From: a virus
Taxonomy: Duplodnaviria > Heunggongvirae > Uroviricota > Caudoviricetes
Reading direction: 5' to 3' (one strand)
IMG/VR virus record: IMGVR_UViG_3300024272_000009
DNA: 64,000 nucleotides
Part shown: positions 1 to 64,000 of the stretch, in pieces
How positions within the stretch are numbered: position 1 is the first letter of the stretch
Layout: each line of letters begins with the position of its first letter
Translations under genes and position numbers: made by a program
Notes under the pieces: model-generated
The model's database searches: none
What the model saw: the letters and a program-made list of their open reading frames with translations, nothing else
What the model was told of the DNA's origin: nothing

Positions 1-96
1 GCAATCTTCACAAGTCTTTTATTTAATCTTAGTTCGTCAAATAAATCCAGATACAAAATTGAAATCCTCCGAGTTTCGTTTTTTATTATATTATAC

Positions 97-127
97 AATA
101 TAAAAGGCCGGGGTTTTAAGCCGGCCT
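97..127 (-). terminator. Rho-independent terminator downstream of gene 134..994
   Basis: Perfect 7-bp GC stem aggccgg/ccggcct (105-111, 121-127) with 9-nt loop. On the minus strand it is followed by ttttatat. Confidence 0.75.
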
Positions 128-133
128 AGAGTT

Positions 134-994
134 TTACAGCGCATAACTTACCTTAAGCTCAGCAAGACAACTCTTAAGGTACTTATAAAGCTTCTGATTG
201 TTAGCTCTCTCAATCGCATCGAGAACCGTAGTAAGTTTCTCTTCTGAAATGTGATAACGTCTCATAAAAGAACTCTTATATGTAGCCGGAAGCTTACTTA
301 CAATCTGAACCAGCTTATAGGGCCAGAACTCTGAGCTGTGCTCAGTATATCTATAAGTCTCACCGTCGGCATTAGTGGTCTTAATAGTTCTTTTAGAGTG
401 TCGCTGTACGTCATTGAAAGCAATATTATCAATTAAGATAGCTTCAATGATTTTATTACGATTGATATAGTTCTGAACCAGCATCATAACGTCATCAGCA
501 CTAGTGTCGAAGCAGTCGTCTTCATCCTCAAGCATATCACCGAGAGTCTTTGCCTCATCATCAGAATCACCGGCAATCGGAGCGTCCATACTAGTGCAGT
601 AGTTTACAGCCTTCTTCTTATCAAGCCTGAGATCATAGTACTTCTGAAGCTTAATAGTATCAATACACTTATTGATACACTGCTGTGCATTAAGTTTCTT
701 AGTCTCGTCTCTCCAGCCTCTGTACTTACAAGCGTACTCGATTGCTTCATAGAGCCACCAGAAGAAATCTTCGTACTCGAGACAAGGTGCAACAGTATTC
801 TCTCTGTACATCTTATCAATCTTATACCAGAAGCGAAGAATAAGTGCCGAGATATAAATGTTCTTCAGCTGTTCATTACCAGTGTCAGTTGCGTCGCAGT
901 AAGCATCGGCAAGTTCGTCGATAGAATACTGCTCATAGGGCTTTACAAGTTTGCGGGCCTGCTCAATCAAATCTTTCTTAGTATCATTTAGCAT
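134..994 (-). CDS. hypothetical protein; possible transcription-regulator/sigma-like protein (speculative)
   Basis: 286-aa ORF with a GGAGG RBS 8 nt before the ATG. It has its own sigma-A-like promoter and terminator. The core is aromatic-rich and the C-terminal segment is HTH-like. No motif I can firmly name. Confidence 0.3.
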   Translation of the reverse strand: MLNDTKKDLIEQARKLVKPYEQYSIDELADAYCDATDTGNEQLKNIYISALILRFWYKIDKMYRENTVAPCLEYEDFFWWLYEAIEYACKYRGWRDETKKLNAQQCINKCIDTIKLQKYYDLRLDKKKAVNYCTSMDAPIAGDSDDEAKTLGDMLEDEDDCFDTSADDVMMLVQNYINRNKIIEAILIDNIAFNDVQRHSKRTIKTTNADGETYRYTEHSSEFWPYKLVQIVSKLPATYKSSFMRRYHISEEKLTTVLDAIERANNQKLYKYLKSCLAELKVSYAL

Positions 995-1027
995 ATGTAT
1001 ATCCTCCGTTTATCTTTCGTATAATAC

Positions 1028-1056
1028 ATTATAACACATTTTGTGACAAAAGTAAA
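1028..1056 (-). promoter_or_regulatory. sigma-A-like promoter for gene 134..994
   Basis: On the coding strand: -35 TTTACT, 17-bp spacer, extended -10 TGtTATAAT. The GGAGG RBS and ATG at 994 follow. Confidence 0.55.
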
Positions 1057-1091
1057 CCCCTTTTGGCATATGTTTACAAACTATTCACAAA

Positions 1092-1847
1092 TTAGTAATG
1101 CTCATAATACGTTATTCCGTTATCATCACAGGTAATAGAATACCCAGAGTCAGAACGGTCTGCAAGCTTAATAAAAGCTTCCATCAAGCAAGCAAGTTGA
1201 CGAATCTCAGAGCAGTCTACCTTACCCTCATCCGTGCAAGAGAGCTCAGCAAAGCCGAGGTACTCGAGGTCGTCAGCATAAATATAGTTGAAGTCTTCGA
1301 CAGCTTTATCCATCTCGATAACTTCGAACTTAAGCTGAGACAGCCAATCACAGAAAGCTCTGAGTTCATCACAAAGTTTATCGAACTCACGAACGAGCTT
1401 AGTAAACATCTGAAGCTCAAAGCGGTTTTCTTTTACCGTATATCCGTAATAACGACACCATTCCTTATACTGAGAATAATCATCATTATCAGTTATAGAG
1501 CAAGGAAGAACATCACCACGGTCGTCTTTGTTATAAAGAACAAGATAACCACCGCTTCTTCCATTGAAGCCGACAACGTAACCGGGATGCTCCCTCTCCC
1601 ATTCTCTGATTATATCGTTAAGTACTTCGTACTCTCCGTTATTAAGAAGATTAAGAGCAGTCCAGCAGTCTCCGCTGAGATTAAGTCTATGTACCTTTAC
1701 GTTGTTTGCAATAGAATAAACTCCGTTCCAAGAGTTCATAGTAGGGTATCTGAAGTGGTCCTTAAGAAAATTGAACATTTGCTTATCGTTTGTAATATCA
1801 ATTCCAGTCTGGTAAAACATTATGTAGTCCTCCTCAGTGCTCAGCAA
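1092..1847 (-). CDS. hypothetical protein
   Basis: 251-aa minus-strand ORF with normal composition. The overlapping plus-strand ORF 1098..1850 is low-complexity (I/L/S-rich) and treated as an antisense artefact. Confidence 0.6.
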   Translation of the reverse strand: MLSTEEDYIMFYQTGIDITNDKQMFNFLKDHFRYPTMNSWNGVYSIANNVKVHRLNLSGDCWTALNLLNNGEYEVLNDIIREWEREHPGYVVGFNGRSGGYLVLYNKDDRGDVLPCSITDNDDYSQYKEWCRYYGYTVKENRFELQMFTKLVREFDKLCDELRAFCDWLSQLKFEVIEMDKAVEDFNYIYADDLEYLGFAELSCTDEGKVDCSEIRQLACLMEAFIKLADRSDSGYSITCDDNGITYYEHY

Positions 1848-2145
1848 TAGTAATATAGATTTCGTTGGTCACATCTGCAAAGTCCCAATCAATCTCGAAG
1901 TACTCTTCAGCCTCGGAACCATAGACTCTGGTACGAGACATGTTGTACTCAAGCTCCACATGGTCATCGGACTGAACAACCTCGTCATAGCAGACATCCT
2001 TACACTCTACAAGACCTTTGAGAGCGTCAGACTTAGAAGTATAAACTCCGTGAACTCCGCAAAAAGCTTTAGAGTTTCCAACATCGTCCTGTCCAGCCGA
2101 GCCCCAACAAACAATATAAAGTTTTTCCATTTTACTTTCCTCCAA
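1834..2145 (-). CDS. hypothetical protein
   Basis: 103-aa ORF with a GGAGG RBS. It is preceded by a near-consensus promoter at 2170-2198. Confidence 0.6.
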   Translation of the reverse strand: MEESKMEKLYIVCWGSAGQDDVGNSKAFCGVHGVYTSKSDALKGLVECKDVCYDEVVQSDDHVELEYNMSRTRVYGSEAEEYFEIDWDFADVTNEIYITIAEH

Positions 2146-2169
2146 AGTATCAGTGTTTCTTACGTATAT

Positions 2170-2198
2170 ATTATATCACAAAAAGGTCGATTTGTAAA
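2170..2198 (-). promoter_or_regulatory. near-consensus sigma-A-type promoter (copy A of a duplicated ~85-bp cassette)
   Basis: Coding strand reads GTTTACA-aatcgacctttttgTGaTATAAT: -35 TTTACA, 17-bp spacer, TGnTATAAT. Flanking sequence over 2170-2252 is about 75 % identical to 3884-3970. Confidence 0.65.
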
Positions 2199-2423
2199 CT
2201 GACAAAACAACCGAAGTTTTCAAAATTATTTTATTTATTTCTGTGCAATATGTAGAGACACCATAAGGAAGAGCCGATTAAGAAGGTTTATAGAAGTTAG
2301 GCAATTAGAATAAAAATATTATAATGCTCTTCCCTATGAGTCTACGGAAAAACGTTTGGCTTTAATGGTTGTGTATTTAGGATACAAGTCTATTATATAA
2401 TAAATGAAGAGTTTTGTAAACCC

Positions 2424-3011
2424 TTAAATAATAAGTTCGCAGTGGTAATAGTTGCCGTCAGCGTAAGTAACCTTCGAAATAATCTTATAGAAGAGAATAG
2501 CCTTGTTGACTTCTTTAACAAAGTCGATTCCAATAAGATCATTCTTATTGAAGTCTCTTAGCAGTTTGCAGGGAATCTTAAGAGTGCCATCATCGAGGAG
2601 TTCATAATCTTCATCAGCAAGAGCTACTATATTCTCTTCATAGTCGGGACCGTACTCATCATCAATCCAAAGGTCTCTCGAATAGATAGTACCAATATTT
2701 ATAGTACCTTCATCGTCAGGATCAGCCACTACAGTTTCAACTTCAATAGAGAAGTACATAGTAGACTTATCAAGTTTCTCATAACCGATCTCATCGAGTG
2801 CTACTACAGTAACTTTCTCTGCACAAGCGACGGCTTCATCAGGGTTAACAAACTCTCCAACAAGAACTTCGGTATCGGTAGGCTCGTCCTCATCATTGTA
2901 GCCGAGTGCCCATACTTCGTAAGTTACTTCAGAGTCTTCAGGAATATCCTCGATGTCCTCTACGATAGAATCCATAAGCTCTTCATTCTCAAACAATTCT
3001 TTTACGTTCAT
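2424..3011 (-). CDS. hypothetical acidic protein
   Basis: 195-aa ORF, strongly D/E-rich, with an AGAGAGG RBS. Confidence 0.55.
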   Translation of the reverse strand: MNVKELFENEELMDSIVEDIEDIPEDSEVTYEVWALGYNDEDEPTDTEVLVGEFVNPDEAVACAEKVTVVALDEIGYEKLDKSTMYFSIEVETVVADPDDEGTINIGTIYSRDLWIDDEYGPDYEENIVALADEDYELLDDGTLKIPCKLLRDFNKNDLIGIDFVKEVNKAILFYKIISKVTYADGNYYHCELII

Positions 3012-3103
3012 AATATGTACCTCTCTTAAATTTTTCTTACATTTATATTATAACATATTTTGTCAGATAATGTGCTAACAGACTGTAAATAAATTGTTAA
3101 TAA

Positions 3104-3403
3104 TTATTTGATGCGCACCCAACCAACAATATCACAATAATAAAAGCTTGTGGTAATATCAGTCTTAAGCTCAATCACGTCGCTCACTGATAAAGAGTGT
3201 CCCTTAAAGTCTGCCGGCATTCTCATGTTAAATACATGAAAGATAATATCACAAATCTCGGTAGCAGTCTTTGCTTCTGCATCGAACTCTCCCTCTCCGA
3301 GGCACTCGTAATCCTTGAAATTAAACTTCTTAGGATCATAACCTCTGAAAGCATAGTCAGTATTTGCGATGTCCTTAATCTGATGAATCTTATATGTAAT
3401 CAT
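3104..3403 (-). CDS. hypothetical protein
   Basis: 99-aa ORF on the minus strand with a GGAGGA RBS. Confidence 0.55.
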   Translation of the reverse strand: MITYKIHQIKDIANTDYAFRGYDPKKFNFKDYECLGEGEFDAEAKTATEICDIIFHVFNMRMPADFKGHSLSVSDVIELKTDITTSFYYCDIVGWVRIK

Positions 3404-3406
3404 ATT

Positions 3407-3589
3407 TTAGTCCTCCATGTAATTGGGTTTATACTTAGGCTTTCTCTTTCGGCGGTCGTCAAAGACCTGAGCTTTGTTCTTTAGCCGGCTAAACTTTCTA
3501 TCAGGGTTAGGAACTGAAGCAACATCGATCGTAAAGCGAATAATGTTGTCAGGCTTCTTAGCTCTGACTTCATGCGTTCTTTGTCTCAT
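3407..3589 (-). CDS. small basic hypothetical protein
   Basis: 60-aa K/R-rich ORF with a strong GAGGAGG RBS 7 nt upstream. Confidence 0.5.
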   Translation of the reverse strand: MRQRTHEVRAKKPDNIIRFTIDVASVPNPDRKFSRLKNKAQVFDDRRKRKPKYKPNYMED

Positions 3590-3601
3590 CTGTTTTCCTC
3601 C

Positions 3602-3853
3602 TCACATCTTTCCATTGGTCATATCCATAATCGTCATGAGAACTTCATTTGATGGATTGGGATCAAGTTCCATCCACTCGTCTGCGTAGACATGAGTGCT
3701 GCCGAAAGAGAATACATGATTCACATCGATGTAGGCAACTAAAGTTTTATTGCCTCTGTCTTCGAGAACGAGGTATCTCTCCTCACCAGTCTCACGAGGT
3801 CCGAGCCACTCGGGCTTTGCTTTGATAATGTCACCAACATTAAATTTACTCAT
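3602..3853 (-). CDS. hypothetical protein
   Basis: 83-aa ORF with a GGAGG RBS. Promoter copy B lies immediately upstream. Confidence 0.55.
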   Translation of the reverse strand: MSKFNVGDIIKAKPEWLGPRETGEERYLVLEDRGNKTLVAYIDVNHVFSFGSTHVYADEWMELDPNPSNEVLMTIMDMTNGKM

Positions 3854-3885
3854 TTTAATTTCCTCCGTTGTTTTCTTACATTAAT

Positions 3886-3914
3886 ATTATATCACGTTTC
3901 GCGCGATTTGTAAA
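3886..3914 (-). promoter_or_regulatory. near-consensus sigma-A-type promoter (copy B of the duplicated cassette)
   Basis: Coding strand reads GTTTACA-aatcgcgcgaaacgTGaTATAAT: -35 TTTACA, 17-bp spacer, extended -10. Confidence 0.65.
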
Positions 3915-3971
3915 CCGACAAAACCAACAAAGTTTCAATAATTTTTCTGTGTGCTTTTGTGCAAAATAAAA

Positions 3972-4028
3972 ATAACGTTTGTTAATATAAACGAAATATA
4001 GGGTTTCGTCAATAATAACAAACGTTAA
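3972..4028 (-). terminator. nested hairpin terminator after nrdG
   Basis: 11-bp inverted repeat aacgtttgtta / taacaaacgtt (3974-3984, 4016-4026). An inner acgaaa/tttcgt pair sits between them. The structure lies directly after the nrdG stop. Confidence 0.5.
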
Positions 4029-4033
4029 TCTTT

Positions 4034-4534
4034 TTATTCATATAATATAAGGTCGCCGGTTCGGAGAGTTTCTTTTAGGTCGATAATTCTTTGGTTCGAA
4101 GATCCGCGATATTTCAGTCTAAGGTCTTTTAGTTCTTCTACGAATCTACCGTCGACTACTACATCGATTCCGGAATCTACTAGACCCTCTAATACTTCTT
4201 CTAACAAGTAGCCGGTCCAAAGCCAAACAGTTTTATCCGGATACACTTCCTTAAATCTTCTGGCAAGTCGACATACCTCAGCAAGGTTCCTAGGGTGCAA
4301 GGGTTCTCCACCAAGAATACTCAGTCCGCTAATATGATCCGGCTTAGCGAGTTTGAGGATACTAGTTAAAATATCCTCAGTAAACTCCTTGCCATGATCA
4401 AAGTTCCAAGTTTCCGGGTTAAAGCAGTTCTTACATCTGTGCTCGCAGCCACTAACGAAGAGACTGATCCGGCAGCCAGGGCCATTAGCAATATCTAAAC
4501 TTCTAATCTGACTATAATTCATTAGCACCCACAC
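4034..4534 (-). CDS. nrdG: anaerobic ribonucleotide reductase activating protein (radical SAM)
   Basis: 166-aa protein with the CxxxCxxC radical-SAM cluster motif (GCEHRCKNC). It overlaps the nrdD stop by 13 nt, the typical coupled nrdDG arrangement. Confidence 0.85.
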   Translation of the reverse strand: MWVLMNYSQIRSLDIANGPGCRISLFVSGCEHRCKNCFNPETWNFDHGKEFTEDILTSILKLAKPDHISGLSILGGEPLHPRNLAEVCRLARRFKEVYPDKTVWLWTGYLLEEVLEGLVDSGIDVVVDGRFVEELKDLRLKYRGSSNQRIIDLKETLRTGDLILYE

Positions 4535-6732
4535 TCATGACAGTCCATATGAACGAAGCGGTCTTTAATCTCTGCAGTTCTGCCTTGGTTAAAGAACTGA
4601 GTTCCGATGTAGCCACAAGTTCTTCTAGCAACATTCATCTTGCTTTGGTCTCTGTTACCACAGTTAGGACACTCCCAGACAAGCTTACCCGACTCATCTT
4701 CTACGATCATGATCTCACGATCCCAGCCACACTCCTGACAGTAGTCTGACTTAATGTTGAGTTCCGCATACATGATGTTATCGTAGATATACTGGATTAC
4801 TGTAAGTACTGCTTCGAGGTTATTCTCTAGGTTCGCACTTTCGATGTAGCTGATTGCACCGCCGGAAGAAAGTCTCTGGAACTTCGCTTCTACCGCAAGC
4901 TTTTCGAAAGGATCTATCTCTTTAGTTACATGAACATGATAACTATTAGTAATATAGTTCTTATCTGTAACTCCGGGAATTTCGCCCCAGCGCTTCTGCA
5001 AGCACTTAGCAAACTTGTAAGTAGTGCTCTCAAGAGGGGTTCCGTAGATTCCGAAGCCGAGATAGAGTTCCTTGTTCCACTCATCGCACTTCTTGTTCAT
5101 GTATCGCATGATCTCGAGTCCGAGTTCCTGGCCTTCTTCGGTTAGAAGGTCCTTACCAATAAGTTCTACCACACATTCCCACAAACCAGCGTATCCAAGT
5201 GAGATAGTCGAGTATCCGCCAGTAAGAAGCTTATCGATAGTCTCACCTTTCTTAAGTCTAGCGATAGCACCATGCTGCCAGAGGATGGGAGCGACGTCGC
5301 TTACTGTACCCTTGAGTCTTTCGTAGCGGCAGAGCAGGGCTTTATGACAGAGCTCAAGTACTTCATCGAAGTTCTTCCAGAAGCTACTAAGATCCTTCGA
5401 GTAGTTCGCACCATCGGATCCACACGCGACATCAACTAAGTTGACGGTGACTACACCCTTATTAAAGCGGCCGTACCACTTCTGTTTACCATTCTCATCA
5501 TACCAAGGAGAGAGACAGGATCTACAACCCATAGGAGCGAAGCATCCGCCTTCCTTGAGTTCCTTCATGATCTTCTCACTAATGTAATCCGGAACAAGTC
5601 GCTTAGCAGTACACTTTGCTGCAAGCTTAGTAAGATACCAGTACTCGGAATTAGGATACACGTTATCTTCTTCTAGAACATATACAAGTTTTGGGAACGC
5701 GGGGGAAACCCAGACGCCTTTCTCATTCTTGATGCCCTCAGTTCTCTGACGAAGAACTTCTTCGATAACCATCGCAAGATCTTTCTTAGTCCGCTCATCT
5801 TCTACTTCATTGAGATACATAAACACAGTGATGAAAGGGGCTTGACCATTTGTAGTGAGCAGGGTATTAACCTGATACTGGATAGTCTGAACGCCGCGCT
5901 TTACTTCTGCTCTTACACGCTTTTCTGTAATTGCAGCAATTTCGGCTTCAGCTTCTGTATCGAAACCTACCATATCGAATTCAGCTCTTACTTCATCCAT
6001 AATCTTACGCCTAGAGACGTCTACGAAAGGAGCAAGATGTGAGAGGGTGATTGACTGACCGCCATACTGGTTACTACTTACTTGTGCGATGATCTGTGTC
6101 GCAATATTACAAGCGGTAGCAAAACTATGAGGCTTCTCAACTAGAGTACCGGAAATTACGGTTCCGTTCTGAAGCATATCTTCGAGATTAACTAAATCAC
6201 AGTTATGCATCTTCTGAATGAAGTAATCTGAGTCATGGAAGTGAATAGTACCATCATCATGAGCCTTGACTACATCCTTAGGAAGAAGAAGTCTTCTGGT
6301 AATATCCTTACTAGTTTCTCCTGCCATGTAATCTCTCTGCGTAGAATTAACTACAGGATTCTTGTTCGCGTTCTCCTGCTTGAGTTCCTCATTTGCGAGG
6401 TTAATCAAACTCAAGATCGAATCATCGGTAGTGTTTGACTTTCTAACAAGCTCCTTATTGTATCTATATTTAATAAATGCACGAACGAGATTGTTGTAAT
6501 TTCGGGAGATGAGTTCGTCTTCGATCAGGTCATTAATGTCCTCGACTTTAATTGCCCTCTTATATACTTTACACTTCTCTTCTACAATAGTTGCAAGCTG
6601 ATCAATCTTTCTAGGACCAATCTGCTTTGATTTAATAACTTCCTGATTAGCCTGAGAAATTGCCTTGATAATCTTAGACTTATCGAATTCGACTTCTCTG
6701 CCATCACGCTTAATAACTCTTTGCATAATCAA
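4522..6732 (-). CDS. nrdD: anaerobic ribonucleoside-triphosphate reductase (class III RNR)
   Basis: 736-aa protein. The C-terminal glycyl-radical motif RTCGYIG is preceded by a Zn-ribbon (CQECG...CPNCG). Length and layout are typical of NrdD. Confidence 0.9.
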   Translation of the reverse strand: MIMQRVIKRDGREVEFDKSKIIKAISQANQEVIKSKQIGPRKIDQLATIVEEKCKVYKRAIKVEDINDLIEDELISRNYNNLVRAFIKYRYNKELVRKSNTTDDSILSLINLANEELKQENANKNPVVNSTQRDYMAGETSKDITRRLLLPKDVVKAHDDGTIHFHDSDYFIQKMHNCDLVNLEDMLQNGTVISGTLVEKPHSFATACNIATQIIAQVSSNQYGGQSITLSHLAPFVDVSRRKIMDEVRAEFDMVGFDTEAEAEIAAITEKRVRAEVKRGVQTIQYQVNTLLTTNGQAPFITVFMYLNEVEDERTKKDLAMVIEEVLRQRTEGIKNEKGVWVSPAFPKLVYVLEEDNVYPNSEYWYLTKLAAKCTAKRLVPDYISEKIMKELKEGGCFAPMGCRSCLSPWYDENGKQKWYGRFNKGVVTVNLVDVACGSDGANYSKDLSSFWKNFDEVLELCHKALLCRYERLKGTVSDVAPILWQHGAIARLKKGETIDKLLTGGYSTISLGYAGLWECVVELIGKDLLTEEGQELGLEIMRYMNKKCDEWNKELYLGFGIYGTPLESTTYKFAKCLQKRWGEIPGVTDKNYITNSYHVHVTKEIDPFEKLAVEAKFQRLSSGGAISYIESANLENNLEAVLTVIQYIYDNIMYAELNIKSDYCQECGWDREIMIVEDESGKLVWECPNCGNRDQSKMNVARRTCGYIGTQFFNQGRTAEIKDRFVHMDCHECGC

Positions 6733-6777
6733 TACCTTTCCTTAATTTTTATGTCTAAGAGCCGAAACTCTGTATTT

Positions 6778-6785
6778 AATTTAGC
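6778..6785 (-). promoter_or_regulatory. GCTAAATT box (conserved intergenic motif) upstream of nrdD
   Basis: Plus-strand aatttagc equals minus-strand GCTAAATT. It is one of at least 14 copies of this box in intergenic DNA. Confidence 0.5.
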
Positions 6786-6900
6786 TGATTACAGGGTCAA
6801 TTTTACCCTATAAAAGGAGCGGGACGACGAGTTTTACCTCATCGCCCCTGATGCCAATGAACACCACATACTCGCAATCACCTATAATATTATACGATAA

Positions 6901-7119
6901 TTACGGTGTTATTTTTTGATAAAAAGAGAAATAAATTCCGAGTCCATCGACATAAAGATAGTACTTCTCAGAGTTATTCGTTTCGGATACTACGAAATTC
7001 TTATACTTAAACTTATCTAAATAGATAGCTCCAACCGGTTCTTTCCGGATATTAAGTAGTTCAATTACCGGCGGGTTCTCAAGCTCAGCATAAGTCTGAA
7101 ATAGAGTAGTTAGTTCCAT
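6901..7119 (-). CDS. hypothetical protein
   Basis: 72-aa ORF. A GC-rich imperfect hairpin follows it at 6819-6849. Confidence 0.45.
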   Translation of the reverse strand: MELTTLFQTYAELENPPVIELLNIRKEPVGAIYLDKFKYKNFVVSETNNSEKYYLYVDGLGIYFSFYQKITP

Positions 7120-7553
7120 AAGTCCCTCTCGCCTCCTAAGAAAGAATACCAGAAGTGGCCATTCCCAAGATATTCATCGTACTCATCCAGCATACTTCGT
7201 AATACCGCAAGATCTCTCTCATAGAACTCAATAACGTTCTGCAGTCTATTATAAGCAAGAAGCTTTTCTACTACAGCAGATCCGGTAGCTACCTCACTAC
7301 AGTACTCCTTAAATAAGGTTGCAGAAGAATCTTTAAGAGCGTTAATAATTAACTTAGTTGCTTTATGGAATTTCCAGCAGCCTATAAAAGCATCCCAAGA
7401 AGTAATAAGCTGAAATTCTGTAATCTGTTCTTTTTCGGCTCGTTCAAATATTTCTGATAAAAGCTGTTGTGCTTCTGTTGTTTGCATAATACATCCTATA
7501 ACTAAATAAAATAAAAACGCCTTGATCGGAGGAATCATCAAGGCGTTTAACAA
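7110..7553 (-). CDS. hypothetical protein
   Basis: 147-aa ORF that overlaps the downstream gene by 10 nt. Confidence 0.5.
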   Translation of the reverse strand: MLNALMIPPIKAFLFYLVIGCIMQTTEAQQLLSEIFERAEKEQITEFQLITSWDAFIGCWKFHKATKLIINALKDSSATLFKEYCSEVATGSAVVEKLLAYNRLQNVIEFYERDLAVLRSMLDEYDEYLGNGHFWYSFLGGERDLWN

Positions 7554-7648
7554 AGGAGGAAACTTGTCTACAAGATTTTCATCTTATATTATATAATACA
7601 ATAAAAAATCGAAATTTTTAAATTGTCTCAGTAATTTTTTATGTATAC

Positions 7649-8161
7649 TTAAATATTAAACAGCAGGCTGAAGATATCCGCGAGATTCTTATTATCAAAA
7701 GTATTCTTCGTGGTCTGACTACTAATAGTCGTTTCGAAATCGCCATCCTTAAGAGTAAGGTGATATCCTTCAGGATACTTTTCGGTAAAGGTTCTGAGCG
7801 CATCATCATAAGCTTTCTCTGCGGCAGCGAGAGTGTTATGGATGTCAGCCTTACCAAGCTCGTAAGCTTTCTTAAGGTCTGCGAGTGCTTCACTGAACTC
7901 TTCCGTAAGCTGATTAAGCTTACTCTTATAATCTCTACGAGCTGCGTTGAGAGCTTTAAAAGCATCCTCTACTTTCTGAGCATCTGCTTTCTTAGCAGCG
8001 GCTTTCTCATCCTTAGCTCTGAGCTTATCATAGTAAGCAGTTTCTGCTGCAGCAAGCTCTTCTACTGTATCGAAAGGCTTGCCGAGCAATCTGGAATAGA
8101 AGGAGTAGCCAAGCTTGGTATCCTTCGCAACATTTTCAATGTTCTGATTATCTTTCTTCAT
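7649..8161 (-). CDS. hypothetical coiled-coil protein
   Basis: 170-aa ORF, A/K/E-rich with heptad-like periodicity. The alternative frame 7639..7965 is rejected. Confidence 0.55.
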   Translation of the reverse strand: MKKDNQNIENVAKDTKLGYSFYSRLLGKPFDTVEELAAAETAYYDKLRAKDEKAAAKKADAQKVEDAFKALNAARRDYKSKLNQLTEEFSEALADLKKAYELGKADIHNTLAAAEKAYDDALRTFTEKYPEGYHLTLKDGDFETTISSQTTKNTFDNKNLADIFSLLFNI

Positions 8162-8274
8162 TTTAAATTACCATCCTATTAGTTTATTTATTTTCGTATA
8201 TTAAGTCCTCTCATAATATACGATATATTAAAATGAATTTCTAACCTGAGACTTATTAGTTATTCAGTTTAAAC

Positions 8275-9483
8275 TTAATTAAATCCGCACTTAAGGCAGA
8301 AACGTGTTTCAGCATCGTATGACTCACTGCCACATTCAGGGCAAGCAGTCAAACGCTTTCTGTAATCTGTAGCTTCTTCAAGAGTATCCACTTTAGAAGT
8401 GCTCTCCTCAAGCTCATCTACCGGAATTACCTGGACATCTTCGTTATTGTATCTATATTCTGGCCAAGTCTGTTCCATCTTAAGATAAGCTTCTTCTTCA
8501 GTAGTAGCTTCTACTGTACCAAGGTCATTACCATTAAGATAGCACATCCAAGTACGAGTTTCAGGATAACCACCATCGTAAGTATTTCCAAGGTCATGAA
8601 GTTCCTCTACATCTTCGTCAAGGAAATCCCAATAGTTTCCCTCTCGGAAAGTAAGAGTTTCACCTCTCGACTTAATAGCAGCTTCGCATCTACTGCAGAG
8701 CCATCCAAGGTCTACTTCATAACGACACTCACTTTTATCATAAAGTTCTTCGCACCAAGTGCACTTAACTATTCTGTCTTCGCAATCACCACAGAGCCAG
8801 CCAATATCATCTTTATGGAAACACTCGTCCTTAGGAAAGAGCTCTTCACAACCAGCACACTCAACCATGTCCTCGTTCTCTTGCATGGTCTCTACTAACT
8901 GCTCAATAGTCATTCCCTCAGGAATCGGCTTTCTTTGGCACTCCTCGATCTTAAAGTCATCTCCGAGTTCTGCTCTGTACTCTCTAAGCTTAGCAAGAAT
9001 ATTGCTGTCATCTGCACCAAACTCATCCATAAACTTCTTAAGGTCCGCACCTGTAACTATACCAATTTCGGAACAAAGCTTAAAAAACTCATCTCTGTCG
9101 GCATTATTAGTAAACGAAATTTCGGCACTTTCGTATAAGTCGTCATTAACAGCAAAAAAATCGTCATCTGCGAATTCAGGGTCAGTGTCTGGGTCGTAGT
9201 CACTCACAACGTCATCTTTAGAGAACTTAGTTTCAGGTTCTGCTTCGGGTTCTTCCATCTCATCTTCCCAAGACCAGATAGTTCCGAGATCAGAAGAGTC
9301 AGTACACTCACCAAAGTCATTTCTCTCTACCTCAGTCTGAGTGATAATAGGTTTCTTACTCATGCAACCTCTTGCGAAAGCTTTAGCATCATCAAAGAAA
9401 TCAAAGTGCTCATCTTCACAGTTAGGGCACTTTACAAAATAAATGTATGTTACCATTATGTAATTCTCCTTACAAAAATTCAA
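8275..9483 (-). CDS. acidic Cys-rich zinc-binding protein with tandem CxxCEEL...GWLC repeats
   Basis: 402-aa ORF with an AAGGAG RBS. It has an N-terminal CPNC, two tandem copies of C-x2-C-EEL-x-K-x-EC-x7-GWLC-x2-CE, and a C-terminal CPECG...CLKCG ribbon. Confidence 0.6.
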   Translation of the reverse strand: MNFCKENYIMVTYIYFVKCPNCEDEHFDFFDDAKAFARGCMSKKPIITQTEVERNDFGECTDSSDLGTIWSWEDEMEEPEAEPETKFSKDDVVSDYDPDTDPEFADDDFFAVNDDLYESAEISFTNNADRDEFFKLCSEIGIVTGADLKKFMDEFGADDSNILAKLREYRAELGDDFKIEECQRKPIPEGMTIEQLVETMQENEDMVECAGCEELFPKDECFHKDDIGWLCGDCEDRIVKCTWCEELYDKSECRYEVDLGWLCSRCEAAIKSRGETLTFREGNYWDFLDEDVEELHDLGNTYDGGYPETRTWMCYLNGNDLGTVEATTEEEAYLKMEQTWPEYRYNNEDVQVIPVDELEESTSKVDTLEEATDYRKRLTACPECGSESYDAETRFCLKCGFN

Positions 9484-9489
9484 TCGTAT

Positions 9490-9497
9490 AATTTAGC
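9490..9497 (-). promoter_or_regulatory. GCTAAATT box upstream of gene 8275..9483
   Basis: Coding strand reads TTGACG-N17-TTTGCTAAATTATACG. The RBS and ATG follow. Confidence 0.5.
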
Positions 9498-9509
9498 AAA
9501 CGAAATTGA

Positions 9510-9977
9510 TCAAGTTTCGTCAATAATTCCCGGCGTTCTAAGAATCCGGGTTGATTCCGAAATTAGGAAAGTTTCGTTCACTTCGCCGGCGACTAAGAAG
9601 ACTTTAAGTATCCGACCTTTGTAGCAGAGTCTAATATCTCTAAAGTCGCCGTTATGAAAATACTCTAATTTCGCGCCGGCGAAATCCGGACAATTACGGA
9701 AGTCAGTTATAAGGTCGAGTTCTCGATCCACAAACTTACACATATCTTCTTTGTAGTAGATATTGTTTAATCCTAGATCTACCAGCTTCCCTCTCCACTG
9801 AGCGAAACACTGATGACCGGGAGGATCAGAGAGGAAGTTCACAGTTTCCCCTCTGTACTCTATAGTATCGTAGCGAACTACTAATCCGAGTTCCCTGGCT
9901 TCCTTAGAGATCTCGAAGGATTGCTCTGAGTTCGTCGTCAAGCTTGTAGTTATTGGTGTTATTAAATTCGACTCCAT
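9510..9977 (-). CDS. hypothetical protein
   Basis: 155-aa ORF whose 5' end overlaps the 3' end of the SNF2 gene by 74 nt in another frame. Confidence 0.4.
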   Translation of the reverse strand: MESNLITPITTSLTTNSEQSFEISKEARELGLVVRYDTIEYRGETVNFLSDPPGHQCFAQWRGKLVDLGLNNIYYKEDMCKFVDRELDLITDFRNCPDFAGAKLEYFHNGDFRDIRLCYKGRILKVFLVAGEVNETFLISESTRILRTPGIIDET

Positions 9978-11631
9978 CTACGAGATACTCTCCTAGTTCT
10001 TTCTTAGTCTCTATGATCTGCTGAACCCTCTCGTCTATTGTATCCTTACACATGAGCACAGTAATGAAAGCGGGTCGAGTGTTATTAACTCTCCAGATTC
10101 TATCTGTGCCCTGGTCGAACATTGCTGCTGTATAAGGTGTATCTAGACATATGAGGTAAGAAGAAGAGTTCAAGGTCCAGCCAGTTCCGACTTTACCCCA
10201 AGTTCCTATAAAGACTTGCTCCTTAGGATCATCCTGGAATCTAGCAACGTTGTTAGCGACTACCGGATCCGGGATATCTCCAGTATTTATACTAAAACGA
10301 AATTCCCCGAGTTTCGCTGCAAGCTCATTTAGAGTTTCTTTAAAGACAGAGAGTACCACAACTTTCTCTCCTTGAGAAGTAAGTTCTTGGATCAGCTCTA
10401 GACAGCGATCCACTTTACATGAACTAACCGGCTGAGTAGTCAGGATACTCGGGCAGGCTGAAGCTTGTCTAAGTCTAGTAGTGAGAGCAAGGAGACTCGA
10501 GGTCTTAAGTTCGATCTTATCGGCTTCTTCCTTGACTCCTTCTTTGATTGCTTCATAGAACTTACGCTGATCATCTTCCGGCTCTAGAAGTTCCAGGGTT
10601 ACTGTCTTCGGCGGCATGTCTGATCTAACTTGGTCTAGAGTTCTTCTAAGTGAACACGACTTAATAACTTCCTGTAGAACCTCAAGATTCTTGAATCCTA
10701 TAACTTGGTTGTTTTTGAAACCTCCGAAATTACAGTACTGAGATTTATAGTTAGTCAGAATAGAGTTATCATTCCCGGTCCACGAGAGAGGGACATAGGC
10801 CGAGAGGGGATTATTAGTTATCAGGGTTCCGGTAGCGGCGATCTTAAAGGGAGCTTCAAGCTTAAGTAGGTTAGTTCCCTGCTGAGAAGTTTTAGTCGCT
10901 GCCTTATGAGCTTCATCGAAAGCAATCATCCCAAACTTATTAGCTGACTTATTGAAAGCTTCGATGATCCGGTCGTCTCTGAGTGACTCTAAGTTAGTGA
11001 TCACGAAGAACTCCTCTATTGGATCCTTGAGTTGCTGAGCTCTCTTGTCCATGGACCTATAGCGAGTAGTTCCGGTTCTAGTAGTGTACTCTCCTAGTAC
11101 AACAGCCGACTCGGTCGAGAACTTCTGAATCTCTTTCTTCCAGTTCTGCTTTAGGGAGTTGACTCCGCAGATAATGAAACAGTGATCGATTATCCCTCTC
11201 CTCTTAAGAGTCTCTGCTAGCCAGATGATAGAGTTAGTCTTTCCTAGACCCATAGAGTCAAGGAGTAGCCACTTCTCTTTGTCTAACCCAAAGTTAATAG
11301 CCTCGAGCTGATGTTCGAATGGTTTCATCTTGAACGAAACTTTCTCAATTTCGGTCAAGGGCTCCAGGTCAAAGTTTTTATTAAAATGAAATTCACCGTT
11401 TTCCGGTGTATCAAGTAATCGTAGTTGTATCTCATCCAAGAAAGTCAGGCTATCAAGTAATCTACCTAGATAACAAACAGGCAGCTCCCAAACCTTTTCT
11501 TTCTTGTGGTAGTGGGCAGTAGGAATAGTCTTAATAGAATCTACTATGTATTCATTATAGTCGAATTGGACTATAAGAGAACTAAGGCCTGATATTTTCT
11601 GTGGAGGAGAAATCTCGTAAATCTTAATCAT
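9904..11631 (-). CDS. SNF2/DEAD-like superfamily-2 helicase
   Basis: 575-aa protein with motif I LDSMGLGKT and motif II FDEAHK (DEAH box) at typical spacing. The C-terminal helicase domain is present. An AGGAG RBS precedes it. Confidence 0.85.
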   Translation of the reverse strand: MIKIYEISPPQKISGLSSLIVQFDYNEYIVDSIKTIPTAHYHKKEKVWELPVCYLGRLLDSLTFLDEIQLRLLDTPENGEFHFNKNFDLEPLTEIEKVSFKMKPFEHQLEAINFGLDKEKWLLLDSMGLGKTNSIIWLAETLKRRGIIDHCFIICGVNSLKQNWKKEIQKFSTESAVVLGEYTTRTGTTRYRSMDKRAQQLKDPIEEFFVITNLESLRDDRIIEAFNKSANKFGMIAFDEAHKAATKTSQQGTNLLKLEAPFKIAATGTLITNNPLSAYVPLSWTGNDNSILTNYKSQYCNFGGFKNNQVIGFKNLEVLQEVIKSCSLRRTLDQVRSDMPPKTVTLELLEPEDDQRKFYEAIKEGVKEEADKIELKTSSLLALTTRLRQASACPSILTTQPVSSCKVDRCLELIQELTSQGEKVVVLSVFKETLNELAAKLGEFRFSINTGDIPDPVVANNVARFQDDPKEQVFIGTWGKVGTGWTLNSSSYLICLDTPYTAAMFDQGTDRIWRVNNTRPAFITVLMCKDTIDERVQQIIETKKELGEYLVDGVEFNNTNNYKLDDELRAILRDL

Positions 11632-11645
11632 AACGAAATCTCCTA

Positions 11646-11747
11646 AGTTACGTATTTGAAATAAATGAGATTACCGAAATTACAGAAGTTACAGAATGAG
11701 ATTTTTGTAATTTCGGAAGTTACGCACGCCTTTACGCGCACGCGTAA
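11646..11747. repeat. iteron-like region: three AAGTTAC(G/A) direct repeats, an 11-bp inverted repeat and the CG palindrome TTACGCG-ca-CGCGTAA
   Basis: AAGTTACG is at 11646-11653 and 11717-11724, and AAGTTACA at 11687-11694. ccgaaattaca (11674-11684) pairs with tgtaatttcgg (11706-11716). The palindrome is at 11732-11747. Confidence 0.6.
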
Positions 11748-11753
11748 GGAAAA

Positions 11754-11808
11754 GGCTAAATTTGTGCTAAAAAACGCAAAAATGTGCAAATTAGCACTAA
11801 ATTTAGCC
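11754..11808. promoter_or_regulatory. 17/18-bp inverted repeat built from two GCTAAATTT half-sites (operator/terminator-like hairpin)
   Basis: ggctaaatttgtgctaa (11754-11770) and ttagcactaaatttagcc (11791-11808) are reverse complements with one bulge. The loop is 20 nt. Confidence 0.6.
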
Positions 11809-11822
11809 TGAAATATGTATAA

Positions 11823-12128
11823 TTAGTCTAAGAGTGAGACATATTGGGTAGAAAAGTCCTTCTCTGGTGCTTCTGCCATAGTCTTATATGTAATAGTTGC
11901 TTCAACTACAAAGGGTTTATCACAGTAATCACAAATATAATGCTCAATCATGTCGGGTTCTTTTCCCTCTCGGTAGTCTTCATAAATGATCTTACCAAGA
12001 GAATCCTTTACTAAATCTTCCGGCTGGCCGATCAAGGCACCAGGTATATAAATTTCTCCCGGAAGGTATTGAGCACCACAATGTGGGCACTTAAAACTAG
12101 CTGATTTACGGGTGGTATTAGAACACAT
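11823..12128 (-). CDS. zinc-ribbon protein (CxxC...CxxC)
   Basis: 101-aa ORF with an AAGGAG RBS. The Cys pairs are CPHCG and CDYCD. The 11-mer CGCGCACGCGT flanks it on both sides. Confidence 0.6.
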   Translation of the reverse strand: MCSNTTRKSASFKCPHCGAQYLPGEIYIPGALIGQPEDLVKDSLGKIIYEDYREGKEPDMIEHYICDYCDKPFVVEATITYKTMAEAPEKDFSTQYVSLLD

Positions 12129-12701
12129 AATCTATCAAACTCCTTAAAATTCGAAAAATAAATTTTTTATGAAAAATAATTAGCACGCGCGCACGCGTCT
12201 AACGCTATATATATAATACTCCAGCGTTATATTATATATCTATAATAGATATATTTATTTTTTTTATATATTTTTTATTTTTATTTTAGATCTTGAGAAA
12301 AATATATAGCTATTGCGGCAAGCCGCTAGGCCGTTGGCCTATAGAGCTAAACAATATTTATTATTATAGATCTATATATAATAATATACAGTATAATATC
12401 TAGTAATTTATCAATTTATTAAAAAATTTTCAGAAAAATATGTTATTTATTGAGGCGAGCTATTAATTTATTAATTTAATAGTTTAATAAATATTTGCAA
12501 ACTTTTTGTAAATTATTTTCCGGGCACAGGTAGGTAAGGCTAGAACATCGACGACAGGGCTCCTTATTCTCTCTGTATCGAGTTTTATGGTAGGGGGCCT
12601 GGTGTTTATATGTCTGCAGTCTTAAACGCGAAATAGGTAGCTTAAAACGCGCCAAAACAAATTGTAAAAATAAAGGCCCCTGTGAAGAGGCCTTAAATTT
12701 A
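12129..12701. other. 570-bp non-coding AT-rich region with GC-rich mini-palindromes (candidate replication origin or packaging region)
   Basis: It contains no credible ORF. Runs of TA/TATATA are interrupted by gcggcaagccgc and ggccgttggcc palindromes, aacgct...agcgtt, and two AGATCT sites. It is the only large gap in an otherwise dense genome. Confidence 0.45.
12661..12694 (-). terminator. Rho-independent terminator after gene 12702..13817
   Basis: aaggcc (12673-12678) pairs with ggcctt (12689-12694) around a 10-nt loop. On the minus strand it is followed by tatttttaca. Confidence 0.6.
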
Positions 12702-13817
12702 TTAAATTGATTCTTTCCAGCCTGTAGGAGTTTTTGTGTACACACCACAGGACTCCTTCCAGCCATTAGGGGTCTTAACCCAGACTTGACCTTCTACCCA
12801 ACCCTTAGAAGTTTTGATTCTTACTAAACCGAGTTGTTTATTAAGTGCCTCAGAAGAAATTCCGGGACCGGCGAGTAAAGAGCTATTTAGTATCTCATCC
12901 TCTGTCGGCTCGTAGTCTACAGAAAGTCCATAAACCGTAAAAGGATATACAGCAACCTTTATTTGATAATCTCTCTCTATACCCAGGTCTAATGGATTAA
13001 AATAAATTTCAGTAGTATCGGCGCCTAAGATAGGGACTTCAATATCTTTACCGGCTATTTCATAACTTTCGATCGGCGGCTCATCCTCGAGTGCCTCTAT
13101 AGAAGCCGTAACAGCAGGATCAGACTTCTCAAGCCAGTAGCCTGAATCTTTCTTTACTGCGGTCAGTCCTTTTACCACACTAAAAGATCCTGACTCTCCT
13201 GCTCTATATCTAAGCTCTACACAGTAGCCATATACAGGAGAATAGTCTGCAGCCGGCTCTGCCTTAGTCCAAGAGCACTTAGTTCTATAGGAAGTCTCCT
13301 TCTTTACTTCTACCACGCCGCTCATGGTTGGGGCGAACTCAAGATAATAAGGAAGCTTCGCTGCTGCAGTATTTATTGAACAGGTTTTTTCATAAACAGC
13401 GCCAGTATCGCTGAAGGCTTTTACCTTAGCAGTAAAGCAGCCGTTAGCTTTACATAAAGTTTTTAAGTCCAGATTTTCAAAAGGTATGCGACATTCAAAT
13501 ATAGTTGCATTTCTATAATAATTATTATATACTTCTAACTTACTTTTTGTCTTGTAAGCAGTGACAGTGGCAGCCTTAAAGGTAGTTAGAATGGGAAGGT
13601 AGACACCTTCGAGATAATAAAATTCTAACTTGTCCCTACCGCTAGCAAAACCAAGACTTTCTCCATCGGATACTTTTGTGTGCGCGGCAGTATAAACAGC
13701 ACCATGAAAAAGTTTACACTTAATAGTAAAAAATCTTTTATAATCCCAATGGCACTCAAGCTGTCGCCACTCATCTTCAAATTCTACTGAACATTCTAGC
13801 TTTAAAGGTTCAGCCAT
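12702..13817 (-). CDS. hypothetical protein with C-terminal tandem peptide repeats (possible virion/adsorption protein)
   Basis: 371-aa ORF. The C-terminus reads GWVEGQVWVKTPNGWKESCGVYTKTPTGWKESI, with repeated TPxGWKES units. Confidence 0.55.
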   Translation of the reverse strand: MAEPLKLECSVEFEDEWRQLECHWDYKRFFTIKCKLFHGAVYTAAHTKVSDGESLGFASGRDKLEFYYLEGVYLPILTTFKAATVTAYKTKSKLEVYNNYYRNATIFECRIPFENLDLKTLCKANGCFTAKVKAFSDTGAVYEKTCSINTAAAKLPYYLEFAPTMSGVVEVKKETSYRTKCSWTKAEPAADYSPVYGYCVELRYRAGESGSFSVVKGLTAVKKDSGYWLEKSDPAVTASIEALEDEPPIESYEIAGKDIEVPILGADTTEIYFNPLDLGIERDYQIKVAVYPFTVYGLSVDYEPTEDEILNSSLLAGPGISSEALNKQLGLVRIKTSKGWVEGQVWVKTPNGWKESCGVYTKTPTGWKESI

Positions 13818-13820
13818 AAG

Positions 13821-14414
13821 TTATTCCTCTCTTTCTGCCGCGGACTCTATATGAGAAAGAACATCTTGGATTATTTCTTTAGTAGCATCAGAAAGATTCT
13901 TCTCCGGGTCGTCCATAGCTTTATTATAATAAAAATCAGAAAGTTCTTTTAGGTCTCCCTTATCTATAGAGAAGGAACCCCAGTCGCAGAGCATCTCAAG
14001 AATATAGATATAAGGCATGTCTTCTCCCAGCCAGAATTCAGGGTGATGCTCATTGTTCATCCAGTGATGCTTCCATGCTTCCTCATACTCGAAGGTCTTC
14101 TCTCCGTTGCCATACCACTTCTGAGCGTAAGGCTCGAACTCTTCTTCCGAGAATTTAGACTCATCGTGTTCATTAATAACTTCATGGAAAGCATCGAGGT
14201 CGACGCCCTCGAAAACTTCAGGACAATTTTCTTCTAGCCAGGAAGCAAACTTCTTTACTCTTTCTTTATGTGCTTCTATATACTCTTGATATTCTTTCTG
14301 ATAATCCGCTCCGCCCTCTGCTATAGCGCTAAGAGCATGAAGAGCATTAATAAAATTCATATTCATCTTTTCTTGCTGCCTTTCTATATAGATTAAAAGC
14401 TTCCAAGGAAGCAA
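13821..14414 (-). CDS. hypothetical protein
   Basis: 197-aa acidic ORF with His/Trp-rich motifs (HHWMNNEHHPEFW). Confidence 0.55.
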   Translation of the reverse strand: MLPWKLLIYIERQQEKMNMNFINALHALSAIAEGGADYQKEYQEYIEAHKERVKKFASWLEENCPEVFEGVDLDAFHEVINEHDESKFSEEEFEPYAQKWYGNGEKTFEYEEAWKHHWMNNEHHPEFWLGEDMPYIYILEMLCDWGSFSIDKGDLKELSDFYYNKAMDDPEKNLSDATKEIIQDVLSHIESAAEREE

Positions 14415-14497
14415 GCCTCAGAAGCAAGTAGTTAGCTATTTAAATAGGTTATATTAGATTTGAGTCTAACTATGCCAATCCTTTTTCCCATTCAATT

Positions 14498-14505
14498 AAT
14501 TTAGC
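14498..14505 (-). promoter_or_regulatory. GCTAAATT box
   Basis: Minus strand reads ACGCTAAATTAATTG, in the intergenic region upstream of gene 13821..14414. Confidence 0.4.
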
Positions 14506-14704
14506 GTAATATTTTTAACTTATTTATTATTTTAATAACTTGATGGTTTAATAAGGGGGCTTAAGGAAGAAAGAAGTTTTATTTATATATATGAAAAGGT
14601 ATAACTCATTTTATATATAGTAGGATTATTATATGTATTCTATATATGAGATTAAGAAGGAAATATAACTCATATTATTTTTTTTTCATGTCGGCCGAAA
14701 AAGA

Positions 14705-14740
14705 AAAAGAACGAATACTTTTTATACTCGTTCTTTTTAT
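14705..14740 (-). terminator. imperfect hairpin terminator after gene 14748..15902
   Basis: agaacgaata pairs with tactcgttct with one mismatch. T/A runs flank it on both sides. Confidence 0.5.
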
Positions 14741-14747
14741 TATTTAA

Positions 14748-15902
14748 TTAGTTCCACATATCTTCGTATATCTTAAAGTCGTCGGCAAAGGAAGTAGACT
14801 CACATAAGTCGGTATCTCCTATAATACCTTCGATAATTAAAAGCTTTAGAACATCTTCAAAAGTATCACAGTTATTATCATAGCCGTCGACTTGAACTAA
14901 GTAGCAAGGAACATAAGGTTTAAAAATTATTTTTACTCCGACTCCGTTATTAAGAGTAATAGCAAGTATTCTATCATCTAATATATTAATAGTATACTTA
15001 CAAAATCCGTCTGAGTCAATTTGGGCTAAAAGCTTTTTATATCTTTCTGTTTGGTCTGGATAATTTTTAGTAGAAGTCTTATTAGTTGTCTGTGCAGCAG
15101 AATTGTTTAAATTTATCTTTTTTCCATTCTTATCTACAAACTCATTAAGTGCCGACTCACAGAGATTAGTATCTTTAATAATTTTTCCTATTACTAATAA
15201 TTCCAGAATATCTTTTTTGTAGTCACAGCCTTTAAGCTCACGTCCAAGCATTCTCAGAGTATATGTGTCAGTAGCAGGGTCATAGATTATTTTAATATCT
15301 AAAGTTTTATTATTAGGACGGTTTACTGTAATATTAAGTTCGGTAGCATTTAAATCATTTAATGTATAAGTGCTAATGCCATCAGCATCTATTTGTGCCA
15401 CTAGACTTTTATATCTGTCTGTCTGATCAACATTGTTTTTGATAGAAGTACTTGTGGTGGGTGTCGAAGAAGAGATACTTACTTTATTTCCTTTACTGTC
15501 TAGCCACTCACATAGTTTATCATATTCCTTTGTACCAGATACAGGAACATTATAATAACCCTCGAGAGCTTCTAATAAAGTCTCCCATGATTCTCCTGCA
15601 TAGTTATCTACACATTTACCGTTTTTATAGATACTCATGTGCCAACGATCATCGGTAAAAATTACTACGGCAATTAGTTCTTCTTGACCAGTTGGTATCT
15701 TACGTAATTCTCTGTAAGTAAAGCCAGTATCATTAAGACCTAGCACTTTAGAATCAAGCACTTGAGAACCTCTGTTTCTCATTATATAATAAAGTAAACT
15801 AATAAACTTATCTTTATTTGTTTTAGTCATAGTAGCGGCCGTTGCAGACGAAGCCTGTCCAATTTTATTTCCGTTACCATCTTTCCATTCGTTTAATTTC
15901 AT
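14748..15902 (-). CDS. hypothetical protein with internal ~115-aa tandem domain duplication
   Basis: 384-aa ORF. Residues around NVDQTDRYKSLVAQIDADG...DTNLCESA repeat as NYPDQTERYKKLLAQIDSDG...DTDLCEST. An xEWxDxxGNK linker recurs three times. Confidence 0.6.
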   Translation of the reverse strand: MKLNEWKDGNGNKIGQASSATAATMTKTNKDKFISLLYYIMRNRGSQVLDSKVLGLNDTGFTYRELRKIPTGQEELIAVVIFTDDRWHMSIYKNGKCVDNYAGESWETLLEALEGYYNVPVSGTKEYDKLCEWLDSKGNKVSISSSTPTTSTSIKNNVDQTDRYKSLVAQIDADGISTYTLNDLNATELNITVNRPNNKTLDIKIIYDPATDTYTLRMLGRELKGCDYKKDILELLVIGKIIKDTNLCESALNEFVDKNGKKINLNNSAAQTTNKTSTKNYPDQTERYKKLLAQIDSDGFCKYTINILDDRILAITLNNGVGVKIIFKPYVPCYLVQVDGYDNNCDTFEDVLKLLIIEGIIGDTDLCESTSFADDFKIYEDMWN

Positions 15903-15938
15903 AGGGTTTGTCCCTTTCTGTGATATTTTCTTACGTAT

Positions 15939-15946
15939 AATTTAGC
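15939..15946 (-). promoter_or_regulatory. GCTAAATT box upstream of gene 14748..15902
   Basis: Minus strand reads TTTGCTAAATTATACGTAAG, about 40 nt before the ATG. Confidence 0.5.
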
Positions 15947-15952
15947 AAAAGA

Positions 15953-15992
15953 AAAGAACAATACAAAGATCTGAATCTTTATATTGTTCTTT
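15953..15992 (-). terminator. hairpin terminator after the lipoprotein gene
   Basis: agaacaata (15955-15963) pairs with tattgttct (15982-15990). The stem sequence is shared with the terminator at 18301-18340. Confidence 0.6.
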
Positions 15993-16003
15993 ATAATATT
16001 CTT

Positions 16004-16393
16004 TTACTTATTTACATCGAAATCAGGAAGGGCTGTATAGAAGTGTACCTTATAGTGGAAGGGATCAGTAGAAGTGCCCGTAATATCTTCGACTACATAG
16101 ATAACATATTCATTAAGATAGATGTAATTCTTTTTGTACTCATCAGCGCCGGTCTTACAAGTAACAACAAGCTCACTCGTAGATGTATTAGAAAGACTCA
16201 TATAACCTTCCATTTCCATAACAATGAGGTCTGTTCTAGCATTATAAACCGTGATCTTTCTGAGACATTGGAAATTGTCGGCTGCCTGGGAAAGATTGTG
16301 GTTTACATTGTCTGCTGCAGTGCAGGAAGCAAAGCCGACGCAGCAAGTTCCCAGAACAATAATACAAAGAAGTAGTGCAAAAAGTTTTTTCAT
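16004..16393 (-). CDS. putative lipoprotein
   Basis: 129-aa ORF. The N-terminus MKKLFALLLCIIVLGTCCVGFASC carries a signal peptide and a lipobox-like FASC. Confidence 0.6.
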   Translation of the reverse strand: MKKLFALLLCIIVLGTCCVGFASCTAADNVNHNLSQAADNFQCLRKITVYNARTDLIVMEMEGYMSLSNTSTSELVVTCKTGADEYKKNYIYLNEYVIYVVEDITGTSTDPFHYKVHFYTALPDFDVNK

Positions 16394-16451
16394 TTTTTAA
16401 ATATCCTTTCAAATTTAATTTATTATATTATACAATATTAACTATTTAAAA

Positions 16452-17138
16452 TTACGCGGCCTTCTGAAGTTTAGTCCAGTTATACCAACCGTAGAAAGCA
16501 TTAGCAGTCCAAGCAATATACATAGCAACCATAGACCACTGACCGAGAATAATAAACATAACCAAACTTACTACATCGATAAGAATCCAGCACGCCCACT
16601 GTTCTCTATATCTCCAAATCATAAGAAGCTGGGCAATAACAGCAAGAGCAACAGTCATAGCATCAAGATAAGGAAGGGTGCTTCCGAGAACGGCTTCACC
16701 GAAATAACCAAGAAGGAAAGTACTTACCGCTACTACGCCAACAGACCCAAGCCACTGCCAAAGCTTAAACTTCTTTGCCTTAACCTGTTCAGTACCGTCG
16801 TCATTCTTCTTCATATTCTTCTTCCACATAAAAACGCCGAAGATACAAACAATAAAGTAGAACACCTGTTCGCCAAACTCAAGATAGAGAGCAAGGTCCC
16901 AGCAAATAATCATATAAGTAATCATCTGCACAAAGTTAAAGATATACGAAGAAATCTTTCCCTTTGCTGTGAGAGCGACACAGATAACACCCGCAAGTCC
17001 ACAGATAATTCCGATAGCAGTGTCAGGGACGATGAAATACATAATTACCTGAAGCAAAATCAAGGAAGCGAAAAAGATTCTCTCAAAAGCCGTGTAGCCG
17101 TTCCAAAATTCATTCTTAAGCCATTTTACCATTTTCAA
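16452..17138 (-). CDS. pnuC: nicotinamide riboside transporter PnuC-like membrane protein
   Basis: 228 aa with about 7 predicted TM helices. It is Trp-rich, with conserved W/N-containing helices typical of PnuC. It overlaps the nadR-like gene by 23 nt. Confidence 0.65.
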   Translation of the reverse strand: MKMVKWLKNEFWNGYTAFERIFFASLILLQVIMYFIVPDTAIGIICGLAGVICVALTAKGKISSYIFNFVQMITYMIICWDLALYLEFGEQVFYFIVCIFGVFMWKKNMKKNDDGTEQVKAKKFKLWQWLGSVGVVAVSTFLLGYFGEAVLGSTLPYLDAMTVALAVIAQLLMIWRYREQWACWILIDVVSLVMFIILGQWSMVAMYIAWTANAFYGWYNWTKLQKAA

Positions 17139-18225
17139 TAATCTCCTTTACATCATCAACAATTTTCTTAAAGTTATTATAATATCCGCCGTCGAGGATA
17201 ACTACCTTATCCCAATTACCTGAAGCTTTGATATTGTTACAAAGAATCTCAAAGAGTTCTCTTCTTTCTGTATCGCCGCTGAAAGCCATGTATCTAGTAT
17301 GGTCGTCTACAAATACTCCGTGAGGGCAGAGAAGATAAATTTTATCCCAACGACATTTCTTAGTGATCGCATCCGCAGCAACAGCGATTTCTTTAAACTC
17401 TTCCTCAGTTAGGTCGAGATCAGGGTCTCTGTGATAATACTCAGCATACATTCGAGTAGTCATACTATCAGAGTCTGCGAAGAAGATTCCCTGATTACTT
17501 GGCGAGTTGATGAGTTTCTTATTCATCTGATACTGACCGTCAAGAAAAGCAAGATAGTCAGCCCCGTCGAGTTCCCACTCAGAAATATAACTTTCTTCCA
17601 TATAGTCTCTTGCATATTCAGTAGAATAGGGTGCGTTGAAATACTTACCAAGGTCTTTTACAAGAGTAGTTTTTCCTTCACTTGCTGTGCCGCAGATAAG
17701 AATATTAGTACTGAAGACTCTTCTGAAGGGAAAAGTAATTTTATCCCAATACTTAATAGGATTATGTCTGATCATTGTCGCAGAAATAGGGTTAAGTGTT
17801 CTATCAAGTAACACCACTTCATAGCCAAGACTTTCAAGATGAGTAGCATATGCCTCCTCGCTTACATAGAAAACAGCCTCGCACAAATCTGTAGCATTTC
17901 TGATAATCTCATTTACCTTAAGCATAAACTTATTCCACCCATTAGGATAAGCTTCGATACCAAGCTCAGTCTCATCGATAGGGTAAACAGCCACAAGGTC
18001 GTCGTCGGCAAAGAACTCTCTTACATAACGATAACGCTTTCTAAGAGGCATAAGCTCACCACCACGATCTCCGTCTCTACCGTCTACGATAACAATACAA
18101 CCACCGTCGCATTCTTTCTTAGCTCGCATAATAACATCAAGGTGTCCCTGATGAAGCGGAGCAAAAGTTCCGAAGACAACACCAACTGTTTTACCTTGCA
18201 AAGGCTTCTGATAAGTATAAATCAT
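17116..18225 (-). CDS. nadR: NadR-like bifunctional NMN adenylyltransferase / ribosylnicotinamide kinase
   Basis: 369 aa. The N-terminal nucleotidyltransferase motif is GVVFGTFAPLHQGHL (GxFxPxHxGH). The C-terminal P-loop kinase domain carries ICGTASEGKTT. There is no N-terminal HTH, as in Haemophilus-type NadR. Confidence 0.8.
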   Translation of the reverse strand: MIYTYQKPLQGKTVGVVFGTFAPLHQGHLDVIMRAKKECDGGCIVIVDGRDGDRGGELMPLRKRYRYVREFFADDDLVAVYPIDETELGIEAYPNGWNKFMLKVNEIIRNATDLCEAVFYVSEEAYATHLESLGYEVVLLDRTLNPISATMIRHNPIKYWDKITFPFRRVFSTNILICGTASEGKTTLVKDLGKYFNAPYSTEYARDYMEESYISEWELDGADYLAFLDGQYQMNKKLINSPSNQGIFFADSDSMTTRMYAEYYHRDPDLDLTEEEFKEIAVAADAITKKCRWDKIYLLCPHGVFVDDHTRYMAFSGDTERRELFEILCNNIKASGNWDKVVILDGGYYNNFKKIVDDVKEIIENGKMA

Positions 18226-18291
18226 TTACGTCCTCCTTAATCACTTTGTAATATATAATACAATATGAAATTTATTAAATTAATAAATTAA

Positions 18292-18340
18292 TAGAAAAAA
18301 AAAGAACAATACCGAGATAAAATTCTCAGTATTGTTCTTT
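18292..18340 (-). terminator. strong Rho-independent terminator after the SPFH gene
   Basis: Perfect 12-bp stem: aaagaacaatac (18301-18312) and gtattgttcttt (18329-18340). On the minus strand a T9 run follows. Confidence 0.8.
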
Positions 18341-18350
18341 ATACTATTCT

Positions 18351-19547
18351 TTAGTTATTACCGATAATGATATTAGAAACGTCGCCGTCACCTACAAAAG
18401 TATCAGGAAGCTTTCCGTCCCAAGACTGAGTGTAATAATACTCAATAAGTCTCTGAGCACCAATCTTAAGGTCAGCTTCAGTTACAGGAGTGCCATCTGC
18501 ATAACACACAGTATACTTAGTGTGTGTATCATCAATCTTTTCTGTCTTTACTGTCCAACCATTAATAGAAGCAAGTCTCTGGAGCGCAATAGCTGCATCC
18601 TTCTGACCCTGATACTCTGCTGCGTTTGCACTAATCTCAGCAACTTTTGCATCTGCCTCTGCCTTAATTTTATCAACTTCGGCCTGTGCATTTGCATTGA
18701 TCTTATTTACCTCAGCCTGAGCTGCAGCTTCGACCTTAGCACGCTCTGCAGCTTGCTGAGCTTCCATAGTAAGTCTTTCCTGCTCAATCTGAGCCTGAAG
18801 CTTATTCTGAGCAGCAACAGCTTTAGCCTCAACTGCATTAGTAAAGCTATCGGTAAAGTCCATATTCTCAATAGCAGTAGAAGATACATCAATATTATAC
18901 TTCTGAAGATTTGTAGTAAGCAAAGTCTCAATTTCTACAGCAACTTCTGCACGCTTACCGATAAGTTCCTCTGCCGTATATTTTGCAATAATAGTTTTTA
19001 CTGTTTCCTGAATTGTGGGATTTACAACAGTCTCAAGATAACCAGTTCCAATATCTCTATAGAGGTTCTGAGCATTAGTCTTTGAAATCTGATAGTTTAC
19101 AGTATATGTAGTATTTACTTCCTGGATGTCGGAGCTAAAGCAAGGAAGCTCAATAGTAGTCTTCTGTACTCTGTTATCCATCTTAGTTACAGACTGCCAA
19201 GGTGCCTTGAGATGAAAACCTGCATCAAAGGTATAATTCTCAACCTTACCAAATGTTCTTACAATACCAACATGACCGGTATCAACTGAAGCAATACAGC
19301 CGAAGAAAGTAAGAAGAAGACCGAGGAAAATACCTGCAACTACAGAAACTACACTGAACTTTGCAAGAGGCTTTGTAACTGTACTCTTCATTGTAGTCTG
19401 ATAACCGCCATAAGCGTTTCTTACGCGATTGCCTCCTTCGTCGAGTACGTACTCTTCAGTCTTCTCAGTCTTCTTATACTGTGCAAGACAAACAGCGGTA
19501 ATAATACCGGCGATGAGGAAGATAATGCCAAAAATAAATCCAACCAT
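18351..19547 (-). CDS. SPFH/band-7 (HflK/C-, prohibitin-like) membrane protein with coiled-coil and C-terminal domain
   Basis: 398 aa with two N-terminal TM segments. The SPFH core shows an HVGIVRTFGKV...DIQEV...YQI pattern. It is followed by an A/Q/E-rich coiled-coil (AQAEVNKINANAQAEVDKIKAEADAKV) and a C-terminal globular domain. Confidence 0.75.
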   Translation of the reverse strand: MVGFIFGIIFLIAGIITAVCLAQYKKTEKTEEYVLDEGGNRVRNAYGGYQTTMKSTVTKPLAKFSVVSVVAGIFLGLLLTFFGCIASVDTGHVGIVRTFGKVENYTFDAGFHLKAPWQSVTKMDNRVQKTTIELPCFSSDIQEVNTTYTVNYQISKTNAQNLYRDIGTGYLETVVNPTIQETVKTIIAKYTAEELIGKRAEVAVEIETLLTTNLQKYNIDVSSTAIENMDFTDSFTNAVEAKAVAAQNKLQAQIEQERLTMEAQQAAERAKVEAAAQAEVNKINANAQAEVDKIKAEADAKVAEISANAAEYQGQKDAAIALQRLASINGWTVKTEKIDDTHTKYTVCYADGTPVTEADLKIGAQRLIEYYYTQSWDGKLPDTFVGDGDVSNIIIGNN

Positions 19548-19595
19548 TTTTTTGTTTCCTTTCGATTTTAAAAATATTTTTTTTTGTAAATAAAA

Positions 19596-19634
19596 GTGGA
19601 AGGTGCTATTTTATTATACAGTAAGCTCCTTCCA
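19596..19634 (-). terminator. hairpin after the gatB/yqeY-like gene
   Basis: ggaaggtgct pairs with agctccttcc, a 10-bp stem with one mismatch. Confidence 0.45.
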
Positions 19635-19656
19635 AATTTAATACCTTTTTTAATTT

Positions 19657-20079
19657 TTATACATTCTTTACCAACTGAGCAATCTTAGACTTATCGAATC
19701 TGTTGCCGACTTCTTTTACAGTAAGACCGATAACTTTTCCCATATTAGACTCAGTCTCTTTGATCCTTCTGATAATCTCAATAACTTCGTCTTCTGACAT
19801 TTGCTTAGGAAGATACTGAGAAAGTTCTTTAATAGAATACTCTGCAAGAATATACTGTTCATCCTCGGGTTTATATACAGAAAGTAGCTCTTCTCTTTCC
19901 TTTACTTCTTTTGCAATGATATTTACAATTTGCTCATCAGTAAGCGGAAGCTCAAACTGCCCGGACTTCTCAGCTGTCATAATTCTCTGCTTCATAATTT
20001 CATAAGGATATCTTCGGATATACTCTCTTGTTTTGAAAGCTTCAATAAACTTTTGGTTAATCATTTCTTTAAGCGCCAT
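19657..20079 (-). CDS. GatB/YqeY-domain protein
   Basis: 140 aa. The pattern LTDEQIVNIIAKEVKERE...YLPKQMSEDEV...MGKVIG matches the YqeY/GatB C-terminal domain family. Confidence 0.7.
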   Translation of the reverse strand: MALKEMINQKFIEAFKTREYIRRYPYEIMKQRIMTAEKSGQFELPLTDEQIVNIIAKEVKEREELLSVYKPEDEQYILAEYSIKELSQYLPKQMSEDEVIEIIRRIKETESNMGKVIGLTVKEVGNRFDKSKIAQLVKNV

Positions 20080-20094
20080 AAAAAATCTCCTTTA

Positions 20095-20135
20095 AAATAA
20101 AAATAACCTTATTATATAATACAATAAGGTTATCT
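20095..20135 (-). terminator. hairpin terminator after gene 20149..21438
   Basis: 11-bp perfect inverted repeat: ataaccttatt (20103-20113) and aataaggttat (20123-20133). Confidence 0.55.
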
Positions 20136-20148
20136 TAGTTTTTAGTAT

Positions 20149-21438
20149 TTAATTAATTTTATCCATGTCACCTTTAATTCTTGTTAAGCCAAGGTTTGTA
20201 GCATAACCATTCGGTCCAATATTATCTATCTGTCTAGTTACAATATAAAGGCCGCTGGCTATATGCTTATTACCACCAGGGAAAATTACATTTAGTTTTA
20301 CATACTGCATGAGTGTAGCAGGTCGTAAGAGTCCCTGAATCTGTATTGTGGCATTTATAGGGAACTGTGTAGCCTTTGTCCACCAAACTACATCATTAGT
20401 ACTCAAGCTGGATTGGTCATTTCTTAGCAGGCCGGTTGGTGCATATTCGTCGGTCCAAAGTCCATCATCACCCAGTCTACGAACATACTCCTGTGGGTGT
20501 GCCAGATTCTGGTACTCATAGTAGATTGAGTAGTTTTCGTTAGCTTCAATTTCAAAAGATCTTACAATAGTAGATGTATTTATACCAATATCGATTTCGT
20601 AGGCATCATCTCTTTCCATTACTGCAGAAACTTTTGATACCTTGAAATAAGGACCTTTGTTACTAAGGTTTTTATCAGAATTAGTAATTGAGTCGTCATA
20701 GATAGTCATGATGTAGACTTCTTTACTTAAACCACTTTGAGTACCTTCCGGTATCATACAACCAACCAGATAATTTATGTAGTCGATCGCCGAGATATTT
20801 CGTTTAGAGTCAAGGGTAACTGCCATATCATCACCAGCAATAAGAGACTCTAAGTTTCCAACTGACATACCTGTAAAAGTATTTTGTAGGCTTTTATTAT
20901 TTTTAAATAATTTTTTTATTTCATCACTTGGCTTTACTTTTGCTCCACCTGAGCCGAGCATGGTTATATTGCCGTCTACTGAGAGTGCTGCGCTTGACAC
21001 AGCTTCTACAGTATATGCGATTGTGCTACTAGCCAGTCTAAACTGCTGAGATACCTTTGTTATGATTGCCTCTTCGTTTCTATAAATATATGCAGGAGTT
21101 TCCGCATCACCGTAGGTAAAAATAATCTTTCTGGTTTTGCTAACACTTGAAAAAACTTTTTCAAAAAAGTTTGGGTCGTCAAACTGAGTAACTGGATATT
21201 CAATACTTAGAGTATATCTATTTACCTGACCGTTTATCTTTTTTACTTCAAGCTGCTTGATATACTGCGGATACTGTATAGAAAAAGGCTGATAGAAGCC
21301 GGCGTTATCCTCGCCCCACCTTTTAGTTTGGTCATCAAATATACCGAAAGTATAGTCGCCAATTGTTACCTTAACCCATGGAACCTGAATTCTAGCTTGG
21401 CTTGATAGAAGTTTTCTGTTTAAAATTAAGTTACTCAT
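20149..21438 (-). CDS. putative distal tail/baseplate protein
   Basis: 429-aa ORF that ends the tail-gene run after the LysM protein. The call rests on position only. Confidence 0.35.
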   Translation of the reverse strand: MSNLILNRKLLSSQARIQVPWVKVTIGDYTFGIFDDQTKRWGEDNAGFYQPFSIQYPQYIKQLEVKKINGQVNRYTLSIEYPVTQFDDPNFFEKVFSSVSKTRKIIFTYGDAETPAYIYRNEEAIITKVSQQFRLASSTIAYTVEAVSSAALSVDGNITMLGSGGAKVKPSDEIKKLFKNNKSLQNTFTGMSVGNLESLIAGDDMAVTLDSKRNISAIDYINYLVGCMIPEGTQSGLSKEVYIMTIYDDSITNSDKNLSNKGPYFKVSKVSAVMERDDAYEIDIGINTSTIVRSFEIEANENYSIYYEYQNLAHPQEYVRRLGDDGLWTDEYAPTGLLRNDQSSLSTNDVVWWTKATQFPINATIQIQGLLRPATLMQYVKLNVIFPGGNKHIASGLYIVTRQIDNIGPNGYATNLGLTRIKGDMDKIN

Positions 21439-21764
21439 TTATTCACACTTCCAAACTCAACACTTGTAATATTAGGAATTTTAAGTGTTTGATACTTTTC
21501 AATAAGTGGTTTAAAAGAGTCCTGTACATTATTAAAATATGCAATTACCCACCAATAAGTAGGATTATTATAATACTTAAGCGCAAGCGAATGTAGAGTA
21601 TCGTTACTCTTTACTTTATGAGTAACGAACTCTGTATTAGTTTTTAGGTTAGTGCCAATACCAAATATTTGTCTATCCTTTAAAGTATCATAATAATAGG
21701 GTACGTTAGTATATCTACTTAAGTAATCAAAGCTAGCATAGGTTTTATTTTTTAGTGTATCCAT
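21435..21764 (-). CDS. LysM-domain tail protein (P2 gpX-like)
   Basis: 109 aa. THKVKSNDTLHSLALKYYNNPTYWWVIAYFNN...LKIP fits the LysM consensus. It sits in the distal tail cluster. Confidence 0.5.
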   Translation of the reverse strand: MDTLKNKTYASFDYLSRYTNVPYYYDTLKDRQIFGIGTNLKTNTEFVTHKVKSNDTLHSLALKYYNNPTYWWVIAYFNNVQDSFKPLIEKYQTLKIPNITSVEFGSVNK

Positions 21765-21783
21765 AATTTTGCTCCTTTACTAC

Positions 21784-22371
21784 TTAATAATGTAAGCCAG
21801 ACCTGAGTGTAGCTGTTAGTCCGCGGAAAGATCCATTTTTATATACTGTAGAAGCATCATAAGGGTCTACTTCAGATACAGTAAAACTAATATCAACTAA
21901 AGCATACTTTTCATTTGATAAAATAGGCTTTCCGTAAGTAACTGAAACGCCACCAGAAACGATTCCTTTTATAAAGACTTCTCTACCAAGTCGAATGGCG
22001 ACAAGAGGCGGCTCAACTGCCTTATTAGCAAGATTATATTTTGGTACTGCAATTGCCTGTAGCGCATGAATAAAGCTTTCTGCTTTATCCTCACCTTCTT
22101 CTAAAGTAACATTGGTAGGCATTTCGTCAAACATATCACGATGAAAACTAATATTTATCTGAACAGAACGTGGACCAGAGTGGCTGAACGTATATACCGG
22201 AGCTGAACGACCTAACGCAGTATTTTCCTGAAAGGAAGATTGCATTTGGTCTGTAACTTTGTCTGGGTAGCCGGGAAGCTGCCAATACTTAGCTTCCTCT
22301 GGAACATCTAGGTGTGAAATATATAGGTAGCAGTCTGGTAAAACTCTGCTTAAAATATCTGCACTTGCCAT
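21784..22371 (-). CDS. putative tail protein
   Basis: 195-aa ORF between the tail proteins. Call rests on position only. Confidence 0.35.
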   Translation of the reverse strand: MASADILSRVLPDCYLYISHLDVPEEAKYWQLPGYPDKVTDQMQSSFQENTALGRSAPVYTFSHSGPRSVQINISFHRDMFDEMPTNVTLEEGEDKAESFIHALQAIAVPKYNLANKAVEPPLVAIRLGREVFIKGIVSGGVSVTYGKPILSNEKYALVDISFTVSEVDPYDASTVYKNGSFRGLTATLRSGLHY

Positions 22372-22382
22372 TTTATTCCTCC

Positions 22383-23897
22383 TTAAATGTCATATAGACC
22401 GTCATAAATATCTACATTTTGAATATTATTTTTAGTTACTACTTTATTGTTTTCTATTTTCCAGCTAGAGTAACGCTTCTCAGTGTCTTTATCAATATAG
22501 CCTAAGACATCAAATGTTGTACTTTTCTTGGTTCGTCCGAGTCCATTGTTATAACCAAGTCTTCTATCCAAGATTTTACCATCTTGTGCTGAGAAAGGTC
22601 CTGCATTTAACATATTATCATAGACTATATTACGCATTTTATTTTCCCATAGTCCTTCTATTCTAAAGTAGTTTTTATTTTGAGACATGACGCGCTGTGC
22701 TCTTTTGATGTTATCCGTAATTGGATCCAGCGGTGTTATTGCACTACCGCCAAGATACTCTATAAGCTTGTCAGAAAAAGGATAAGACTCTTCTGTGTTA
22801 AAAGCTAATAGTTGTAATTGACAGATAGGATTAAAGTCATATCTGTTCAGGTCTACCTGATTAGCATTAAAGTTCATTATACTTTTATTGTTTTGGTAAA
22901 CCCACATTGCCTTGACCGCTGCATCTTCAGGGTCTATCTTTGGATTATAAACTGTTCCATCCTGCTTGTACTGAACCGGCGCATATTTTACATTATTATA
23001 ATTTCTAAAGTCTCCTTCTAATATCGTAATAGAAGAACGACATCCAGTTGGCACTTTTATAAAAAGTCTTAAGTTTTGTTCACGCAAAGTGAGATCCCAT
23101 CTGGTATATCTATCCATATACGGAAGACCGGTTGTAGCATTAAAATCTGTTTCAGCGTTCCAGTAGGCAAGACTGAGTTTATCGTATATAAAAGGACGCT
23201 TAAATAAGGTTTTGCTGGCTTTTTCATATGTTTTGCTTGCTAGCTCTTCTCCTTTTGTGGACGTATCAAGACTAGTACTGTACAGACCACAGAATAGCTC
23301 TATATCCTGTTCACAGTCTATTGCAATAGTATAATTAGCAAAAAGTTTAACTGGTAGGGCATAGATCCTATAGTTAGAATCCTGTGAGTTAAATATTACT
23401 CTTTTGCTATTATTTGGAAAGGAGAAGGATATATTATTATATATTTTATTACTAAAACAGTTATAAAGAGGCATCAAATCTACATTATGATAATCTCTTA
23501 GGAATCGTAGGTACTCTCCTAAATATTCGTGCGTTTCAGTATCGTAAGTAGCACTTTGGTTATAGAGTGAACGTGTCAAACCTCTAATAGTTTTGTCGCT
23601 GGTATAAAATACGTCAGCACTTTTTTTCCAGGCAGCTTTTCCGTTTAAACTGGGGGTTTTAGAAAAATAGCTATAAGGTACATTATTTTTTAAGTAGTTT
23701 ATACGCACAGCTGCCTTTTCTTTCTCACCGACTGCAAAAGAGTCAAAAGATTGAAGTACTCTTGGATCTTCTGTGCCGTGCTGCTCTAAATATTTTGCAA
23801 AATCTCTCGTATATATTTTGCATGTAGGCAGGTTAAATGAAGCAAGAAGCTGCTTCAAATAACCTGTAAAAATATGTGTATTATTAAATTTAAACAT
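22383..23897 (-). CDS. putative distal tail protein (follows tape measure)
   Basis: 504-aa ORF immediately downstream of the tape measure gene. Call rests on position only. Confidence 0.4.
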   Translation of the reverse strand: MFKFNNTHIFTGYLKQLLASFNLPTCKIYTRDFAKYLEQHGTEDPRVLQSFDSFAVGEKEKAAVRINYLKNNVPYSYFSKTPSLNGKAAWKKSADVFYTSDKTIRGLTRSLYNQSATYDTETHEYLGEYLRFLRDYHNVDLMPLYNCFSNKIYNNISFSFPNNSKRVIFNSQDSNYRIYALPVKLFANYTIAIDCEQDIELFCGLYSTSLDTSTKGEELASKTYEKASKTLFKRPFIYDKLSLAYWNAETDFNATTGLPYMDRYTRWDLTLREQNLRLFIKVPTGCRSSITILEGDFRNYNNVKYAPVQYKQDGTVYNPKIDPEDAAVKAMWVYQNNKSIMNFNANQVDLNRYDFNPICQLQLLAFNTEESYPFSDKLIEYLGGSAITPLDPITDNIKRAQRVMSQNKNYFRIEGLWENKMRNIVYDNMLNAGPFSAQDGKILDRRLGYNNGLGRTKKSTTFDVLGYIDKDTEKRYSSWKIENNKVVTKNNIQNVDIYDGLYDI

Positions 23898-23909
23898 TTA
23901 GTACACTCC

Positions 23910-26900
23910 TTATCCCATTACCCAGCCACCAAGGCTAACATTTCCACTGCCAGTACCCGGAGTTACGCTACCAGTTTCATCAGTGGCTACTTTATCACTG
24001 ACTTGTCCACTGCTAGAAGTTGTATCACTGCTTATACCAGGAACTCCGCCAAGAGCTGTGTCCCCAGAGCCAAGTCCGCCACCAGTTAAGCCGTAGCCAG
24101 CGACTTTAACGGTAATAGCTCTGCTACCACTAGCAACTTTATCAAGTAGTTCATAGATTTTTATTACATAAGAGTTTAGTACATCTACCTGGTTGTCTTC
24201 TGCTTCTTCCTTGGCCTCAACCATTTGTTTCTTTTTGTCGTCCTCAGCACCTTGAACAGTTGAGTCTTTGAGGTCGCTGCCTGAACCATTTCCAACAGTA
24301 GCAGAACCAGATGTAGTTTGTGCACCACCGCCGGTAAGACCACCGCCACTTATTTCACCACGAGGTGTAATAGTTAAGCCGGAGCCTTCCTTTATACCCA
24401 TCTTATTTAACATAGATCGTCCACTGAAGGATGAAAATAAACCAGAGATCATAGGACCGATGCTTCCAAGAATACCTGTACCGACAGAAGCAACACGCAT
24501 TAAGTCCGCAACAGTAGTTTCAAGGTCAACACCAAAGCCCATTACGTTTAAGAATGGGAGAGCAATACCGCCAGTAGTATCTTCAAGTAAGCCTGCCATT
24601 TTGTAGGTTAGGTAGGAGATTGGGTTATTTGCCATGCTGCTAGCTATTGTATACTGACCGTTTTCCCAAATATTGGTCATCATCTCACCAATACTTGTAC
24701 GCATAAACATCGTGCCAGCCATGTCGTATAGCTGATTTATTAGATTACCATATGTTTTATAATCACCAAATATATTTGCGGTAGTATTATCTTTAGCAAG
24801 GTTAACAGCTGCTTTTAGGTCAGAAGCTTTAACACCAAATACATTTGCCAGCTGCTGCTGAACTACGTTATTACCCTTAGAGGATTCTGCAATTTCAGCC
24901 AAGTAATTTACAGTTGCTTGTAATAATTTATTTGTATTTTCTGCATCCAAGCCTTCAGAAAGAATTTCCGCAATTGGAATATCCGCATTGTTTGCGGCCA
25001 TAACAAGTAAGTTACCTGCACCATTTCCAGTAAGAGCATCAATCTGACCAGAAGCAATTTGGCCTAATGCGCCAGCAATTGCCTGTACTGAAGAGGATGA
25101 CATACCTACTGAATAAAGTGAACCCATCCACTTCTGAACTTGGTACTCAACTTCAGTAGCAGCAGCTCCACCCATAAGAGCTTCCATTTCTTCTAAGCTA
25201 CCACGTACACTTGCGGCAACATCTGTTAGATACTCAGATGTTTCATACATGTTATTTAAGAAAGAGTTCAAAGCAGACTCCATGCCAAGACGACCAGCAG
25301 TAGAGTCTTCTTGCTGAATTCTTATTAATCTTAGTAGGGTGCCATCAGCCACATTAAAAGTATTAGCAATCTTTTCTTGAACAGTCATCAAGAAAGCACG
25401 CTGTTTAAGATCAAAAGAAATACCTTTATTAACGAGCTCTTTGATGTTATTCGCAAAGTCTTCTTGTTTAAAGAAAGGCGTAACAGCGCCAACACTCATC
25501 ATATCTTTGGTAAGCTGGTTCCAATAGGAGCCCATAGACTTTTTATTGTTAGAGCCTTGGAGACGTGTGTCTATTCCACCTTGGTACTGAGCAATACTGT
25601 CTATCTTGCTCTCAAGTTGAGCCATAAGACTGCTTATTGCTTTTATAGCAACAGCCATCTGTGCTGCGCCCTTATCTTCATCATCAACAGAGTCTGTTAT
25701 ACTCTTTAGTTCTTTAAATCTAGAAACAAGATTATCTTCTTTACTGAGATTCTGGAAAGAAGCTGCATGCTCGATTTTACTATCAGTAGCAGCAACAGAA
25801 TCTCGTTTTTCTTTTTTAGCAGCTTCTAGCTGCAACTTTTCTAGCTTTTTCTGATTTTTCTCGTCAAGAACATACTCTTCGTTTTTCTGTTTTTTGAGGT
25901 CTTTTAGTTTTTTGGCAAGCTCTTCACCACTATACTTTTTTCTAAGCTTTATTTCTTCATTTACGATGTCAATAGCTTTTTTCTTTTCAAAAGCAGCGAC
26001 AGCTTCTTGGTTTGCCTCTTTAAACTCTTCAAGCTTTTTAGCTTCTAGTGCAGCTCTAAAACGCTTAGCGGTGAGCTCGTCTAAATGCTTTTGTTTAGTA
26101 TCAAATTCATCTTTAAGCTGTTTTTCGATAGCCGCAGCGTCAGCAGCTCTGAGCTTACCATTATTATTGGCCATAGCCTCAAGCTCTAATGCTTGTCGCC
26201 TCTCGGCCATAGCAGTTTTAATTTCTTCTAAAGACTTTGCATTTTCTTCCGCTGCAATTTGTTCAGCTCTTAGCTTACCAAGTTCTCTTCTACTAGCAGC
26301 ATTTCTAGCATAGTCAAGTTGAGTATTAATCTCATCCATTAGTTGCTGTGCTTTTGTTTCAGCATCAACAACTTCTTGTATACGAGCTATTTTATATTCT
26401 ACTCTCTGGCGCTCCAAATCTTCTTCGGTTTTGTTCCTTGCTAGAGCTAAGGCAACTTGTGCATCATGTGCTTCCTTAGCTGAAGTTAATAACGTAGTCA
26501 GATGCTTAGTAATACGTTCTTTACGCGCAGCATCAATTTCTGCTTCACGTACATTTAACGCATCCATAACTGCACTCAAGTCGACTACTGCATCAGAAAG
26601 CCCAGCAATTTCATCCTCTGCCGCGAAAGTTCGTACTGTAACGTCTGGCACGACGGGAGGTCGACCTTCGTCACCAGCTCCAGCGTCAGCACCACCGCTA
26701 CCGGGAGTTGGAGTATAATGGCTTGCTCTAAGTGCCTCTATAAGTGCCGAAGAGATATCATTAATAGCAGAAGCATTATCTTGACGAGTAGCTGCTACTT
26801 CCCCCGCCGCAGGACTAACTTCTTCGGTTCTACTTACACTTGGTGTATCACCGCTTGTTATTGCAGTAAAGTTGCTGGCTTTAAGGGCGTCTCTTAGTGT

Positions 26901-27398
26901 AGTAGCATACTCATCACTATTTGCTGCGCTGCTAGCACGACTTGCCGTTAGAGCATCTCTTAGAGCCATTGCTGCTTCTACAAAACGAGTTTCTTCTCTG
27001 CTAGCCTTAGTAGCCCGCGTTGTTCTGCTTGTTGTAGTAGCTGAAGCACTCTCAGAGCCATCAGGTTTGTCTTTTGGTCGTTCTGTTTTTTCTCGACGTT
27101 GCTGCTCTCGAGAAGCTCTTTCAGCAGATTTAAAGCTTTCATTGAGTAATTCGTTTGCTAACAAAAAGGCATCGTTTAGCTTGCTATATTTTCGAGCAAT
27201 CATATCAAGATTCTTTGAATATATATCAAAGTATTCTTCTAGATATGAAATTCGGAGTTCGCCAATATCTTCTTCACCAGATAAGACTCTTCCGATAATT
27301 TCCTCCTGTTGGCTAGTGAGGCTCTTTGCTTCAGAAATTACATTACCAAGTCTTTGTAATTGTTCTGGCGATAGTTTGCCTAATTCTTCATTAGCCAT
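23910..27398 (-). CDS. tail tape measure protein
   Basis: 1162 aa. It has a long A/E/K-rich coiled-coil centre, a Gly-rich C-terminus (GGGLTGGGAQTTSGS...) and a hydrophobic segment. It sits after the chaperone-like pair. Confidence 0.8.
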   Translation of the reverse strand: MANEELGKLSPEQLQRLGNVISEAKSLTSQQEEIIGRVLSGEEDIGELRISYLEEYFDIYSKNLDMIARKYSKLNDAFLLANELLNESFKSAERASREQQRREKTERPKDKPDGSESASATTTSRTTRATKASREETRFVEAAMALRDALTASRASSAANSDEYATTLRDALKASNFTAITSGDTPSVSRTEEVSPAAGEVAATRQDNASAINDISSALIEALRASHYTPTPGSGGADAGAGDEGRPPVVPDVTVRTFAAEDEIAGLSDAVVDLSAVMDALNVREAEIDAARKERITKHLTTLLTSAKEAHDAQVALALARNKTEEDLERQRVEYKIARIQEVVDAETKAQQLMDEINTQLDYARNAASRRELGKLRAEQIAAEENAKSLEEIKTAMAERRQALELEAMANNNGKLRAADAAAIEKQLKDEFDTKQKHLDELTAKRFRAALEAKKLEEFKEANQEAVAAFEKKKAIDIVNEEIKLRKKYSGEELAKKLKDLKKQKNEEYVLDEKNQKKLEKLQLEAAKKEKRDSVAATDSKIEHAASFQNLSKEDNLVSRFKELKSITDSVDDEDKGAAQMAVAIKAISSLMAQLESKIDSIAQYQGGIDTRLQGSNNKKSMGSYWNQLTKDMMSVGAVTPFFKQEDFANNIKELVNKGISFDLKQRAFLMTVQEKIANTFNVADGTLLRLIRIQQEDSTAGRLGMESALNSFLNNMYETSEYLTDVAASVRGSLEEMEALMGGAAATEVEYQVQKWMGSLYSVGMSSSSVQAIAGALGQIASGQIDALTGNGAGNLLVMAANNADIPIAEILSEGLDAENTNKLLQATVNYLAEIAESSKGNNVVQQQLANVFGVKASDLKAAVNLAKDNTTANIFGDYKTYGNLINQLYDMAGTMFMRTSIGEMMTNIWENGQYTIASSMANNPISYLTYKMAGLLEDTTGGIALPFLNVMGFGVDLETTVADLMRVASVGTGILGSIGPMISGLFSSFSGRSMLNKMGIKEGSGLTITPRGEISGGGLTGGGAQTTSGSATVGNGSGSDLKDSTVQGAEDDKKKQMVEAKEEAEDNQVDVLNSYVIKIYELLDKVASGSRAITVKVAGYGLTGGGLGSGDTALGGVPGISSDTTSSSGQVSDKVATDETGSVTPGTGSGNVSLGGWVMG

Positions 27399-27421
27399 AA
27401 ATGGTTCCCTCCTTAGAAAGT

Positions 27422-27682
27422 TTAGTTAGAAAGCCGTGCCTCTTCTATGGCCCTTGCAGTAGCTTCCTTTTTTTCATTTATACATTCTATAAGATAAATT
27501 CTATCTTGATAGGCAAGGTTTAAAACATCTGTATAGCTGGTATGCAGATTATCGCTAACATACCAGCATTCCCTAACGAGCTCTTTATAATGTTTAGGCC
27601 CATAGGGTGTACCGTCATTAGATGTTTGTGGGTCTAAAAAACTCGGGCCCGAAGCGAAAAAAGGTAGTAATTTCTTCGCCAC
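27422..27682 (-). CDS. tail assembly chaperone-like ORF (candidate +1 frameshift extension of 27618..28400)
   Basis: 86-aa ORF starting with GTG and lacking an SD sequence. It overlaps the upstream ORF by 65 nt in the +1 frame, and the overlap contains TTT TTC and a U-run. Confidence 0.45.
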   Translation of the reverse strand: MAKKLLPFFASGPSFLDPQTSNDGTPYGPKHYKELVRECWYVSDNLHTSYTDVLNLAYQDRIYLIECINEKKEATARAIEEARLSN

Positions 27683-28400
27683 ACTTTGGACAAGTTAGGT
27701 AAAGAACATTATCTAAGCCAACCTGCTGATTAAGCTTGTCTATGTTATTTAGAATTTTCTGTAAATCCATTGCAGGTAGGTTGGTAATAATATTTTCAAG
27801 TTCAGTCTCTGTCTTCTTTTCACCGTCAACAAGGTCAATATTAGAAAGAAGTCTTACAAGAGTTTCAAAGTCAATTGTAGCTGTCTTGTACTTACGCTTC
27901 ATATCTTTTACCTTTACTTCCATTTCTTCGACTCTGCGAGGAGAAATGAAGTCAAGAGTAATGCTACGACCACTCTTAGGGAGAGAGAAAACGCGAAGAG
28001 CATTTATAGCTTCCTCGTCAAACTCTTTAACGCTAAGTTGGTCAAGCTTAGCAATAGTTTCTATAGTTTCTCCACACTCTGAGCAACGAAGGGCTACCTT
28101 GTAGTCTTCGCCATATGTAACAATTCTTAGCTTATGAAGTAAGAACTCATAATCACCGAGGCTCATGTCATATACATGAATAGCAGGTTTTTCAATACAA
28201 CATCCTTCGATGATATCTGCAAGTGTTTTTAGCGGAGTACTGGAAGGAGAAAGTCTCTTCATCTCATCTCTTGCAGTCATAGAGCGAAGCTCTACATGAG
28301 GATTTACATTTTCGCTATAAATTTTTCCCTTTGAAGGGAGCTCATAGCCTTCCATAATAGTGTAATCGGTCTGTCTATCCATAATAATAAGTCCTTTCAT
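27618..28400 (-). CDS. putative tail assembly chaperone (gpG-like position)
   Basis: 260-aa ORF between the tube-like gene and the tape measure gene. Confidence 0.45.
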   Translation of the reverse strand: MKGLIIMDRQTDYTIMEGYELPSKGKIYSENVNPHVELRSMTARDEMKRLSPSSTPLKTLADIIEGCCIEKPAIHVYDMSLGDYEFLLHKLRIVTYGEDYKVALRCSECGETIETIAKLDQLSVKEFDEEAINALRVFSLPKSGRSITLDFISPRRVEEMEVKVKDMKRKYKTATIDFETLVRLLSNIDLVDGEKKTETELENIITNLPAMDLQKILNNIDKLNQQVGLDNVLYLTCPKCGEEITTFFRFGPEFFRPTNI

Positions 28401-28414
28401 TTAATATTCAATTA

Positions 28415-28579
28415 TTATAGTTCTCGATTTTCAAAGTAGTGTTCTAAAATATACCTTATAAGAGCTGATACAGTAATACCTCTGGCATTAGCAGTTTCTT
28501 TTAAACGTTCAATCAGCGGTTTTGATGACTCAAAAGTTTGTATAACCTTGTCACTTCTATCTACTTTTTTACGTCCCAT
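28415..28579 (-). CDS. ribbon-helix-helix (CopG/Arc/MetJ-like) DNA-binding protein; absent from the ORF track because shorter than 60 aa
   Basis: Minus-strand ATG at 28579 through TAA at 28415 gives 54 aa: MGRKKVDRSDKVIQTFESSKPLIERLKETANARGITVSALIRYILEHYFENREL. An RBS sits 8 nt upstream. The beta-strand/helix/helix pattern is that of RHH proteins. Confidence 0.55.
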   Translation of the reverse strand: MGRKKVDRSDKVIQTFESSKPLIERLKETANARGITVSALIRYILEHYFENREL

Positions 28580-28625
28580 TATAAAAGTCCTTTCTCTAAG
28601 ATATATAGCTTTTGACTACTATATA

Positions 28626-28633
28626 ATTTAGCA
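28626..28633 (-). promoter_or_regulatory. GCTAAATT box
   Basis: Minus strand reads TCTGCTAAATTATATAG, between the tube terminator and the RHH gene. Confidence 0.5.
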
Positions 28634-28654
28634 GAACAATAAATAGATTTATTA

Positions 28655-28690
28655 AAAATAAAAAAGAGTAGTAACTTACTACTCTTTTTT
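28655..28690 (-). terminator. Rho-independent terminator after the tube-like gene
   Basis: aaagagtagta (28664-28674) pairs with tactactcttt (28678-28688). A/T runs flank it. Confidence 0.7.
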
Positions 28691-28708
28691 ATTTTTATTT
28701 ATTATATA

Positions 28709-29290
28709 TTAGTCAGGCATTACCATAATAGCTCGGTCGTATTGAAGCTCTGCAGTAATCTGTCTCTTGCCGTCGTTTTCTTTGTCGAACTCGCCCTCGC
28801 TGATTTTATTAATCCAGCAGCCGTAGAGAGTCCAGCTTCTAACCTGCTCAAAGTCCTGGGTATACTCAATGAGTGTGCAGTTTTTCTTGTAGTCCTTCAT
28901 GCGGCCACCCTTACGAGTATGAACGTTGTAAGCAAGTGCCTGCCAAGCCATTAGGATAGACTTAGTATCCAAACCAACAACGTCATCAACAGTTATAGAA
29001 CCTGCCTCATATTCAGGAGTACCAGCGAAGGTAACAGTGTCATTACCACGCTTATACTTAAGAACCTCGAGGCCAAAGTGAGGAACAGGAGCTTTAACTA
29101 CATTAAGCTTAAGAGTTTCTTGAGCCTTTTTAATTTTATCACTATCAGCAGCCGCGCTATGGTCGCCTGTATAAGCTGCGCTAACGATATTGTCGATATC
29201 ATCTACGATTAGCGAGAAAAAGCCAGATCTGGCAGCTTCATAGTTAGCGAGGTTGGTGCTGATATGCATAGCAGATAAACTATTTGACAT
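28709..29290 (-). CDS. putative tail tube protein
   Basis: 193 aa, placed directly after the sheath-like gene and before the chaperones and tape measure. Codon usage suggests high expression. Confidence 0.45.
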   Translation of the reverse strand: MSNSLSAMHISTNLANYEAARSGFFSLIVDDIDNIVSAAYTGDHSAAADSDKIKKAQETLKLNVVKAPVPHFGLEVLKYKRGNDTVTFAGTPEYEAGSITVDDVVGLDTKSILMAWQALAYNVHTRKGGRMKDYKKNCTLIEYTQDFEQVRSWTLYGCWINKISEGEFDKENDGKRQITAELQYDRAIMVMPD

Positions 29291-29310
29291 ATTCTATAAT
29301 CTCCTTTCAA

Positions 29311-31062
29311 TTAACCATTTACAACAGCAGAGGTTTCACCGAAAGAATCTTCAAGAGAGATTTCAAGGTCAAAGTCCTCAACAGCTTCGATAGGAATAAT
29401 TCTAAGCTTAGCTTTTAGAGTTGCTTTCTTATCAGTGTATACCTTGATAATCTTGTAATCTCTTACACCCTGGTCAGCTTTCATTCTTTCGAGGGTAGGT
29501 GTAATAGCGTTTACAAAGTTGAACCAGAGAGTATCACTGTTAGGATCGAATGTAAATCTACGGCAAGCAACATAAAGCTGTTTCTTAATTGTGGTGCAGA
29601 GCTGTCTGATGTTTAGGAAGTCATCAGCAGTAAGGTCATTACCGCCTGCAGCTGCACCAAGCTCAGCAGCAGTTCTGTTACCCCAGAGGTAATAGCTACC
29701 ACGGAAGTTAGCAATTACATTACAAGCAAACTTAGGCTGTGCAGAAGCATCTACAATGTTTCTAGGCTCAAGAGCGTTGATAGCAATTTCACCAAGTTTA
29801 ACATCAGTATGGTCGATTACATAACTAGCAACACCGCGAGTATAACCAGCAGCTGCATACCACTCAGCAAAACCACCACCAAGAGCATTCATAAAGCAAG
29901 CAAGATAATGGAATGCGCCAGGGAATTCAACAACATCGCCGGACATTTTGTAGTGTACGCTAGGTACTGTCATAGCACAGTAAGGACCTTCAGTTTTAGT
30001 AACCGTAGACATGTTATTGATGCCATCAGCAATAAGCTTTTCAGGTCTGTCTGTAGAATTAGTATCAACATAGCAGTTCTTATCAAGCTCGATAAGCGCA
30101 GTACAGTCACCACGACCACCACAAAGAACTACACCTGCATCATCAGTTCTGTAGCAAGCAAGCTTTGCAATAATACCGTTAATCTTATTGAATACGTTTG
30201 GTGTAACGGTTGTGTCGTCGTAAGCGTCCACGAAATCTTTCTGAGTATCGTAAGCAGTGATTTTGCCTTCGCTGTTTTCTGTTAGGTTGTTAACTGCCTC
30301 AGCATAGCTGTAGGTGGCCGTTCCAGCCTTCCCAGATTCCGTCGATACCTTAAATCCAGTATAACCCTTATCAATTACTTCAGCATAAGCATCCGCATAT
30401 AGATCAGCAATATCGCCTTGTATATTAACTTTTTCAGTCTCTGTTGCAGTTTTGAGGCTAGCTTCAAGAGTTTTATAAGCATCAGACGCCTCTACATCAG
30501 CAATGATCTCAGCAAGTTTTGCTATATCAGCTTTAATTGCTTTCAAACGATCATTTAATGGATCAAATGTATCTTTTTCATAGGTAGTCTTAAGTAAGCC
30601 ATGGCTAATAAAGCGGAAGTCGTAGCTTGCTTTATCCTTAAAGATTTCCCAGTTAGCTTCAGAGCTAATATCGTCAATAGAGTTAATAGGTAAATAAATA
30701 ATGGTATATCCAAGACTTAAAAGCTCGGCAGCCATTCTGTTACCATAATGACACTCTGTTCTCGTTGAAGTAACTTCCTTGCCTTCTGCATCTACAGAAG
30801 TTACAATAGTGACTTCTTTTTCAATGTCTGTTAGTCCAATAACATCCTCAAAATCCTGTCTAGAACTAAACTCATAAACACCATTAGAGTCAGGAAGCAC
30901 TACGTCAGCAGGTGTTTTTATAGTCTTACCATCAGCTTCATAAATAGGTGCTAAAACAGGCTCGCGGTTTTTGTAGCCGGCGATTAGAACTGAATAGTTG
31001 GCATAACTAGCAGGTGTGCCGGGAGAAGTTCTATCTTTCTCATTAATAAGTATTTTAGGCAT
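29311..31062 (-). CDS. putative tail sheath protein
   Basis: 583 aa. Position and size fit a myovirus sheath in the order sheath, tube, chaperones, tape measure. Confidence 0.45.
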   Translation of the reverse strand: MPKILINEKDRTSPGTPASYANYSVLIAGYKNREPVLAPIYEADGKTIKTPADVVLPDSNGVYEFSSRQDFEDVIGLTDIEKEVTIVTSVDAEGKEVTSTRTECHYGNRMAAELLSLGYTIIYLPINSIDDISSEANWEIFKDKASYDFRFISHGLLKTTYEKDTFDPLNDRLKAIKADIAKLAEIIADVEASDAYKTLEASLKTATETEKVNIQGDIADLYADAYAEVIDKGYTGFKVSTESGKAGTATYSYAEAVNNLTENSEGKITAYDTQKDFVDAYDDTTVTPNVFNKINGIIAKLACYRTDDAGVVLCGGRGDCTALIELDKNCYVDTNSTDRPEKLIADGINNMSTVTKTEGPYCAMTVPSVHYKMSGDVVEFPGAFHYLACFMNALGGGFAEWYAAAGYTRGVASYVIDHTDVKLGEIAINALEPRNIVDASAQPKFACNVIANFRGSYYLWGNRTAAELGAAAGGNDLTADDFLNIRQLCTTIKKQLYVACRRFTFDPNSDTLWFNFVNAITPTLERMKADQGVRDYKIIKVYTDKKATLKAKLRIIPIEAVEDFDLEISLEDSFGETSAVVNG

Positions 31063-31129
31063 ACTAATTATATCTCCTTGTTTAATTTAATAACTTTAAT
31101 TGTTGAAAGTTCTTTTTGCAACTTCAAAT

Positions 31130-31137
31130 AATTTAGC
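31130..31137 (-). promoter_or_regulatory. GCTAAATT box upstream of the sheath-like gene
   Basis: Minus strand reads TCTGCTAAATTATTTG. Confidence 0.5.
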
Positions 31138-31140
31138 AGA

Positions 31141-31794
31141 TTATTTTATGCTACATTCAAATAAAATTTCTTCTTCTGTAGGGTCAGAAATTTTGTCAGC
31201 AGCAGTAACTTCAATACCTACGATACGCCAGTTTTGCTTCTGAGGTATACTAAATAGGAAACCATCTTGAAGCTCCAACTGAATAGTCCACTTATAAAAC
31301 TGTCCGGCAAATAGATGTGATGGTATATCACTTGTATCAGATACTGTATTAAGTACTCTTAGATTTGCAGTATGTTTTACAACATAATTATTATAAGGAA
31401 TTTCTATAATAATTTGCGGATTATTTATAAGCTTAAATAGATATTGTCTAACATACTCATCAGCCTCAATTCTTTTCTTTGTGTAAATATCTAACTGATA
31501 AGTAGTTTTTACTGGGATAACATTTAAATGAATAGTTGCTGCAGTAGTAGCATCTTGCCCAATTACTAAGCCATCAAAAGATTTATTTTGTTTGATAGTG
31601 GATTCTATTTCTAAATCCCTATTTCTTGATATTGCAATTAGAGGTAACTTAAGCGGTTCGTCATTGGTATCTTCAGCATGTAACTGAATTAGTCTATTAG
31701 ACTCATCTGGTGCTAATACTCTTAGTTTAGAAGAGTCAGCTAGCCAGCCTTTGATTTTTTGAGTAACCGCTTCATCATAGTAGTTTATTGCCAT
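31141..31794 (-). CDS. hypothetical structural (neck/tail terminator region) protein
   Basis: 217-aa ORF between the head and tail modules. Confidence 0.35.
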   Translation of the reverse strand: MAINYYDEAVTQKIKGWLADSSKLRVLAPDESNRLIQLHAEDTNDEPLKLPLIAISRNRDLEIESTIKQNKSFDGLVIGQDATTAATIHLNVIPVKTTYQLDIYTKKRIEADEYVRQYLFKLINNPQIIIEIPYNNYVVKHTANLRVLNTVSDTSDIPSHLFAGQFYKWTIQLELQDGFLFSIPQKQNWRIVGIEVTAADKISDPTEEEILFECSIK

Positions 31795-31807
31795 AGTTTG
31801 TACCTCC

Positions 31808-32134
31808 TTATGATTTTAGAGCTACTTGAAGAATTCGACTACCGGGGATAGCTCCATTACCATAGGTAATCAAACTTGCTATTGTATCATACTTAGGGTC
31901 CTTAAATAAAAGCACCAAGTTTCCATCATTATCTGTATAAAATGATAAGCTGAGCAGCAGTTTAATACACATATTTTTTAAAGTTGTTTTATACTGCTGT
32001 TGTATGTAATTATCCAGAATTATTTCAGACGCATGTAGAGAATAATTTTCAATCAGAAAGTAAGCATCAAGTAGAGTATTTGTTCGCAATTGTTCTTGAG
32101 ACATATAATGTTTATTGTTAACGATAAATAGCAT
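31808..32134 (-). CDS. hypothetical structural protein
   Basis: 108-aa ORF in the head-tail joining region. Confidence 0.35.
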   Translation of the reverse strand: MLFIVNNKHYMSQEQLRTNTLLDAYFLIENYSLHASEIILDNYIQQQYKTTLKNMCIKLLLSLSFYTDNDGNLVLLFKDPKYDTIASLITYGNGAIPGSRILQVALKS

Positions 32135-32137
32135 AGC

Positions 32138-33238
32138 TTATACCTTACTTAGTTTAGTTACTATACTATTTACTATTGCATCAGCATCAGCCGTTTGTAT
32201 ATGTCCCTTTGGAATAATACTTGAGGTAGCTAGCATAACAACTGCTGCGTTTATCTGCTCAGTATTAAGTCCTTTAAAATAGGGCAGGGCAAGAGCTTTT
32301 CTGGCCTCGGTACTATCTGAGTTCATACTAACAGCCAATAATGCCGCATATGCATGTGATACGGAAGTTATTTTGCTAGTAATAGCTGCAACACCAGAGG
32401 TATCTACATGAATAGTTTCTTTGGTGTTTTTACCTAAAAGAAGCTTAACTACATCAAGGCTATTAAGTTTAGCACTTTCCATAGAAAAGGCTACTACTTC
32501 ATCATCACTTGGCATAGGATTTTCTTTTCTAAATACTTTTTCTACGTACTTTTGAGGCTCGTGCTCACCAACACTATCGAAATGACAAAACGTTCTTTTA
32601 TTTGCTATCTGGTCAGCAGCGGTATAAGTATCTTTGTTTAGGGCAAGTCTACTGCTGCTACTTTGGTATTCTAAGTACTGCTCAATATCTTTTGGTGACT
32701 TGTTATATAGATCTTTACAGTAAATTATATTATAATTATTTTGCTGTATAAATTCACTATCAGCAACTAATTTTTTAGCAACAGCATTATAAATAGCTTT
32801 AAAGGTAAGTATATTTAGCTTACCACTACGAAGTAATTCTTTTGTAAAATCAAGTGTTATAAAGATAAGAATTTGGTTTGTTTCTTTAATACCAAGTACT
32901 TTTAATATTTTTCTTAGCGGTTCACCGATATCTATTAGTTTTGCAGCAATATCGGCTTCCCAGTTTGCTTTAAAAAATTCTTCAAAAAACACCTGCTCTA
33001 TTTCATAATCAGGTTTTTTGTTTCTAGCAGTTTTATTTTTCTCCAGTCTAGCTTTTAGAAGCTCACTCCAAGCTGCCCAATCACCAGCGCTTGGTAGTGC
33101 CTCTTTTACTCGTGTCTTTGGCACCGCTGAGCTAGCAGGAGTAGCAGAAGTGGCTGCAGCATCCGCTGGCGCACCACCACTAAGTAAAGATCTTATATCA
33201 ACTGAAATAAAATCAGCTTCAAGTAATTTTTCAGACAT
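32138..33238 (-). CDS. hypothetical structural protein
   Basis: 366-aa ORF. Confidence 0.4.
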   Translation of the reverse strand: MSEKLLEADFISVDIRSLLSGGAPADAAATSATPASSAVPKTRVKEALPSAGDWAAWSELLKARLEKNKTARNKKPDYEIEQVFFEEFFKANWEADIAAKLIDIGEPLRKILKVLGIKETNQILIFITLDFTKELLRSGKLNILTFKAIYNAVAKKLVADSEFIQQNNYNIIYCKDLYNKSPKDIEQYLEYQSSSSRLALNKDTYTAADQIANKRTFCHFDSVGEHEPQKYVEKVFRKENPMPSDDEVVAFSMESAKLNSLDVVKLLLGKNTKETIHVDTSGVAAITSKITSVSHAYAALLAVSMNSDSTEARKALALPYFKGLNTEQINAAVVMLATSSIIPKGHIQTADADAIVNSIVTKLSKV

Positions 33239-33858
33239 TAATCATCCTCCTCTCTATCAATAAGCAAAGGCATGTCTTCTTGCTCATGCGCAGCAGAAAT
33301 TAGACGCTGTTCATCATTTGACTCATATTCAAGAGCTATTTCACAAGCAATTGAAGCAGGATATATCATAATATTTGACATGCTTATTACACGGAACAAT
33401 CTGCCTTTGCCATTATCTAGTCCGCTAGGGACCTCAAATAAAGCTCCGACTTGAAGGTCAGGTAGGTCATACGGAACATGAATAACTGAAGAGCCTTCTT
33501 GAAGCTCTGCAACCCAACCAGCTTTCTTTAATGACTTCTGATCTGGGTGTTCTACAAACAAACAGCCAACAAGAATTTCTGGCTTATAACCTGTTTGTAA
33601 GTCGCCATGTACATCATATTCTTTATTTTTAAGAGGAGCCTTATATTTACAATTAATACCATGCAGTGCCGTCATTTGTTTAAACCACATTCTATGTAGT
33701 TTTATGTCTTTATTTAGTAAAAGACCATAGTTTGTATTAAGATCTGACATTCTGGCTCCTTTATATTTTTTTGTTAACAACGAGATGGTTATCATCTCGT
33801 TGTTAACTTTAATTTTTTTATGCTTAGTTAAAAGATTCAGTAATAAATACTTTATCAA
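33238..33858 (-). CDS. hypothetical structural protein
   Basis: 206-aa ORF whose start overlaps the stop of the upstream gene. Confidence 0.4.
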   Translation of the reverse strand: MIKYLLLNLLTKHKKIKVNNEMITISLLTKKYKGARMSDLNTNYGLLLNKDIKLHRMWFKQMTALHGINCKYKAPLKNKEYDVHGDLQTGYKPEILVGCLFVEHPDQKSLKKAGWVAELQEGSSVIHVPYDLPDLQVGALFEVPSGLDNGKGRLFRVISMSNIMIYPASIACEIALEYESNDEQRLISAAHEQEDMPLLIDREEDD

Positions 33859-35920
33859 CGGTACGACCGGTCATAGTAACTTTAGTACCAAGAGCCTCAT
33901 TACAACCAATTAGGTTAACAAGTGCATCTTCAGCACTTAGTGCTTCTGTAAATACAAAAGTAGTAGCTTCAGAGTTACCAGACTTAAAAGTAATATTACC
34001 TTCTACTGAGAGCTTCTCATTTAAGTAGGAACAGTTAGTAAGTGTAAAGCCTTCAACATTTCCGCAGGTTTCAGCTAAGCTCTTTGCAATCTGACTTTCC
34101 AGCGAGGCTTCCTGAAGCTCTTCAATGCCTTCAACGATAGTAGCTAGATCATTTTGTACTTCTAGGCCCTCAGTTGCAGGTGTTTCTTCTTCAGCAGTGT
34201 CAGTGCTAGTAGCGCTTTGTGCTCTAAGCATAACACCTTCAAAGTTCTTTTTAATAGTATCAAAATAGTTATCTAGCTGGTCAAGCTCAAGCTTGCCTTC
34301 AAAGAACTCACACAAGAAAGCTGCTTTTGGATCCTCTTTATTTTCAGCTAGATAAATAAAAGCGGGACCGTTTTCAGAAAGCATGCTCCAACCCTTTGCA
34401 GCAGCCTCAGCGTCTTTGTAAGTGCCTTTCTCTTGAACCTCTTTTGGTACTAAGCCCTTTTGATCATAAGCGGGAGCAGCAGTAAATGGCTTGCCTTTGG
34501 CATCTTTACCATCAAAGCCAATAACTAAGAAAGTTTTAAATCTACGGTTTTCTTCTTCTGGAACAACTCCGGTTTTGTCAACTTTTGCTTTGGCATAATC
34601 TTTTAGGGCGTTGGCTAGAATCCAGTCTGCTCTTTCTTCTCTGGTTGTAGCATCTTTAGTTAGTGAATCAATAGCAGCAGAAATTTTATTTTTAAAACTA
34701 CCACCAGCCTGTTTTACTTTTTTTAACAATGCTTTACCAAGGTCTAGCAGATTTCCTTCAGTAAGCAGAGCCTCTTCTAAAGACTCTTCAACTTCAGCTT
34801 CTTCTTCTTTCTCGTCATTGAGCATTGCTCTAACAGAAGTGTCAGAAATAGGCTTCTTAAATTCAGGTGTGTTAATGAGTTTTTCAAACTCGTCTGCCGA
34901 AACTTCTAGGTCGGCATCTTCATGAAGCTCTTCTGTGAGAGCTTCAATAATATCATCAAGTTCCTTGTCTTCTTCTGAGATCTCTTCTACAGGCTCCGCA
35001 GTCTCATCAACTACAGGCTCTTCAATAGTTTCATTTTTAACTGCATCAGGAAGAGCTGCCTCAAGGTCTGCCTTAAAGGCATCAATATTTCTTTGGATAG
35101 CAACCTTAACTTGATCGTTAGTTGCTTTTTCAAGCTTCTCTTCCTCTTGAGCAATAGCATCTCTTAGATACTCAATATACTCACTGTGTGCTTTAAGCTT
35201 ATCATCAAGGTCTTTATCATCAGCTAAGTCTTCTACAAGAGCCTCGCCAGTATGTTCTACAAAGTGTGATTCTTCAACCTCTTCATCAGAAGTTTCGTCT
35301 TCAATATTAAGGTCCAGCTCATCAAGATTTAGATCCTCAAAATCCTCACTGTCAGTAAGGTCGTTAGTAGTTTCCTCATCCACAGTTTCCTCGGCAGACT
35401 CTTCACTGGTGTCCTCTAGAGGAAGTTCGTCAGTAGGGAGTTCTTCCTCAGCCTCAGCTTCCCCAACTTTACCAACAAGAGTATAGCCAGACTCGTTTCC
35501 ACAGTGCTGACATACTTCATTTACATTTACAGTTAGTGGATCATCCTCAGATTCTACAATGTCTTCCTTATCTTTATAGAATAGTGTCATACACTGAGGA
35601 CATTGCATAATATATTTACCAACATAGGAAGTTAGTAAGTCCTCAGGCGAATCAGCATCAAGATCAACAATTTTCTCAATACGAGCAAGCTTAGCTTTTG
35701 CAACTTCTGCTTCACGTGCTTCTTGAGCATCTGTTAAATCTTCAGAATTGTTGATATCATAGTATTCTTCAAACAAAGAATCAAACTTAGTCTTGCGAGA
35801 GAAGATCTCTGTAAGTGCAGGTCTATTAGCTCTAATACCTGGTTCTGCTACTGGAATATCTATCTCATCAAGAGCCTTGAAAGCTGACTCAAAGTCAAAT
35901 TTAGTGACAGATTCTTTCAT
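33824..35920 (-). CDS. acidic zinc-ribbon protein (virion-associated candidate)
   Basis: 698 aa. An N-terminal CPQC...CQHCG ribbon is followed by a very long D/E-rich region. Confidence 0.45.
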   Translation of the reverse strand: MKESVTKFDFESAFKALDEIDIPVAEPGIRANRPALTEIFSRKTKFDSLFEEYYDINNSEDLTDAQEAREAEVAKAKLARIEKIVDLDADSPEDLLTSYVGKYIMQCPQCMTLFYKDKEDIVESEDDPLTVNVNEVCQHCGNESGYTLVGKVGEAEAEEELPTDELPLEDTSEESAEETVDEETTNDLTDSEDFEDLNLDELDLNIEDETSDEEVEESHFVEHTGEALVEDLADDKDLDDKLKAHSEYIEYLRDAIAQEEEKLEKATNDQVKVAIQRNIDAFKADLEAALPDAVKNETIEEPVVDETAEPVEEISEEDKELDDIIEALTEELHEDADLEVSADEFEKLINTPEFKKPISDTSVRAMLNDEKEEEAEVEESLEEALLTEGNLLDLGKALLKKVKQAGGSFKNKISAAIDSLTKDATTREERADWILANALKDYAKAKVDKTGVVPEEENRRFKTFLVIGFDGKDAKGKPFTAAPAYDQKGLVPKEVQEKGTYKDAEAAAKGWSMLSENGPAFIYLAENKEDPKAAFLCEFFEGKLELDQLDNYFDTIKKNFEGVMLRAQSATSTDTAEEETPATEGLEVQNDLATIVEGIEELQEASLESQIAKSLAETCGNVEGFTLTNCSYLNEKLSVEGNITFKSGNSEATTFVFTEALSAEDALVNLIGCNEALGTKVTMTGRTVDKVFITESFN

Positions 35921-35940
35921 TTATATTTCTCCTTAGTTTA

Positions 35941-36663
35941 TTAATCGATTAAGTAAGTCATGTTAGAGTTTACACGAAGTATCTCACGCAGTTCTTTTAA
36001 CTCAGTGTTACCCTCTTCAAGAATTTTATCGCCGTCTTGTGTCCAAAGAGCATTAGACTGAGCAAAACGTGTTCTAATTCTACCTAGAACTACTTTTGTA
36101 AGAGCAACACAGTATTTAATTAAGATATCAATCCAATAGTCACTTTTAATATCTTCAACAGAGTTTAGCTTTGGAATATACTCTATTGTAACCATACTAG
36201 GTGCACTATTGGCTCTATTAATATATAATTTTTTATTGTGGCGGTCTTCTTTAAAAGCCATGTCAGTAGACATAGTATTTTTCATCTGGCTTAATGACAT
36301 CCAAGAAGCATAGTTCATTACATAGTCTTGTAAGTTATACATAGTACCACCATTGCTAAAAATAGCAAATTGAGCGAGCTGAATGGGATCATTCATAACA
36401 GACACGCCACCTTCCATATCACCAAAGCCTTCAGTTCTGTATACTTTTACAATAGAACTTACTTTTTCTTTAAAAAAGTCGCCGTCAAGGTCGATACAGG
36501 AAGCAAATGGTACTCTAATAAGTGTAGTCTCGTCCCAAAACCTTTCGAGCTCTCTTAACGCCTTTTTAATAACTGAAACTAGCGTTTCATCTGTTATTTC
36601 CATATCAAGTATGTAGCCAGTTAGCTCTAATTTAACTTCATCAATAATATCTTCAAGTTTCAT
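35941..36663 (-). CDS. hypothetical head-associated protein
   Basis: 240-aa ORF directly after the capsid gene. Confidence 0.4.
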   Translation of the reverse strand: MKLEDIIDEVKLELTGYILDMEITDETLVSVIKKALRELERFWDETTLIRVPFASCIDLDGDFFKEKVSSIVKVYRTEGFGDMEGGVSVMNDPIQLAQFAIFSNGGTMYNLQDYVMNYASWMSLSQMKNTMSTDMAFKEDRHNKKLYINRANSAPSMVTIEYIPKLNSVEDIKSDYWIDILIKYCVALTKVVLGRIRTRFAQSNALWTQDGDKILEEGNTELKELREILRVNSNMTYLID

Positions 36664-36692
36664 TATTTTAACTCCTTGCTAACTAATCAATT

Positions 36693-36700
36693 AATTTAGC
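36693..36700 (-). promoter_or_regulatory. GCTAAATT box
   Basis: Minus strand reads TTTGCTAAATTAATTG. Confidence 0.5.
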
Positions 36701-36719
36701 AAATAATTTTAATAATGTA

Positions 36720-36753
36720 TAAGAAAAGCACGCAGCTTTTACACTGCGTGCTT
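36720..36753 (-). terminator. strong terminator after the major capsid gene
   Basis: Perfect 10-bp stem: aagcacgcag (36726-36735) and ctgcgtgctt (36744-36753). The loop is 8 nt and a U-rich tract follows on the minus strand. Confidence 0.8.
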
Positions 36754-36788
36754 CATTAATTGGTTTATTAGCGTTAGTTAGTCAGCAA

Positions 36789-38120
36789 TTAGTCAACGAT
36801 CTTACCGGAAACAAGGAGAGCCTCGTTAAGGAGTGCCTTAGCATACCAAGTGCTGAAGCCCTGTGCCATACCGCCATCGGGAGTACCGAGAAGCTGAGTA
36901 GGAACGATTGCCATGTAAGGAGCGTAAACACCAGCAGAGCTCATCATGTCGTTACCGTTGAGGCCGAGGAAGAATTCACCCTTGCCAAGGATAGGAGAAA
37001 CGTAAACGTTAAGGCCGTCAAGCTCACCAACCTTGTAAGGACCATTCATCTTAGCGTTCTTAACAGCAGTAAAGCCGTTAACGAAACGGAGAACAGGAAG
37101 AACGTCAGAAGCGATTACCATGTAGTTAGGATGGAACTTCTTGGTTCTGTTATAGATAACCATCTTAGCTTCTTCGATAACTTCAAGGAAGCCGTTGTAG
37201 TGCTCGAACTTAGAAACGCCAGCAGGAAGTGTCTTAGACCACTCTCTAACACCCTCGAGTTTCTTAGAGCCCTGGTAAAGCATGTCAACGATCTCAGTGT
37301 CGATTTCGTAAGCGAGCTCACCGCAAGCCTGCTCAGCGATCTGCTTGTCAAGAGAGAAGCCATAGTCAGTCTTAGCCTGGAAAGCAGTGATCTGGTCGTA
37401 ACGAACAGCAATTCTACGAGGCTCAGCAACGAGAGGAATGTGCTTCATGCGAGGACCGATAGTAGGAATGTTCTCAGCAGGAACTTTCTCCATCTGATAC
37501 TCCATAGCCTTGTAAGCAACTCTGTCGCCTGCCTTAGGAGTGTAGGAAGTCTCATACTTGCCGTTTACCTTGTAAGCAGCAGTCTTAACAGTCTTGGTCT
37601 CTTCATCGAAGTACTTGAAGCCTTCAGGATCAATTTCGCTAGCCTCGAATGCAAGAGCAACATTACCATCTTCGTCAGCAACAAGAGTTTCAACAACGAT
37701 CTGGGAAGTGTAGCTCATACGCTCAGTGCTCATTTCACCAAGACCGAATACACCGTTAAGAACCTTACCCTGCATACCAGCCTTGTCAGAAAGTGCTACG
37801 TACTCAAGGTAAGCAACAGAACCAGAGTAACTGGTCATAGGATGAACGATAACGAGGTCGTTAGCGATAAGAGAAGGAACAGCGATGTTGGTGAGGTTCA
37901 AGCAGAACTTCTTCCAAGCGCCAAGCTGGCTACGGTCAGTAGCGTTGCCAAGAGCACCGATATCCATAGACTCGGTCATCCAACGGTTAGTGTTGTCAAG
38001 AAGAACAGCAGTAGTAAGTGCTGTGTTAGAAGAAATAGTCTTGCCTTCAAAGTTCTTAGCTACATAAGCTTCAGCAACCTTGAGCTGACGAGAATAAGTC
38101 TCAAGAAGATTTTGTTTCAT
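36789..38120 (-). CDS. putative major capsid protein
   Basis: 443 aa. Codon usage is very different from its neighbours, with G/C-ending preferred codons, indicating very high expression. It follows the scaffold-like gene downstream of the portal. Confidence 0.6.
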   Translation of the reverse strand: MKQNLLETYSRQLKVAEAYVAKNFEGKTISSNTALTTAVLLDNTNRWMTESMDIGALGNATDRSQLGAWKKFCLNLTNIAVPSLIANDLVIVHPMTSYSGSVAYLEYVALSDKAGMQGKVLNGVFGLGEMSTERMSYTSQIVVETLVADEDGNVALAFEASEIDPEGFKYFDEETKTVKTAAYKVNGKYETSYTPKAGDRVAYKAMEYQMEKVPAENIPTIGPRMKHIPLVAEPRRIAVRYDQITAFQAKTDYGFSLDKQIAEQACGELAYEIDTEIVDMLYQGSKKLEGVREWSKTLPAGVSKFEHYNGFLEVIEEAKMVIYNRTKKFHPNYMVIASDVLPVLRFVNGFTAVKNAKMNGPYKVGELDGLNVYVSPILGKGEFFLGLNGNDMMSSAGVYAPYMAIVPTQLLGTPDGGMAQGFSTWYAKALLNEALLVSGKIVD

Positions 38121-38191
38121 AATATACCTCTTTCTAAAAGTAATAATTAGTTTTTGTTTTTTGTTTAGATTTTGTGTTTAAGCTTTCTGGT

Positions 38192-40102
38192 TTATTTCTT
38201 CAATCCGGCAAGCTCGAGAAGGTCACTAAGGTCATCGTCGTCATAATTATTCTTAGCAGGTCTAGATACAGATTCAGCTATACGAGCAGATGTTTTAGTT
38301 CTTCCACCGAAAGGAAGTCTACTGAAATTGACAGTAGAATCAAGAATTTTGTCACAAACAGCATCAACATCTGAGAGAGTAAAGTTCTCATTGAGGCGGC
38401 TTGTAATTTCTGAAGGTGCAACACCGAGCATGTCAGCTTTAGATTTTACATACTTATTGAGTGACTCAATATAGCGTGCTTTATAAGCTTTTGCAAGGTT
38501 TGTTCTTTCCTGAAGTTTTTCAGTATAAACTTTTGTTTGACCTTCAAGTTTAGCTTCAAGAGCTTTAGACTCTTTAGTAAGTCTAGACACTTCTTCATTT
38601 AAGCGTCTTTCATTTGCCTTATTGCCTTCAATGCTCTCTTTTAGCTGTTGTGCTTTATTAACCTTTTCAGTTAATACTTTTACATTTTGTTGCGATTGGT
38701 TAAGTTTTTCTGTGAGCTCTTCAACTTTTGCAATTAGCTCAGGAACTTTTGCAGCTTCTGCACTAGTATTTCTAAATGCAGTTCTGTACCGGCCAAGCTT
38801 TTCTTGTAACTCTTGTTCTTTGGCATCGCCAACTGCTTTAGCTTTACGCAAATCACTAAGTTCGGTTTCCAAAGCTTCTTTCTGTCTGACCATCTCTTTC
38901 AAGCTCTCAATGACCTCGTCATCTCCGTCATCGTCGGCTGTGCCTTCATCATTGGTTACTTCTTCGATGGTTTCAACAGGAATTTCATCAGTTTCAGTCT
39001 CTATATTTGAATCTGCGACTTCTGAAGGTTCTTCTTCAGCTTCGCAGGATTTCACATTAAGAACAAGAACATCATCGTCTATGTAATGTTCGATATTATC
39101 TACAGGAGCAACTTCTCCATTGGCATCAGTAGCCTCGAATTCTACTTTAGTATCTTCGTCGAATTCTTTAAGCAACTCGATAGCATCTCCGACAGTGCTG
39201 ACATCCGCTTCACCGTCACCGGTTACATCAACTACTTCAGGCTCTTCTACCTCTGCTTCTTCTGCTTCTACAGGAACTTCTTCATCAGTAGGTTCAGCTA
39301 CATCAGCTTCTTCAGTAGCTTCCTCAGTAGTCTCTTCTTCGGCTTCCTCAGTTTCCTCTTCAGCAGGCATCTCTTCTGTTAGAATCTCTTCATCGTCTGC
39401 CCAAGGAATATCCTCAGCAGTAAGTCTAGTTGACTCTTCGATAGGTGCCTCGTCAGAGATTTCATTTTCAATATCAATATTTAAATTTTCTAGTGCCTTT
39501 TTCATAGTATCTTTATCCTCTTCTTTTGCAGCCTTATAAGACTCAGCTAAAGCTTTCTTAAGCTTAAGGCCTTCAGAGTCTAAAGATTCACAAACATTAA
39601 GTCTTGCTTTTTTAACTGCAGGTAGTTGAACAATATCCCAAGTTTCCAAAAAGAATGTTTCTGGGTCAACCTGGTTGTTGTCCATTACATCACCGGAACC
39701 ACGTGAACTGATTCCAGGAACAAATCCATAATCTACGAGCGTTTTTAGCAGTCTACCGTTAGGAGTATCTAGAATATCAACATAAGCACAAAGGTCGTCG
39801 CCGACAATCTTTGGCACCTCAGGAATACAAGCACATGCCTGCTTCATATCTGTCTCTTCTCTATCAGCGGGATGACCGAGTTCTAGGAAAAGTGCTTTAG
39901 TAGCTACCTTCTCTAAAAAGATGTCATCTTGTAGGGCTCTCTCCCAAAGTGGCTTGTTGTAAAGTCTACCGTTTCTGGTGCTTTCAACACACGTAGCAAT
40001 AGGACCATACAATCTGCCTAAAATATGTCTAGAGGCCATCTCCTCAGGTGATAGTGGCTGCATCTGTAACGCTTCAAGAATTCTTTTTTTATTTAAATCC
40101 AT
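38192..40102 (-). CDS. putative prohead protease / scaffolding fusion protein
   Basis: 636 aa. An N-terminal globular domain of about 170 aa is followed by a hyper-acidic linker (EEPE/EEAEE repeats) and a C-terminal K/E-rich coiled-coil. It sits between the portal and capsid genes. Confidence 0.4.
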   Translation of the reverse strand: MDLNKKRILEALQMQPLSPEEMASRHILGRLYGPIATCVESTRNGRLYNKPLWERALQDDIFLEKVATKALFLELGHPADREETDMKQACACIPEVPKIVGDDLCAYVDILDTPNGRLLKTLVDYGFVPGISSRGSGDVMDNNQVDPETFFLETWDIVQLPAVKKARLNVCESLDSEGLKLKKALAESYKAAKEEDKDTMKKALENLNIDIENEISDEAPIEESTRLTAEDIPWADDEEILTEEMPAEEETEEAEEETTEEATEEADVAEPTDEEVPVEAEEAEVEEPEVVDVTGDGEADVSTVGDAIELLKEFDEDTKVEFEATDANGEVAPVDNIEHYIDDDVLVLNVKSCEAEEEPSEVADSNIETETDEIPVETIEEVTNDEGTADDDGDDEVIESLKEMVRQKEALETELSDLRKAKAVGDAKEQELQEKLGRYRTAFRNTSAEAAKVPELIAKVEELTEKLNQSQQNVKVLTEKVNKAQQLKESIEGNKANERRLNEEVSRLTKESKALEAKLEGQTKVYTEKLQERTNLAKAYKARYIESLNKYVKSKADMLGVAPSEITSRLNENFTLSDVDAVCDKILDSTVNFSRLPFGGRTKTSARIAESVSRPAKNNYDDDDLSDLLELAGLKK

Positions 40103-40132
40103 AATCGTCCTCTTAGTTACAGCGTTCTAAAT

Positions 40133-40140
40133 AATTTAGC
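40133..40140 (-). promoter_or_regulatory. GCTAAATT box
   Basis: Minus strand reads TCTGCTAAATTATTTAG. Confidence 0.5.
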
Positions 40141-40182
40141 AGATAATAAATTAATAATTAAATAATTTAATAATAATTTTTA

Positions 40183-40557
40183 TTACTCAGCAGGAACAAA
40201 GTCAGGGTCAGCCGTACCGCACTTTGTGCAAACACCGTCTACGAATTCGTGCTCGCACACAGGGGCTTCCTCTACCTCAGGCTCTTCAGTCTTAGCAACA
40301 AAAACTTCTGCAAAAGCTTCATCCGTAATGAGTGCCTCATCGGCAGGGGTTCCATCATCGTTGTATGTAGGAACAAAGTTATCACCGGTGCCATAGAACT
40401 TACCTTCGTACTGGTATATAAGCTTATTAGCTCCGATTGTATTAGAAGTAATTACAAAGTCATCATCAGCGGGTACACCAGTCTTAGATGCTCTGAACTC
40501 TCTTACTCCGTTATCAACAACTTCATAAATTAGTTTGTAGCCGTTCTCAAGCTTCAT
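40183..40557 (-). CDS. hypothetical protein
   Basis: 124-aa ORF with a C-terminal CEHEFVDGVCTKCG. Confidence 0.45.
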   Translation of the reverse strand: MKLENGYKLIYEVVDNGVREFRASKTGVPADDDFVITSNTIGANKLIYQYEGKFYGTGDNFVPTYNDDGTPADEALITDEAFAEVFVAKTEEPEVEEAPVCEHEFVDGVCTKCGTADPDFVPAE

Positions 40558-40634
40558 TTTTAACTCTCCTTATAGGTGATAATTTTTAATTAATTTAATT
40601 TAAGATGTTTAATTACACATCTTTATGATCAATT

Positions 40635-40642
40635 AATTTAGC
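40635..40642 (-). promoter_or_regulatory. GCTAAATT box
   Basis: Minus strand reads TTAGCTAAATTAATTG. Confidence 0.45.
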
Positions 40643-40670
40643 TAATATTTTTGTATTAAAATTAAATAAA

Positions 40671-40708
40671 AAATAAACTATATTATTTTTTATTAATATA
40701 GTTTATTT
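40671..40708 (-). terminator. AT-rich 15-bp inverted-repeat terminator after gene 40723..41196
   Basis: aaataaactatatta pairs with taatatagtttattt. The loop is ttttttat. Confidence 0.55.
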
Positions 40709-40722
40709 TTTATATTATATTT

Positions 40723-41196
40723 TTAATTTAGTGCGTCACGTCGACCGCTGATATGCTCGAGTACAAGTAAATCTGACTTGAGTAGCTTTAGCAGAGCGAT
40801 GCACTGATCAAACTCGCCAGTGCTGTAATAGCTGTTTAGCACTCTTGAAATTTCTTCGGCGCGTACTTCTCGCTGAAAAATTTCTTTATTTGTCGGAAGC
40901 TTTCTTCCATACAGGGTGATTTGTACTAGTAGACAGGCAAGTGTTGTAATAACCTCATCAGTATCATAAATGTCTTTTACAATATTATGATATAGAGGTG
41001 ATTTCTTCTGGTTGTGTTTTTTACGAAGCATTTCATAAAAATTAGCAACCTCAATACCACGGTTGTCTAAGATAAACTTTAGCACTTCCATAGGAATTTC
41101 TTTGCTCGTTACAAGCTTCCTCATAGGCTTATCTATATTGATTCCCTTGTCTTCAAGTGAGACCAGGATAGTCAAACAATCATTTTTTGTAATCAT
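40723..41196 (-). CDS. hypothetical protein
   Basis: 157-aa ORF directly after the portal gene. Confidence 0.45.
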   Translation of the reverse strand: MITKNDCLTILVSLEDKGINIDKPMRKLVTSKEIPMEVLKFILDNRGIEVANFYEMLRKKHNQKKSPLYHNIVKDIYDTDEVITTLACLLVQITLYGRKLPTNKEIFQREVRAEEISRVLNSYYSTGEFDQCIALLKLLKSDLLVLEHISGRRDALN

Positions 41197-41222
41197 TATA
41201 ATATATACCTTTCAAATATCCA

Positions 41223-43178
41223 TTAGTTATTTTCAGAGAAATCTTTTTCCGCATCTAAGTCACTTGGTGAGGGGAGGTCATCTTCAGTAAGAATTATATT
41301 ACTAAGAACATCCTGCTCCTCTAACAACAAATCACCGGTGCCTACATTAAATGCTTCTAGATTAAGTTCCTCAAGTGAGCCCAAATCTATATCTTCTGCT
41401 GGTTCCTCGGCTGCTTCTGTTTCCACTTCTGTATCTTCTGCTGTGGTGTTTTCTTCATTTTCAGCTTCGAGAGCTGCTTCAGCAGCGGCTTCTTCAATAG
41501 CCTTAATTTCGGCATCTATTTCCACATTAATATCATCGCCATAGTCAAGTCCAGCAAGAAGAGCTTTTAAGATACGCAGACGTCTAGGCTTATCTTCAAT
41601 ATCAGTAAATAATCCCTGCATACTGCTGATTGCATTAATCTTGTTAGAAAGGTCAGCACGGTAGTCAATTTCTTCCTGAGTGATAGGCGCTTTCATTTTA
41701 AGAGTAAAGTTATTGAGATAGCTCTTGAGGCCCTTGTTAAGAAGGAAAAGATTGATAGCGTCTGTGAGTGCCTGAATCATTGCATTCTGAACTCTCTTAA
41801 CACCTTTAGCATAAACGCTAGAAAGAATAGTAAGAGAAGTACCCCCATTAAAGCCTGCACCATCGTCGGTCCAGCCAAAGTACTGCTTAGGAATACCATA
41901 AGAAGAATAGAACTTATTATTCCACCAGTCAAGGTCAGCGAGGTTCTTTACTTCAACATCACCGCCGACTGCTTCTACGGTAATATTTCCTTGGCCACCG
42001 TGTGTTGCAAAATAAATATTATTTTCCATTGGGCCTGGGTTGTTATACTCATTCATTGAGTTGCCAACGTTTAGAGCACTCTTTTGCTCCATCATTTCCT
42101 TAACGCGACGTAGGGTTTGCTGAACTTGTTCTTTCGGCATGTCACCGACTTCTACGCCAACTTTACGTACTACACTTGAACGGGTAATTCTGTTTAAGAG
42201 TGCGGCGCTTTCAAGTAGTGCTTTCTCTCGCCAAATCTTATAAGAATCGTATAGAAGTGATTTACCACGTCTAACACTATAAGATTGGCTCTTTGTACCA
42301 TCAGCATCGATAAACAAATCAACAGTTTCTGGGTATCTAGTAAAGTTATCTTCAAGACAGGCGTGAACAAAGTCATCAGCTTGGAATACATTTACATCTG
42401 CAGACTTCATTCTAAAGTTATATGTACCAGAAGCAGTTACACCTGTAAAAGCTGATGTATTATCTACGGTAGATGTTTCATTTGGTGTTTCTATATAGCC
42501 GTAGGTTTTACCAAATTTGGTAAGCTCAAACATTGTGCCAGGGTCATCTACTGCTTCTACATAGTAGCTGTATGGGTCTGAAGCGGTGTGTAAATTAAGT
42601 TTAACTGCCTCATCAAGAGTCTCTTTCTTAGGCTCTTCATCTATACTTATATCAAAAGCTTCATTAAGTGTATTTCTCGCAGAATATACTTTATCAATGT
42701 TATCAGTCTTAAATAATGCATCGGCATAGTCTGACTCTCGATAAAGTCGTAGGTACACATCACCGTATTTTAATAGTGCATACGTCCAGCCAAACATATT
42801 TTTATCTGCATTCATGGTGTTTAGCAAGTAGTTAACAAATTTACTAACTTTTGGGTCGCTAGCCTCACACCAAATAACATGTCCATTGTCTGCAGGCTCA
42901 CAGACATCTTCTGCATACGTTCTTAATATCGAGGCGACAGAAGAATCCTGAGCCATAGTATCAATTAACTGATATATCTGGTCACGTGAATTTGAGATAC
43001 TGGTAAAGTTCTCAAGTGCTGCAACATCAAGCTTGCTATTTAAGCCAGCTTCTATAATATTGTCTACTAAAGTTTTATTGACGTCAATATCTAGCGTGGT
43101 CGTATTGTCAAGTGTTATTGGTTGTGTCTGACTGCCGACTAGCGCATGCGACGTTTTAGTTGTAGTATTTTCCGCCAT
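41223..43178 (-). CDS. putative portal protein
   Basis: 651-aa ORF immediately downstream of the large terminase. The C-terminus is an acidic tail. The call rests on size and position. Confidence 0.55.
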   Translation of the reverse strand: MAENTTTKTSHALVGSQTQPITLDNTTTLDIDVNKTLVDNIIEAGLNSKLDVAALENFTSISNSRDQIYQLIDTMAQDSSVASILRTYAEDVCEPADNGHVIWCEASDPKVSKFVNYLLNTMNADKNMFGWTYALLKYGDVYLRLYRESDYADALFKTDNIDKVYSARNTLNEAFDISIDEEPKKETLDEAVKLNLHTASDPYSYYVEAVDDPGTMFELTKFGKTYGYIETPNETSTVDNTSAFTGVTASGTYNFRMKSADVNVFQADDFVHACLEDNFTRYPETVDLFIDADGTKSQSYSVRRGKSLLYDSYKIWREKALLESAALLNRITRSSVVRKVGVEVGDMPKEQVQQTLRRVKEMMEQKSALNVGNSMNEYNNPGPMENNIYFATHGGQGNITVEAVGGDVEVKNLADLDWWNNKFYSSYGIPKQYFGWTDDGAGFNGGTSLTILSSVYAKGVKRVQNAMIQALTDAINLFLLNKGLKSYLNNFTLKMKAPITQEEIDYRADLSNKINAISSMQGLFTDIEDKPRRLRILKALLAGLDYGDDINVEIDAEIKAIEEAAAEAALEAENEENTTAEDTEVETEAAEEPAEDIDLGSLEELNLEAFNVGTGDLLLEEQDVLSNIILTEDDLPSPSDLDAEKDFSENN

Positions 43179-43192
43179 AATCTATGGTCTCC

Positions 43193-45241
43193 TTATAAAA
43201 TAATTATACCATTCAAAATATCTTGGTATGTTTCATATTCTTTTTTCTTTTGATAATCTACTTTCTCAACGGCTATAGCATTATCCATATAAATCCTAGT
43301 TAGCTCTTCCTGGAACTCGAGGATCATTTGTTGTTTTCTAAAGTCATCTGCTACCGCATTAACTTCCAAGGATGTTTCAAGGCTCTCGCCATAATCGTAA
43401 GAGTATTCTTCTGCAAATTCGCTTGCAAGGAAGAGTGCACCACACACGGCGTCGGCCTGGTCTTTTGAGAAGTTTTGAGGGTGATCGATATGACCATCAG
43501 AAAGTCTTTCCAAACTAACTATCTCGTTAGTAAGTAATTCACAATCTTTATATAACTGCAGGTGTCTTTCATATATTGCAGATTTAAAGAAAGCATATGG
43601 TAAGCATTGTTTTGTAGCACTATCTACGCGGTCCACAGATAAGATTTTAGTATTAAAATTATCTGCTTTAAGTTGCTGTTGAATCTGCGCAGATTGATAA
43701 GTATCGCTTGATACTCCTTTGATTGCAAAGCCTCGGTCACGAAGCCAGCGTATAAAGTTTCTATTCTTCTCAAAGCTTACTTGGAAACCTTTAGGTGCCT
43801 TAACAGAAACAGAGAACGCGACCTTGAATTCAAGTTCTTTGCTTGGGTCATTTGTTCCGGCTTGTGGTGGCCTTTTACCTGTTATCCAGATACCGGCGAT
43901 ACCAGTTTTGTCTCCAGAAAGCGACATATCGAGATGTATAAACAGAGGTCTTGAAAGATCTCGTGGATTTACTCTTGATATATCAAAGAAGTTAGAATAC
44001 TGTAATATATCATCTGGGCTGTTGCCAACTTCGATAATATCTTTTGTAAATGGATTTTTATATGTGTCTGTCTTAATCTGATTTAAACGAACACCGGAGA
44101 TATACTTAGTAGAACTTGAAGTAGAAATACCGGCGTTATCAGTGAGCGCAAGGTCAATGTTATCTTCAAAAGCTTCTCTATAAATCGGAGGAACTTTTAG
44201 CATGAAATAACCTTTTTCTCTGTATGCATTTATTTCATCTTCTGTCGCTCCGACTGGAAGTAGCTCATGTGCTAGGAACTTATTTCCGACAGCAACATAG
44301 AAGCTTCCTGGGTCATCCGGCGAACCTTTATCATTTCTGACTATCCACTGAGGTTCGTCAACAATTAGAGTAGTTTTACTCTCATTTTGGCGTTTCATTT
44401 CAATATAAGATTCCATGAAAGCCTGTTCAGAGTCTTTTGATGAAGCGATAATATTCATCGTAGGAAGGTAGGTACCTTTACCAAAACGAGAAATCATACG
44501 GGCGTCGATCTGAGAAATCATTTTCTTAAGCTTAGCTTTTTGTTTCTCTACATTATTACCGACACCGAAGTTAACTTCATCCGAGAAGTTAGAGAATAGT
44601 GCACGACCAACTACGTGTCTATTACTAGAACCGAATACAAGCTCAATTCCTTTAGGCGGTTGCCACTGAGGGTTTGTCCTACTAGCATTCATATTGCCTC
44701 GTTCCATGAACCAATCAGAGCTTTGGAGCAGCTGCTGCATCTTATCCCAGCCGACACCTTGTGCTGCTTCCAATGTTACGTTTAACATTGAAAATGTGAT
44801 TTTATCGATAGGCTGGAGGCCATAATAAGTATAAGGATCTTTTAAGCAAAGCATTCTATACAGCAGGTAAAGCTGACAAACGACTGCAATAAAAGACTTA
44901 CCAAGACCGATAGAACCAGTTAATACAATAGTATTATATCTAGTTGTCAAGTTATCTGGAAATATCTCTTTAAGCTTTTCTATCCAGTACGGGAATACTG
45001 TGCACTTTCTTTCTCCAGTAAACTCATCTTTTATGTAGAGGCCTCGGCCGAGATAACGTTCATCAGAGATAAACGTCATAATATCTACTGGGATTTCTTC
45101 ATAGTCAGAGTATTTAAGATCTTCTAATATACCGGAGAAACCTTCTTGTGAGTACTCTTTTAAAATTTCAAGGGCGAGAGCTCTTTCCTCAGGAGATAGA
45201 TTATTTAGTTGTTCTAAATTTAGTTCGTTTGATATCATCAA
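43193..45241 (-). CDS. terminase large subunit
   Basis: 682 aa. The N-terminal P-loop ATPase reads LTGSIGLGKSF. A C-terminal RNase-H-like nuclease region carries conserved Asp residues. It sits in front of the portal. Confidence 0.7.
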   Translation of the reverse strand: MMISNELNLEQLNNLSPEERALALEILKEYSQEGFSGILEDLKYSDYEEIPVDIMTFISDERYLGRGLYIKDEFTGERKCTVFPYWIEKLKEIFPDNLTTRYNTIVLTGSIGLGKSFIAVVCQLYLLYRMLCLKDPYTYYGLQPIDKITFSMLNVTLEAAQGVGWDKMQQLLQSSDWFMERGNMNASRTNPQWQPPKGIELVFGSSNRHVVGRALFSNFSDEVNFGVGNNVEKQKAKLKKMISQIDARMISRFGKGTYLPTMNIIASSKDSEQAFMESYIEMKRQNESKTTLIVDEPQWIVRNDKGSPDDPGSFYVAVGNKFLAHELLPVGATEDEINAYREKGYFMLKVPPIYREAFEDNIDLALTDNAGISTSSSTKYISGVRLNQIKTDTYKNPFTKDIIEVGNSPDDILQYSNFFDISRVNPRDLSRPLFIHLDMSLSGDKTGIAGIWITGKRPPQAGTNDPSKELEFKVAFSVSVKAPKGFQVSFEKNRNFIRWLRDRGFAIKGVSSDTYQSAQIQQQLKADNFNTKILSVDRVDSATKQCLPYAFFKSAIYERHLQLYKDCELLTNEIVSLERLSDGHIDHPQNFSKDQADAVCGALFLASEFAEEYSYDYGESLETSLEVNAVADDFRKQQMILEFQEELTRIYMDNAIAVEKVDYQKKKEYETYQDILNGIIIL

Positions 45242-45286
45242 TTCGAAAATCTCCTATCTATATATTATACAATATTTTAAAAATAG

Positions 45287-46243
45287 TTAGTTTTTATTCT
45301 GTTTATCGTTTTCTTCTGAATCTTCCTTAGGTGCCTCTTTAGGTTCCTCAGCAGGTTCTTCAACCTTTTTAGTAGGCTTTTCCTCAGGTTTTTCTTCCTC
45401 AGGCTTTTCAGCTTTCTGTTTACCGCCAGTTCCAGTAACAGGATTTTTATTAGAACCTTTCTGGAATTTACCGCGGTTCTTACCGTATTCATTAACTATA
45501 TCAATAAGGTCTTTTCCTGTTTCGAGATCTTCGTTGTCGGCCACAAGTCCATTCTCAGCAGCCTCATCAGCAGGAACTCCATATAGTTTAGGGAACACAA
45601 GTTTCAAGAAAGCTTCTGGCTTTTTCTCTGATAGGAAGTGACAATAGTTATTTATAACTGACGCAACTTTGAGCATCCAGTCGCCATTACTGAGAACAAG
45701 TAGGATATGTTTACAACCTCTTCCCTTATCATCATTTGGGTTAGCGATTCCTTTACCAGGGCCAGGGTCGGCAGAAGAATCATCTACAGAAACATTTTTT
45801 ATAATGTTCCAGTGTGCAAAGCGATATTTAAAGTCAGGACAGGTGCATTTTACATAAACATCTGTAGTATTAAAAACTTTTGTGAGTGACTGAACTATTG
45901 TTCGGAATTCCATCTTATTGTTGTTGTTTTTAATATTTTTCTGCATTTCTCCAATGACGCCTTCGATTTTGATGGTAACAGTGTACTCATCATTTTCACC
46001 GACAACAGGAATATTTACTTGAAGTATATCTTGTTTGAACAGCTTGTTCATATCTATTTCATTATAATTCTTAACAGCGTTAGCAATCTTAGAATACTTC
46101 TTACGTTCCATTCTATTTTTGCCACGCTCTTGGTTTTTATAGGCCCCAGCATTTCTAGATTGGGCTATCAAAGAAGTTCTGTTTGCCTCAGTCAGCTTAA
46201 GAAGCTCTGATAAGCATTGTTCTTGCAAAGTTTGTTTTCTCAT
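45287..46243 (-). CDS. SWIM-type zinc-finger protein with Lys/Glu/Pro-rich tail
   Basis: 318 aa. The motifs CTCPDFKYRFAHWN...GCKHILLV give a C-x-C...C-x-H SWIM-like layout. The C-terminus reads KPEEEKPEEKPTKKVEEPAEEPKEAPKE. Confidence 0.45.
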   Translation of the reverse strand: MRKQTLQEQCLSELLKLTEANRTSLIAQSRNAGAYKNQERGKNRMERKKYSKIANAVKNYNEIDMNKLFKQDILQVNIPVVGENDEYTVTIKIEGVIGEMQKNIKNNNNKMEFRTIVQSLTKVFNTTDVYVKCTCPDFKYRFAHWNIIKNVSVDDSSADPGPGKGIANPNDDKGRGCKHILLVLSNGDWMLKVASVINNYCHFLSEKKPEAFLKLVFPKLYGVPADEAAENGLVADNEDLETGKDLIDIVNEYGKNRGKFQKGSNKNPVTGTGGKQKAEKPEEEKPEEKPTKKVEEPAEEPKEAPKEDSEENDKQNKN

Positions 46244-46277
46244 TGCTGGACTATCCTTTCAAAATGTTCTACTGTAT

Positions 46278-46285
46278 AATTTAGC
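46278..46285 (-). promoter_or_regulatory. GCTAAATT box
   Basis: Minus strand reads TTTGCTAAATTATACAG. Confidence 0.5.
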
Positions 46286-46295
46286 AAATAAATTT

Positions 46296-46334
46296 AATAA
46301 AAATAAAGCACTCTATCAAAAATAGAGTGCTTTT
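46296..46334 (-). terminator. Rho-independent terminator after gene 46338..47801
   Basis: aaagcactcta (46305-46315) pairs with tagagtgcttt (46323-46333). The stem is shared with the terminator at 48669-48696. Confidence 0.75.
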
Positions 46335-46337
46335 ACT

Positions 46338-47801
46338 TTATATTTTAAGAGTACCTCGGATATTATAGTATTTCTTAGGTATTTTGTTCATTGCTATATC
46401 AAGTGTATTTGAGAAGTCATACTTTCCATTTTCATTTGCATGGACTTCAATAACAAATGGAAGTCTTCTTATCGCACTTAACGCAGCGTCAACCTCAGAA
46501 GCCTTTAGATTATATATAAAGAACATTCCGTTATCTTGGATAACTGGCTGTGTGCCGGCAGCTCTAAAAAGCTGGTTATAAATATCAACTCTTTGCTGTC
46601 TATCGAGTTTTTCCTCAAGAGATAATCTCTTTGATACAAGCTCATTTCTGTAGTCTTTTAGCTGGTCCAAATATCCTTTATTACGAAGCTCTTTAAAAGT
46701 TAAATTTTCTGTAGAGTATTCACCTTTCGAGATGCCTTTTTTACGGAGTTTATCATATATCTCTTCTAGCATCTTAACTACTTTCTTTTCATCTTCAAGC
46801 TTATCTGCTTTTATATCATCAATAAGTTTTTTACACTTATCTTCCCACTCATCAACAAGTTTGTTTAGTGCTTCCTTGTCATAGTCTGGGATATCTTCGT
46901 GAACAGGCTTTTTAATCCACTTATTTTTCTTTACGGAATAAACACCATTGCTTACTCTTGTGCTCTCCTCAGTTTCAACAAAGATTTCAAGCGGAATGCC
47001 AAACAATTTGATATCTAAATTTTTATTAAATAGTGAACGATATGCACTATATAGAGCATTTGCTATATCGGTAGAGTAGTCAGCGGCTTTAGCGTTAGCA
47101 AGAACGTGAAGGTCAATATCACTATCTTTTGTATAATTATAGCTAGCATTAGAGCCAATCATAAGGATATCATCAACTTTTATTTTAACATCCTGCTCTT
47201 TAAGGTCTGCTAAAAATTCGTCGACAATTTCAAGCATCTTATCTCTTACTTGATCTTTTAGCAACTCTTCTTTTGTAAAGAGCTTATTGTTTAAGCTATC
47301 ATGTTTCTCAATAGCTTCGGTTAGTTCTGTTTTAGACTGCTCGCCAAGCTCTTGCTCAATTAACTTGGTTACTGTAACACGGTCACATAGATTTGCAATA
47401 TACTGCGCGTCAGTTAACCAAACATTTTTAGCGATATTTTGTAAATCTTGTGAGGTATAGCCCCAATTTTTTAGAGTTCTTTTTAATTGGTCAATTAGCT
47501 CTTTCCAATCAATTGCTACAGCAACGATAAGATACTTTAAAGCTACATCAGCTTTTTGCTGTGGTGGATTCTTAGACTTTCTTTGAACTTTGTTATAAGA
47601 AGCCACCGATTTATCATACTTAGCTTTACTACAGTTATATGCAATACCCCAAGGCGTTTCATTAAAGTGAGCTTTATTCCAAGTATCGCGCTCAGGTGTG
47701 TTCTGTTTTGCTTCATAACTTAATTTTGCTGTTAGAAGTTTTTCAATATCTTCTTGTGTAGGTATTACTAATTTAGGGTCTGTAATCACTGGCGCCGCCA
47801 T
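46338..47801 (-). CDS. Pol-beta-superfamily nucleotidyltransferase-domain protein
   Basis: 487 aa. The central segment GSNASYNYTKDSDIDLHV matches the hG[GS]-x9-13-DhDh nucleotidyltransferase signature. A downstream acidic segment reads EIFVETEE. Confidence 0.5.
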   Translation of the reverse strand: MAAPVITDPKLVIPTQEDIEKLLTAKLSYEAKQNTPERDTWNKAHFNETPWGIAYNCSKAKYDKSVASYNKVQRKSKNPPQQKADVALKYLIVAVAIDWKELIDQLKRTLKNWGYTSQDLQNIAKNVWLTDAQYIANLCDRVTVTKLIEQELGEQSKTELTEAIEKHDSLNNKLFTKEELLKDQVRDKMLEIVDEFLADLKEQDVKIKVDDILMIGSNASYNYTKDSDIDLHVLANAKAADYSTDIANALYSAYRSLFNKNLDIKLFGIPLEIFVETEESTRVSNGVYSVKKNKWIKKPVHEDIPDYDKEALNKLVDEWEDKCKKLIDDIKADKLEDEKKVVKMLEEIYDKLRKKGISKGEYSTENLTFKELRNKGYLDQLKDYRNELVSKRLSLEEKLDRQQRVDIYNQLFRAAGTQPVIQDNGMFFIYNLKASEVDAALSAIRRLPFVIEVHANENGKYDFSNTLDIAMNKIPKKYYNIRGTLKI

Positions 47802-47802
47802 A

Positions 47803-48564
47803 TTAATCCTCCATTCTATCTAGTCGCATAGGAATAACAAACTTGAGATTACAACCGTCACAACATCTGCCATCATCTGCAGACATAAAAGGCTCAGGGT
47901 TATTTCCATGACCTTCGATAGGTTCACCACAAATACAACAAAAGCTTTCTTTTGCTTCTGTTAGTTTTTCACCAAATACATTAACAGCGTCAAAATCAAG
48001 ATTAAAGAAGCTCTCCTCAAGTTCTGTTGCGTCTGTCATTCTATCCTCATACTCTGCCTTAAATTCTTTTTCAGGAGCTTTGTCCACGTTAGCAAAGTGT
48101 TTACGGTCCTCTTCTTTCTTAATTGAGAGGTCGTAGTCCATTACTTTTACTCTATTTTTATCATAAAGAATACCATCATCATAATAATAAATAATGTCAC
48201 TATTCATAAGTTTAGTTACATCTTTATCATCTCCAAGATTATTTAGAGTATAAACAGAGCAGTTAGCATTATCTAGTTCAATAAGAGCTTTTAAGATCTC
48301 AGCTTTATTTGAACAGAAGATATTTTGAGGACGAATATAGTATCTACGAACGTAACGTTTAGCCTCCTTTAGCTCAACACTTTCAGTCATACCACAGCCT
48401 TCAGTGCCTTCAGCAGAAGTCTCCACACAGTCTGTCCCCATAGCCTGATTGAATCTACCTATATTTAAAGAAATATCACCAGTTGTATATGTGATAGAAT
48501 CATAAGGCTTTTTCTTAGTTTTTAGTTTTTTCTCCTCTGTAATAGGAGTTTTATTTATTTTCAT
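47803..48564 (-). CDS. hypothetical Cys-rich protein
   Basis: 253 aa. The C-terminus reads CCICGEPIEGHGN...CCDGCN. A GC-rich leader precedes the RBS. Confidence 0.45.
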   Translation of the reverse strand: MKINKTPITEEKKLKTKKKPYDSITYTTGDISLNIGRFNQAMGTDCVETSAEGTEGCGMTESVELKEAKRYVRRYYIRPQNIFCSNKAEILKALIELDNANCSVYTLNNLGDDKDVTKLMNSDIIYYYDDGILYDKNRVKVMDYDLSIKKEEDRKHFANVDKAPEKEFKAEYEDRMTDATELEESFFNLDFDAVNVFGEKLTEAKESFCCICGEPIEGHGNNPEPFMSADDGRCCDGCNLKFVIPMRLDRMED

Positions 48565-48651
48565 TGAAAGATACTCTCCTTCTTGTTATTTACAAAGAAA
48601 GACGACCACAGCAACGGTGAAAGGCTAAGTCCGCCGCCGCGACCGTCATAT

Positions 48652-48659
48652 AATTTAGC
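48652..48659 (-). promoter_or_regulatory. GCTAAATT box
   Basis: Minus strand reads TTTGCTAAATTATATGACG. Confidence 0.5.
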
Positions 48660-48661
48660 AA

Positions 48662-48697
48662 ATAAAGAAAAGCACTCTAAATATTTAGAGTGCTTTT
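48662..48697 (-). terminator. Rho-independent terminator after gene 48702..49118
   Basis: The palindrome is aaagcactctaaata / tatttagagtgcttt. Confidence 0.75.
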
Positions 48698-48701
48698 ATT
48701 G

Positions 48702-49118
48702 TTAATTGTATAAGTCTTTGTCGGTAAGTGGCTCACCTGTTGGCTCGTCAAAATCTACAAAGTACTCAAAAGGTTCACTAATATCGAGGTCTATTGTTTT
48801 TGCTTGAGTATTTTCGTCTTCCGGCTCAAACATTATATCAGGTTCTGCCTGAGGTTCTATTTTAACAACTTCCGGTTCTTTAACGTGTACAACATCTTGT
48901 GTAGTATAATTGATATCATCTAGATTTTCTAGACTTCCAATGAATACATAGTAACTCGTAATCAGGTTTTTTAGGAGCTGCTTTACTTTTTTGCCTTCAT
49001 CAGAGTCAGCTATATTAGCGAGCTGTGTCTGAAGTTGCTCAATATCTTGCCAGCTTTTACTACAGAGCTCATCAATAAAATCTTTTGTTACCGTAAGTTT
49101 ATCTTTTAATTCTACCAT
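48702..49118 (-). CDS. hypothetical acidic protein
   Basis: 138-aa ORF. Confidence 0.5.
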   Translation of the reverse strand: MVELKDKLTVTKDFIDELCSKSWQDIEQLQTQLANIADSDEGKKVKQLLKNLITSYYVFIGSLENLDDINYTTQDVVHVKEPEVVKIEPQAEPDIMFEPEDENTQAKTIDLDISEPFEYFVDFDEPTGEPLTDKDLYN

Positions 49119-49138
49119 ATATACCTTAACCTCATTTA

Positions 49139-50842
49139 TCAGAAGGAATACTGCATAGTACCACCACGACCTTTTAGGTCACGAGGAAGTCTTGGTGCGT
49201 TAACACCATTACGCCATAGATACCAAACAAAACCAGGAACAGTGTAGGACAATGCTTTTGGCCCGTCCCACCAATCTTCCATGTCAGAGTCGGTCATAAT
49301 AACAACGTTAGTTGCTTCAGTTGTTATTATGTTTTTAATTATGTCGTTCCAGGCACGGGTACCACCTTCTGCTCTTGCTGATGCAGCATCAGTATGAACA
49401 TGATTAGAAAAATAGTAAATATTGATTTTTATCTTACCATCTTCTTGCATTTTTGCAAGAGCTTCTACTGCCTGATTTCCTACTTCTACATCGCTCTCAT
49501 CCCAAGAACCAGACTGGTCAAAATAGAAATCGATGATAGGAATTTTTTTATTTGGAAGCTCATTAATTTTCTGTCCTTGTCTAAGAACACCTGCACCACT
49601 ATTTCTACGACTTATTGCAGACCAAGTGTCATCACGCTCTTCTTCGTAAGAAACCTGTAAAGCAATACCACGCTGCAAGCTATCCATAAACGCTTGGAAA
49701 CCTTGGAACGAGCTTCTGGATTTTGTTTTATATTTGTCTGCTTCTTTTTCTCTTGCTTTAATTGCTTGAGTTTCAGCTCTTATTTGAGCTGCATCTTCTG
49801 CTGAAAGTTCCGCCTGTGTTTTACTACTCGCCAAGTCAGTTTTTATCTCTTGAGCTCTTGCTTGACGATCTTCTTCGGAAGAATACGTCAAATCACCAGT
49901 ACCAAGAGCATCTATAGCATCGAATACTCTGTTAACTAATTGATTAAACTCTTCATCTGACACGTCTGCAATATTTTTTGCAACAGCCTCTGTGAGAGCT
50001 TCAAGTGCCTCAATAGCGCTTTCGAGCTCAGATATAAGTGCTTTTGATGCACCGCGTTCATTAGCTTTTCTCAAAGCTTCTTTTGCTGCAAGCAACGTGC
50101 GCTCTCTTTTTACTTTACGAGCCTCTGCCTTACTGCTAATGCCATTATCAGTCATAGCATCTCGAGTATCGTCGTCTAGCCAATCATGCTCATCTGGAAA
50201 TTCTTCTTCATCGCTAAATTCAGCCTCTTCATCTGAATCTTCAGTTTCGTCAGCTATCTCAGACTCACCGTCTAACTCCGTGTTAGTATCCTCAGAGTTT
50301 TCACCTTCCTCAGAATCTTCCTCAGAATCTTCCTCAGAAGAATCTTCAGCTTCTTCCTCTTCTACTTCTTCAGAATTTTCAGTTTCGCTTGTTTCTTTAG
50401 TATCACCAGTATCGGCGCTTTCAGAGTCGTCAGTATCATCTTGCTCAGAGCTCTCGTCGGAGCCATCAAAGTCACTTGACTCCCCTGACTCACTTGAGTC
50501 CTCTGAATTGCTCTGGTTATCTTGGCCCCTTGTTTCAGGCTCTTCCTCATCTTCAGCTTTATTGTGTTTTATTTTATCGAGTAGCTTTTCTTCATCTTCT
50601 ACTTCAAGGTCATCCCCACCGCCTTTTGGATGGTGTTTTACTGAAGGCTGCAGCAAATCAGGGTCAATCTCTACTTCGATCTCTCCTCCGTTTCCGTTAA
50701 GGTCCGGACCACCACCTGCGCCTCCAGAGCCTAAGTCAACTCTCGAAGAAAGAATAGCATCGATCGCTTCTAAAGCTCCACGTTTTGCATCAGGGTTAGA
50801 AAAGTCTATTCCGAGTTTACTTAATATATCTTTAATTTCCAT
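49139..50842 (-). CDS. vWA-domain protein with long S/E/D-rich disordered region
   Basis: 567 aa. A C-terminal MIDAS-like DQSGSW is followed by a Rossmann-like pattern. The centre is 200 aa of E/D/S low complexity. Confidence 0.55.
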   Translation of the reverse strand: MEIKDILSKLGIDFSNPDAKRGALEAIDAILSSRVDLGSGGAGGGPDLNGNGGEIEVEIDPDLLQPSVKHHPKGGGDDLEVEDEEKLLDKIKHNKAEDEEEPETRGQDNQSNSEDSSESGESSDFDGSDESSEQDDTDDSESADTGDTKETSETENSEEVEEEEAEDSSEEDSEEDSEEGENSEDTNTELDGESEIADETEDSDEEAEFSDEEEFPDEHDWLDDDTRDAMTDNGISSKAEARKVKRERTLLAAKEALRKANERGASKALISELESAIEALEALTEAVAKNIADVSDEEFNQLVNRVFDAIDALGTGDLTYSSEEDRQARAQEIKTDLASSKTQAELSAEDAAQIRAETQAIKAREKEADKYKTKSRSSFQGFQAFMDSLQRGIALQVSYEEERDDTWSAISRRNSGAGVLRQGQKINELPNKKIPIIDFYFDQSGSWDESDVEVGNQAVEALAKMQEDGKIKINIYYFSNHVHTDAASARAEGGTRAWNDIIKNIITTEATNVVIMTDSDMEDWWDGPKALSYTVPGFVWYLWRNGVNAPRLPRDLKGRGGTMQYSF

Positions 50843-50866
50843 AATTATCTCTGCCTTTCACAGTTT

Positions 50867-52027
50867 TTACATTGCATTAATAGCATCTTGTAACTGTCTA
50901 AGGGTCTCATCATCAAACTTACTAGAATCTAGCTGACGAACAACCTCATTCCAAGCGTCTTTATACTCCTGTGGGTTTACTTGACGCTTAACATTAAATT
51001 TTAATGGATTATAATTAATATTACCACCAAGATTTTTTAAAACATCCGTAGCAATTAGTTTATCTTCTGGTGTATATAAAATACAAACTACTTCGCCCGT
51101 AAGAGGATTTAAAACATCGCATGCTTGCTGTGGTGCCGATACTGCTATATCATCAATAAGGTCAAGTAGGCGCTGCTTATCAGCATCAGAAGTAAAATCT
51201 TTAAATTCGTCATATAGCCGCTGTACAAGCTTTTGGAAAACTTCTGGCCATTTTTTATAAGTTTTAGACTTCATAAATACGTCAATAGGCGCCTTTATAC
51301 CGGAAGGCTTCATTATGTTCTGATATAGGCTTGCTGCTTTGGCAGTACTATACTCAATGTTGTCTACAGCAACTCTGCCATTATGAGTTCTTGTGTTTGG
51401 CCGCCAATAAGGGTCACTTCTGATTGCGCTGTTTATTCTAATTATTTCCTTAGAAAGCTCTTCATACATTTGCTCAAGAGACATCTTATCCCAGCCTCTA
51501 TGATCCTCAGTTACTAAACCGCCAATTATTTCACCATTTAGCATCATGTTACGTACAATCTGCTTATCAGTAGCACTATAACGTTTATTGGAGATTTCAA
51601 AGTCTTCAATAATGTTTAAAAGGTTATGAAGTGTACTACTATATTTAATATGTTCATAAGCTTCGTCCGGGTCATGTGCATGAAGTTTTTTAAACACATA
51701 CATCATTCTAATCTGATGCATCATTAAATTATGAGCCATTTCGTGGCGCATTAATACATCTAACTGATTAAAAATACCTTCGCCACTACCAAGAAAGCCA
51801 TCGCTAATAAAAACAGTCGCATCATCAAAAGAAATTGCAGCAGTAAAATCAGGATGCTTCTTAGAGTCTATGATATTGAAATCTAGTTTCCAGAATCGTT
51901 CTGCATATTTTCTATGCCCTTTATCTATTAAAAGCTGGCAGAGAGCTTTTTTGACCTGTCTCTCTCTGCCAGTCATAAAGTGCTTAGTAATATCAGAAGA
52001 TTCAAGTAATGCTCTATTTATATGCAT
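50867..52027 (-). CDS. HExxH zinc metallopeptidase-like protein (SprT/WLM-like motif)
   Basis: 386 aa. The motif RHEMAHNLMMH has the form HExxH-x4-H. Confidence 0.5.
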   Translation of the reverse strand: MHINRALLESSDITKHFMTGRERQVKKALCQLLIDKGHRKYAERFWKLDFNIIDSKKHPDFTAAISFDDATVFISDGFLGSGEGIFNQLDVLMRHEMAHNLMMHQIRMMYVFKKLHAHDPDEAYEHIKYSSTLHNLLNIIEDFEISNKRYSATDKQIVRNMMLNGEIIGGLVTEDHRGWDKMSLEQMYEELSKEIIRINSAIRSDPYWRPNTRTHNGRVAVDNIEYSTAKAASLYQNIMKPSGIKAPIDVFMKSKTYKKWPEVFQKLVQRLYDEFKDFTSDADKQRLLDLIDDIAVSAPQQACDVLNPLTGEVVCILYTPEDKLIATDVLKNLGGNINYNPLKFNVKRQVNPQEYKDAWNEVVRQLDSSKFDDETLRQLQDAINAM

Positions 52028-52052
52028 AGTATAAATCTCCTTTATACTAGAA

Positions 52053-53507
52053 TTAAAGTGAGAAGTCGAAACTCTTAATACGGTTTAGTGCGTCAGCTGA
52101 GCTAACCTTTGCAGCAGCACCTGCCGCAGATGCAGTTGAACCGAAGAGGTCAGTATCAGTCTCATCACCGCCAGCACCGAATACACTATCAAAATCATCA
52201 CTATCTGAAGTAGTACTCTTAGCGCTTGAAGTTGTTGGGGCAGGCTCTTCATTGTTATCTCCGGCACCTGGCATAATAACGTCAGGCTCAACCCAAGAAT
52301 CAAGGATCTCATGGATTATTTCTTTATCCTTATCTAGGAATTTAGACTTTTGGTCTACCCAAGCAAGGAATTTATTTTTATCATGACCATGTTTCATAAT
52401 AGCGTCGGTAATTGAGCGCTGGTTTAACATCTTTGATTTTGTCTGAAACAAGTCAAGTAAGTCATCGCGTGAGTCAAACTCAAAACGATAGTCTGCAAGC
52501 AATGCGTTAGCTAAATTTAATCTCTTCTTAGCTCTAATGTAAAGAGCATTGTAATTCTCGTCATGAGGAATGCTCTTAATAACTTTTTCAGGAATGTACC
52601 AGTTAATATATTTAATTGCTTCCTCAGGAGTAGAGTCCCAATCCATAGTGTCTACAAAACGAGACATTTCAGCGTCATTAAGCTCCATTGCGCCAGGGTC
52701 TGTGGGAACTGCAGGGTTAATACAAGCTACAGTAAAGAGCAGGTTATCAAAGTGTCTATAACCATCAGGACCATTACCGTCAATTACGTGCTCATTAATT
52801 AGTGAAAGAAGTACGGCACGAAGCTTAGCAGGAGCTCTGTTAAATTCATCAAGGAATAGTACAGATCTTTCTTTGTCTAGCGCATCAAGTGAGTTAGAAT
52901 AAGATCTAGCTACTGTATGTACACTTCTGCCATCATCTGTTGTTTCTGTTGTATCAACAGGGAAACCGTTAAGGATAGCGCCGAGGTCATCGTTTTTAGC
53001 ATTGAGGTAGAATAGATTTACACCTCTATCCCTTGCCCACTGCTTTGTGATACCGGTTTTACCGGAACCAGGAAGTCCTGAAATTAGAATGTCAGTACCA
53101 TCATGAGTACCAATAGCTTTAGACTCGAATGAAGCCGCAAGGCAGTCATCAAGCGCATCAGTAAGAGCACTTCTTACATCAAGAGGTGCCCAAGTAGCAG
53201 TATCAAAGCCTTTAGCATAAGTCTTGATTTCATTTGCTACTTTTTCTGCTTTAGCATCGGAGTAAGTTTCCTCGCCATCAGAAGCTTCTTCAGCAGCAGC
53301 CTTAACTGCGTCAGCGATTTCATCTACAGGCGCATTTACAACATTATCGATAACTAGCTCGTCCGCAGAAGCTTCAGCGGCTGTATCTTCAGCCTCAGTA
53401 ATAACTTCTTCTACAAGCTCTGTATCTAAAATACTTTCAGTTATAATTTTATTAATTTTCATTGTTATCCTCCTATTAATCTTTGCGCATCCAAGTGTGC
53501 AGCTCAT
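52053..53507 (-). CDS. MoxR-like AAA+ ATPase
   Basis: 484 aa. Walker A is GLPGSGKTG. Walker B and sensor follow as LFLDEFNRA, the hhhDEhNRA pattern typical of the MoxR/AAA_5 family. N- and C-terminal acidic extensions flank the core. Confidence 0.65.
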   Translation of the reverse strand: MSCTLGCAKINRRITMKINKIITESILDTELVEEVITEAEDTAAEASADELVIDNVVNAPVDEIADAVKAAAEEASDGEETYSDAKAEKVANEIKTYAKGFDTATWAPLDVRSALTDALDDCLAASFESKAIGTHDGTDILISGLPGSGKTGITKQWARDRGVNLFYLNAKNDDLGAILNGFPVDTTETTDDGRSVHTVARSYSNSLDALDKERSVLFLDEFNRAPAKLRAVLLSLINEHVIDGNGPDGYRHFDNLLFTVACINPAVPTDPGAMELNDAEMSRFVDTMDWDSTPEEAIKYINWYIPEKVIKSIPHDENYNALYIRAKKRLNLANALLADYRFEFDSRDDLLDLFQTKSKMLNQRSITDAIMKHGHDKNKFLAWVDQKSKFLDKDKEIIHEILDSWVEPDVIMPGAGDNNEEPAPTTSSAKSTTSDSDDFDSVFGAGGDETDTDLFGSTASAAGAAAKVSSADALNRIKSFDFSL

Positions 53508-54477
53508 CTAGTTCTTCCTTGCTACAGCCTTCTGTAGCCTTTTTCCAGCCGCCAGAAAGGTCTTCAGTAACACCTTCATTAAGTGCTTCATTTAAGGTTT
53601 TAGCACTAACGGCTACTACACCAAATTCAGTACCAACAAGGAAATAGCCATTTGGGTCTGCCTTCATTTTAACGACACGTAGATTATTAATATTAGCAGG
53701 CACACGGTTAGCTGCTACAATCTTATCTAAGAAAGTCTGAGCCTCATTAGGGTCATCAAAATAGCATGTACAGTCTGTATAACCGTTACCGCTACTGATA
53801 AAAATCTTATTAGTATTTCCGGTTGCACCAGAAGAACTTAGAGGCTTAATAAACACATTAGGAGTGTTTTTACCTACCTTATCAGCAATAATTTTATAAA
53901 TAAGGCTAGTATCTGCGGTCACCTTATCACCTGGATTACCTTGTAGGTCTCTAACATTACCGGACTGAGGACCAGACTGCTTATAATTATTTTGAGGCGC
54001 AGAAGGTGCAACCTGAGCACCACCAGTAGAAGCTGTGGCAGAGCTCTGTGCAGTCTTACCAGAAAGCGCTGAAATATATCTGCCATACTTATAAACAGCT
54101 TCACCTAAAAGTGTTTTCTTAAATTCTGTTATCTCATAAGGAGTTCTAATAGTATCATCCCAATACAAGCCAACACATTCTGCCATATAAACCACAGCTT
54201 TAGCGATAGCTTCAGGCTTATAGCGGAAGTAACGTCCTCCATTCATAGGCTCAAAGCCATAATACGAGACATTTTTAATAGCTGCATCAACATCTTTAAA
54301 CTCACGTTCAACAAGCTCTGTACAAATTTGCTGTGCTGCACCAATAAAGCTGCTTGAGAAATTAGTAGAACCGCCGCTTCTTTGGTTACTTGTTCTAATT
54401 CCACCTGCCAGAGTCAAGTCATGCATTACAAGTTTTGCTTTCTGCTCTGACTCAGGTGTAGTAAAAATACGAGCCAT
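53476..54477 (-). CDS. hypothetical protein
   Basis: 333-aa ORF with a Gly/Ser/Gln-rich middle. It overlaps the AAA gene by 32 nt. Confidence 0.45.
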   Translation of the reverse strand: MARIFTTPESEQKAKLVMHDLTLAGGIRTSNQRSGGSTNFSSSFIGAAQQICTELVEREFKDVDAAIKNVSYYGFEPMNGGRYFRYKPEAIAKAVVYMAECVGLYWDDTIRTPYEITEFKKTLLGEAVYKYGRYISALSGKTAQSSATASTGGAQVAPSAPQNNYKQSGPQSGNVRDLQGNPGDKVTADTSLIYKIIADKVGKNTPNVFIKPLSSSGATGNTNKIFISSGNGYTDCTCYFDDPNEAQTFLDKIVAANRVPANINNLRVVKMKADPNGYFLVGTEFGVVAVSAKTLNEALNEGVTEDLSGGWKKATEGCSKEELDELHTWMRKD

Positions 54478-54522
54478 AATAACTCTCCTTTATTTATTTT
54501 TGTAATTATTAAATTATCAATT

Positions 54523-54530
54523 AATTTAGC
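54523..54530 (-). promoter_or_regulatory. GCTAAATT box
   Basis: Minus strand reads TTGCTAAATTAATTG, upstream of gene 53476..54477. Confidence 0.45.
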
Positions 54531-54539
54531 AATTAATTA

Positions 54540-56408
54540 CTAATCAATACTGATAATTCCTCTGCATTTAGGGTAGGCAGAGCAACCATAGAATAGTTTT
54601 CCAAATCTGCTTCTTCTAACTACCATAGGTTTGCCGCAATTTGGGCACTCTTTCTCTGGCATCTCTGGAGCAATACCGGTTTCATTAGTGGCTCCAATAA
54701 TATCTTGTAAATTTTTATAGAAATTTTCCATAAAGTCAAGCCAAAGAATTTTACCGCCGGCAATTTTATCAAGGCTTTCTTCCATTTCTTTAGTATAATT
54801 TAAATTTATTAAAGTAGGGAATGACCTATTACAGTAGTCAGCTAATTGCATACCACGATCAGTAGGAACAATGTGCTTTTCTTCCAACTTTGCGTAACCT
54901 CTTGTTGGGCTTAAAATTGTTTCTACTATTGTTACATAAGTAGATGGTCGGCCGATACTTCTATTCTGAAGCTCTTTAACTAAACTTGCCTCTGTATACC
55001 TAGGCTTAGGTTGTGTAAATTTTTTAGCTGCCTCAAGCTCAGCATCTTCCAAGGTTTCGCCAACGGTAAATATAGGCGTAGAAGCTATGTCAGAAGTATC
55101 ATCGTATTCATATACTGCTTTATAACCAGCACTTAAAAGCTCTTTTGAGCTAAGCGTAAATTTATGCCCGTTATTATTAATTATATAAATTGTTTCTGAA
55201 ATAACTGCATTTGGCATTGCTGAAGCAACAGTACGTTGCCATATTAGCCTATAAACTTTTGCAAGTAGTTCATTGCCAGTGGTAGCCTCTACAATATCTG
55301 GAGTCAGATTCGGGTTTGTGACTCTAAGGGCTTCGTGCCCATCTTGGTCTGTTTCTTTTTGTTTAGACTTTCTTGGCCCTACATAACTGGCTGCGCCGTA
55401 AGTATTTTCTATAAAAGTTTTTAGTTCTGGAATAAATTCTTGTGCAAATTCCGTAGAGTCTGTACGCATATACGTAATCAAACCAATGTGTTCGCCAGCT
55501 AGACTAATTCCTTCAAAGAGTTTTTGCGCACAGCTCATAGCATCTTTTACTTTAAGACCGAGCTTATTCGCTGCCTCCTGTTGAAAAGTAGCAGTACAAA
55601 ACGGCGGTTTTGGAGACTCTTGGTGCTTAACCACTTTGGTATCTTCAATTATATAAGCACCACCTTTGCAGTTGTTTATAACCGCATCAACGTCAGCTTG
55701 CCTTGAAAATTTATCAATAACCTCGTCATTATACCCAGCATATTTTGCTTTAAAAGCTGTACCATTTTTTATAAAGTTTAAATATAGATTAAAATACATT
55801 TCTGGTACAAAATCCATAATTTCTTTTTCTCTGTCTGAAACAAGTTTAAGTCCAACGGACTGACACCGCCCAACTGACTTAGCACCAAGATACTTTTTCG
55901 CTAAAGGACTAAGACCGTAGCCAATAAGTTTATCTATCATCATTCTGGTTAGCCCAGCATTTACGATATTATCATCAAAAGGTACAGGATTTTCTAATGC
56001 ATATACAACTGCTTTAGGTGTTATTTCATGCATAACGATCCTAAAGCACTTGTCAACAGGCAGTTCACAAAATTTAATTAAGCTCCACCCAATTACAAAG
56101 CCTTCTCTATCTTGGTCGGTTCCAATATAAATTTTATCTGCAATTTTTGCCTGTGCGATAATATCTGCTACTACTTTTTGCTTATCATCAGCAATAGCCA
56201 GATTCATTCTAAATTTTTGCTTTGGATATATGCCTGAATTATAAGCAGGTCCACCATCGCCAAGTTTCATAATGTGACCGACAGAGGCCATTACTACTGC
56301 TTTTGCATAACCAGCCTTTTTCAGTATTCCTGAGATAGTTTTTACCTTATTAGGCGATTCGACTATTACAAGTATCCTTTCATTGTTTGTTTTCACTTTG
56401 CTGCTCAT
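54540..56408 (-). CDS. type IA DNA topoisomerase (Topo I/III-like) with C-terminal zinc ribbon
   Basis: 622 aa. The TOPRIM motif reads ILVIVESPNKVKTI. The acidic triad reads IYIGTDQDREG. The C-terminal ribbon is CPNCGKPMVV...CSAYPKC. Confidence 0.85.
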   Translation of the reverse strand: MSSKVKTNNERILVIVESPNKVKTISGILKKAGYAKAVVMASVGHIMKLGDGGPAYNSGIYPKQKFRMNLAIADDKQKVVADIIAQAKIADKIYIGTDQDREGFVIGWSLIKFCELPVDKCFRIVMHEITPKAVVYALENPVPFDDNIVNAGLTRMMIDKLIGYGLSPLAKKYLGAKSVGRCQSVGLKLVSDREKEIMDFVPEMYFNLYLNFIKNGTAFKAKYAGYNDEVIDKFSRQADVDAVINNCKGGAYIIEDTKVVKHQESPKPPFCTATFQQEAANKLGLKVKDAMSCAQKLFEGISLAGEHIGLITYMRTDSTEFAQEFIPELKTFIENTYGAASYVGPRKSKQKETDQDGHEALRVTNPNLTPDIVEATTGNELLAKVYRLIWQRTVASAMPNAVISETIYIINNNGHKFTLSSKELLSAGYKAVYEYDDTSDIASTPIFTVGETLEDAELEAAKKFTQPKPRYTEASLVKELQNRSIGRPSTYVTIVETILSPTRGYAKLEEKHIVPTDRGMQLADYCNRSFPTLINLNYTKEMEESLDKIAGGKILWLDFMENFYKNLQDIIGATNETGIAPEMPEKECPNCGKPMVVRRSRFGKLFYGCSAYPKCRGIISID

Positions 56409-56562
56409 TAGATCTCTCCTTATGTAAACTTTCTTCTAAGAGTTGTCTAATAACAGCAGAAATACTAACTGAACGTTTGAAAGCTTCTAATCTAAGCTCT
56501 TCTCGTAATTCGTCAGATATTTCTAAGCTTATCATCTTCTTTGCCATTATTTTATTCCTCAC
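56380..56562 (-). CDS. ribbon-helix-helix DNA-binding protein
   Basis: 60 aa. KMISLEISDELREELRLEAFKRSVSISAVIRQLLEE shows the RHH beta-alpha-alpha pattern. It overlaps the topoisomerase start by 29 nt. Confidence 0.5.
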   Translation of the reverse strand: MRNKIMAKKMISLEISDELREELRLEAFKRSVSISAVIRQLLEESLHKERSNEQQSENKQ

Positions 56563-57347
56563 TTATGAGACTTTTTGTGTACTTTTGACACAAAGTTTTT
56601 AAACTCGGCTCTTTGTCTGGCCTTTTCAGAGGCACCTGCCGTCGCAATAGCTTTGTTAGCTGCCTTATTTGCCTTTGCATGTCGGTCTGTCTCGTGCTCA
56701 GACTCTACTACTGTAATACGACCATTGATAACATTTTCAGTAAACTTGAGATTTCTAAACTGCTTAGCAGCAACATCGTCTGATTCGATAACAGTCTTTA
56801 AACTTTCGATACGCGCAGGTAAGAAGGTATCTTTGTAGAAAGGAATAATCTCAGCAAGGTCTGACTCTTCGATCTTGCCATCTTCTTCAATGTCAGAAAC
56901 AAGGCCAAGCGCACTAGGAAGAACTCCGTCAATAATTTGAGCCTGTTGATCAAACATGCTTGCCGCAATGCCTATAAGCTTGTTATCTTCGTACTTAAAA
57001 TCATCATTGTAATAAACAACAGTAATTTCTTCAGGTCTACCGATTACAATCTCTTTGCCAGGCATTGATGCACAGGTTTCGATAACAATGTTGAGGCCCT
57101 TCTTTTTCGTGATAATAGGGTTAATAAAAGTCTTAATCTGGTCATTAAATCTTAAACAAAAGATACGCTTATTAATACCAATCTGAGGAGCAGAAAGTGC
57201 AATAAGATCTGGATTCGCATTAAGAACTTCTTTGATCTTGCTGATAATCTCAGTGCCTTCCTCAGTTTTAGGACCTTCTTCTGTTAAAAATGTTAAAGGT
57301 TCTACTGGTGTGCTAAGTACTTCAGCATCAGTAATAATTGTTTCCAT
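56559..57347 (-). CDS. peptide deformylase-like protein with degenerate catalytic motif
   Basis: 262 aa. PDF motif I is present as ALSAPQIG, and motif II is ETCAS (EGCLS-like, Cys kept). In place of HEXXH the sequence reads QQAQIIDG. A C-terminal K/A-rich extension of about 100 aa follows. Confidence 0.5.
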   Translation of the reverse strand: METIITDAEVLSTPVEPLTFLTEEGPKTEEGTEIISKIKEVLNANPDLIALSAPQIGINKRIFCLRFNDQIKTFINPIITKKKGLNIVIETCASMPGKEIVIGRPEEITVVYYNDDFKYEDNKLIGIAASMFDQQAQIIDGVLPSALGLVSDIEEDGKIEESDLAEIIPFYKDTFLPARIESLKTVIESDDVAAKQFRNLKFTENVINGRITVVESEHETDRHAKANKAANKAIATAGASEKARQRAEFKNFVSKVHKKSHK

Positions 57348-57393
57348 TTAAATATCTCCTTATAAATCTAAATATACAATATATTATACATTA

Positions 57394-57401
57394 AATTTAG
57401 C
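57394..57401 (-). promoter_or_regulatory. GCTAAATT box plus TGTATAAT element upstream of the PDF-like gene
   Basis: Minus strand reads GGCTAAATTTAATGTATAATATATTG. It is followed by AAGGAG and the ATG. Confidence 0.5.
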
Positions 57402-57454
57402 CAATTTTAATAATTTTAAATCTATTAAATTAATAAATTAATAACTTAATAGCC

Positions 57455-57487
57455 GAAAAAAGCGAGCTTAGTGCTCGCTTTTGTTTT
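57455..57487 (-). terminator. bidirectional hairpin terminator overlapping the stop of gene 57468..57836
   Basis: aagcgagc (57460-57467) pairs with gctcgctt (57473-57480). T runs lie on both sides. Confidence 0.65.
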
Positions 57488-57836
57488 TAAGAGACTCAAG
57501 AGCTGCTTTAAAGTGGATAAGCATGTCTGAGTTTTCTGCTTTAACTGAGTCAATATCTGCACCAAGTCTTGTTAGTTCATCAAGAATTTCTTTGTGCTGT
57601 TTTACATAAGCTTCTTTTTTAGATTTACGGTTAGGCATATTTAGAAGATACATAATGTAAACAAGCCTATGATAATTTTCTTCTAGCCCTGCGACAATCT
57701 CTATAGCTTCTTGCATTTGGTCTTCAGTAATATGCCCTTCTTTTAGTGCTTCTTCGAAGTCAGCTAAATTCTGTTTTTCTTCAATATACTGACAAAGCAT
57801 CGTATAAAAATAATTCTTTACATCTTTTAGTGCCAT
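57468..57836 (-). CDS. hypothetical protein
   Basis: 122-aa ORF. Confidence 0.5.
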   Translation of the reverse strand: MALKDVKNYFYTMLCQYIEEKQNLADFEEALKEGHITEDQMQEAIEIVAGLEENYHRLVYIMYLLNMPNRKSKKEAYVKQHKEILDELTRLGADIDSVKAENSDMLIHFKAALESLKNKSEH

Positions 57837-57845
57837 AAATACCTC

Positions 57846-58205
57846 TTAAGCATTTTCAAAGTACTGTTGCACAGCTGGAAAAGCTTGCCATGCTTCGTAT
57901 TCGGTGATTTCTTCTATTGAATTAATTTCTTTTCTGAAGTCGTTTATAAACTTGTCAATTTCTTTACAAATACCTGCTTCTTTATAGTCCATTTTTTTAT
58001 AGGTAACTGAAAAGTCATTTATAAGTACTTCGATATCTGGACAGACCGGGCCAAACTTAATAATAGAAGTTTTGCCCATAATTGTTCTTAGGATAATGTA
58101 ATAGTCATCGAGTTTTACATTTGTGCATCTCAATGCAGTATTACCAATATCTACTACATCAATTGAATCGTTAAAAGTTCTTTGTGCGGAGTATTCAAAA
58201 ATCAT
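57846..58205 (-). CDS. hypothetical protein
   Basis: 119-aa ORF. Confidence 0.5.
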   Translation of the reverse strand: MIFEYSAQRTFNDSIDVVDIGNTALRCTNVKLDDYYIILRTIMGKTSIIKFGPVCPDIEVLINDFSVTYKKMDYKEAGICKEIDKFINDFRKEINSIEEITEYEAWQAFPAVQQYFENA

Positions 58206-58522
58206 TAGTTGGTAAAACCTCCGATTTTTAAATAATATTTATCATTATCGAAGTCAGCAATCAAGAAAAGAGTATACTTTTCATTATCTTCTTCGAGCTC
58301 AAAATAATTCGTAACTTTTACGGTAGAGTTGCTAGTATTTGTACCAAAAGTAGGAAATTCAGTGTTAATTGCATTCTTACTTAGCTTGGTGTACATTTTT
58401 GCATACTCATCACTATTTTCGATATTAATAATATAAAAGCGATTATCATACTTGCCGGTTTCTTCGATGCCAAGTCTGGCTAAAATATTTTTTAACGGAT
58501 TATTCATCGTCTGTTTCCTCAC
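58205..58522 (-). CDS. hypothetical protein
   Basis: 105-aa ORF. Confidence 0.45.
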   Translation of the reverse strand: MRKQTMNNPLKNILARLGIEETGKYDNRFYIINIENSDEYAKMYTKLSKNAINTEFPTFGTNTSNSTVKVTNYFELEEDNEKYTLFLIADFDNDKYYLKIGGFTN

Positions 58523-59063
58523 TTATTATTTCTTCTGCTTCAACTTCAGTGTACTCAGCAGGTTGTGCTTCAGCAGTTGATGCATTAGATATGCTACTTA
58601 ATAGACTCATTACAGCAGACTTAACACGTTCTCTTGAGTCTCTATTTAAGTTATTTCCAGCACCACCAATATTGACTTCGTTGGTCTGCTGATTTACTTG
58701 AATTAGAGGAGTTTCTCCGGAGCCAGAAACCTGTTTTTGACCGCGTTCAATAAGATCTTGCACTATCTTTAGACCGTCGAAAAGTTCTTTATTTGAAATT
58801 TCATCCGGCCTGGTAGTAAATCTTGTAACTGCCTGGTCTGTGATCGTATCTAGCAGGTCACTCAGCTTGTTAACTCTTACCATAGTTTTTTTATTCTGGT
58901 TTGCATTAAATAGCTGTGTTAGGTCTCTAGCTCGCTGCTCATCAGTTTCAGAAACAATCTGTTCAATTAATGCCATAGACTCCTCATTAAGTTTAACCCT
59001 AGAACTAACTGGTACAATACCAGTTTCAGTATCATTGGTTTCTACTGGGTAGTCATTTGACAT
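58500..59063 (-). CDS. hypothetical protein
   Basis: 187-aa ORF with acidic termini. Confidence 0.5.
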   Translation of the reverse strand: MSNDYPVETNDTETGIVPVSSRVKLNEESMALIEQIVSETDEQRARDLTQLFNANQNKKTMVRVNKLSDLLDTITDQAVTRFTTRPDEISNKELFDGLKIVQDLIERGQKQVSGSGETPLIQVNQQTNEVNIGGAGNNLNRDSRERVKSAVMSLLSSISNASTAEAQPAEYTEVEAEEIISEETDDE

Positions 59064-59064
59064 A

Positions 59065-59421
59065 TTAAATCACCTCATCACAGATTGCGAGAAGTCTATC
59101 CGCAAAGGCCTGCTCCAGCATAATCTCAAGCGGGTCAGTCTGGTTAGTCACAGCAGATTTAATTGCAGTTTTAAGGTTTTTTCCAGGTACAAACTTACAC
59201 TGCATATCGATCAAGTTAATGCTAAGTGTGCCGATTCCAATGCCAATAGTCAAGCACTCTTCTCCATTGCGCTTTGCTTCATTAATTGCACTACCGATAC
59301 ACAAACAGGCTTTATCAGTTAACTCGGTAGTAACTTTAGTAGGAATTTTAAGTAGTGTTCCTACATCACTTACAATATTTATTTGTGTTGACATAACTTT
59401 ATTCCTTTCAGTTGCTATCAA
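59065..59421 (-). CDS. hypothetical protein
   Basis: 118-aa ORF. Confidence 0.45.
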   Translation of the reverse strand: MIATERNKVMSTQINIVSDVGTLLKIPTKVTTELTDKACLCIGSAINEAKRNGEECLTIGIGIGTLSINLIDMQCKFVPGKNLKTAIKSAVTNQTDPLEIMLEQAFADRLLAICDEVI

Positions 59422-59629
59422 TACGCTTTAGGATTTTCATTGGGTCTTGCCCATTTAGGTTCCAGATACTTTTTAAAATATCTGATAAATAAATCTCATA
59501 GGATTTATCTAGTTTATATTTAATGCTGTGTGCCATTATTTCTGTTGGCGTATGCTTATTTGCAAAAATATCGTGGATAAAATTAACTCTAGTCTCAAAC
59601 GTTCGTGCATTTCTATCAAATTTTGCCAT
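59408..59629 (-). CDS. hypothetical protein
   Basis: 73-aa ORF. Confidence 0.4.
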   Translation of the reverse strand: MAKFDRNARTFETRVNFIHDIFANKHTPTEIMAHSIKYKLDKSYEIYLSDILKSIWNLNGQDPMKILKRIDSN

Positions 59630-60024
59630 TAGCTTTTTTGAATTTGACTCCTATCAATATTATATTGTTTCATTATAGGAATTAACTTTACATATAGCTC
59701 AGTTACTTCATCTTTTTCTTTATTGGTAAGCTTACCAAGTTTATTTTGGGCCGCAGTAAAGGTTTCTCCGTCAATATTTATGTACTGATACATTAACAAC
59801 GCGTTTGTTACTATAGTCATTTCCGATTCCGTAGGAAATGTGACCGTTCTACCTGCAAAGTAAGTTAGCAGGCGTGTCATATTTGCGCCATCAAGTAGAT
59901 AACATAATTCACTAGTAACAGCATATTCAGGTATTTCTTGTACCTTAAACAGAATAAACAGCATTAAAGAATAGATATCCGACAGATGTAGGTTATTTAA
60001 ATTCTTTTTAATATTAGTCTTCAT
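59629..60024 (-). CDS. hypothetical protein
   Basis: 131-aa ORF. Confidence 0.45.
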   Translation of the reverse strand: MKTNIKKNLNNLHLSDIYSLMLFILFKVQEIPEYAVTSELCYLLDGANMTRLLTYFAGRTVTFPTESEMTIVTNALLMYQYINIDGETFTAAQNKLGKLTNKEKDEVTELYVKLIPIMKQYNIDRSQIQKS

Positions 60025-60832
60025 TAAGATGCCAATCCTCCGTAGTGGTTGTTAAGATATTTTCTAAGACATCATCACTTAAGTCTGCTTCTTTATAACA
60101 ATCGATAATTTCAAGCTTAAGTGCTGTAAAAAATTCTTTTAAAAGCACTTTAGTATAACTTGACATGCTCTTAGGTAAATGCCATAAAATAACACTCTGA
60201 GGTGTTGCATTTAGCTTTTTCTTGTTTTTTAGCACCTGTAGACTTGTAAGTAAAATAGAGATCTTTAAATTTTGATACTCAGGAGTAGTACTATTAAAAG
60301 GTGACTTCTGTAAAACTTCTTCCAAGATTGCATCACTATGCTTTAAAGCTGTAGTAACGTATTCTTTAAATTGGTCTGTTACACCTGAGTCAGCTCTTGC
60401 TTGACTCTTTAGCTGTTCTTTGTATGCGATAGCATCAAACTTAGTGGATACAAACTCTTCTTCAATAATCTCTCTAAAGCTTTCTCGCTGGTACTCAATC
60501 TTCATGGGGTAGAGCAGTGCCTTAGTATAATTTAAGCAAGATTTAATCGGTCGAATTAGTTTACCTTTAATAGTTTTACCTTGATTTAGTTGATTTTTTC
60601 TTAGTGCTAGATATAATCGATTTGCTGAGTAAAAAGCATACATATCATAATCTTGGAAGTCTTTGAACATACACTTTTTAATTGCAAGAGCTTTAACTAG
60701 CAGCCACAAATAATTATAGATTGTATTTTCTAGCTCTGGGTGCTCTCCTGGGTTAACGATCTTCGGCACGTTTTCATCGATAAAGATACACATATCGGTG
60801 AACTTCATGCCACTGGGTTTTTTCCATAACAT
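60014..60832 (-). CDS. hypothetical protein
   Basis: 272-aa ORF. Confidence 0.5.
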   Translation of the reverse strand: MLWKKPSGMKFTDMCIFIDENVPKIVNPGEHPELENTIYNYLWLLVKALAIKKCMFKDFQDYDMYAFYSANRLYLALRKNQLNQGKTIKGKLIRPIKSCLNYTKALLYPMKIEYQRESFREIIEEEFVSTKFDAIAYKEQLKSQARADSGVTDQFKEYVTTALKHSDAILEEVLQKSPFNSTTPEYQNLKISILLTSLQVLKNKKKLNATPQSVILWHLPKSMSSYTKVLLKEFFTALKLEIIDCYKEADLSDDVLENILTTTTEDWHLNED

Positions 60833-60847
60833 TTATAATACCTCACT

Positions 60848-62710
60848 TTAGCACAGTTCACTGATGCCGTGCTCATTTTTTATTACTTTAATTTCCGAGT
60901 CTACTGGAATTTCCAGCTCATCAACATGATGAGAAATAATAAAGACTGACTCGACAGTTTGTAGTTCTTTCTCAAGAAGTTGCATTACTGCTTGACAACT
61001 TTTCTTATCCAGGAAGTCTGTTATCTCATCGAGTACAAGAATATTTGCGCTTAGTCCGAGATAGGAGTTTAAAAGATCTCTTATAGCAAGCTGCAAGATT
61101 AGGTCAACTCTCTGTTTTTCGCCGCCGGACAGGCCATCAAATGATTTACCACAATATGTAATATCAAGGGCATTGCCATTTATTTCAAGCACAAGCTCTC
61201 GTGTACCAAAAACTGTTGCACAGTAATCTTTTGCTTTATTATCAATATAGTTAATAATATTTGTAAGTAAATACCCACGAAAATCTCGTTTGGTCAGCTG
61301 GTCCATTTTCTTAACAATTAAGAGGCGCTGATCTAAGTCTTCTTTTGATAAGCTTGTGAGTGAAATAATATTAGTCAACCTTGCAATTTCGGCCTCAAGA
61401 CAGCTAATTTCATCCTGCTGTCTTTTAACGTAGCTATCCCAGTTTTGTTTATCATAAACAAGTTTATTATAGTTATTTCGCTCAAGCTCGAGAGCCGCTA
61501 TACAGCTTGCGTAGTCAGTTCGTGCTTTTTGTAGCACGGCCTTTTCTGATGCAATAGTTTTATTCAAAGACTCAAACTCGTCCTTAAAAGCATTTTCAAT
61601 TTGTGTTTTATACTCAGAGTGTTTTGCTTCACACTGACTGACTTCTGTATTCAAATCATCAAGTGCTTTATAAAGTTTCTCCAAGTCTCTTTCCATGTAG
61701 CCAGTATCTGGCTTTTGTACATTTGGAATGTGCTGACCACAAGTAGGACAAGTATCAATGATAGACTGAAGCTTTTTAATTTCTTTTTGCATTGCCTTAA
61801 TATCAAATTCAAGTCTAGCTTTGTTTGTAGTAAGGGCAGTACTAGAAGCAGTATAAGCAGCAAGCTCTTCATTGCTTACCTTGGCCTTTTCATTGGTAAG
61901 CTCAAGAAGTCTGGTATTCAGAACTTCAAGTTCTGCCTCTGCTGAAGCAATCAAGACATCAAGCTGTGCCTTCTGTTGTTCTGCTTGTGCTATCTTTACA
62001 TCATGGCAAGCAAGCAATAAATCAAAATCAGGACGATGTTGATTTTCTAAAGTAGTTTTTAGTCTATCGATGTTTGTTGTGTAGCTATTTAACTGTGTTC
62101 TATTTGCTAGCAGGCTATCTTCAAACTCTCGTATCTTATCACTTAATTCTTGCTGTCTGGCGGCGATACGAGTCTTAAGGTCATCAATCATAAAATCAGA
62201 TTTAGTAAGTCTTTCAAGCAAGTCCTTTCGTCCAGACGGACTAAAAGAGGAAAACTTATTTGGCATACCCTGTCCAATAATGATTGTAGAGGCAATAAGA
62301 TCTTTTGAAAGCTCTGGCAAAAGCTCTGACAGCTTTTTCTCTGACTCTCTTATACCCTTACCACTAAGGTCAATATCATTCTTAAAAATTTTTAAATCTG
62401 ACTTTGGTGCTAGCGTTCTAAGCAAATTATACAAATCTTTATTATATAAAAATTCTAGCTGAATATAGCAGTCAGGTTCATCTGTGTGAATGTTTTTAAG
62501 ATTTGTTTTAATACCATTAATAGTTTCACCAGTTAAAGCATAACAGATTGCACTCCATAAGAAGCTCTTTCCTGAACCATTTGATAGAGCATTGTCTTTT
62601 ATAAAATTGTTTTGTCCAGAAACTAAACAAAACCCACGATTTTGAAGCTCAAGCTCTACATGCCCGTAGCTACCAAAATTGTGTATTACTACTTTTTTAA
62701 ATTGGATCAT
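60848..62710 (-). CDS. Rad50/SbcC-like recombination ATPase (T4 gp46-like)
   Basis: 620 aa. The N-terminal Walker A reads SNGSGKSF. A long central coiled-coil has a CPTCG zinc hook. The C-terminal signature and Walker B read LSGGEKQRVDL...ILVLDEITDFLD. Confidence 0.8.
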   Translation of the reverse strand: MIQFKKVVIHNFGSYGHVELELQNRGFCLVSGQNNFIKDNALSNGSGKSFLWSAICYALTGETINGIKTNLKNIHTDEPDCYIQLEFLYNKDLYNLLRTLAPKSDLKIFKNDIDLSGKGIRESEKKLSELLPELSKDLIASTIIIGQGMPNKFSSFSPSGRKDLLERLTKSDFMIDDLKTRIAARQQELSDKIREFEDSLLANRTQLNSYTTNIDRLKTTLENQHRPDFDLLLACHDVKIAQAEQQKAQLDVLIASAEAELEVLNTRLLELTNEKAKVSNEELAAYTASSTALTTNKARLEFDIKAMQKEIKKLQSIIDTCPTCGQHIPNVQKPDTGYMERDLEKLYKALDDLNTEVSQCEAKHSEYKTQIENAFKDEFESLNKTIASEKAVLQKARTDYASCIAALELERNNYNKLVYDKQNWDSYVKRQQDEISCLEAEIARLTNIISLTSLSKEDLDQRLLIVKKMDQLTKRDFRGYLLTNIINYIDNKAKDYCATVFGTRELVLEINGNALDITYCGKSFDGLSGGEKQRVDLILQLAIRDLLNSYLGLSANILVLDEITDFLDKKSCQAVMQLLEKELQTVESVFIISHHVDELEIPVDSEIKVIKNEHGISELC

Positions 62711-63017
62711 TTAATACTAGCCATTCCTCCATGTTTAGTTTTAAAAACTCGCAGAAGTTTTTCCAATGAAATTCTTTCAGTTTGTTATCTTCACAAACCT
62801 GATACGCCTCAAATTCATCAATAGCAACCATAAGAGCAGCTAATGAAGCGTTTTCTGAAATATTTAAGTTAGAAATAATACAAATATCTCTTATATACTT
62901 TAAATGTTCCACAAACAAAATAATGCTAGCCTGCGGCACCTTAATCAAAAGCTTCTTTAAGTTATTAAATCTTTTATTATAAGCTTTGTTTAGGTTATTT
63001 AATTGCCTATTTTTCAT
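62697..63017 (-). CDS. hypothetical protein
   Basis: 106-aa ORF between the nuclease and ATPase genes. Confidence 0.45.
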   Translation of the reverse strand: MKNRQLNNLNKAYNKRFNNLKKLLIKVPQASIILFVEHLKYIRDICIISNLNISENASLAALMVAIDEFEAYQVCEDNKLKEFHWKNFCEFLKLNMEEWLVLNDPI

Positions 63018-63078
63018 GTTAGTCTAAGTAACTCCTTAATATATTATACGATATTTTAAATAAATACTGACTTTGTAT

Positions 63079-64000
63079 TTACTTGCAAATTTCACCGAGT
63101 TCTTCGTCTAACAAAGTAGAATTCTCAATAGTTGCTTTGCAACACTCAATAAATCTGGCGAGGTGATCTACAGTAAGGTCAAGCTCAGTTACTTCTGATT
63201 CACTAGCTACTTGACGTTTAGTTAAGATTATTCTAGACTCAGTAATATTATTGAGCGTACTAATTTTATTCTTAGTCTGTTCAACAAGCGCCTGCTCACA
63301 CTTAATAGATACAACAGAGTTATTTTTTAAACCATCTAGACACAAAATATCGCTTTCACAGTCAATTTGTATCTTATAAAAATTATAGGCATAAGGATTT
63401 TCTATGTACTCCAGTTGCAAAGTTTCTGTGTCAAGAATGGCAATATTGTGTCTATACTTCATAGCATCTTCACCAAAATCTTTACCAGTTAGATTACCTA
63501 AGTTAATAACTTTCGGTGATAACGCTTGTCCGTTGTGTAAATGACCATTTAAGAAAAGATCGCAATTTGCCTCAATTTCCTCAATACTAAAGCCAGTTTT
63601 AGAAACAACAGGACCAAGCTGAATACCACTGATGTCATTATGAGAAAAAATAATTCGATGCGGATTAAAAGTGTGCTCTGTGAAATACTCATTCAAAGGC
63701 TTTCTATCGCACTCAGTTACATATGGTAGAAAGCATAGATCACAGTCTCCTGCCTGCAACATCAGAGGCTCAGTAATTACTCTATGATTATCATTGCTTA
63801 GACAATTTGCTGAGTTAAAAGTTAAACTGCTATTAGATGCATCATGGTTACCAACAAGATGATAATGCTGTAGCCAAGACCACTGAATATCCTGACAAGC
63901 AGTAATAGTCTCACTCGTTAAATCAGGCTTATCAAAGAAGTCTCCAAGGCTAATAATATAATCACAGCCGAGCTCTTCCGCCTTTCTTTCAAGCCAGTTC
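63079..64000 (-). CDS. Mre11/SbcD-like calcineurin-type phosphoesterase (T4 gp47-like), 5' end beyond window
   Basis: The reading frame stays open upstream of the tracked Met through to the window edge. The extended translation contains LGDFFD (motif II), GNHD (motif III) and DNH. Confidence 0.75.
   Translation of the reverse strand, partial: NWLERKAEELGCDYIISLGDFFDKPDLTSETITACQDIQWSWLQHYHLVGNHDASNSSLTFNSANCLSNDNHRVITEPLMLQAGDCDLCFLPYVTECDRKPLNEYFTEHTFNPHRIIFSHNDISGIQLGPVVSKTGFSIEEIEANCDLFLNGHLHNGQALSPKVINLGNLTGKDFGEDAMKYRHNIAILDTETLQLEYIENPYAYNFYKIQIDCESDILCLDGLKNNSVVSIKCEQALVEQTKNKISTLNNITESRIILTKRQVASESEVTELDLTVDHLARFIECCKATIENSTLLDEELGEICK

Follow-up and report, generated by a model that had tools for sequence, protein, structure and literature searches.

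Three neighbouring, co-oriented genes of an uncultured gut or rumen phage of ~220 kb, all on the minus strand of the 64,000-nucleotide stretch analysed here (the window), code for an AAA+ ATPase of the MoxR class, a metallopeptidase-like protein of zincin type and an acidic-linker vWA protein. From sequence comparisons, the triad is very probably the phage module composed of a MoxR ATPase and a single DUF2201_N metallopeptidase - linker - VWA protein, here split into three genes. In its two-gene form the module has been described before, in N4-like and jumbo phages. The window copy is divergent, and it is set apart by the three-gene split and by an additional domain at the C-terminal end of the peptidase. 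The leading explanation as a whole, in which the split module is joined to a mechanism drawn from analogy and a guess at morphogenesis, is held with fair confidence. The first-pass annotation had reported three adjacent co-oriented genes, and the open reading frames and quoted motifs are all present; its view that the triad could not be placed in a known phage function is replaced by placement as an N4 gp24/gp25-type pair, also found in group 2.2 jumbo phages. The features of the locus are as follows.

52053..53462, minus strand: MoxR-class AAA+ ATPase (gene 1), 469 aa counted from its probable start; the open reading frame reaches 53507
52608-53120, minus strand: AAA+ core of the ATPase, residues ~130-300 in ORF numbering
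52056-52265, minus strand: low-complexity acidic/Ser-Thr C-terminal tail of the ATPase
50867..52027, minus strand: putative zincin-type metallopeptidase-like protein (gene 2), 386 aa
51395-51979, minus strand: DUF2201_N-like N-terminal domain of gene 2, residues 17-211
51578-51616, minus strand: segment NIIEDFEISNKRY within that N-terminal domain
50870-51394, minus strand: C-terminal domain of gene 2, residues 212-386
49139..50842, minus strand: predicted acidic-linker vWA/MIDAS adaptor (gene 3), 567 aa, beginning with a conserved N-terminal segment of ~59 aa
50147-50665, minus strand: acidic disordered region of gene 3, residues 60-232
49553-50146, minus strand: basic/helical segment of gene 3, residues 233-430, ~200 aa
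49142-49552, minus strand: vWA domain of gene 3, residues ~431-567, with DQSGS, GGT and TDSD
48702..49118, minus strand: small acidic protein, 138 aa, conserved in the close clade only
48668..48697, minus strand: terminator-like hairpin, stem AGCACTCTA / TAGAGTGCT, closing the unit
46305-46333: twin hairpin with the same stem, located by a stem-pattern search

The MoxR/AAA_5 assignment made at first reading holds for gene 1, a MoxR-class AAA+ ATPase. A Pfam search gave AAA_3 (2.9e-7) and AAA_5 (2.3e-6), both above the gathering cut-offs, and PHROG 1297 'ATPase' was matched at 2.4e-10. The Walker A motif (GLPGSGKTG, 53052-53078) and the Walker B/MoxR signature (LFLDEFNRA, 52833-52859) are kept across 18 distant homologues along with FTVACINP and DAEMSRF; Walker A and B are also conserved in N4 gp24 and in Burkholderia phage BCSR5. 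The N-terminal region is acidic. When the protein was compared by BLAST with 50,697 phage records, the only matches were BCSR5 and one 4.9-kb fragment from human faeces. The most likely start is the ATG at 53462, since a Shine-Dalgarno sequence, TAGGAGGA, lies 6 nt upstream and a 469-aa gene is called in an identical contig; the first ATG of the open reading frame, at 53507, is inside the overlap with the upstream gene.

Gene 2 had been read as a zinc peptidase with SprT/WLM-like spacing. The zincin-type, metallopeptidase-like character is upheld by the motif HEMAHNLMMH (51716-51745): R94, H95, E96, H99, H104, N138, D142 and D154 are invariant among 110 relatives that share 21-52% identity with the window protein, and HExxHxxxxH is present in 118/118 cluster representatives that cover the motif, which speaks for selection on the active site. 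The SprT/WLM part is not upheld, as no such model matched the window protein (E<=0.1) or the 110 relatives (E<=0.01), and PF13203 DUF2201_N was instead matched by 29/110 of them. The putative peptidase is of the DUF2201_N type, not SprT/WLM. The HExxHxxxxH spacing equals that of N4 gp25 (HELWHVGLLH). A BLAST search of gene 2 against the 50,697 phage records produced no match. AF2 modelled the peptidase domain with low confidence only (pLDDT 43–58), and fold searches retrieved nothing.

Gene 3 is predicted to be a vWA/MIDAS protein with an acidic disordered region. The MIDAS motif is complete, consisting of DQSGS (49505-49519), T495 (49358-49369) and D518/D520 in TDSD (49283-49294), and D-x-S-x-S, T and D are invariant across 30 vWA homologues, in support of the vWA assignment of the first-pass annotation. 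Because these residues are invariant in relatives, neither the HExxH nor the MIDAS motif is a chance occurrence. The top Foldseek matches were almost all vWA/integrin I domains, though weak (E 3e-3 to 0.1). The acidic array proposed to precede the vWA domain is indeed present; however, it is ~173 aa rather than 200 aa in length and is not directly before the domain, from which it is separated by the ~200-aa helical segment. It is 46% D+E, 13% S and 5% K+R, with a net charge of roughly -70. Among 101 clade members the linker varies from 128 to 233 aa and from 31 to 51% D+E, while that of fused relatives is much less acidic at only 18-28%.

A profile search identified 362 relatives, among them fused proteins of 500-680 aa that match both PF13203 DUF2201_N (putative metallopeptidase; up to 3e-15) and PF09967 DUF2201 (VWA-like). 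By hhalign, gene 2 aligned to the N-terminal part of the fused proteins (E 2.5e-39) and gene 3 to the C-terminal half (E 5.8e-51). Judged by these alignments, one DUF2201_N-linker-VWA protein is divided between genes 2 and 3. The window peptidase and vWA proteins fall below every Pfam, PHROG and NCBIfam threshold, and their family membership is therefore transitive. Co-conservation of the triad in relatives, on which the first-pass annotation had staked its grouping, was borne out: synteny is kept within the clade, and the ATPase adjoins the peptidase/vWA parts in 26/26 distant viral loci from IMG/VR (22-41% identity), 10 of them fused and ~13 split. The triad is one functional unit. Proteins of the gp25 type were found in 689 phage records.

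The window phage is a large myovirus whose portal, prohead protease and capsid are of T4 type. The module is on the strand of TerL, portal, S77 protease and MCP and lies just upstream of them; in nine distant loci, its direct neighbours are homologues of the head-tail adaptor and neck genes found in the window. The 138-aa small acidic protein, which has a syntenic counterpart in L003 (54% identity) and no family match in Pfam and PHROG searches, is probably the last gene of the triad's transcription unit. Directly 3' of it is the terminator-like hairpin with its 13-bp stem, a pattern of which two exact copies were observed against none expected in shuffles.

Analogy to the NorQ/NorD, CbbQ/CbbO, BchI/BchD and midasin systems suggests that the whole module may serve as a modular ATP-dependent protease-chaperone. 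A MoxR hexamer would grip the vWA protein and pull or twist the long acidic linker, the MIDAS site would hold on to a client protein by one of the client's acidic side chains, and the zinc peptidase would then cut the remodelled client. The peptidase would be tethered in the fused forms and, in the window, is presumably docked via the extra C-terminal domain. As a precedent, NorQ acts both on the linker of NorD and on a vWA finger that lies in the NorQ pore (PMC13036017). This chaperone-plus-protease mechanism is slightly favoured. The BCSR5 homologue carries HLVTH, in which the catalytic Glu is lost, and thus proteolysis would not be required in every lineage. A survey of the literature found no experiment that assigns the module a function or demonstrates proteolysis.

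The best guess for the client is a phage-encoded protein of particle morphogenesis, excluding the main head-maturation cleavage because that is handled by the S77 protease. A role in virion assembly is proposed only tentatively and is somewhat doubtful. Neither gp24 nor gp25 is known to be among the N4 virion proteins. Also against assembly, the N4 pair belongs to the middle gene set amid DNA-metabolism genes and not to the late genes (PMC4193335). In phage 0305phi8-36, the MoxR/vWA region can be deleted with a growth defect only (PMC3357382).

The same ATP-dependent protease-chaperone might be aimed at the host, removing or inactivating host proteins for takeover or anti-defence, with the vWA MIDAS as a substrate trap and the acidic stretch as a possible nucleic-acid mimic or decoy. 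The middle, not late, expression of the N4 pair (PMC4193335) would suit this use, as would the strong negative charge of the linker, the reading of other patchy phage zincins as host-directed by Iyer et al. (PMC7824862), and the dedicated S77 prohead protease of the window phage, given which head maturation needs no second protease. However, the pair is strictly conserved in the N4-like core, with hosts from Roseobacter to E. coli (PMC4193335), and is also kept across very divergent large phages in the present comparison, which points to a target that is universal or encoded by the phage and not to a lineage-specific host defence. The linker sequence is not conserved and is less acidic in fused relatives; it thus behaves as a tether, not a specific mimic. 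With no signal from PADLOC and anti-defence family searches, a host target is considered unlikely.

It is improbable that the module is a chaperone or metal-insertion system without proteolysis, whose MoxR-vWA part only remodels a client or loads a cofactor, as in NorQD, CoxDE and the chelatases, and whose HExxH domain is a structural or regulatory zinc module. While no biochemically characterised MoxR-vWA pair is known to be proteolytic (PMC13036017, PMC9976466, list in PMC7159879) and the BCSR5 homologue has no catalytic Glu, the invariance of the full catalytic set, Glu96 included, over the 110 relatives and 118 representatives is hard to reconcile with a purely structural zinc site, and family searches of the window open reading frames revealed no metalloenzyme client gene nearby. 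A further reading has the phage carry, as auxiliary metabolic genes, a chelatase like CobS/CobT or BchI/BchD. It is suggested by the same combination of an AAA+ protein and a vWA protein behind an acidic linker, an architecture resembling that of CobT and BchD, by a weak match of the ATPase to PHROG 249 'porphyrin biosynthesis' (6.7e-6) and by a marginal CobT match (E 0.39) confined to a low-complexity region. Family searches effectively refute it: CobS, CobT and Mg-chelatase models were non-significant for all three proteins and none of the window open reading frames scanned against family libraries looked CobN/BchH-like. The zincin-domain partner is moreover obligatory here and absent from chelatases, making this reading highly improbable. 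Short motifs such as HExxH are common and only one of the three proteins has a direct family match, yet three unrelated neighbours with HExxH and DxSxS by chance are refuted by gene fusion in relatives, adjacency in all 26 distant loci and invariant motif residues; their likelihood is negligible.

The split phage module is best compared with N4 gp24/gp25, a core pair of unknown function that accounts for two of the 14 N4-like core genes (PMC4193335, PMC2784036). N4 gp25 matched DUF2201_N (3e-87) and DUF2201 (VWA-like; 1e-46) in Pfam, and the AAA_5 match of the adjoining gp24 was just below cut-off. As in the window, a zincin (HExxHxxxxH ... N.A.D..IN) plus vWA follows directly on an AAA_5/MoxR-type ATPase, and the motifs are spaced identically. 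The vWA parts can be aligned (fused relatives against gp25, hhalign E 8.6e-7), and the pair is non-structural, conserved and uncharacterised. In contrast, gp25 is one compact 380-aa protein without an acidic linker or helical spacer, whereas its window counterpart is divided between two genes and has an acidic region of ~170 aa, a helical segment of ~200 aa and, on the peptidase, an additional domain of 175 aa. Compared directly, gp25 and the window peptidase domain resemble each other in the motif alone.

In group 2.2 jumbo phages, a MoxR-vWA pair whose vWA member bears a metallopeptidase at its N terminus has been proposed to act in virion assembly and processing (Iyer et al. 2021, Viruses 13:63; PMC7824862). 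Likened by description, these are large myoviruses with the same three domains, encoded by two genes with the peptidase fused to vWA instead of three; an assembly chaperone with processing is the leading hypothesis here too. In the jumbo phages BCSR5 and Ralstonia phage RSL1, an AAA_5 protein is directly upstream of a 602-aa DUF2201_N - acidic linker - VWA protein, whose peptidase-like and vWA domains are joined by an extremely acidic D/E/S stretch of ~200 aa. This protein is fused, not split, and its peptidase-like domain is probably inactive, as the catalytic Glu is missing from its HLVTH motif. The similarity of BCSR5 to the window proteins is weak, being 31% over the ATPase core only.

Among cellular systems, NorQ/NorD, CbbQ/CbbO, RavA/ViaA, CoxD/CoxE, the Mg/Co chelatases and midasin likewise join a MoxR-clade AAA+ ring to a MIDAS vWA partner via a charged or flexible linker, and the acidic linker before the window vWA recalls BchD, CobT and, in midasin, the D/E-rich region. 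These systems differ in having no peptidase component and in their clients, which are metalloenzymes, Rubisco or pre-ribosomes; no significant sequence match links them to the window proteins. According to work cited by PMC7159879 and PMC7824862, the MoxR-vWA pair of Acidianus two-tailed virus (ATV) functions in the assembly of the tail. While ATV is an archaeal virus and its p618 (MoxR) / p892 (vWA) pair, as far as these citing accounts go, is without a peptidase domain, it offers by description a virus-encoded pair implicated in virion morphogenesis.

Three tightly packed genes occupy the minus strand across the region 49139-53507, and genes 2 and 3 each have a separate ribosome-binding site:

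52053-53507, minus strand, gene 1: open reading frame of a MoxR-class ATPase with Walker A GLPGSGKTG and LFLDEFNRA, matching Pfam AAA_3 and AAA_5
50867-52027, minus strand, gene 2: a putative metallopeptidase of 386 aa that carries HEMAHNLMMH
49139-50842, minus strand, gene 3: a protein of 567 aa with DQSGS ... GGT ... TDSD in its C-terminal domain

The assignment of gene 1 as a MoxR/AAA_5-type ATPase, made in the first-pass annotation, is confirmed by matches above the curated cut-offs of both AAA_3 (30.9 bits, cut-off 27, E 2.9e-7) and AAA_5 (28.1 bits, cut-off 22, E 2.3e-6) and by conservation of the signature motifs. PHROG 1297 'ATPase' was matched as well. Membership of the MoxR class is marked by a Walker A motif, a Walker B motif with DExNRA, a sensor-1 Asn (..NP) and a D.A...RF arginine motif. 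In the gene 1 alignment this signature reads G.xGxGK[TS], hLFLDExNRA, FT[VI]AxINP and D.A...RF, and the window motifs GLPGSGKTG, LFLDEFNRA, FTVACINP and DAEMSRF are kept across 18 distant homologs. Walker A and Walker B are also common to gene 1, gp24 of coliphage N4 and the ATPase of the Burkholderia jumbo phage BCSR5. A BLAST search of gene 1 against 50,697 phage records matched only BCSR5 and one 4.9-kb fragment, a search of PDB sequences gave no significant match, and a family scan gave no bpMoxR match. The ATG at 53462 is very probably the true start, given the upstream TAGGAGGA, the stop codon of the preceding gene just before it, and the resulting 469-aa product, which is the one called in an identical contig. 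The C-terminal tail of the ATPase (52056-52265, minus strand) is of low complexity, with short, repeated acidic-aromatic motifs, namely DDFDSVFG, DTDLFG and, at the very end, FDFSL, which could serve in docking.

From profiles and motifs, gene 2 is considered a putative metallopeptidase of the DUF2201_N type. Its 514 close homologs are all metagenomic. A direct scan (E ≤ 0.1) of the protein gave no match to PF13203 (DUF2201_N), and the sole M48 match was sub-threshold (0.0068); among 110 relatives, which are 21-52% identical to the window protein, 29 match PF13203, and some of the remainder match other zincin families only, and weakly (M48, DUF6782, M78). Residues R94, H95, E96, H99, H104, N138, D142 and D154 are invariant in all 110, and HExxHxxxxH is present in 118 of the 118 cluster representatives that cover the site, which excludes an incidental occurrence of HExxH. 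A SprT-like or WLM peptidase, as first suggested, is not what the profiles identify: neither the window protein nor any of the 110 relatives matched these families. In WLM proteins the third His is placed one position further along (HExxHxxxxxH); in gene 2 it is at +5, as in DUF2201_N. In both the window protein and N4 gp25 the zinc motif is followed by N...D..I.N (HEMAHNLMMH ... NIIEDFEISN and HELWHVGLLH ... NYACDIYINN, respectively). When the gene 2 profile was compared with N4 gp25 alone by hhalign, an 18-residue motif aligned and nothing more, so the link from gene 2 to DUF2201_N runs through intermediates. The catalytic domain was poorly modeled with no structural match. The C-terminal domain (residues 212-386, 175 aa) reached a pLDDT of ~90 over about residues 220-330, also with no structural match.

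An exhaustive search with a profile of the gene 2 clade identified fused proteins of 500-680 aa (E 1e-18 to 1e-31). These start with the domain seen in gene 2, which in them reads RHEILHxxLxH ... NIAADYEISNRGYTExDK ... GLVTED; a polar, acidic low-complexity linker follows the N-terminal domain, and they finish with IPxINVYFDQSGSW ... GGT ... NVIIMTDSD ... VPGAVWLL. Ten fused proteins were scanned, of which seven matched PF13203 above the cut-off and two more below it (best 3e-15), and four matched PF09967 (DUF2201, VWA-like), all just under the cut-off. The fused proteins also align with the vWA domain of N4 gp25 (E 8.6e-7). By profile-profile alignment with hhalign, the N-terminus of the fused proteins matches residues 17-211 of gene 2 (E 2.5e-39), and their C-terminus matches the final ~240 residues of gene 3 (E 5.8e-51). 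Since they align with opposite ends of the same proteins, genes 2 and 3 are, as judged from these alignments, two halves of one DUF2201_N-linker-VWA protein.

The gene 3 protein, with 245 close homologs that are again all metagenomic, may be considered in terms of a conserved N-terminus, a 173-aa acidic stretch (46% D+E, 13% S, 5% K+R), a basic/helical segment of ~200 aa and a C-terminal domain. A direct scan of Pfam, PHROGs and NCBIfam returned no vWA match. All 30 vWA homologs keep the MIDAS residues (DxSxS ... T ... D: D442, S444, S446, T495 and D518/D520) unchanged, which, along with the homology to the fused proteins, bears out the proposal of a vWA protein with the MIDAS motif DQSGS. The proposed 200-aa acidic array does precede this domain; it is 173 aa long, and the helical segment lies between the two. 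The model of gene 3 had a pLDDT of 63 overall and 72-88 in the domain, for which the top Foldseek matches were weak and nearly all vWA or integrin I domains (E 3e-3 to 0.1, TM 0.2-0.45). From profiles and motifs, the C-terminal domain is probably of the vWA / DUF2201 VWA-like type. Within the window clade the linker differs in length (128-233 aa) and diverges in sequence, and its composition stays at 31-51% D+E and 5% K+R. With composition kept while length and sequence vary, the linker would be expected to act as a tether or motor handle rather than as a specific binding surface.

With the fused-protein alignment as query, IMG/VR yielded 26 distant loci on viral contigs of 17-214 kb. A homolog of the window ATPase adjoins the peptidase/vWA coding region in every one, directly upstream in 24 and downstream in two. 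Closer to the window phage, synteny is held in a 222-kb contig (65-72% identical), and many gene 2 and gene 3 homologs reside on contigs of 210-245 kb. The co-occurrence of the triad across phages, which the first-pass annotation had proposed to map, is therefore established, and chance adjacency of the three genes is ruled out by the synteny, the invariant motif residues and the many homologs. Among the distant loci, ten carry a fused protein, in about 13 a change of reading frame divides the protein near the linker, and three are interrupted by in-frame TAG codons only. In L005 (6001-7503) the peptidase-vWA frame is broken solely by TAG, six times, within conserved domains; in L013 and L024 it is interrupted first by an in-frame TAG inside conserved domains. 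These codons suggest that TAG may be reassigned in some relatives.

Direct searches with Pfam, PHROGs, NCBIfam and PADLOC left the window peptidase and vWA proteins unrecognized. The module region and the peptidase had no nucleotide or protein BLAST match in the 50,697 phage records, nor did P0377, a fused metagenomic relative, by BLAST; the fused-protein profile and N4 gp25 gave nothing significant against PDB sequences.

A strong terminator-like hairpin at 48668-48697 lies just 3' of a small gene of 138 aa downstream of gene 3, and the four genes, in the order ATPase - peptidase - vWA - 138-aa protein, are therefore probably transcribed as one unit. This hairpin and another at 46305-46333 have an identical 9-bp stem (AGCACTCTA / TAGAGTGCT) with a T-run after it, and none is expected by chance; the pair has the look of a phage terminator or regulatory element that is used more than once. 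Between the hairpins are two minus-strand genes. The first (47803-48564) encodes a 253-aa protein with a Cys-rich, zinc-ribbon-like end (CCICG...CCDGCN) that is kept in the clade, and the second (46338-47801) a 487-aa protein with a Pol-beta-type nucleotidyltransferase motif (GS...DxD), weak NTP_transf_2 and Polbeta matches, and a match to PHROG 36119 at 7e-34. Beyond these, 45287-46243 (minus strand) encodes a 318-aa protein, also kept in the clade, that combines a SWIM-like zinc finger (CxC...CxH) with a long tail rich in K/E/P. Just upstream of the module, at 54540-57347 and 60848-62710 on the minus strand, are genes for a topoisomerase IA (Toprim, Topoisom_bac and zinc ribbon), a peptide deformylase with a C-terminal extension of ~100 aa, and an SbcC/Rad50-like SMC_N/AAA_23 protein.

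No gene beyond its own components was universally linked to the module across the distant loci. A homolog of the nucleotidyltransferase lies within a few kb in eight of 28 loci (directly after the module in L022 and L028), the 333-aa gene upstream and the 138-aa gene downstream are confined to the clade, and BspA-type LRR genes (LRR_5), which flank the module in 19 of the 26 distant loci (for example L004, 8659-12891) and have no homolog in the window, are multi-copy; all were rejected as universal operon partners. When a genome collection was scanned with the clade alignment, two contigs binned into MAGs were found and no others: L033 (JAGAKD010000002.1, a 174,641-bp contig) and L032 (CALCHR010000172.1), in Lachnospiraceae (water deer cecum) and Bacteroidales bins, respectively. 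Both are most likely phage contigs swept into the bins, which are not reliable for the host.

A MoxR ATPase is hexameric and has a vWA protein as the partner on which it acts. For NorQ/NorD, a vWA-domain finger is inserted into the pore of the ring, and a NorD linker is twisted and stretched by the ATPase (PMC13036017). An acidic linker before a vWA/MIDAS domain is typical of BchD, CobT and midasin, as is well established (PMC7159879). With these precedents and the tether-like character of the linker, a scheme may be proposed by analogy in which the MIDAS site would capture an acidic residue of a client, the ATPase would remodel the client through the vWA protein, and the zinc peptidase would then cut it. 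In the fused forms the linker tethers the peptidase; in the split form it would dock, presumably through its extra C-terminal domain (residues 212-386).

The client may belong to the virion or to the host. The genes that bear on this question are:

41223-43178: T4-type portal
38192-40102: S77 prohead protease
36789-38120: gp23-like capsid protein

A role in morphogenesis is favored by the position of the module, on the same strand as the packaging and head genes and just upstream of them, by nine distant loci in which it abuts homologs of the window head-tail adaptor and neck genes, and by the precedent of Acidianus two-tailed virus. Conservation across phages of very different hosts also points to a phage-encoded target. 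Against morphogenesis, N4 expresses its pair with the middle genes, among those of DNA metabolism, and the window phage already has a dedicated prohead protease. Together with phage 0305phi8-36, in which the MoxR/vWA region can be deleted with a growth defect only (PMC3357382), these points keep a host-directed protease, serving takeover or anti-defense, as a serious rival.

An extended form of the host-directed reading, which we regard as improbable, is that the split form is a genuine ATP-dependent protease of three components, one that degrades a specific host protein, such as a defense or nucleoid factor, and is not an assembly aid. As parts of the same improbable reading, the newly acquired and confidently predicted 175-aa C-terminal domain of the peptidase would be a docking or substrate-selection module, and the MoxR ring would thread the acidic linker, whose composition is conserved and whose net charge is about -70. 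If true, this would be a phage-encoded analog of FtsH/Lon put together from a MoxR ATPase, a vWA protein and a zincin. As a rival, a chaperone-only role carries less weight. The catalytic Glu and the three candidate zinc ligands are strictly conserved, which argues for the importance of catalysis in the gene 2 lineage, and the literature searched reports no peptidase activity for any DUF2201_N member. In the BCSR5 homolog, HLVTH stands in place of HExxH, with the acidic linker (~200 aa) and vWA domain retained; the catalytic Glu is thus replaced, and catalysis is not universal in the module.

Whether morphogenetic or host-directed, the module tolerates a cut at the linker that leaves separate peptidase and adaptor genes. 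This natural split marks the domain boundaries and suggests that the three parts assemble non-covalently, which would help in reconstituting the system. The window is of use in annotation, and as a natural domain dissection, to whoever tackles the function of the module. MoxR with DUF2201 (metallopeptidase-vWA) is among the most widespread phage gene pairs without a measured function; no functional study of DUF2201, N4 gp24/gp25 or phage MoxR-vWA was found in the literature searched.

Two other types of system were considered and rejected. For a CobS/CobT or BchI/BchD chelatase, the signal was limited to a weak match to PHROG 249 and a low-complexity CobT match (E 0.39), and the scanned window ORFs included no CobN/BchH-like gene. 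In the ternary conflict systems of Kaur et al. (2020), the third part is VMAP, an inactive STAND, FtsH or a beta-propeller in bacterial defense contexts; here the third component is a DUF2201_N zincin, and the context is a phage genome. PADLOC returned no significant match, the ATPase P-loop matching IetA only, at an E of at least 0.0017.

The first-pass annotation could not place the combination in a known phage function, yet Pfam families, N4 core genes and a comparative paper of 2021 already document it. In coliphage N4, gp25 matches DUF2201_N (3e-87) and DUF2201 (1e-46) in Pfam and lies downstream of gp24, an ATPase with an AAA_5 match just under the cut-off. The two are among the 14 N4-like core genes, middle-expressed and listed without known function (PMC4193335, PMC2784036). 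Proteins of the gp25 type occur in 689 of the 50,697 phage records, including rV5-like and Rak2/121Q/PA5oct-like jumbo phages. In BCSR5 an AAA_5 protein is followed by a 602-aa protein composed of DUF2201_N, a 200-aa D/E/S linker and VWA (L030, 6383-8191; MW460245.1, 98906-100714), annotated as a hypothetical protein only, and Ralstonia phage RSL1 has a protein of the same type. For the group 2.2 jumbo phages, Iyer et al. (2021) described MoxR with a vWA co-chaperone 'fused to a N-terminal metallopeptidase domain' and, by analogy with MoxR-vWA of Acidianus two-tailed virus, proposed virion assembly and peptidolytic processing (PMC7824862). The window phage fits this group morphologically, since it encodes a T4-type portal, an S77 protease, a gp23-like capsid protein and also a tail sheath. 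Thus the kind of system is already known, and the window opens no new category. What is new is its occurrence in phages of ~220 kb, sampled from gut or rumen, that form a large uncultured clade and in which standard annotation recognizes only one of the three proteins, the ATPase; the recurrent natural split of the peptidase-vWA protein at the linker; the added domain on the free peptidase; and a linker that is unusually long and strongly acidic.

Follow-up and report, generated by a model that had tools for sequence, protein, structure and literature searches.

The gene under study lies on the minus strand of the window, by which we mean the whole stretch of 64,000 nucleotides of viral DNA that was analysed, and encodes a protein related to peptide deformylases (PDFs). 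Its reading frame begins with ATG, the Shine-Dalgarno sequence AAGGAG is found 8 nt upstream, and an AT-rich spacer of 120 nt precedes the gene, holding a terminator-like hairpin and then a promoter-like site (Table 1). The hairpin was listed on the plus strand by the scan, and its assignment as a minus-strand terminator is our reading of the sequence. A small gene for a putative ribbon-helix-helix (RHH) protein starts 11 nt past the stop codon of the PDF-like gene, and its end overlaps by 29 nt the start of a gene for a type IA DNA topoisomerase, which thus lies downstream in the same gene string. The matches of the RHH gene to RHH, CopG and Arc entries of Pfam and PHROG have E values of 6e-4 to 7e-3, below the cut-offs; its counterpart in one relative (L003) is called as a gene of 55 aa.

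Table 1. Features at the locus of the PDF-like gene, with positions in the window.
Feature	Position	Strand	Basis or remark
PDF-like gene, complete	56559..57347	minus	262 codons and TGA stop; ORF list and sequence
PDF-fold core domain, residues 1-143	56919..57347	minus	acidic, 0 His
Motif I remnant, S52-A-P-Q-I-G57	57177..57194	minus	sequence and alignment to E. coli Def
Motif II remnant, E90-T-C-A-S94, EGCLS-like, Cys kept	57066..57080	minus	sequence
Degenerate motif III, D133-Q-Q-A-Q-I-I-D-G141, replacing QHExxHxxG	56925..56951	minus	PDB alignments
Family-specific C-terminal extension, residues 144-215	56703..56918	minus	AF2 secondary structure, conservation
Basic K/A-rich C-terminal helix, residues 216-262, net charge +7, pI 10.3	56562..56702	minus	AF2, charge
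Sigma-70-like promoter candidate upstream of the PDF-like gene, TTAAAA-16-TATAAT	57383..57410	minus	consensus scan, 10/12; pattern match only
GC-rich hairpin with A/T-run flanks at the end of the upstream gene	57458..57482	minus	reads as intrinsic terminator, GCGAGC-ACTAA-GCTCGC-TTTTTT
Small RHH gene, likely start ATG at 56547, 55 aa	56380..56547	minus	weak RHH/CopG/Arc matches
Type IA DNA topoisomerase (Toprim, Topoisom_bac and C4 zinc ribbon)	54540..56408	minus	Pfam, E=3.6e-102

The window carries the genes of a tailed phage, including a T4-like portal, a prohead protease, a major head protein, a large terminase and a tail sheath, together with SbcC-like and helicase proteins and the anaerobic ribonucleotide reductase pair NrdD/NrdG. 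All the real-looking ORFs of at least 150 aa are located on the minus strand. No tRNAs were found within the window, and a megablast search with 24 kb of its DNA gave no match among the INPHARED phages; the best relatives of the portal belong to Streptococcus, Listeria and Bacillus phages at 25-31% identity. The contigs that bear close relatives of the PDF-like gene come from IMG/VR and ENA and measure about 90-240 kb; some have been assigned to MAGs, one of Bacteroidales and one of Bacilli. At least 32 of 47 genes have a strong Shine-Dalgarno sequence in front of them, a pattern that would fit a host among the Bacillota better, as a candidate host only.

The position of the PDF-like gene is syntenic across IMG/VR and MAG contigs of phages of about 100 kb, from 99% down to 31% identity. 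A block running from the SbcC-like gene to o122, the PDF-like gene, the RHH gene, the topoisomerase, o333 and an AAA ATPase is conserved to about 47% identity. It had been proposed that the PDF-like gene is co-transcribed with the RHH regulator and the topoisomerase. The layout makes this plausible and the three genes do stay linked in the closer relatives (at least 47% identity), but at 31-36% identity the topoisomerase and RHH genes are no longer adjacent, several small upstream genes still are, and the linkage is not family-wide. The neighbours in distant relatives include SbcC-like, SSB and phosphoesterase genes. The genes o122, o272, o333 and other neighbours gave no match in Pfam, PHROGs, NCBIfam or the PDB, nor was any match obtained with the PADLOC defence models. 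A search of the window with the family HMM did not find a second PDF gene, about 36 kb of the genome lying outside the window. The gene is a conserved core gene of an uncultivated, myovirus-like phage lineage with genomes of about 100 kb, stands at the head of the string that runs on into the RHH and topoisomerase genes, and is probably expressed early or in the middle of infection.

The window protein belongs to the PDF superfamily by homology and fold. Residues 8-143 match the Pfam family Pep_deformylase (PF01327) with E=8.5e-20, scoring 71.4 bits where the gathering cut-off is 22.8, and the predicted structure has the alpha+beta PDF fold. Furthermore, the protein matches PHROG 2890 ('peptide deformylase') with E=2.7e-19, and a phmmer search of PDB sequences found 35 PDF chains, headed by the enzyme of cyanophage S-SSM7 (3uwa, E=9e-11). 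This phage enzyme and that of Thermotoga maritima (1lme) are the nearest solved relatives.

The original prediction, which recognised motif I in SAPQIG and motif II in ETCAS, can be read directly from the sequence. Motif I corresponds to L48-I-A-L-S-A-P-Q55, in which AxQ is retained with its Gln, the residue that stabilises the oxyanion in active PDFs; in the alignment to E. coli Def, L48 and A50 stand where GxGxAAxQ has its two Gly residues. In motif II the Cys metal ligand is present and Thr occupies the position of the Gly. The analysis of motif III likewise bears out the claim that the third motif is absent and that QQAQIIDG stands in its place: three independent PDB alignments set DQQAQIIDG (residues 133-141) opposite QHEIDHLEG or QHEFDHLNG, with QQAQI facing HExxH. 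The two His metal ligands are accordingly substituted by Gln134 and Ile138, and the catalytic Glu by Gln135. An HExxH elsewhere in the sequence would have spoken against that claim; none was found over the whole length of the window protein or in any of 120 close homologues. The protein has just four His residues, at positions 218, 223, 257 and 261, all in the tail, and residues 1-217 contain none.

The NCBIfam equivalog models for the enzyme are missed by a wide margin, with scores of 43.7 against a cut-off of 103.95 for TIGR00079 and 46.6 against 125 for NF001159. Neither an HExxH in motif III nor an equivalog score above the cut-off, two of the marks of an active PDF (EC 3.5.1.88), is therefore found in this protein. 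The known mechanism of PDF active sites requires two His ligands and the catalytic Glu (PMC5591237, PMC8712518), and since all three residues are gone, deformylation by the known metallo-hydrolase route is ruled out. The substitutions strongly suggest that the window protein lacks deformylase activity, and it is best read as a pseudo-deformylase that keeps the PDF fold and binds without catalysing.

The gene nevertheless shows no sign of decay. A large protein database contains 963 homologues; the best 120 of them show 74-99% identity, and almost all of these measure 258-266 aa. The pattern FDQ[QLH]AQ[ILMV][IL]DG is present in all the scorable sequences among these 120 close homologues, and an alignment of 43 sequences (74-99% identity) has 117 invariant positions, including Q134, Q135, A136, Q137, D140 and G141. 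The comparison of the window gene with the genes of ten relatives gave pairwise dN/dS values of 0.04-0.15; for the pair formed with L003 the value is 0.048 at a dS of 0.068, hence unaffected by saturation. None of the relatives has a broken reading frame. The replacement residues are themselves under purifying selection. A gene that has lost every one of the three motif III residues looks in itself like a pseudogene, and this one could be taken for what is left of a phage PDF auxiliary gene, decaying and without function. This reading is contradicted by the selection data, namely the intact frames, the low dN/dS, the invariant residues and the conservation of the replacements, as well as by the synteny held to 31% identity, and we give it practically no credence. 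The idea from which the analysis started, that of a dead and repurposed PDF fold, is in turn well supported by the lost catalytic residues, the kept fold and the purifying selection.

The degenerate proteins extend well beyond the close homologues. A HMMER scan of 1.84 billion representative sequences returned 2,421 clusters at E<=1e-3 and 179 at E<=1e-10; the top 150 matches are mostly 210-285 aa long, with an alignment that runs through a C-terminal hairpin to about residue 215. All three HExxH residues are absent in 92 of 123 diverse members, Gln occupies the first His position in 83, and the consensus of the degenerate motif III in this 123-sequence alignment is Q-[MQ]-x-x-[LIM]-L-D-G. The motif is kept along with the Cys in only 9 members, in 5 of which the motif I Gln has become Ala. 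Checking whether relatives carry an intact HEXXH, as the original prediction had proposed, thus gave a divided answer: a few distant, basal members do, but most do not. The motif II Cys is itself kept in 51 and lost in 72 of the 123, and the neighbouring E90 is kept in 111; in motif I, A53 is conserved in 121, Q55 in 107 and G57 in 117. The near-invariant positions are structural ones (A53, G57, R61, N76-P77, E90, R104, G141, G148 and G209). In the degenerate members the metal site is predicted to be filled by Gln and hydrophobic side chains. Moreover, the positions of the S1' (Met) pocket shift in the degenerate group, E. coli L125 becoming A, P or V and I128 becoming E, A or F, whereas the same positions are large hydrophobics in the HExxH-bearing members. 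Retention of the binding of fMet-peptides is doubtful, since these pocket residues are not conserved in the degenerate group.

The search of cultured phages by tblastn, using the window protein and two distant family members (P0158 and P0164) as queries, detected only canonical PDF cores at a coverage of at most 62% and no extended family. The protein belongs to a large metagenomic family in uncultivated phages, whose members mostly lack the catalytic residues. In a rough neighbour-joining tree, which is crude and to which we give low weight, the intact forms are basal and adjoin canonical PDFs, the degenerate forms make up a large derived radiation, and intermediates with H-x-x-x-H and without the Glu fall between them. 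The hairpin is also present in the HExxH-intact members. The family probably descends from an active phage PDF that already bore the C-terminal helical hairpin. Catalysis would then have been lost, while the hairpin persisted together with the fold and the strand of motif I; the window clade would also have kept a basic C-terminal helix. Two fusions, a close relative on a 1.4 kb contig in which a partial RNase H replaces the tail behind the PDF-like part (P0121) and a protein with an unrelated N-terminus joined to the family C-terminus (P0172), were set aside as functional clues, being possible chimeras.

The AF2 model built from the diverse 123-sequence alignment has a pLDDT of 95.5 and a pTM of 0.80; a shallow alignment of 43 close homologues had given an unusable model (pLDDT 42), which the diverse alignment remedied. 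Beyond the core, the model contains a short strand (149-152), a helical hairpin (161-189 and 191-207) and a terminal helix (217-261) with pLDDT above 90 across most of its length and an EFKNFV motif near its end. The original prediction had described a 100-aa K/A-rich tail. This holds for the last ~47 aa (216-262), which are basic and rich in Lys and Ala, but the extension comprises 119 aa and its first part, residues 144-215, is a conserved acidic hairpin. The net charge is -8 in the core, -7 in residues 144-215 and +7 in the last 47 residues, the whole protein being acidic with a pI of 5.25. No sequence relatives of the C-terminal extension were found in Pfam or the PDB. Its residues G148 and G209 are near-invariant among 116 diverse members, and the acidic hairpin is common to the whole family with a median net charge of -10. 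The tail is positively charged in only about half of the members, some of which are nearly tailless, and the basic tail cannot for this reason be the core function of the family. Many members carry an arginine-rich tail motif, [LV]NRxQRR.

In bacterial PDFs the C-terminal helix binds L22 near the exit of the ribosomal tunnel, at a site that overlaps that of methionine aminopeptidase (MAP) (PMC8712518; PMC5591237). Ribosome docking of the phage protein and its consequence are offered here as a conjecture: the protein may use its basic C-terminal helix to dock close to the tunnel exit, in the way that bacterial PDFs use theirs, and may there occupy the site shared by the host PDF and MAP or hold nascent N-termini, so that co-translational N-terminal processing would be altered during infection. 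The last 47 aa of the window protein form a basic helix, the kind of C-terminal alpha-helix characteristic of ribosome-docking PDFs, and catalytically intact PDFs from Treponema (L016 and L020) bear 45-aa K/A-rich tails right after the core. As these intact enzymes and many relatives carry basic tails, K/A-rich tails are regarded as a normal PDF accessory and not as a sign of DNA binding. The original prediction had suggested ribosome or nascent-chain binding, or an enzymatically dead decoy; such a role is plausible, and the likeness of the basic C-terminal helix to those of genuine PDFs supports it indirectly. Against the docking, the universal hairpin is strongly acidic, which is unexpected for a contact with rRNA, and the neighbourhood is one of DNA metabolism (SbcC-like, topoisomerase, SSB, phosphoesterases) and not of translation. 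The tail found in half of the family, the acidic hairpin, the remodelled Met pocket and the DNA-metabolism neighbours keep our confidence somewhat short of even; binding at the ribosomal exit site with an effect on N-terminal processing is, at that level, the most plausible activity for the pseudo-deformylase. The stronger version of this idea, by which the family would be protein inhibitors of host N-terminal methionine excision that displace the host PDF and MAP from the exit site, we consider improbable. If true, it would mean an actinonin-like effect exerted by a protein and a previously unknown mechanism of host takeover at the level of translation; with host N-terminal processing blocked, the phage protein would be an analogue of the PDF-inhibitor antibiotics.

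Other functions have to be considered against the same data. The protein might still be an enzyme, either a deformylase or another amidase or hydrolase, with a different catalysis in which for instance Cys92 acts together with a Gln or Asp. The window clade does keep Cys92 and Gln55, a Gln in place of the first His recurs across the family, and the definitions of PDF motifs are looser than once thought (PMC12690207). However, the His ligands and the catalytic Glu are all gone from a core without any His, the Cys is lost in the greater part of the family, the positions are mostly taken by Met, Leu or Ile in the manner of a hydrophobic plug, and the equivalog scores are far under their cut-offs, making an altered catalysis very unlikely. 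Somewhat more room has to be left for a non-catalytic module that binds another protein or peptide, as an adaptor or chaperone for the N-terminus of a phage protein, as an inhibitor or decoy of a host factor or as an anti-defence protein, with the acidic hairpin as its interaction surface. Only the fold and this hairpin are conserved family-wide, the tail is variable, the S1' pocket is remodelled, and the gene is a lineage-specific core gene amid many small genes of unknown function. Acidic helical proteins are, in addition, common inhibitors or mimics in phages. On the other hand, no partner was identified in the analysis, which included the defence models, and no informative domain fusion exists, the sole RNase H fusion being possibly chimeric; we consider this reading less likely than docking at the ribosome.

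A DNA- or replication-associated factor, whose K/A-rich tail would bind DNA in the manner of a histone H1 tail and which would act with the RHH protein and topoisomerase IA, has in its favour the tight order of the three genes down to ~47% identity, the SbcC-like, SSB and phosphoesterase genes near distant relatives, the basic tail and the one close relative with a partial RNase H domain in its place. These arguments lose force in that the adjacency to the topoisomerase and RHH genes is gone in the more distant relatives, the protein as a whole is acidic, half of the family has no basic tail and genuine PDFs carry K/A-rich tails too. Furthermore, the neighbourhood is weak evidence because all the genes lie on one strand and all the non-structural genes are clustered. 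A role in DNA metabolism is consequently judged unlikely, though less so than a retained enzymatic activity. Docking at the ribosomal exit site thus remains the reading that we tentatively prefer for the pseudo-deformylase.

Phage PDFs are usually regarded as auxiliary metabolic genes that boost deformylation, and the present family is labelled 'peptide deformylase'; the 'PDF' annotations of viromes would on this basis overstate enzymatic capacity. In this family the passage from an active enzyme to a pseudoenzyme can be followed as a clean series in evolution, and the protein is a candidate, open to experiment, for a phage factor whose target is the ribosomal exit site or something else. It is noteworthy for its size, for the strength of the selection, for its mislabelling in databases and as a possible blocker of N-terminal processing. 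The labels in question are automatic names only: this applies to the JGI 'peptide deformylase' entries among the close homologues and to UniProt A0A8S5MKA8, 'Polypeptide deformylase [Siphoviridae sp. ctrpg19]', which is a member of this extended family (Foldseek E=1.2e-18, target TM 0.85, 217 columns including the hairpin). A literature search, which was not exhaustive, turned up no account of a family of phage PDFs with a degenerate catalytic site, nor of the helical extension.

The known phage PDFs, from cyanophage S-SSM7 (3UWA/3UWB) and Vibrio phage Vp16 (5MTC), have the three motifs, are active and end in very short C-termini (PMC3660681; PMC5591237). In contrast, the window protein has no HExxH and has gained a 119-aa C-terminal extension, and the combination of all motifs with a truncated C-terminus that defines the phage PDF auxiliary gene (type 4, Vp16-like) is not found in it. 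The type 3 PDFs, which comprise accessory PDFs of S. aureus and S. pneumoniae as well as archaeal and trypanosomatid forms, are reported to be weakly active or inactive and have variable C-termini (PMC12690207; PMC5591237). Like these, the window protein has substitutions of crucial motif residues, motif III being replaced and Gly lost in motifs I and II. Unlike them, as far as a comparison by description goes, it is phage-encoded and its motif III is wholly replaced, whereas the type 3 proteins are cellular and are described as carrying their substitutions in motifs I and II (PMC12690207); moreover, the solved structures closest to it are type 1B/4-like, in contrast with type 3. With E. coli Def (type 1B) and the Treponema PDFs it shares a basic helix at the extreme C-terminus, and the Treponema cores are 36-37% identical to it, with a 45-aa K/A tail much like residues 216-262. 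These enzymes, however, retain an intact catalytic site, and no acidic hairpin separates their core from their tail, the opposite of what is found in the window protein. Pseudoenzymes and inactive PDFs are already known; what is described here is a lineage of phage PDF pseudoenzymes with a new C-terminal module.

The PDF-like gene (peptide deformylase fold without HExxH) is preceded by a spacer whose length is similar among the relatives, at 100-140 nt, and which contains a symmetric GC hairpin with A and T runs on its flanks, predicted to be a bidirectional terminator of transcription. The RHH gene and the start of the type IA topoisomerase gene share 29 nt, an overlap suggestive of translational coupling between the two. 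The topoisomerase matches PHROG 13226, an entry that reads 'unknown function'. A family could be detected for none of o122, o119, o105, o187, o118, o131, o272 and o333, the ORFs that make up most of the neighbours of the PDF-like gene. The features located are collected in the table.

Features located in the window
Feature	Position	Details
Anaerobic ribonucleotide reductase pair	4034-6732	NrdD-like protein + radical-SAM activase
DUF5662 protein	13821-14414	E=1.5e-24; in or near tail region
Protein of 1,162 aa	23910-27398	no family match; in or near tail region
Type IA topoisomerase, phage-encoded	54540-56408	Toprim + Topoisom_bac + C4 zinc ribbon
RHH gene	56380-56547	55 aa
AT-rich spacer, 120 nt	within 57348-57482	upstream of PDF-like gene
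Promoter-like site TTAAAA-16-TATAAT	57410-57383	after the GC hairpin; pattern match
GC hairpin	57458-57482	in the spacer

Throughout the 64 kb (1-64000), all convincing genes are encoded by the minus strand and tRNA genes are absent; the GC content of the window is 37.8%. The ribonucleotide reductase pair, formed by an NrdD-like protein of 736 aa (E=5e-206) and an activase of 166 aa, points to an anaerobic habitat. Relatives have been binned into a Bacteroidales MAG; judging from the strong AGGAG-type Shine-Dalgarno sites upstream of at least 32 of 47 genes, a Bacillota-like host appears to fit better.

In P0121, a 74%-identical relative on a 1.4 kb contig (locus L080), the C-terminal two-thirds of an RNase H domain (Pfam E=1.5e-6) take the place of the tail after residue ~199. 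In P0172 the C-terminal region of the family is joined to an unrelated N-terminus. Each of the two could be a genuine fusion, or else a chimera created during assembly.

On the viral contig L076 (IMGVR_UViG_3300023223_000189), the PDF motifs EGCxS and HExxH are intact in each of two separate ORFs; the contig thus represents a phage with two apparently active PDFs. HExxH and the Cys are kept in the family members P0164, P0165, P0169, P0221 and P0241, all five with the Gln of motif I changed to Ala (SAPAIG); even in this 'intact' branch the activity may be altered.

Many members of the family (for example P0129, P0132, P0137, P0153 and P0168) have a recurrent arginine-rich motif, [LV]NR[EAK]QRR, in the C-terminal tail, and its place is taken in the clade of the window protein by KRAKAKKAANKA together with a conserved EFKNFV near the C-terminal end. 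Two rumen Treponema MAGs (L016 and L020) encode canonical PDFs in which GVGLAAPQ, EGCLS and HENDH are all intact. These Treponema enzymes end in K/A-rich tails of ~45 aa, such as KKKAERAQKKAAQKEAKARSIAAKIAAKNAKKGNA, and share the motif FINPIITK with the window protein.
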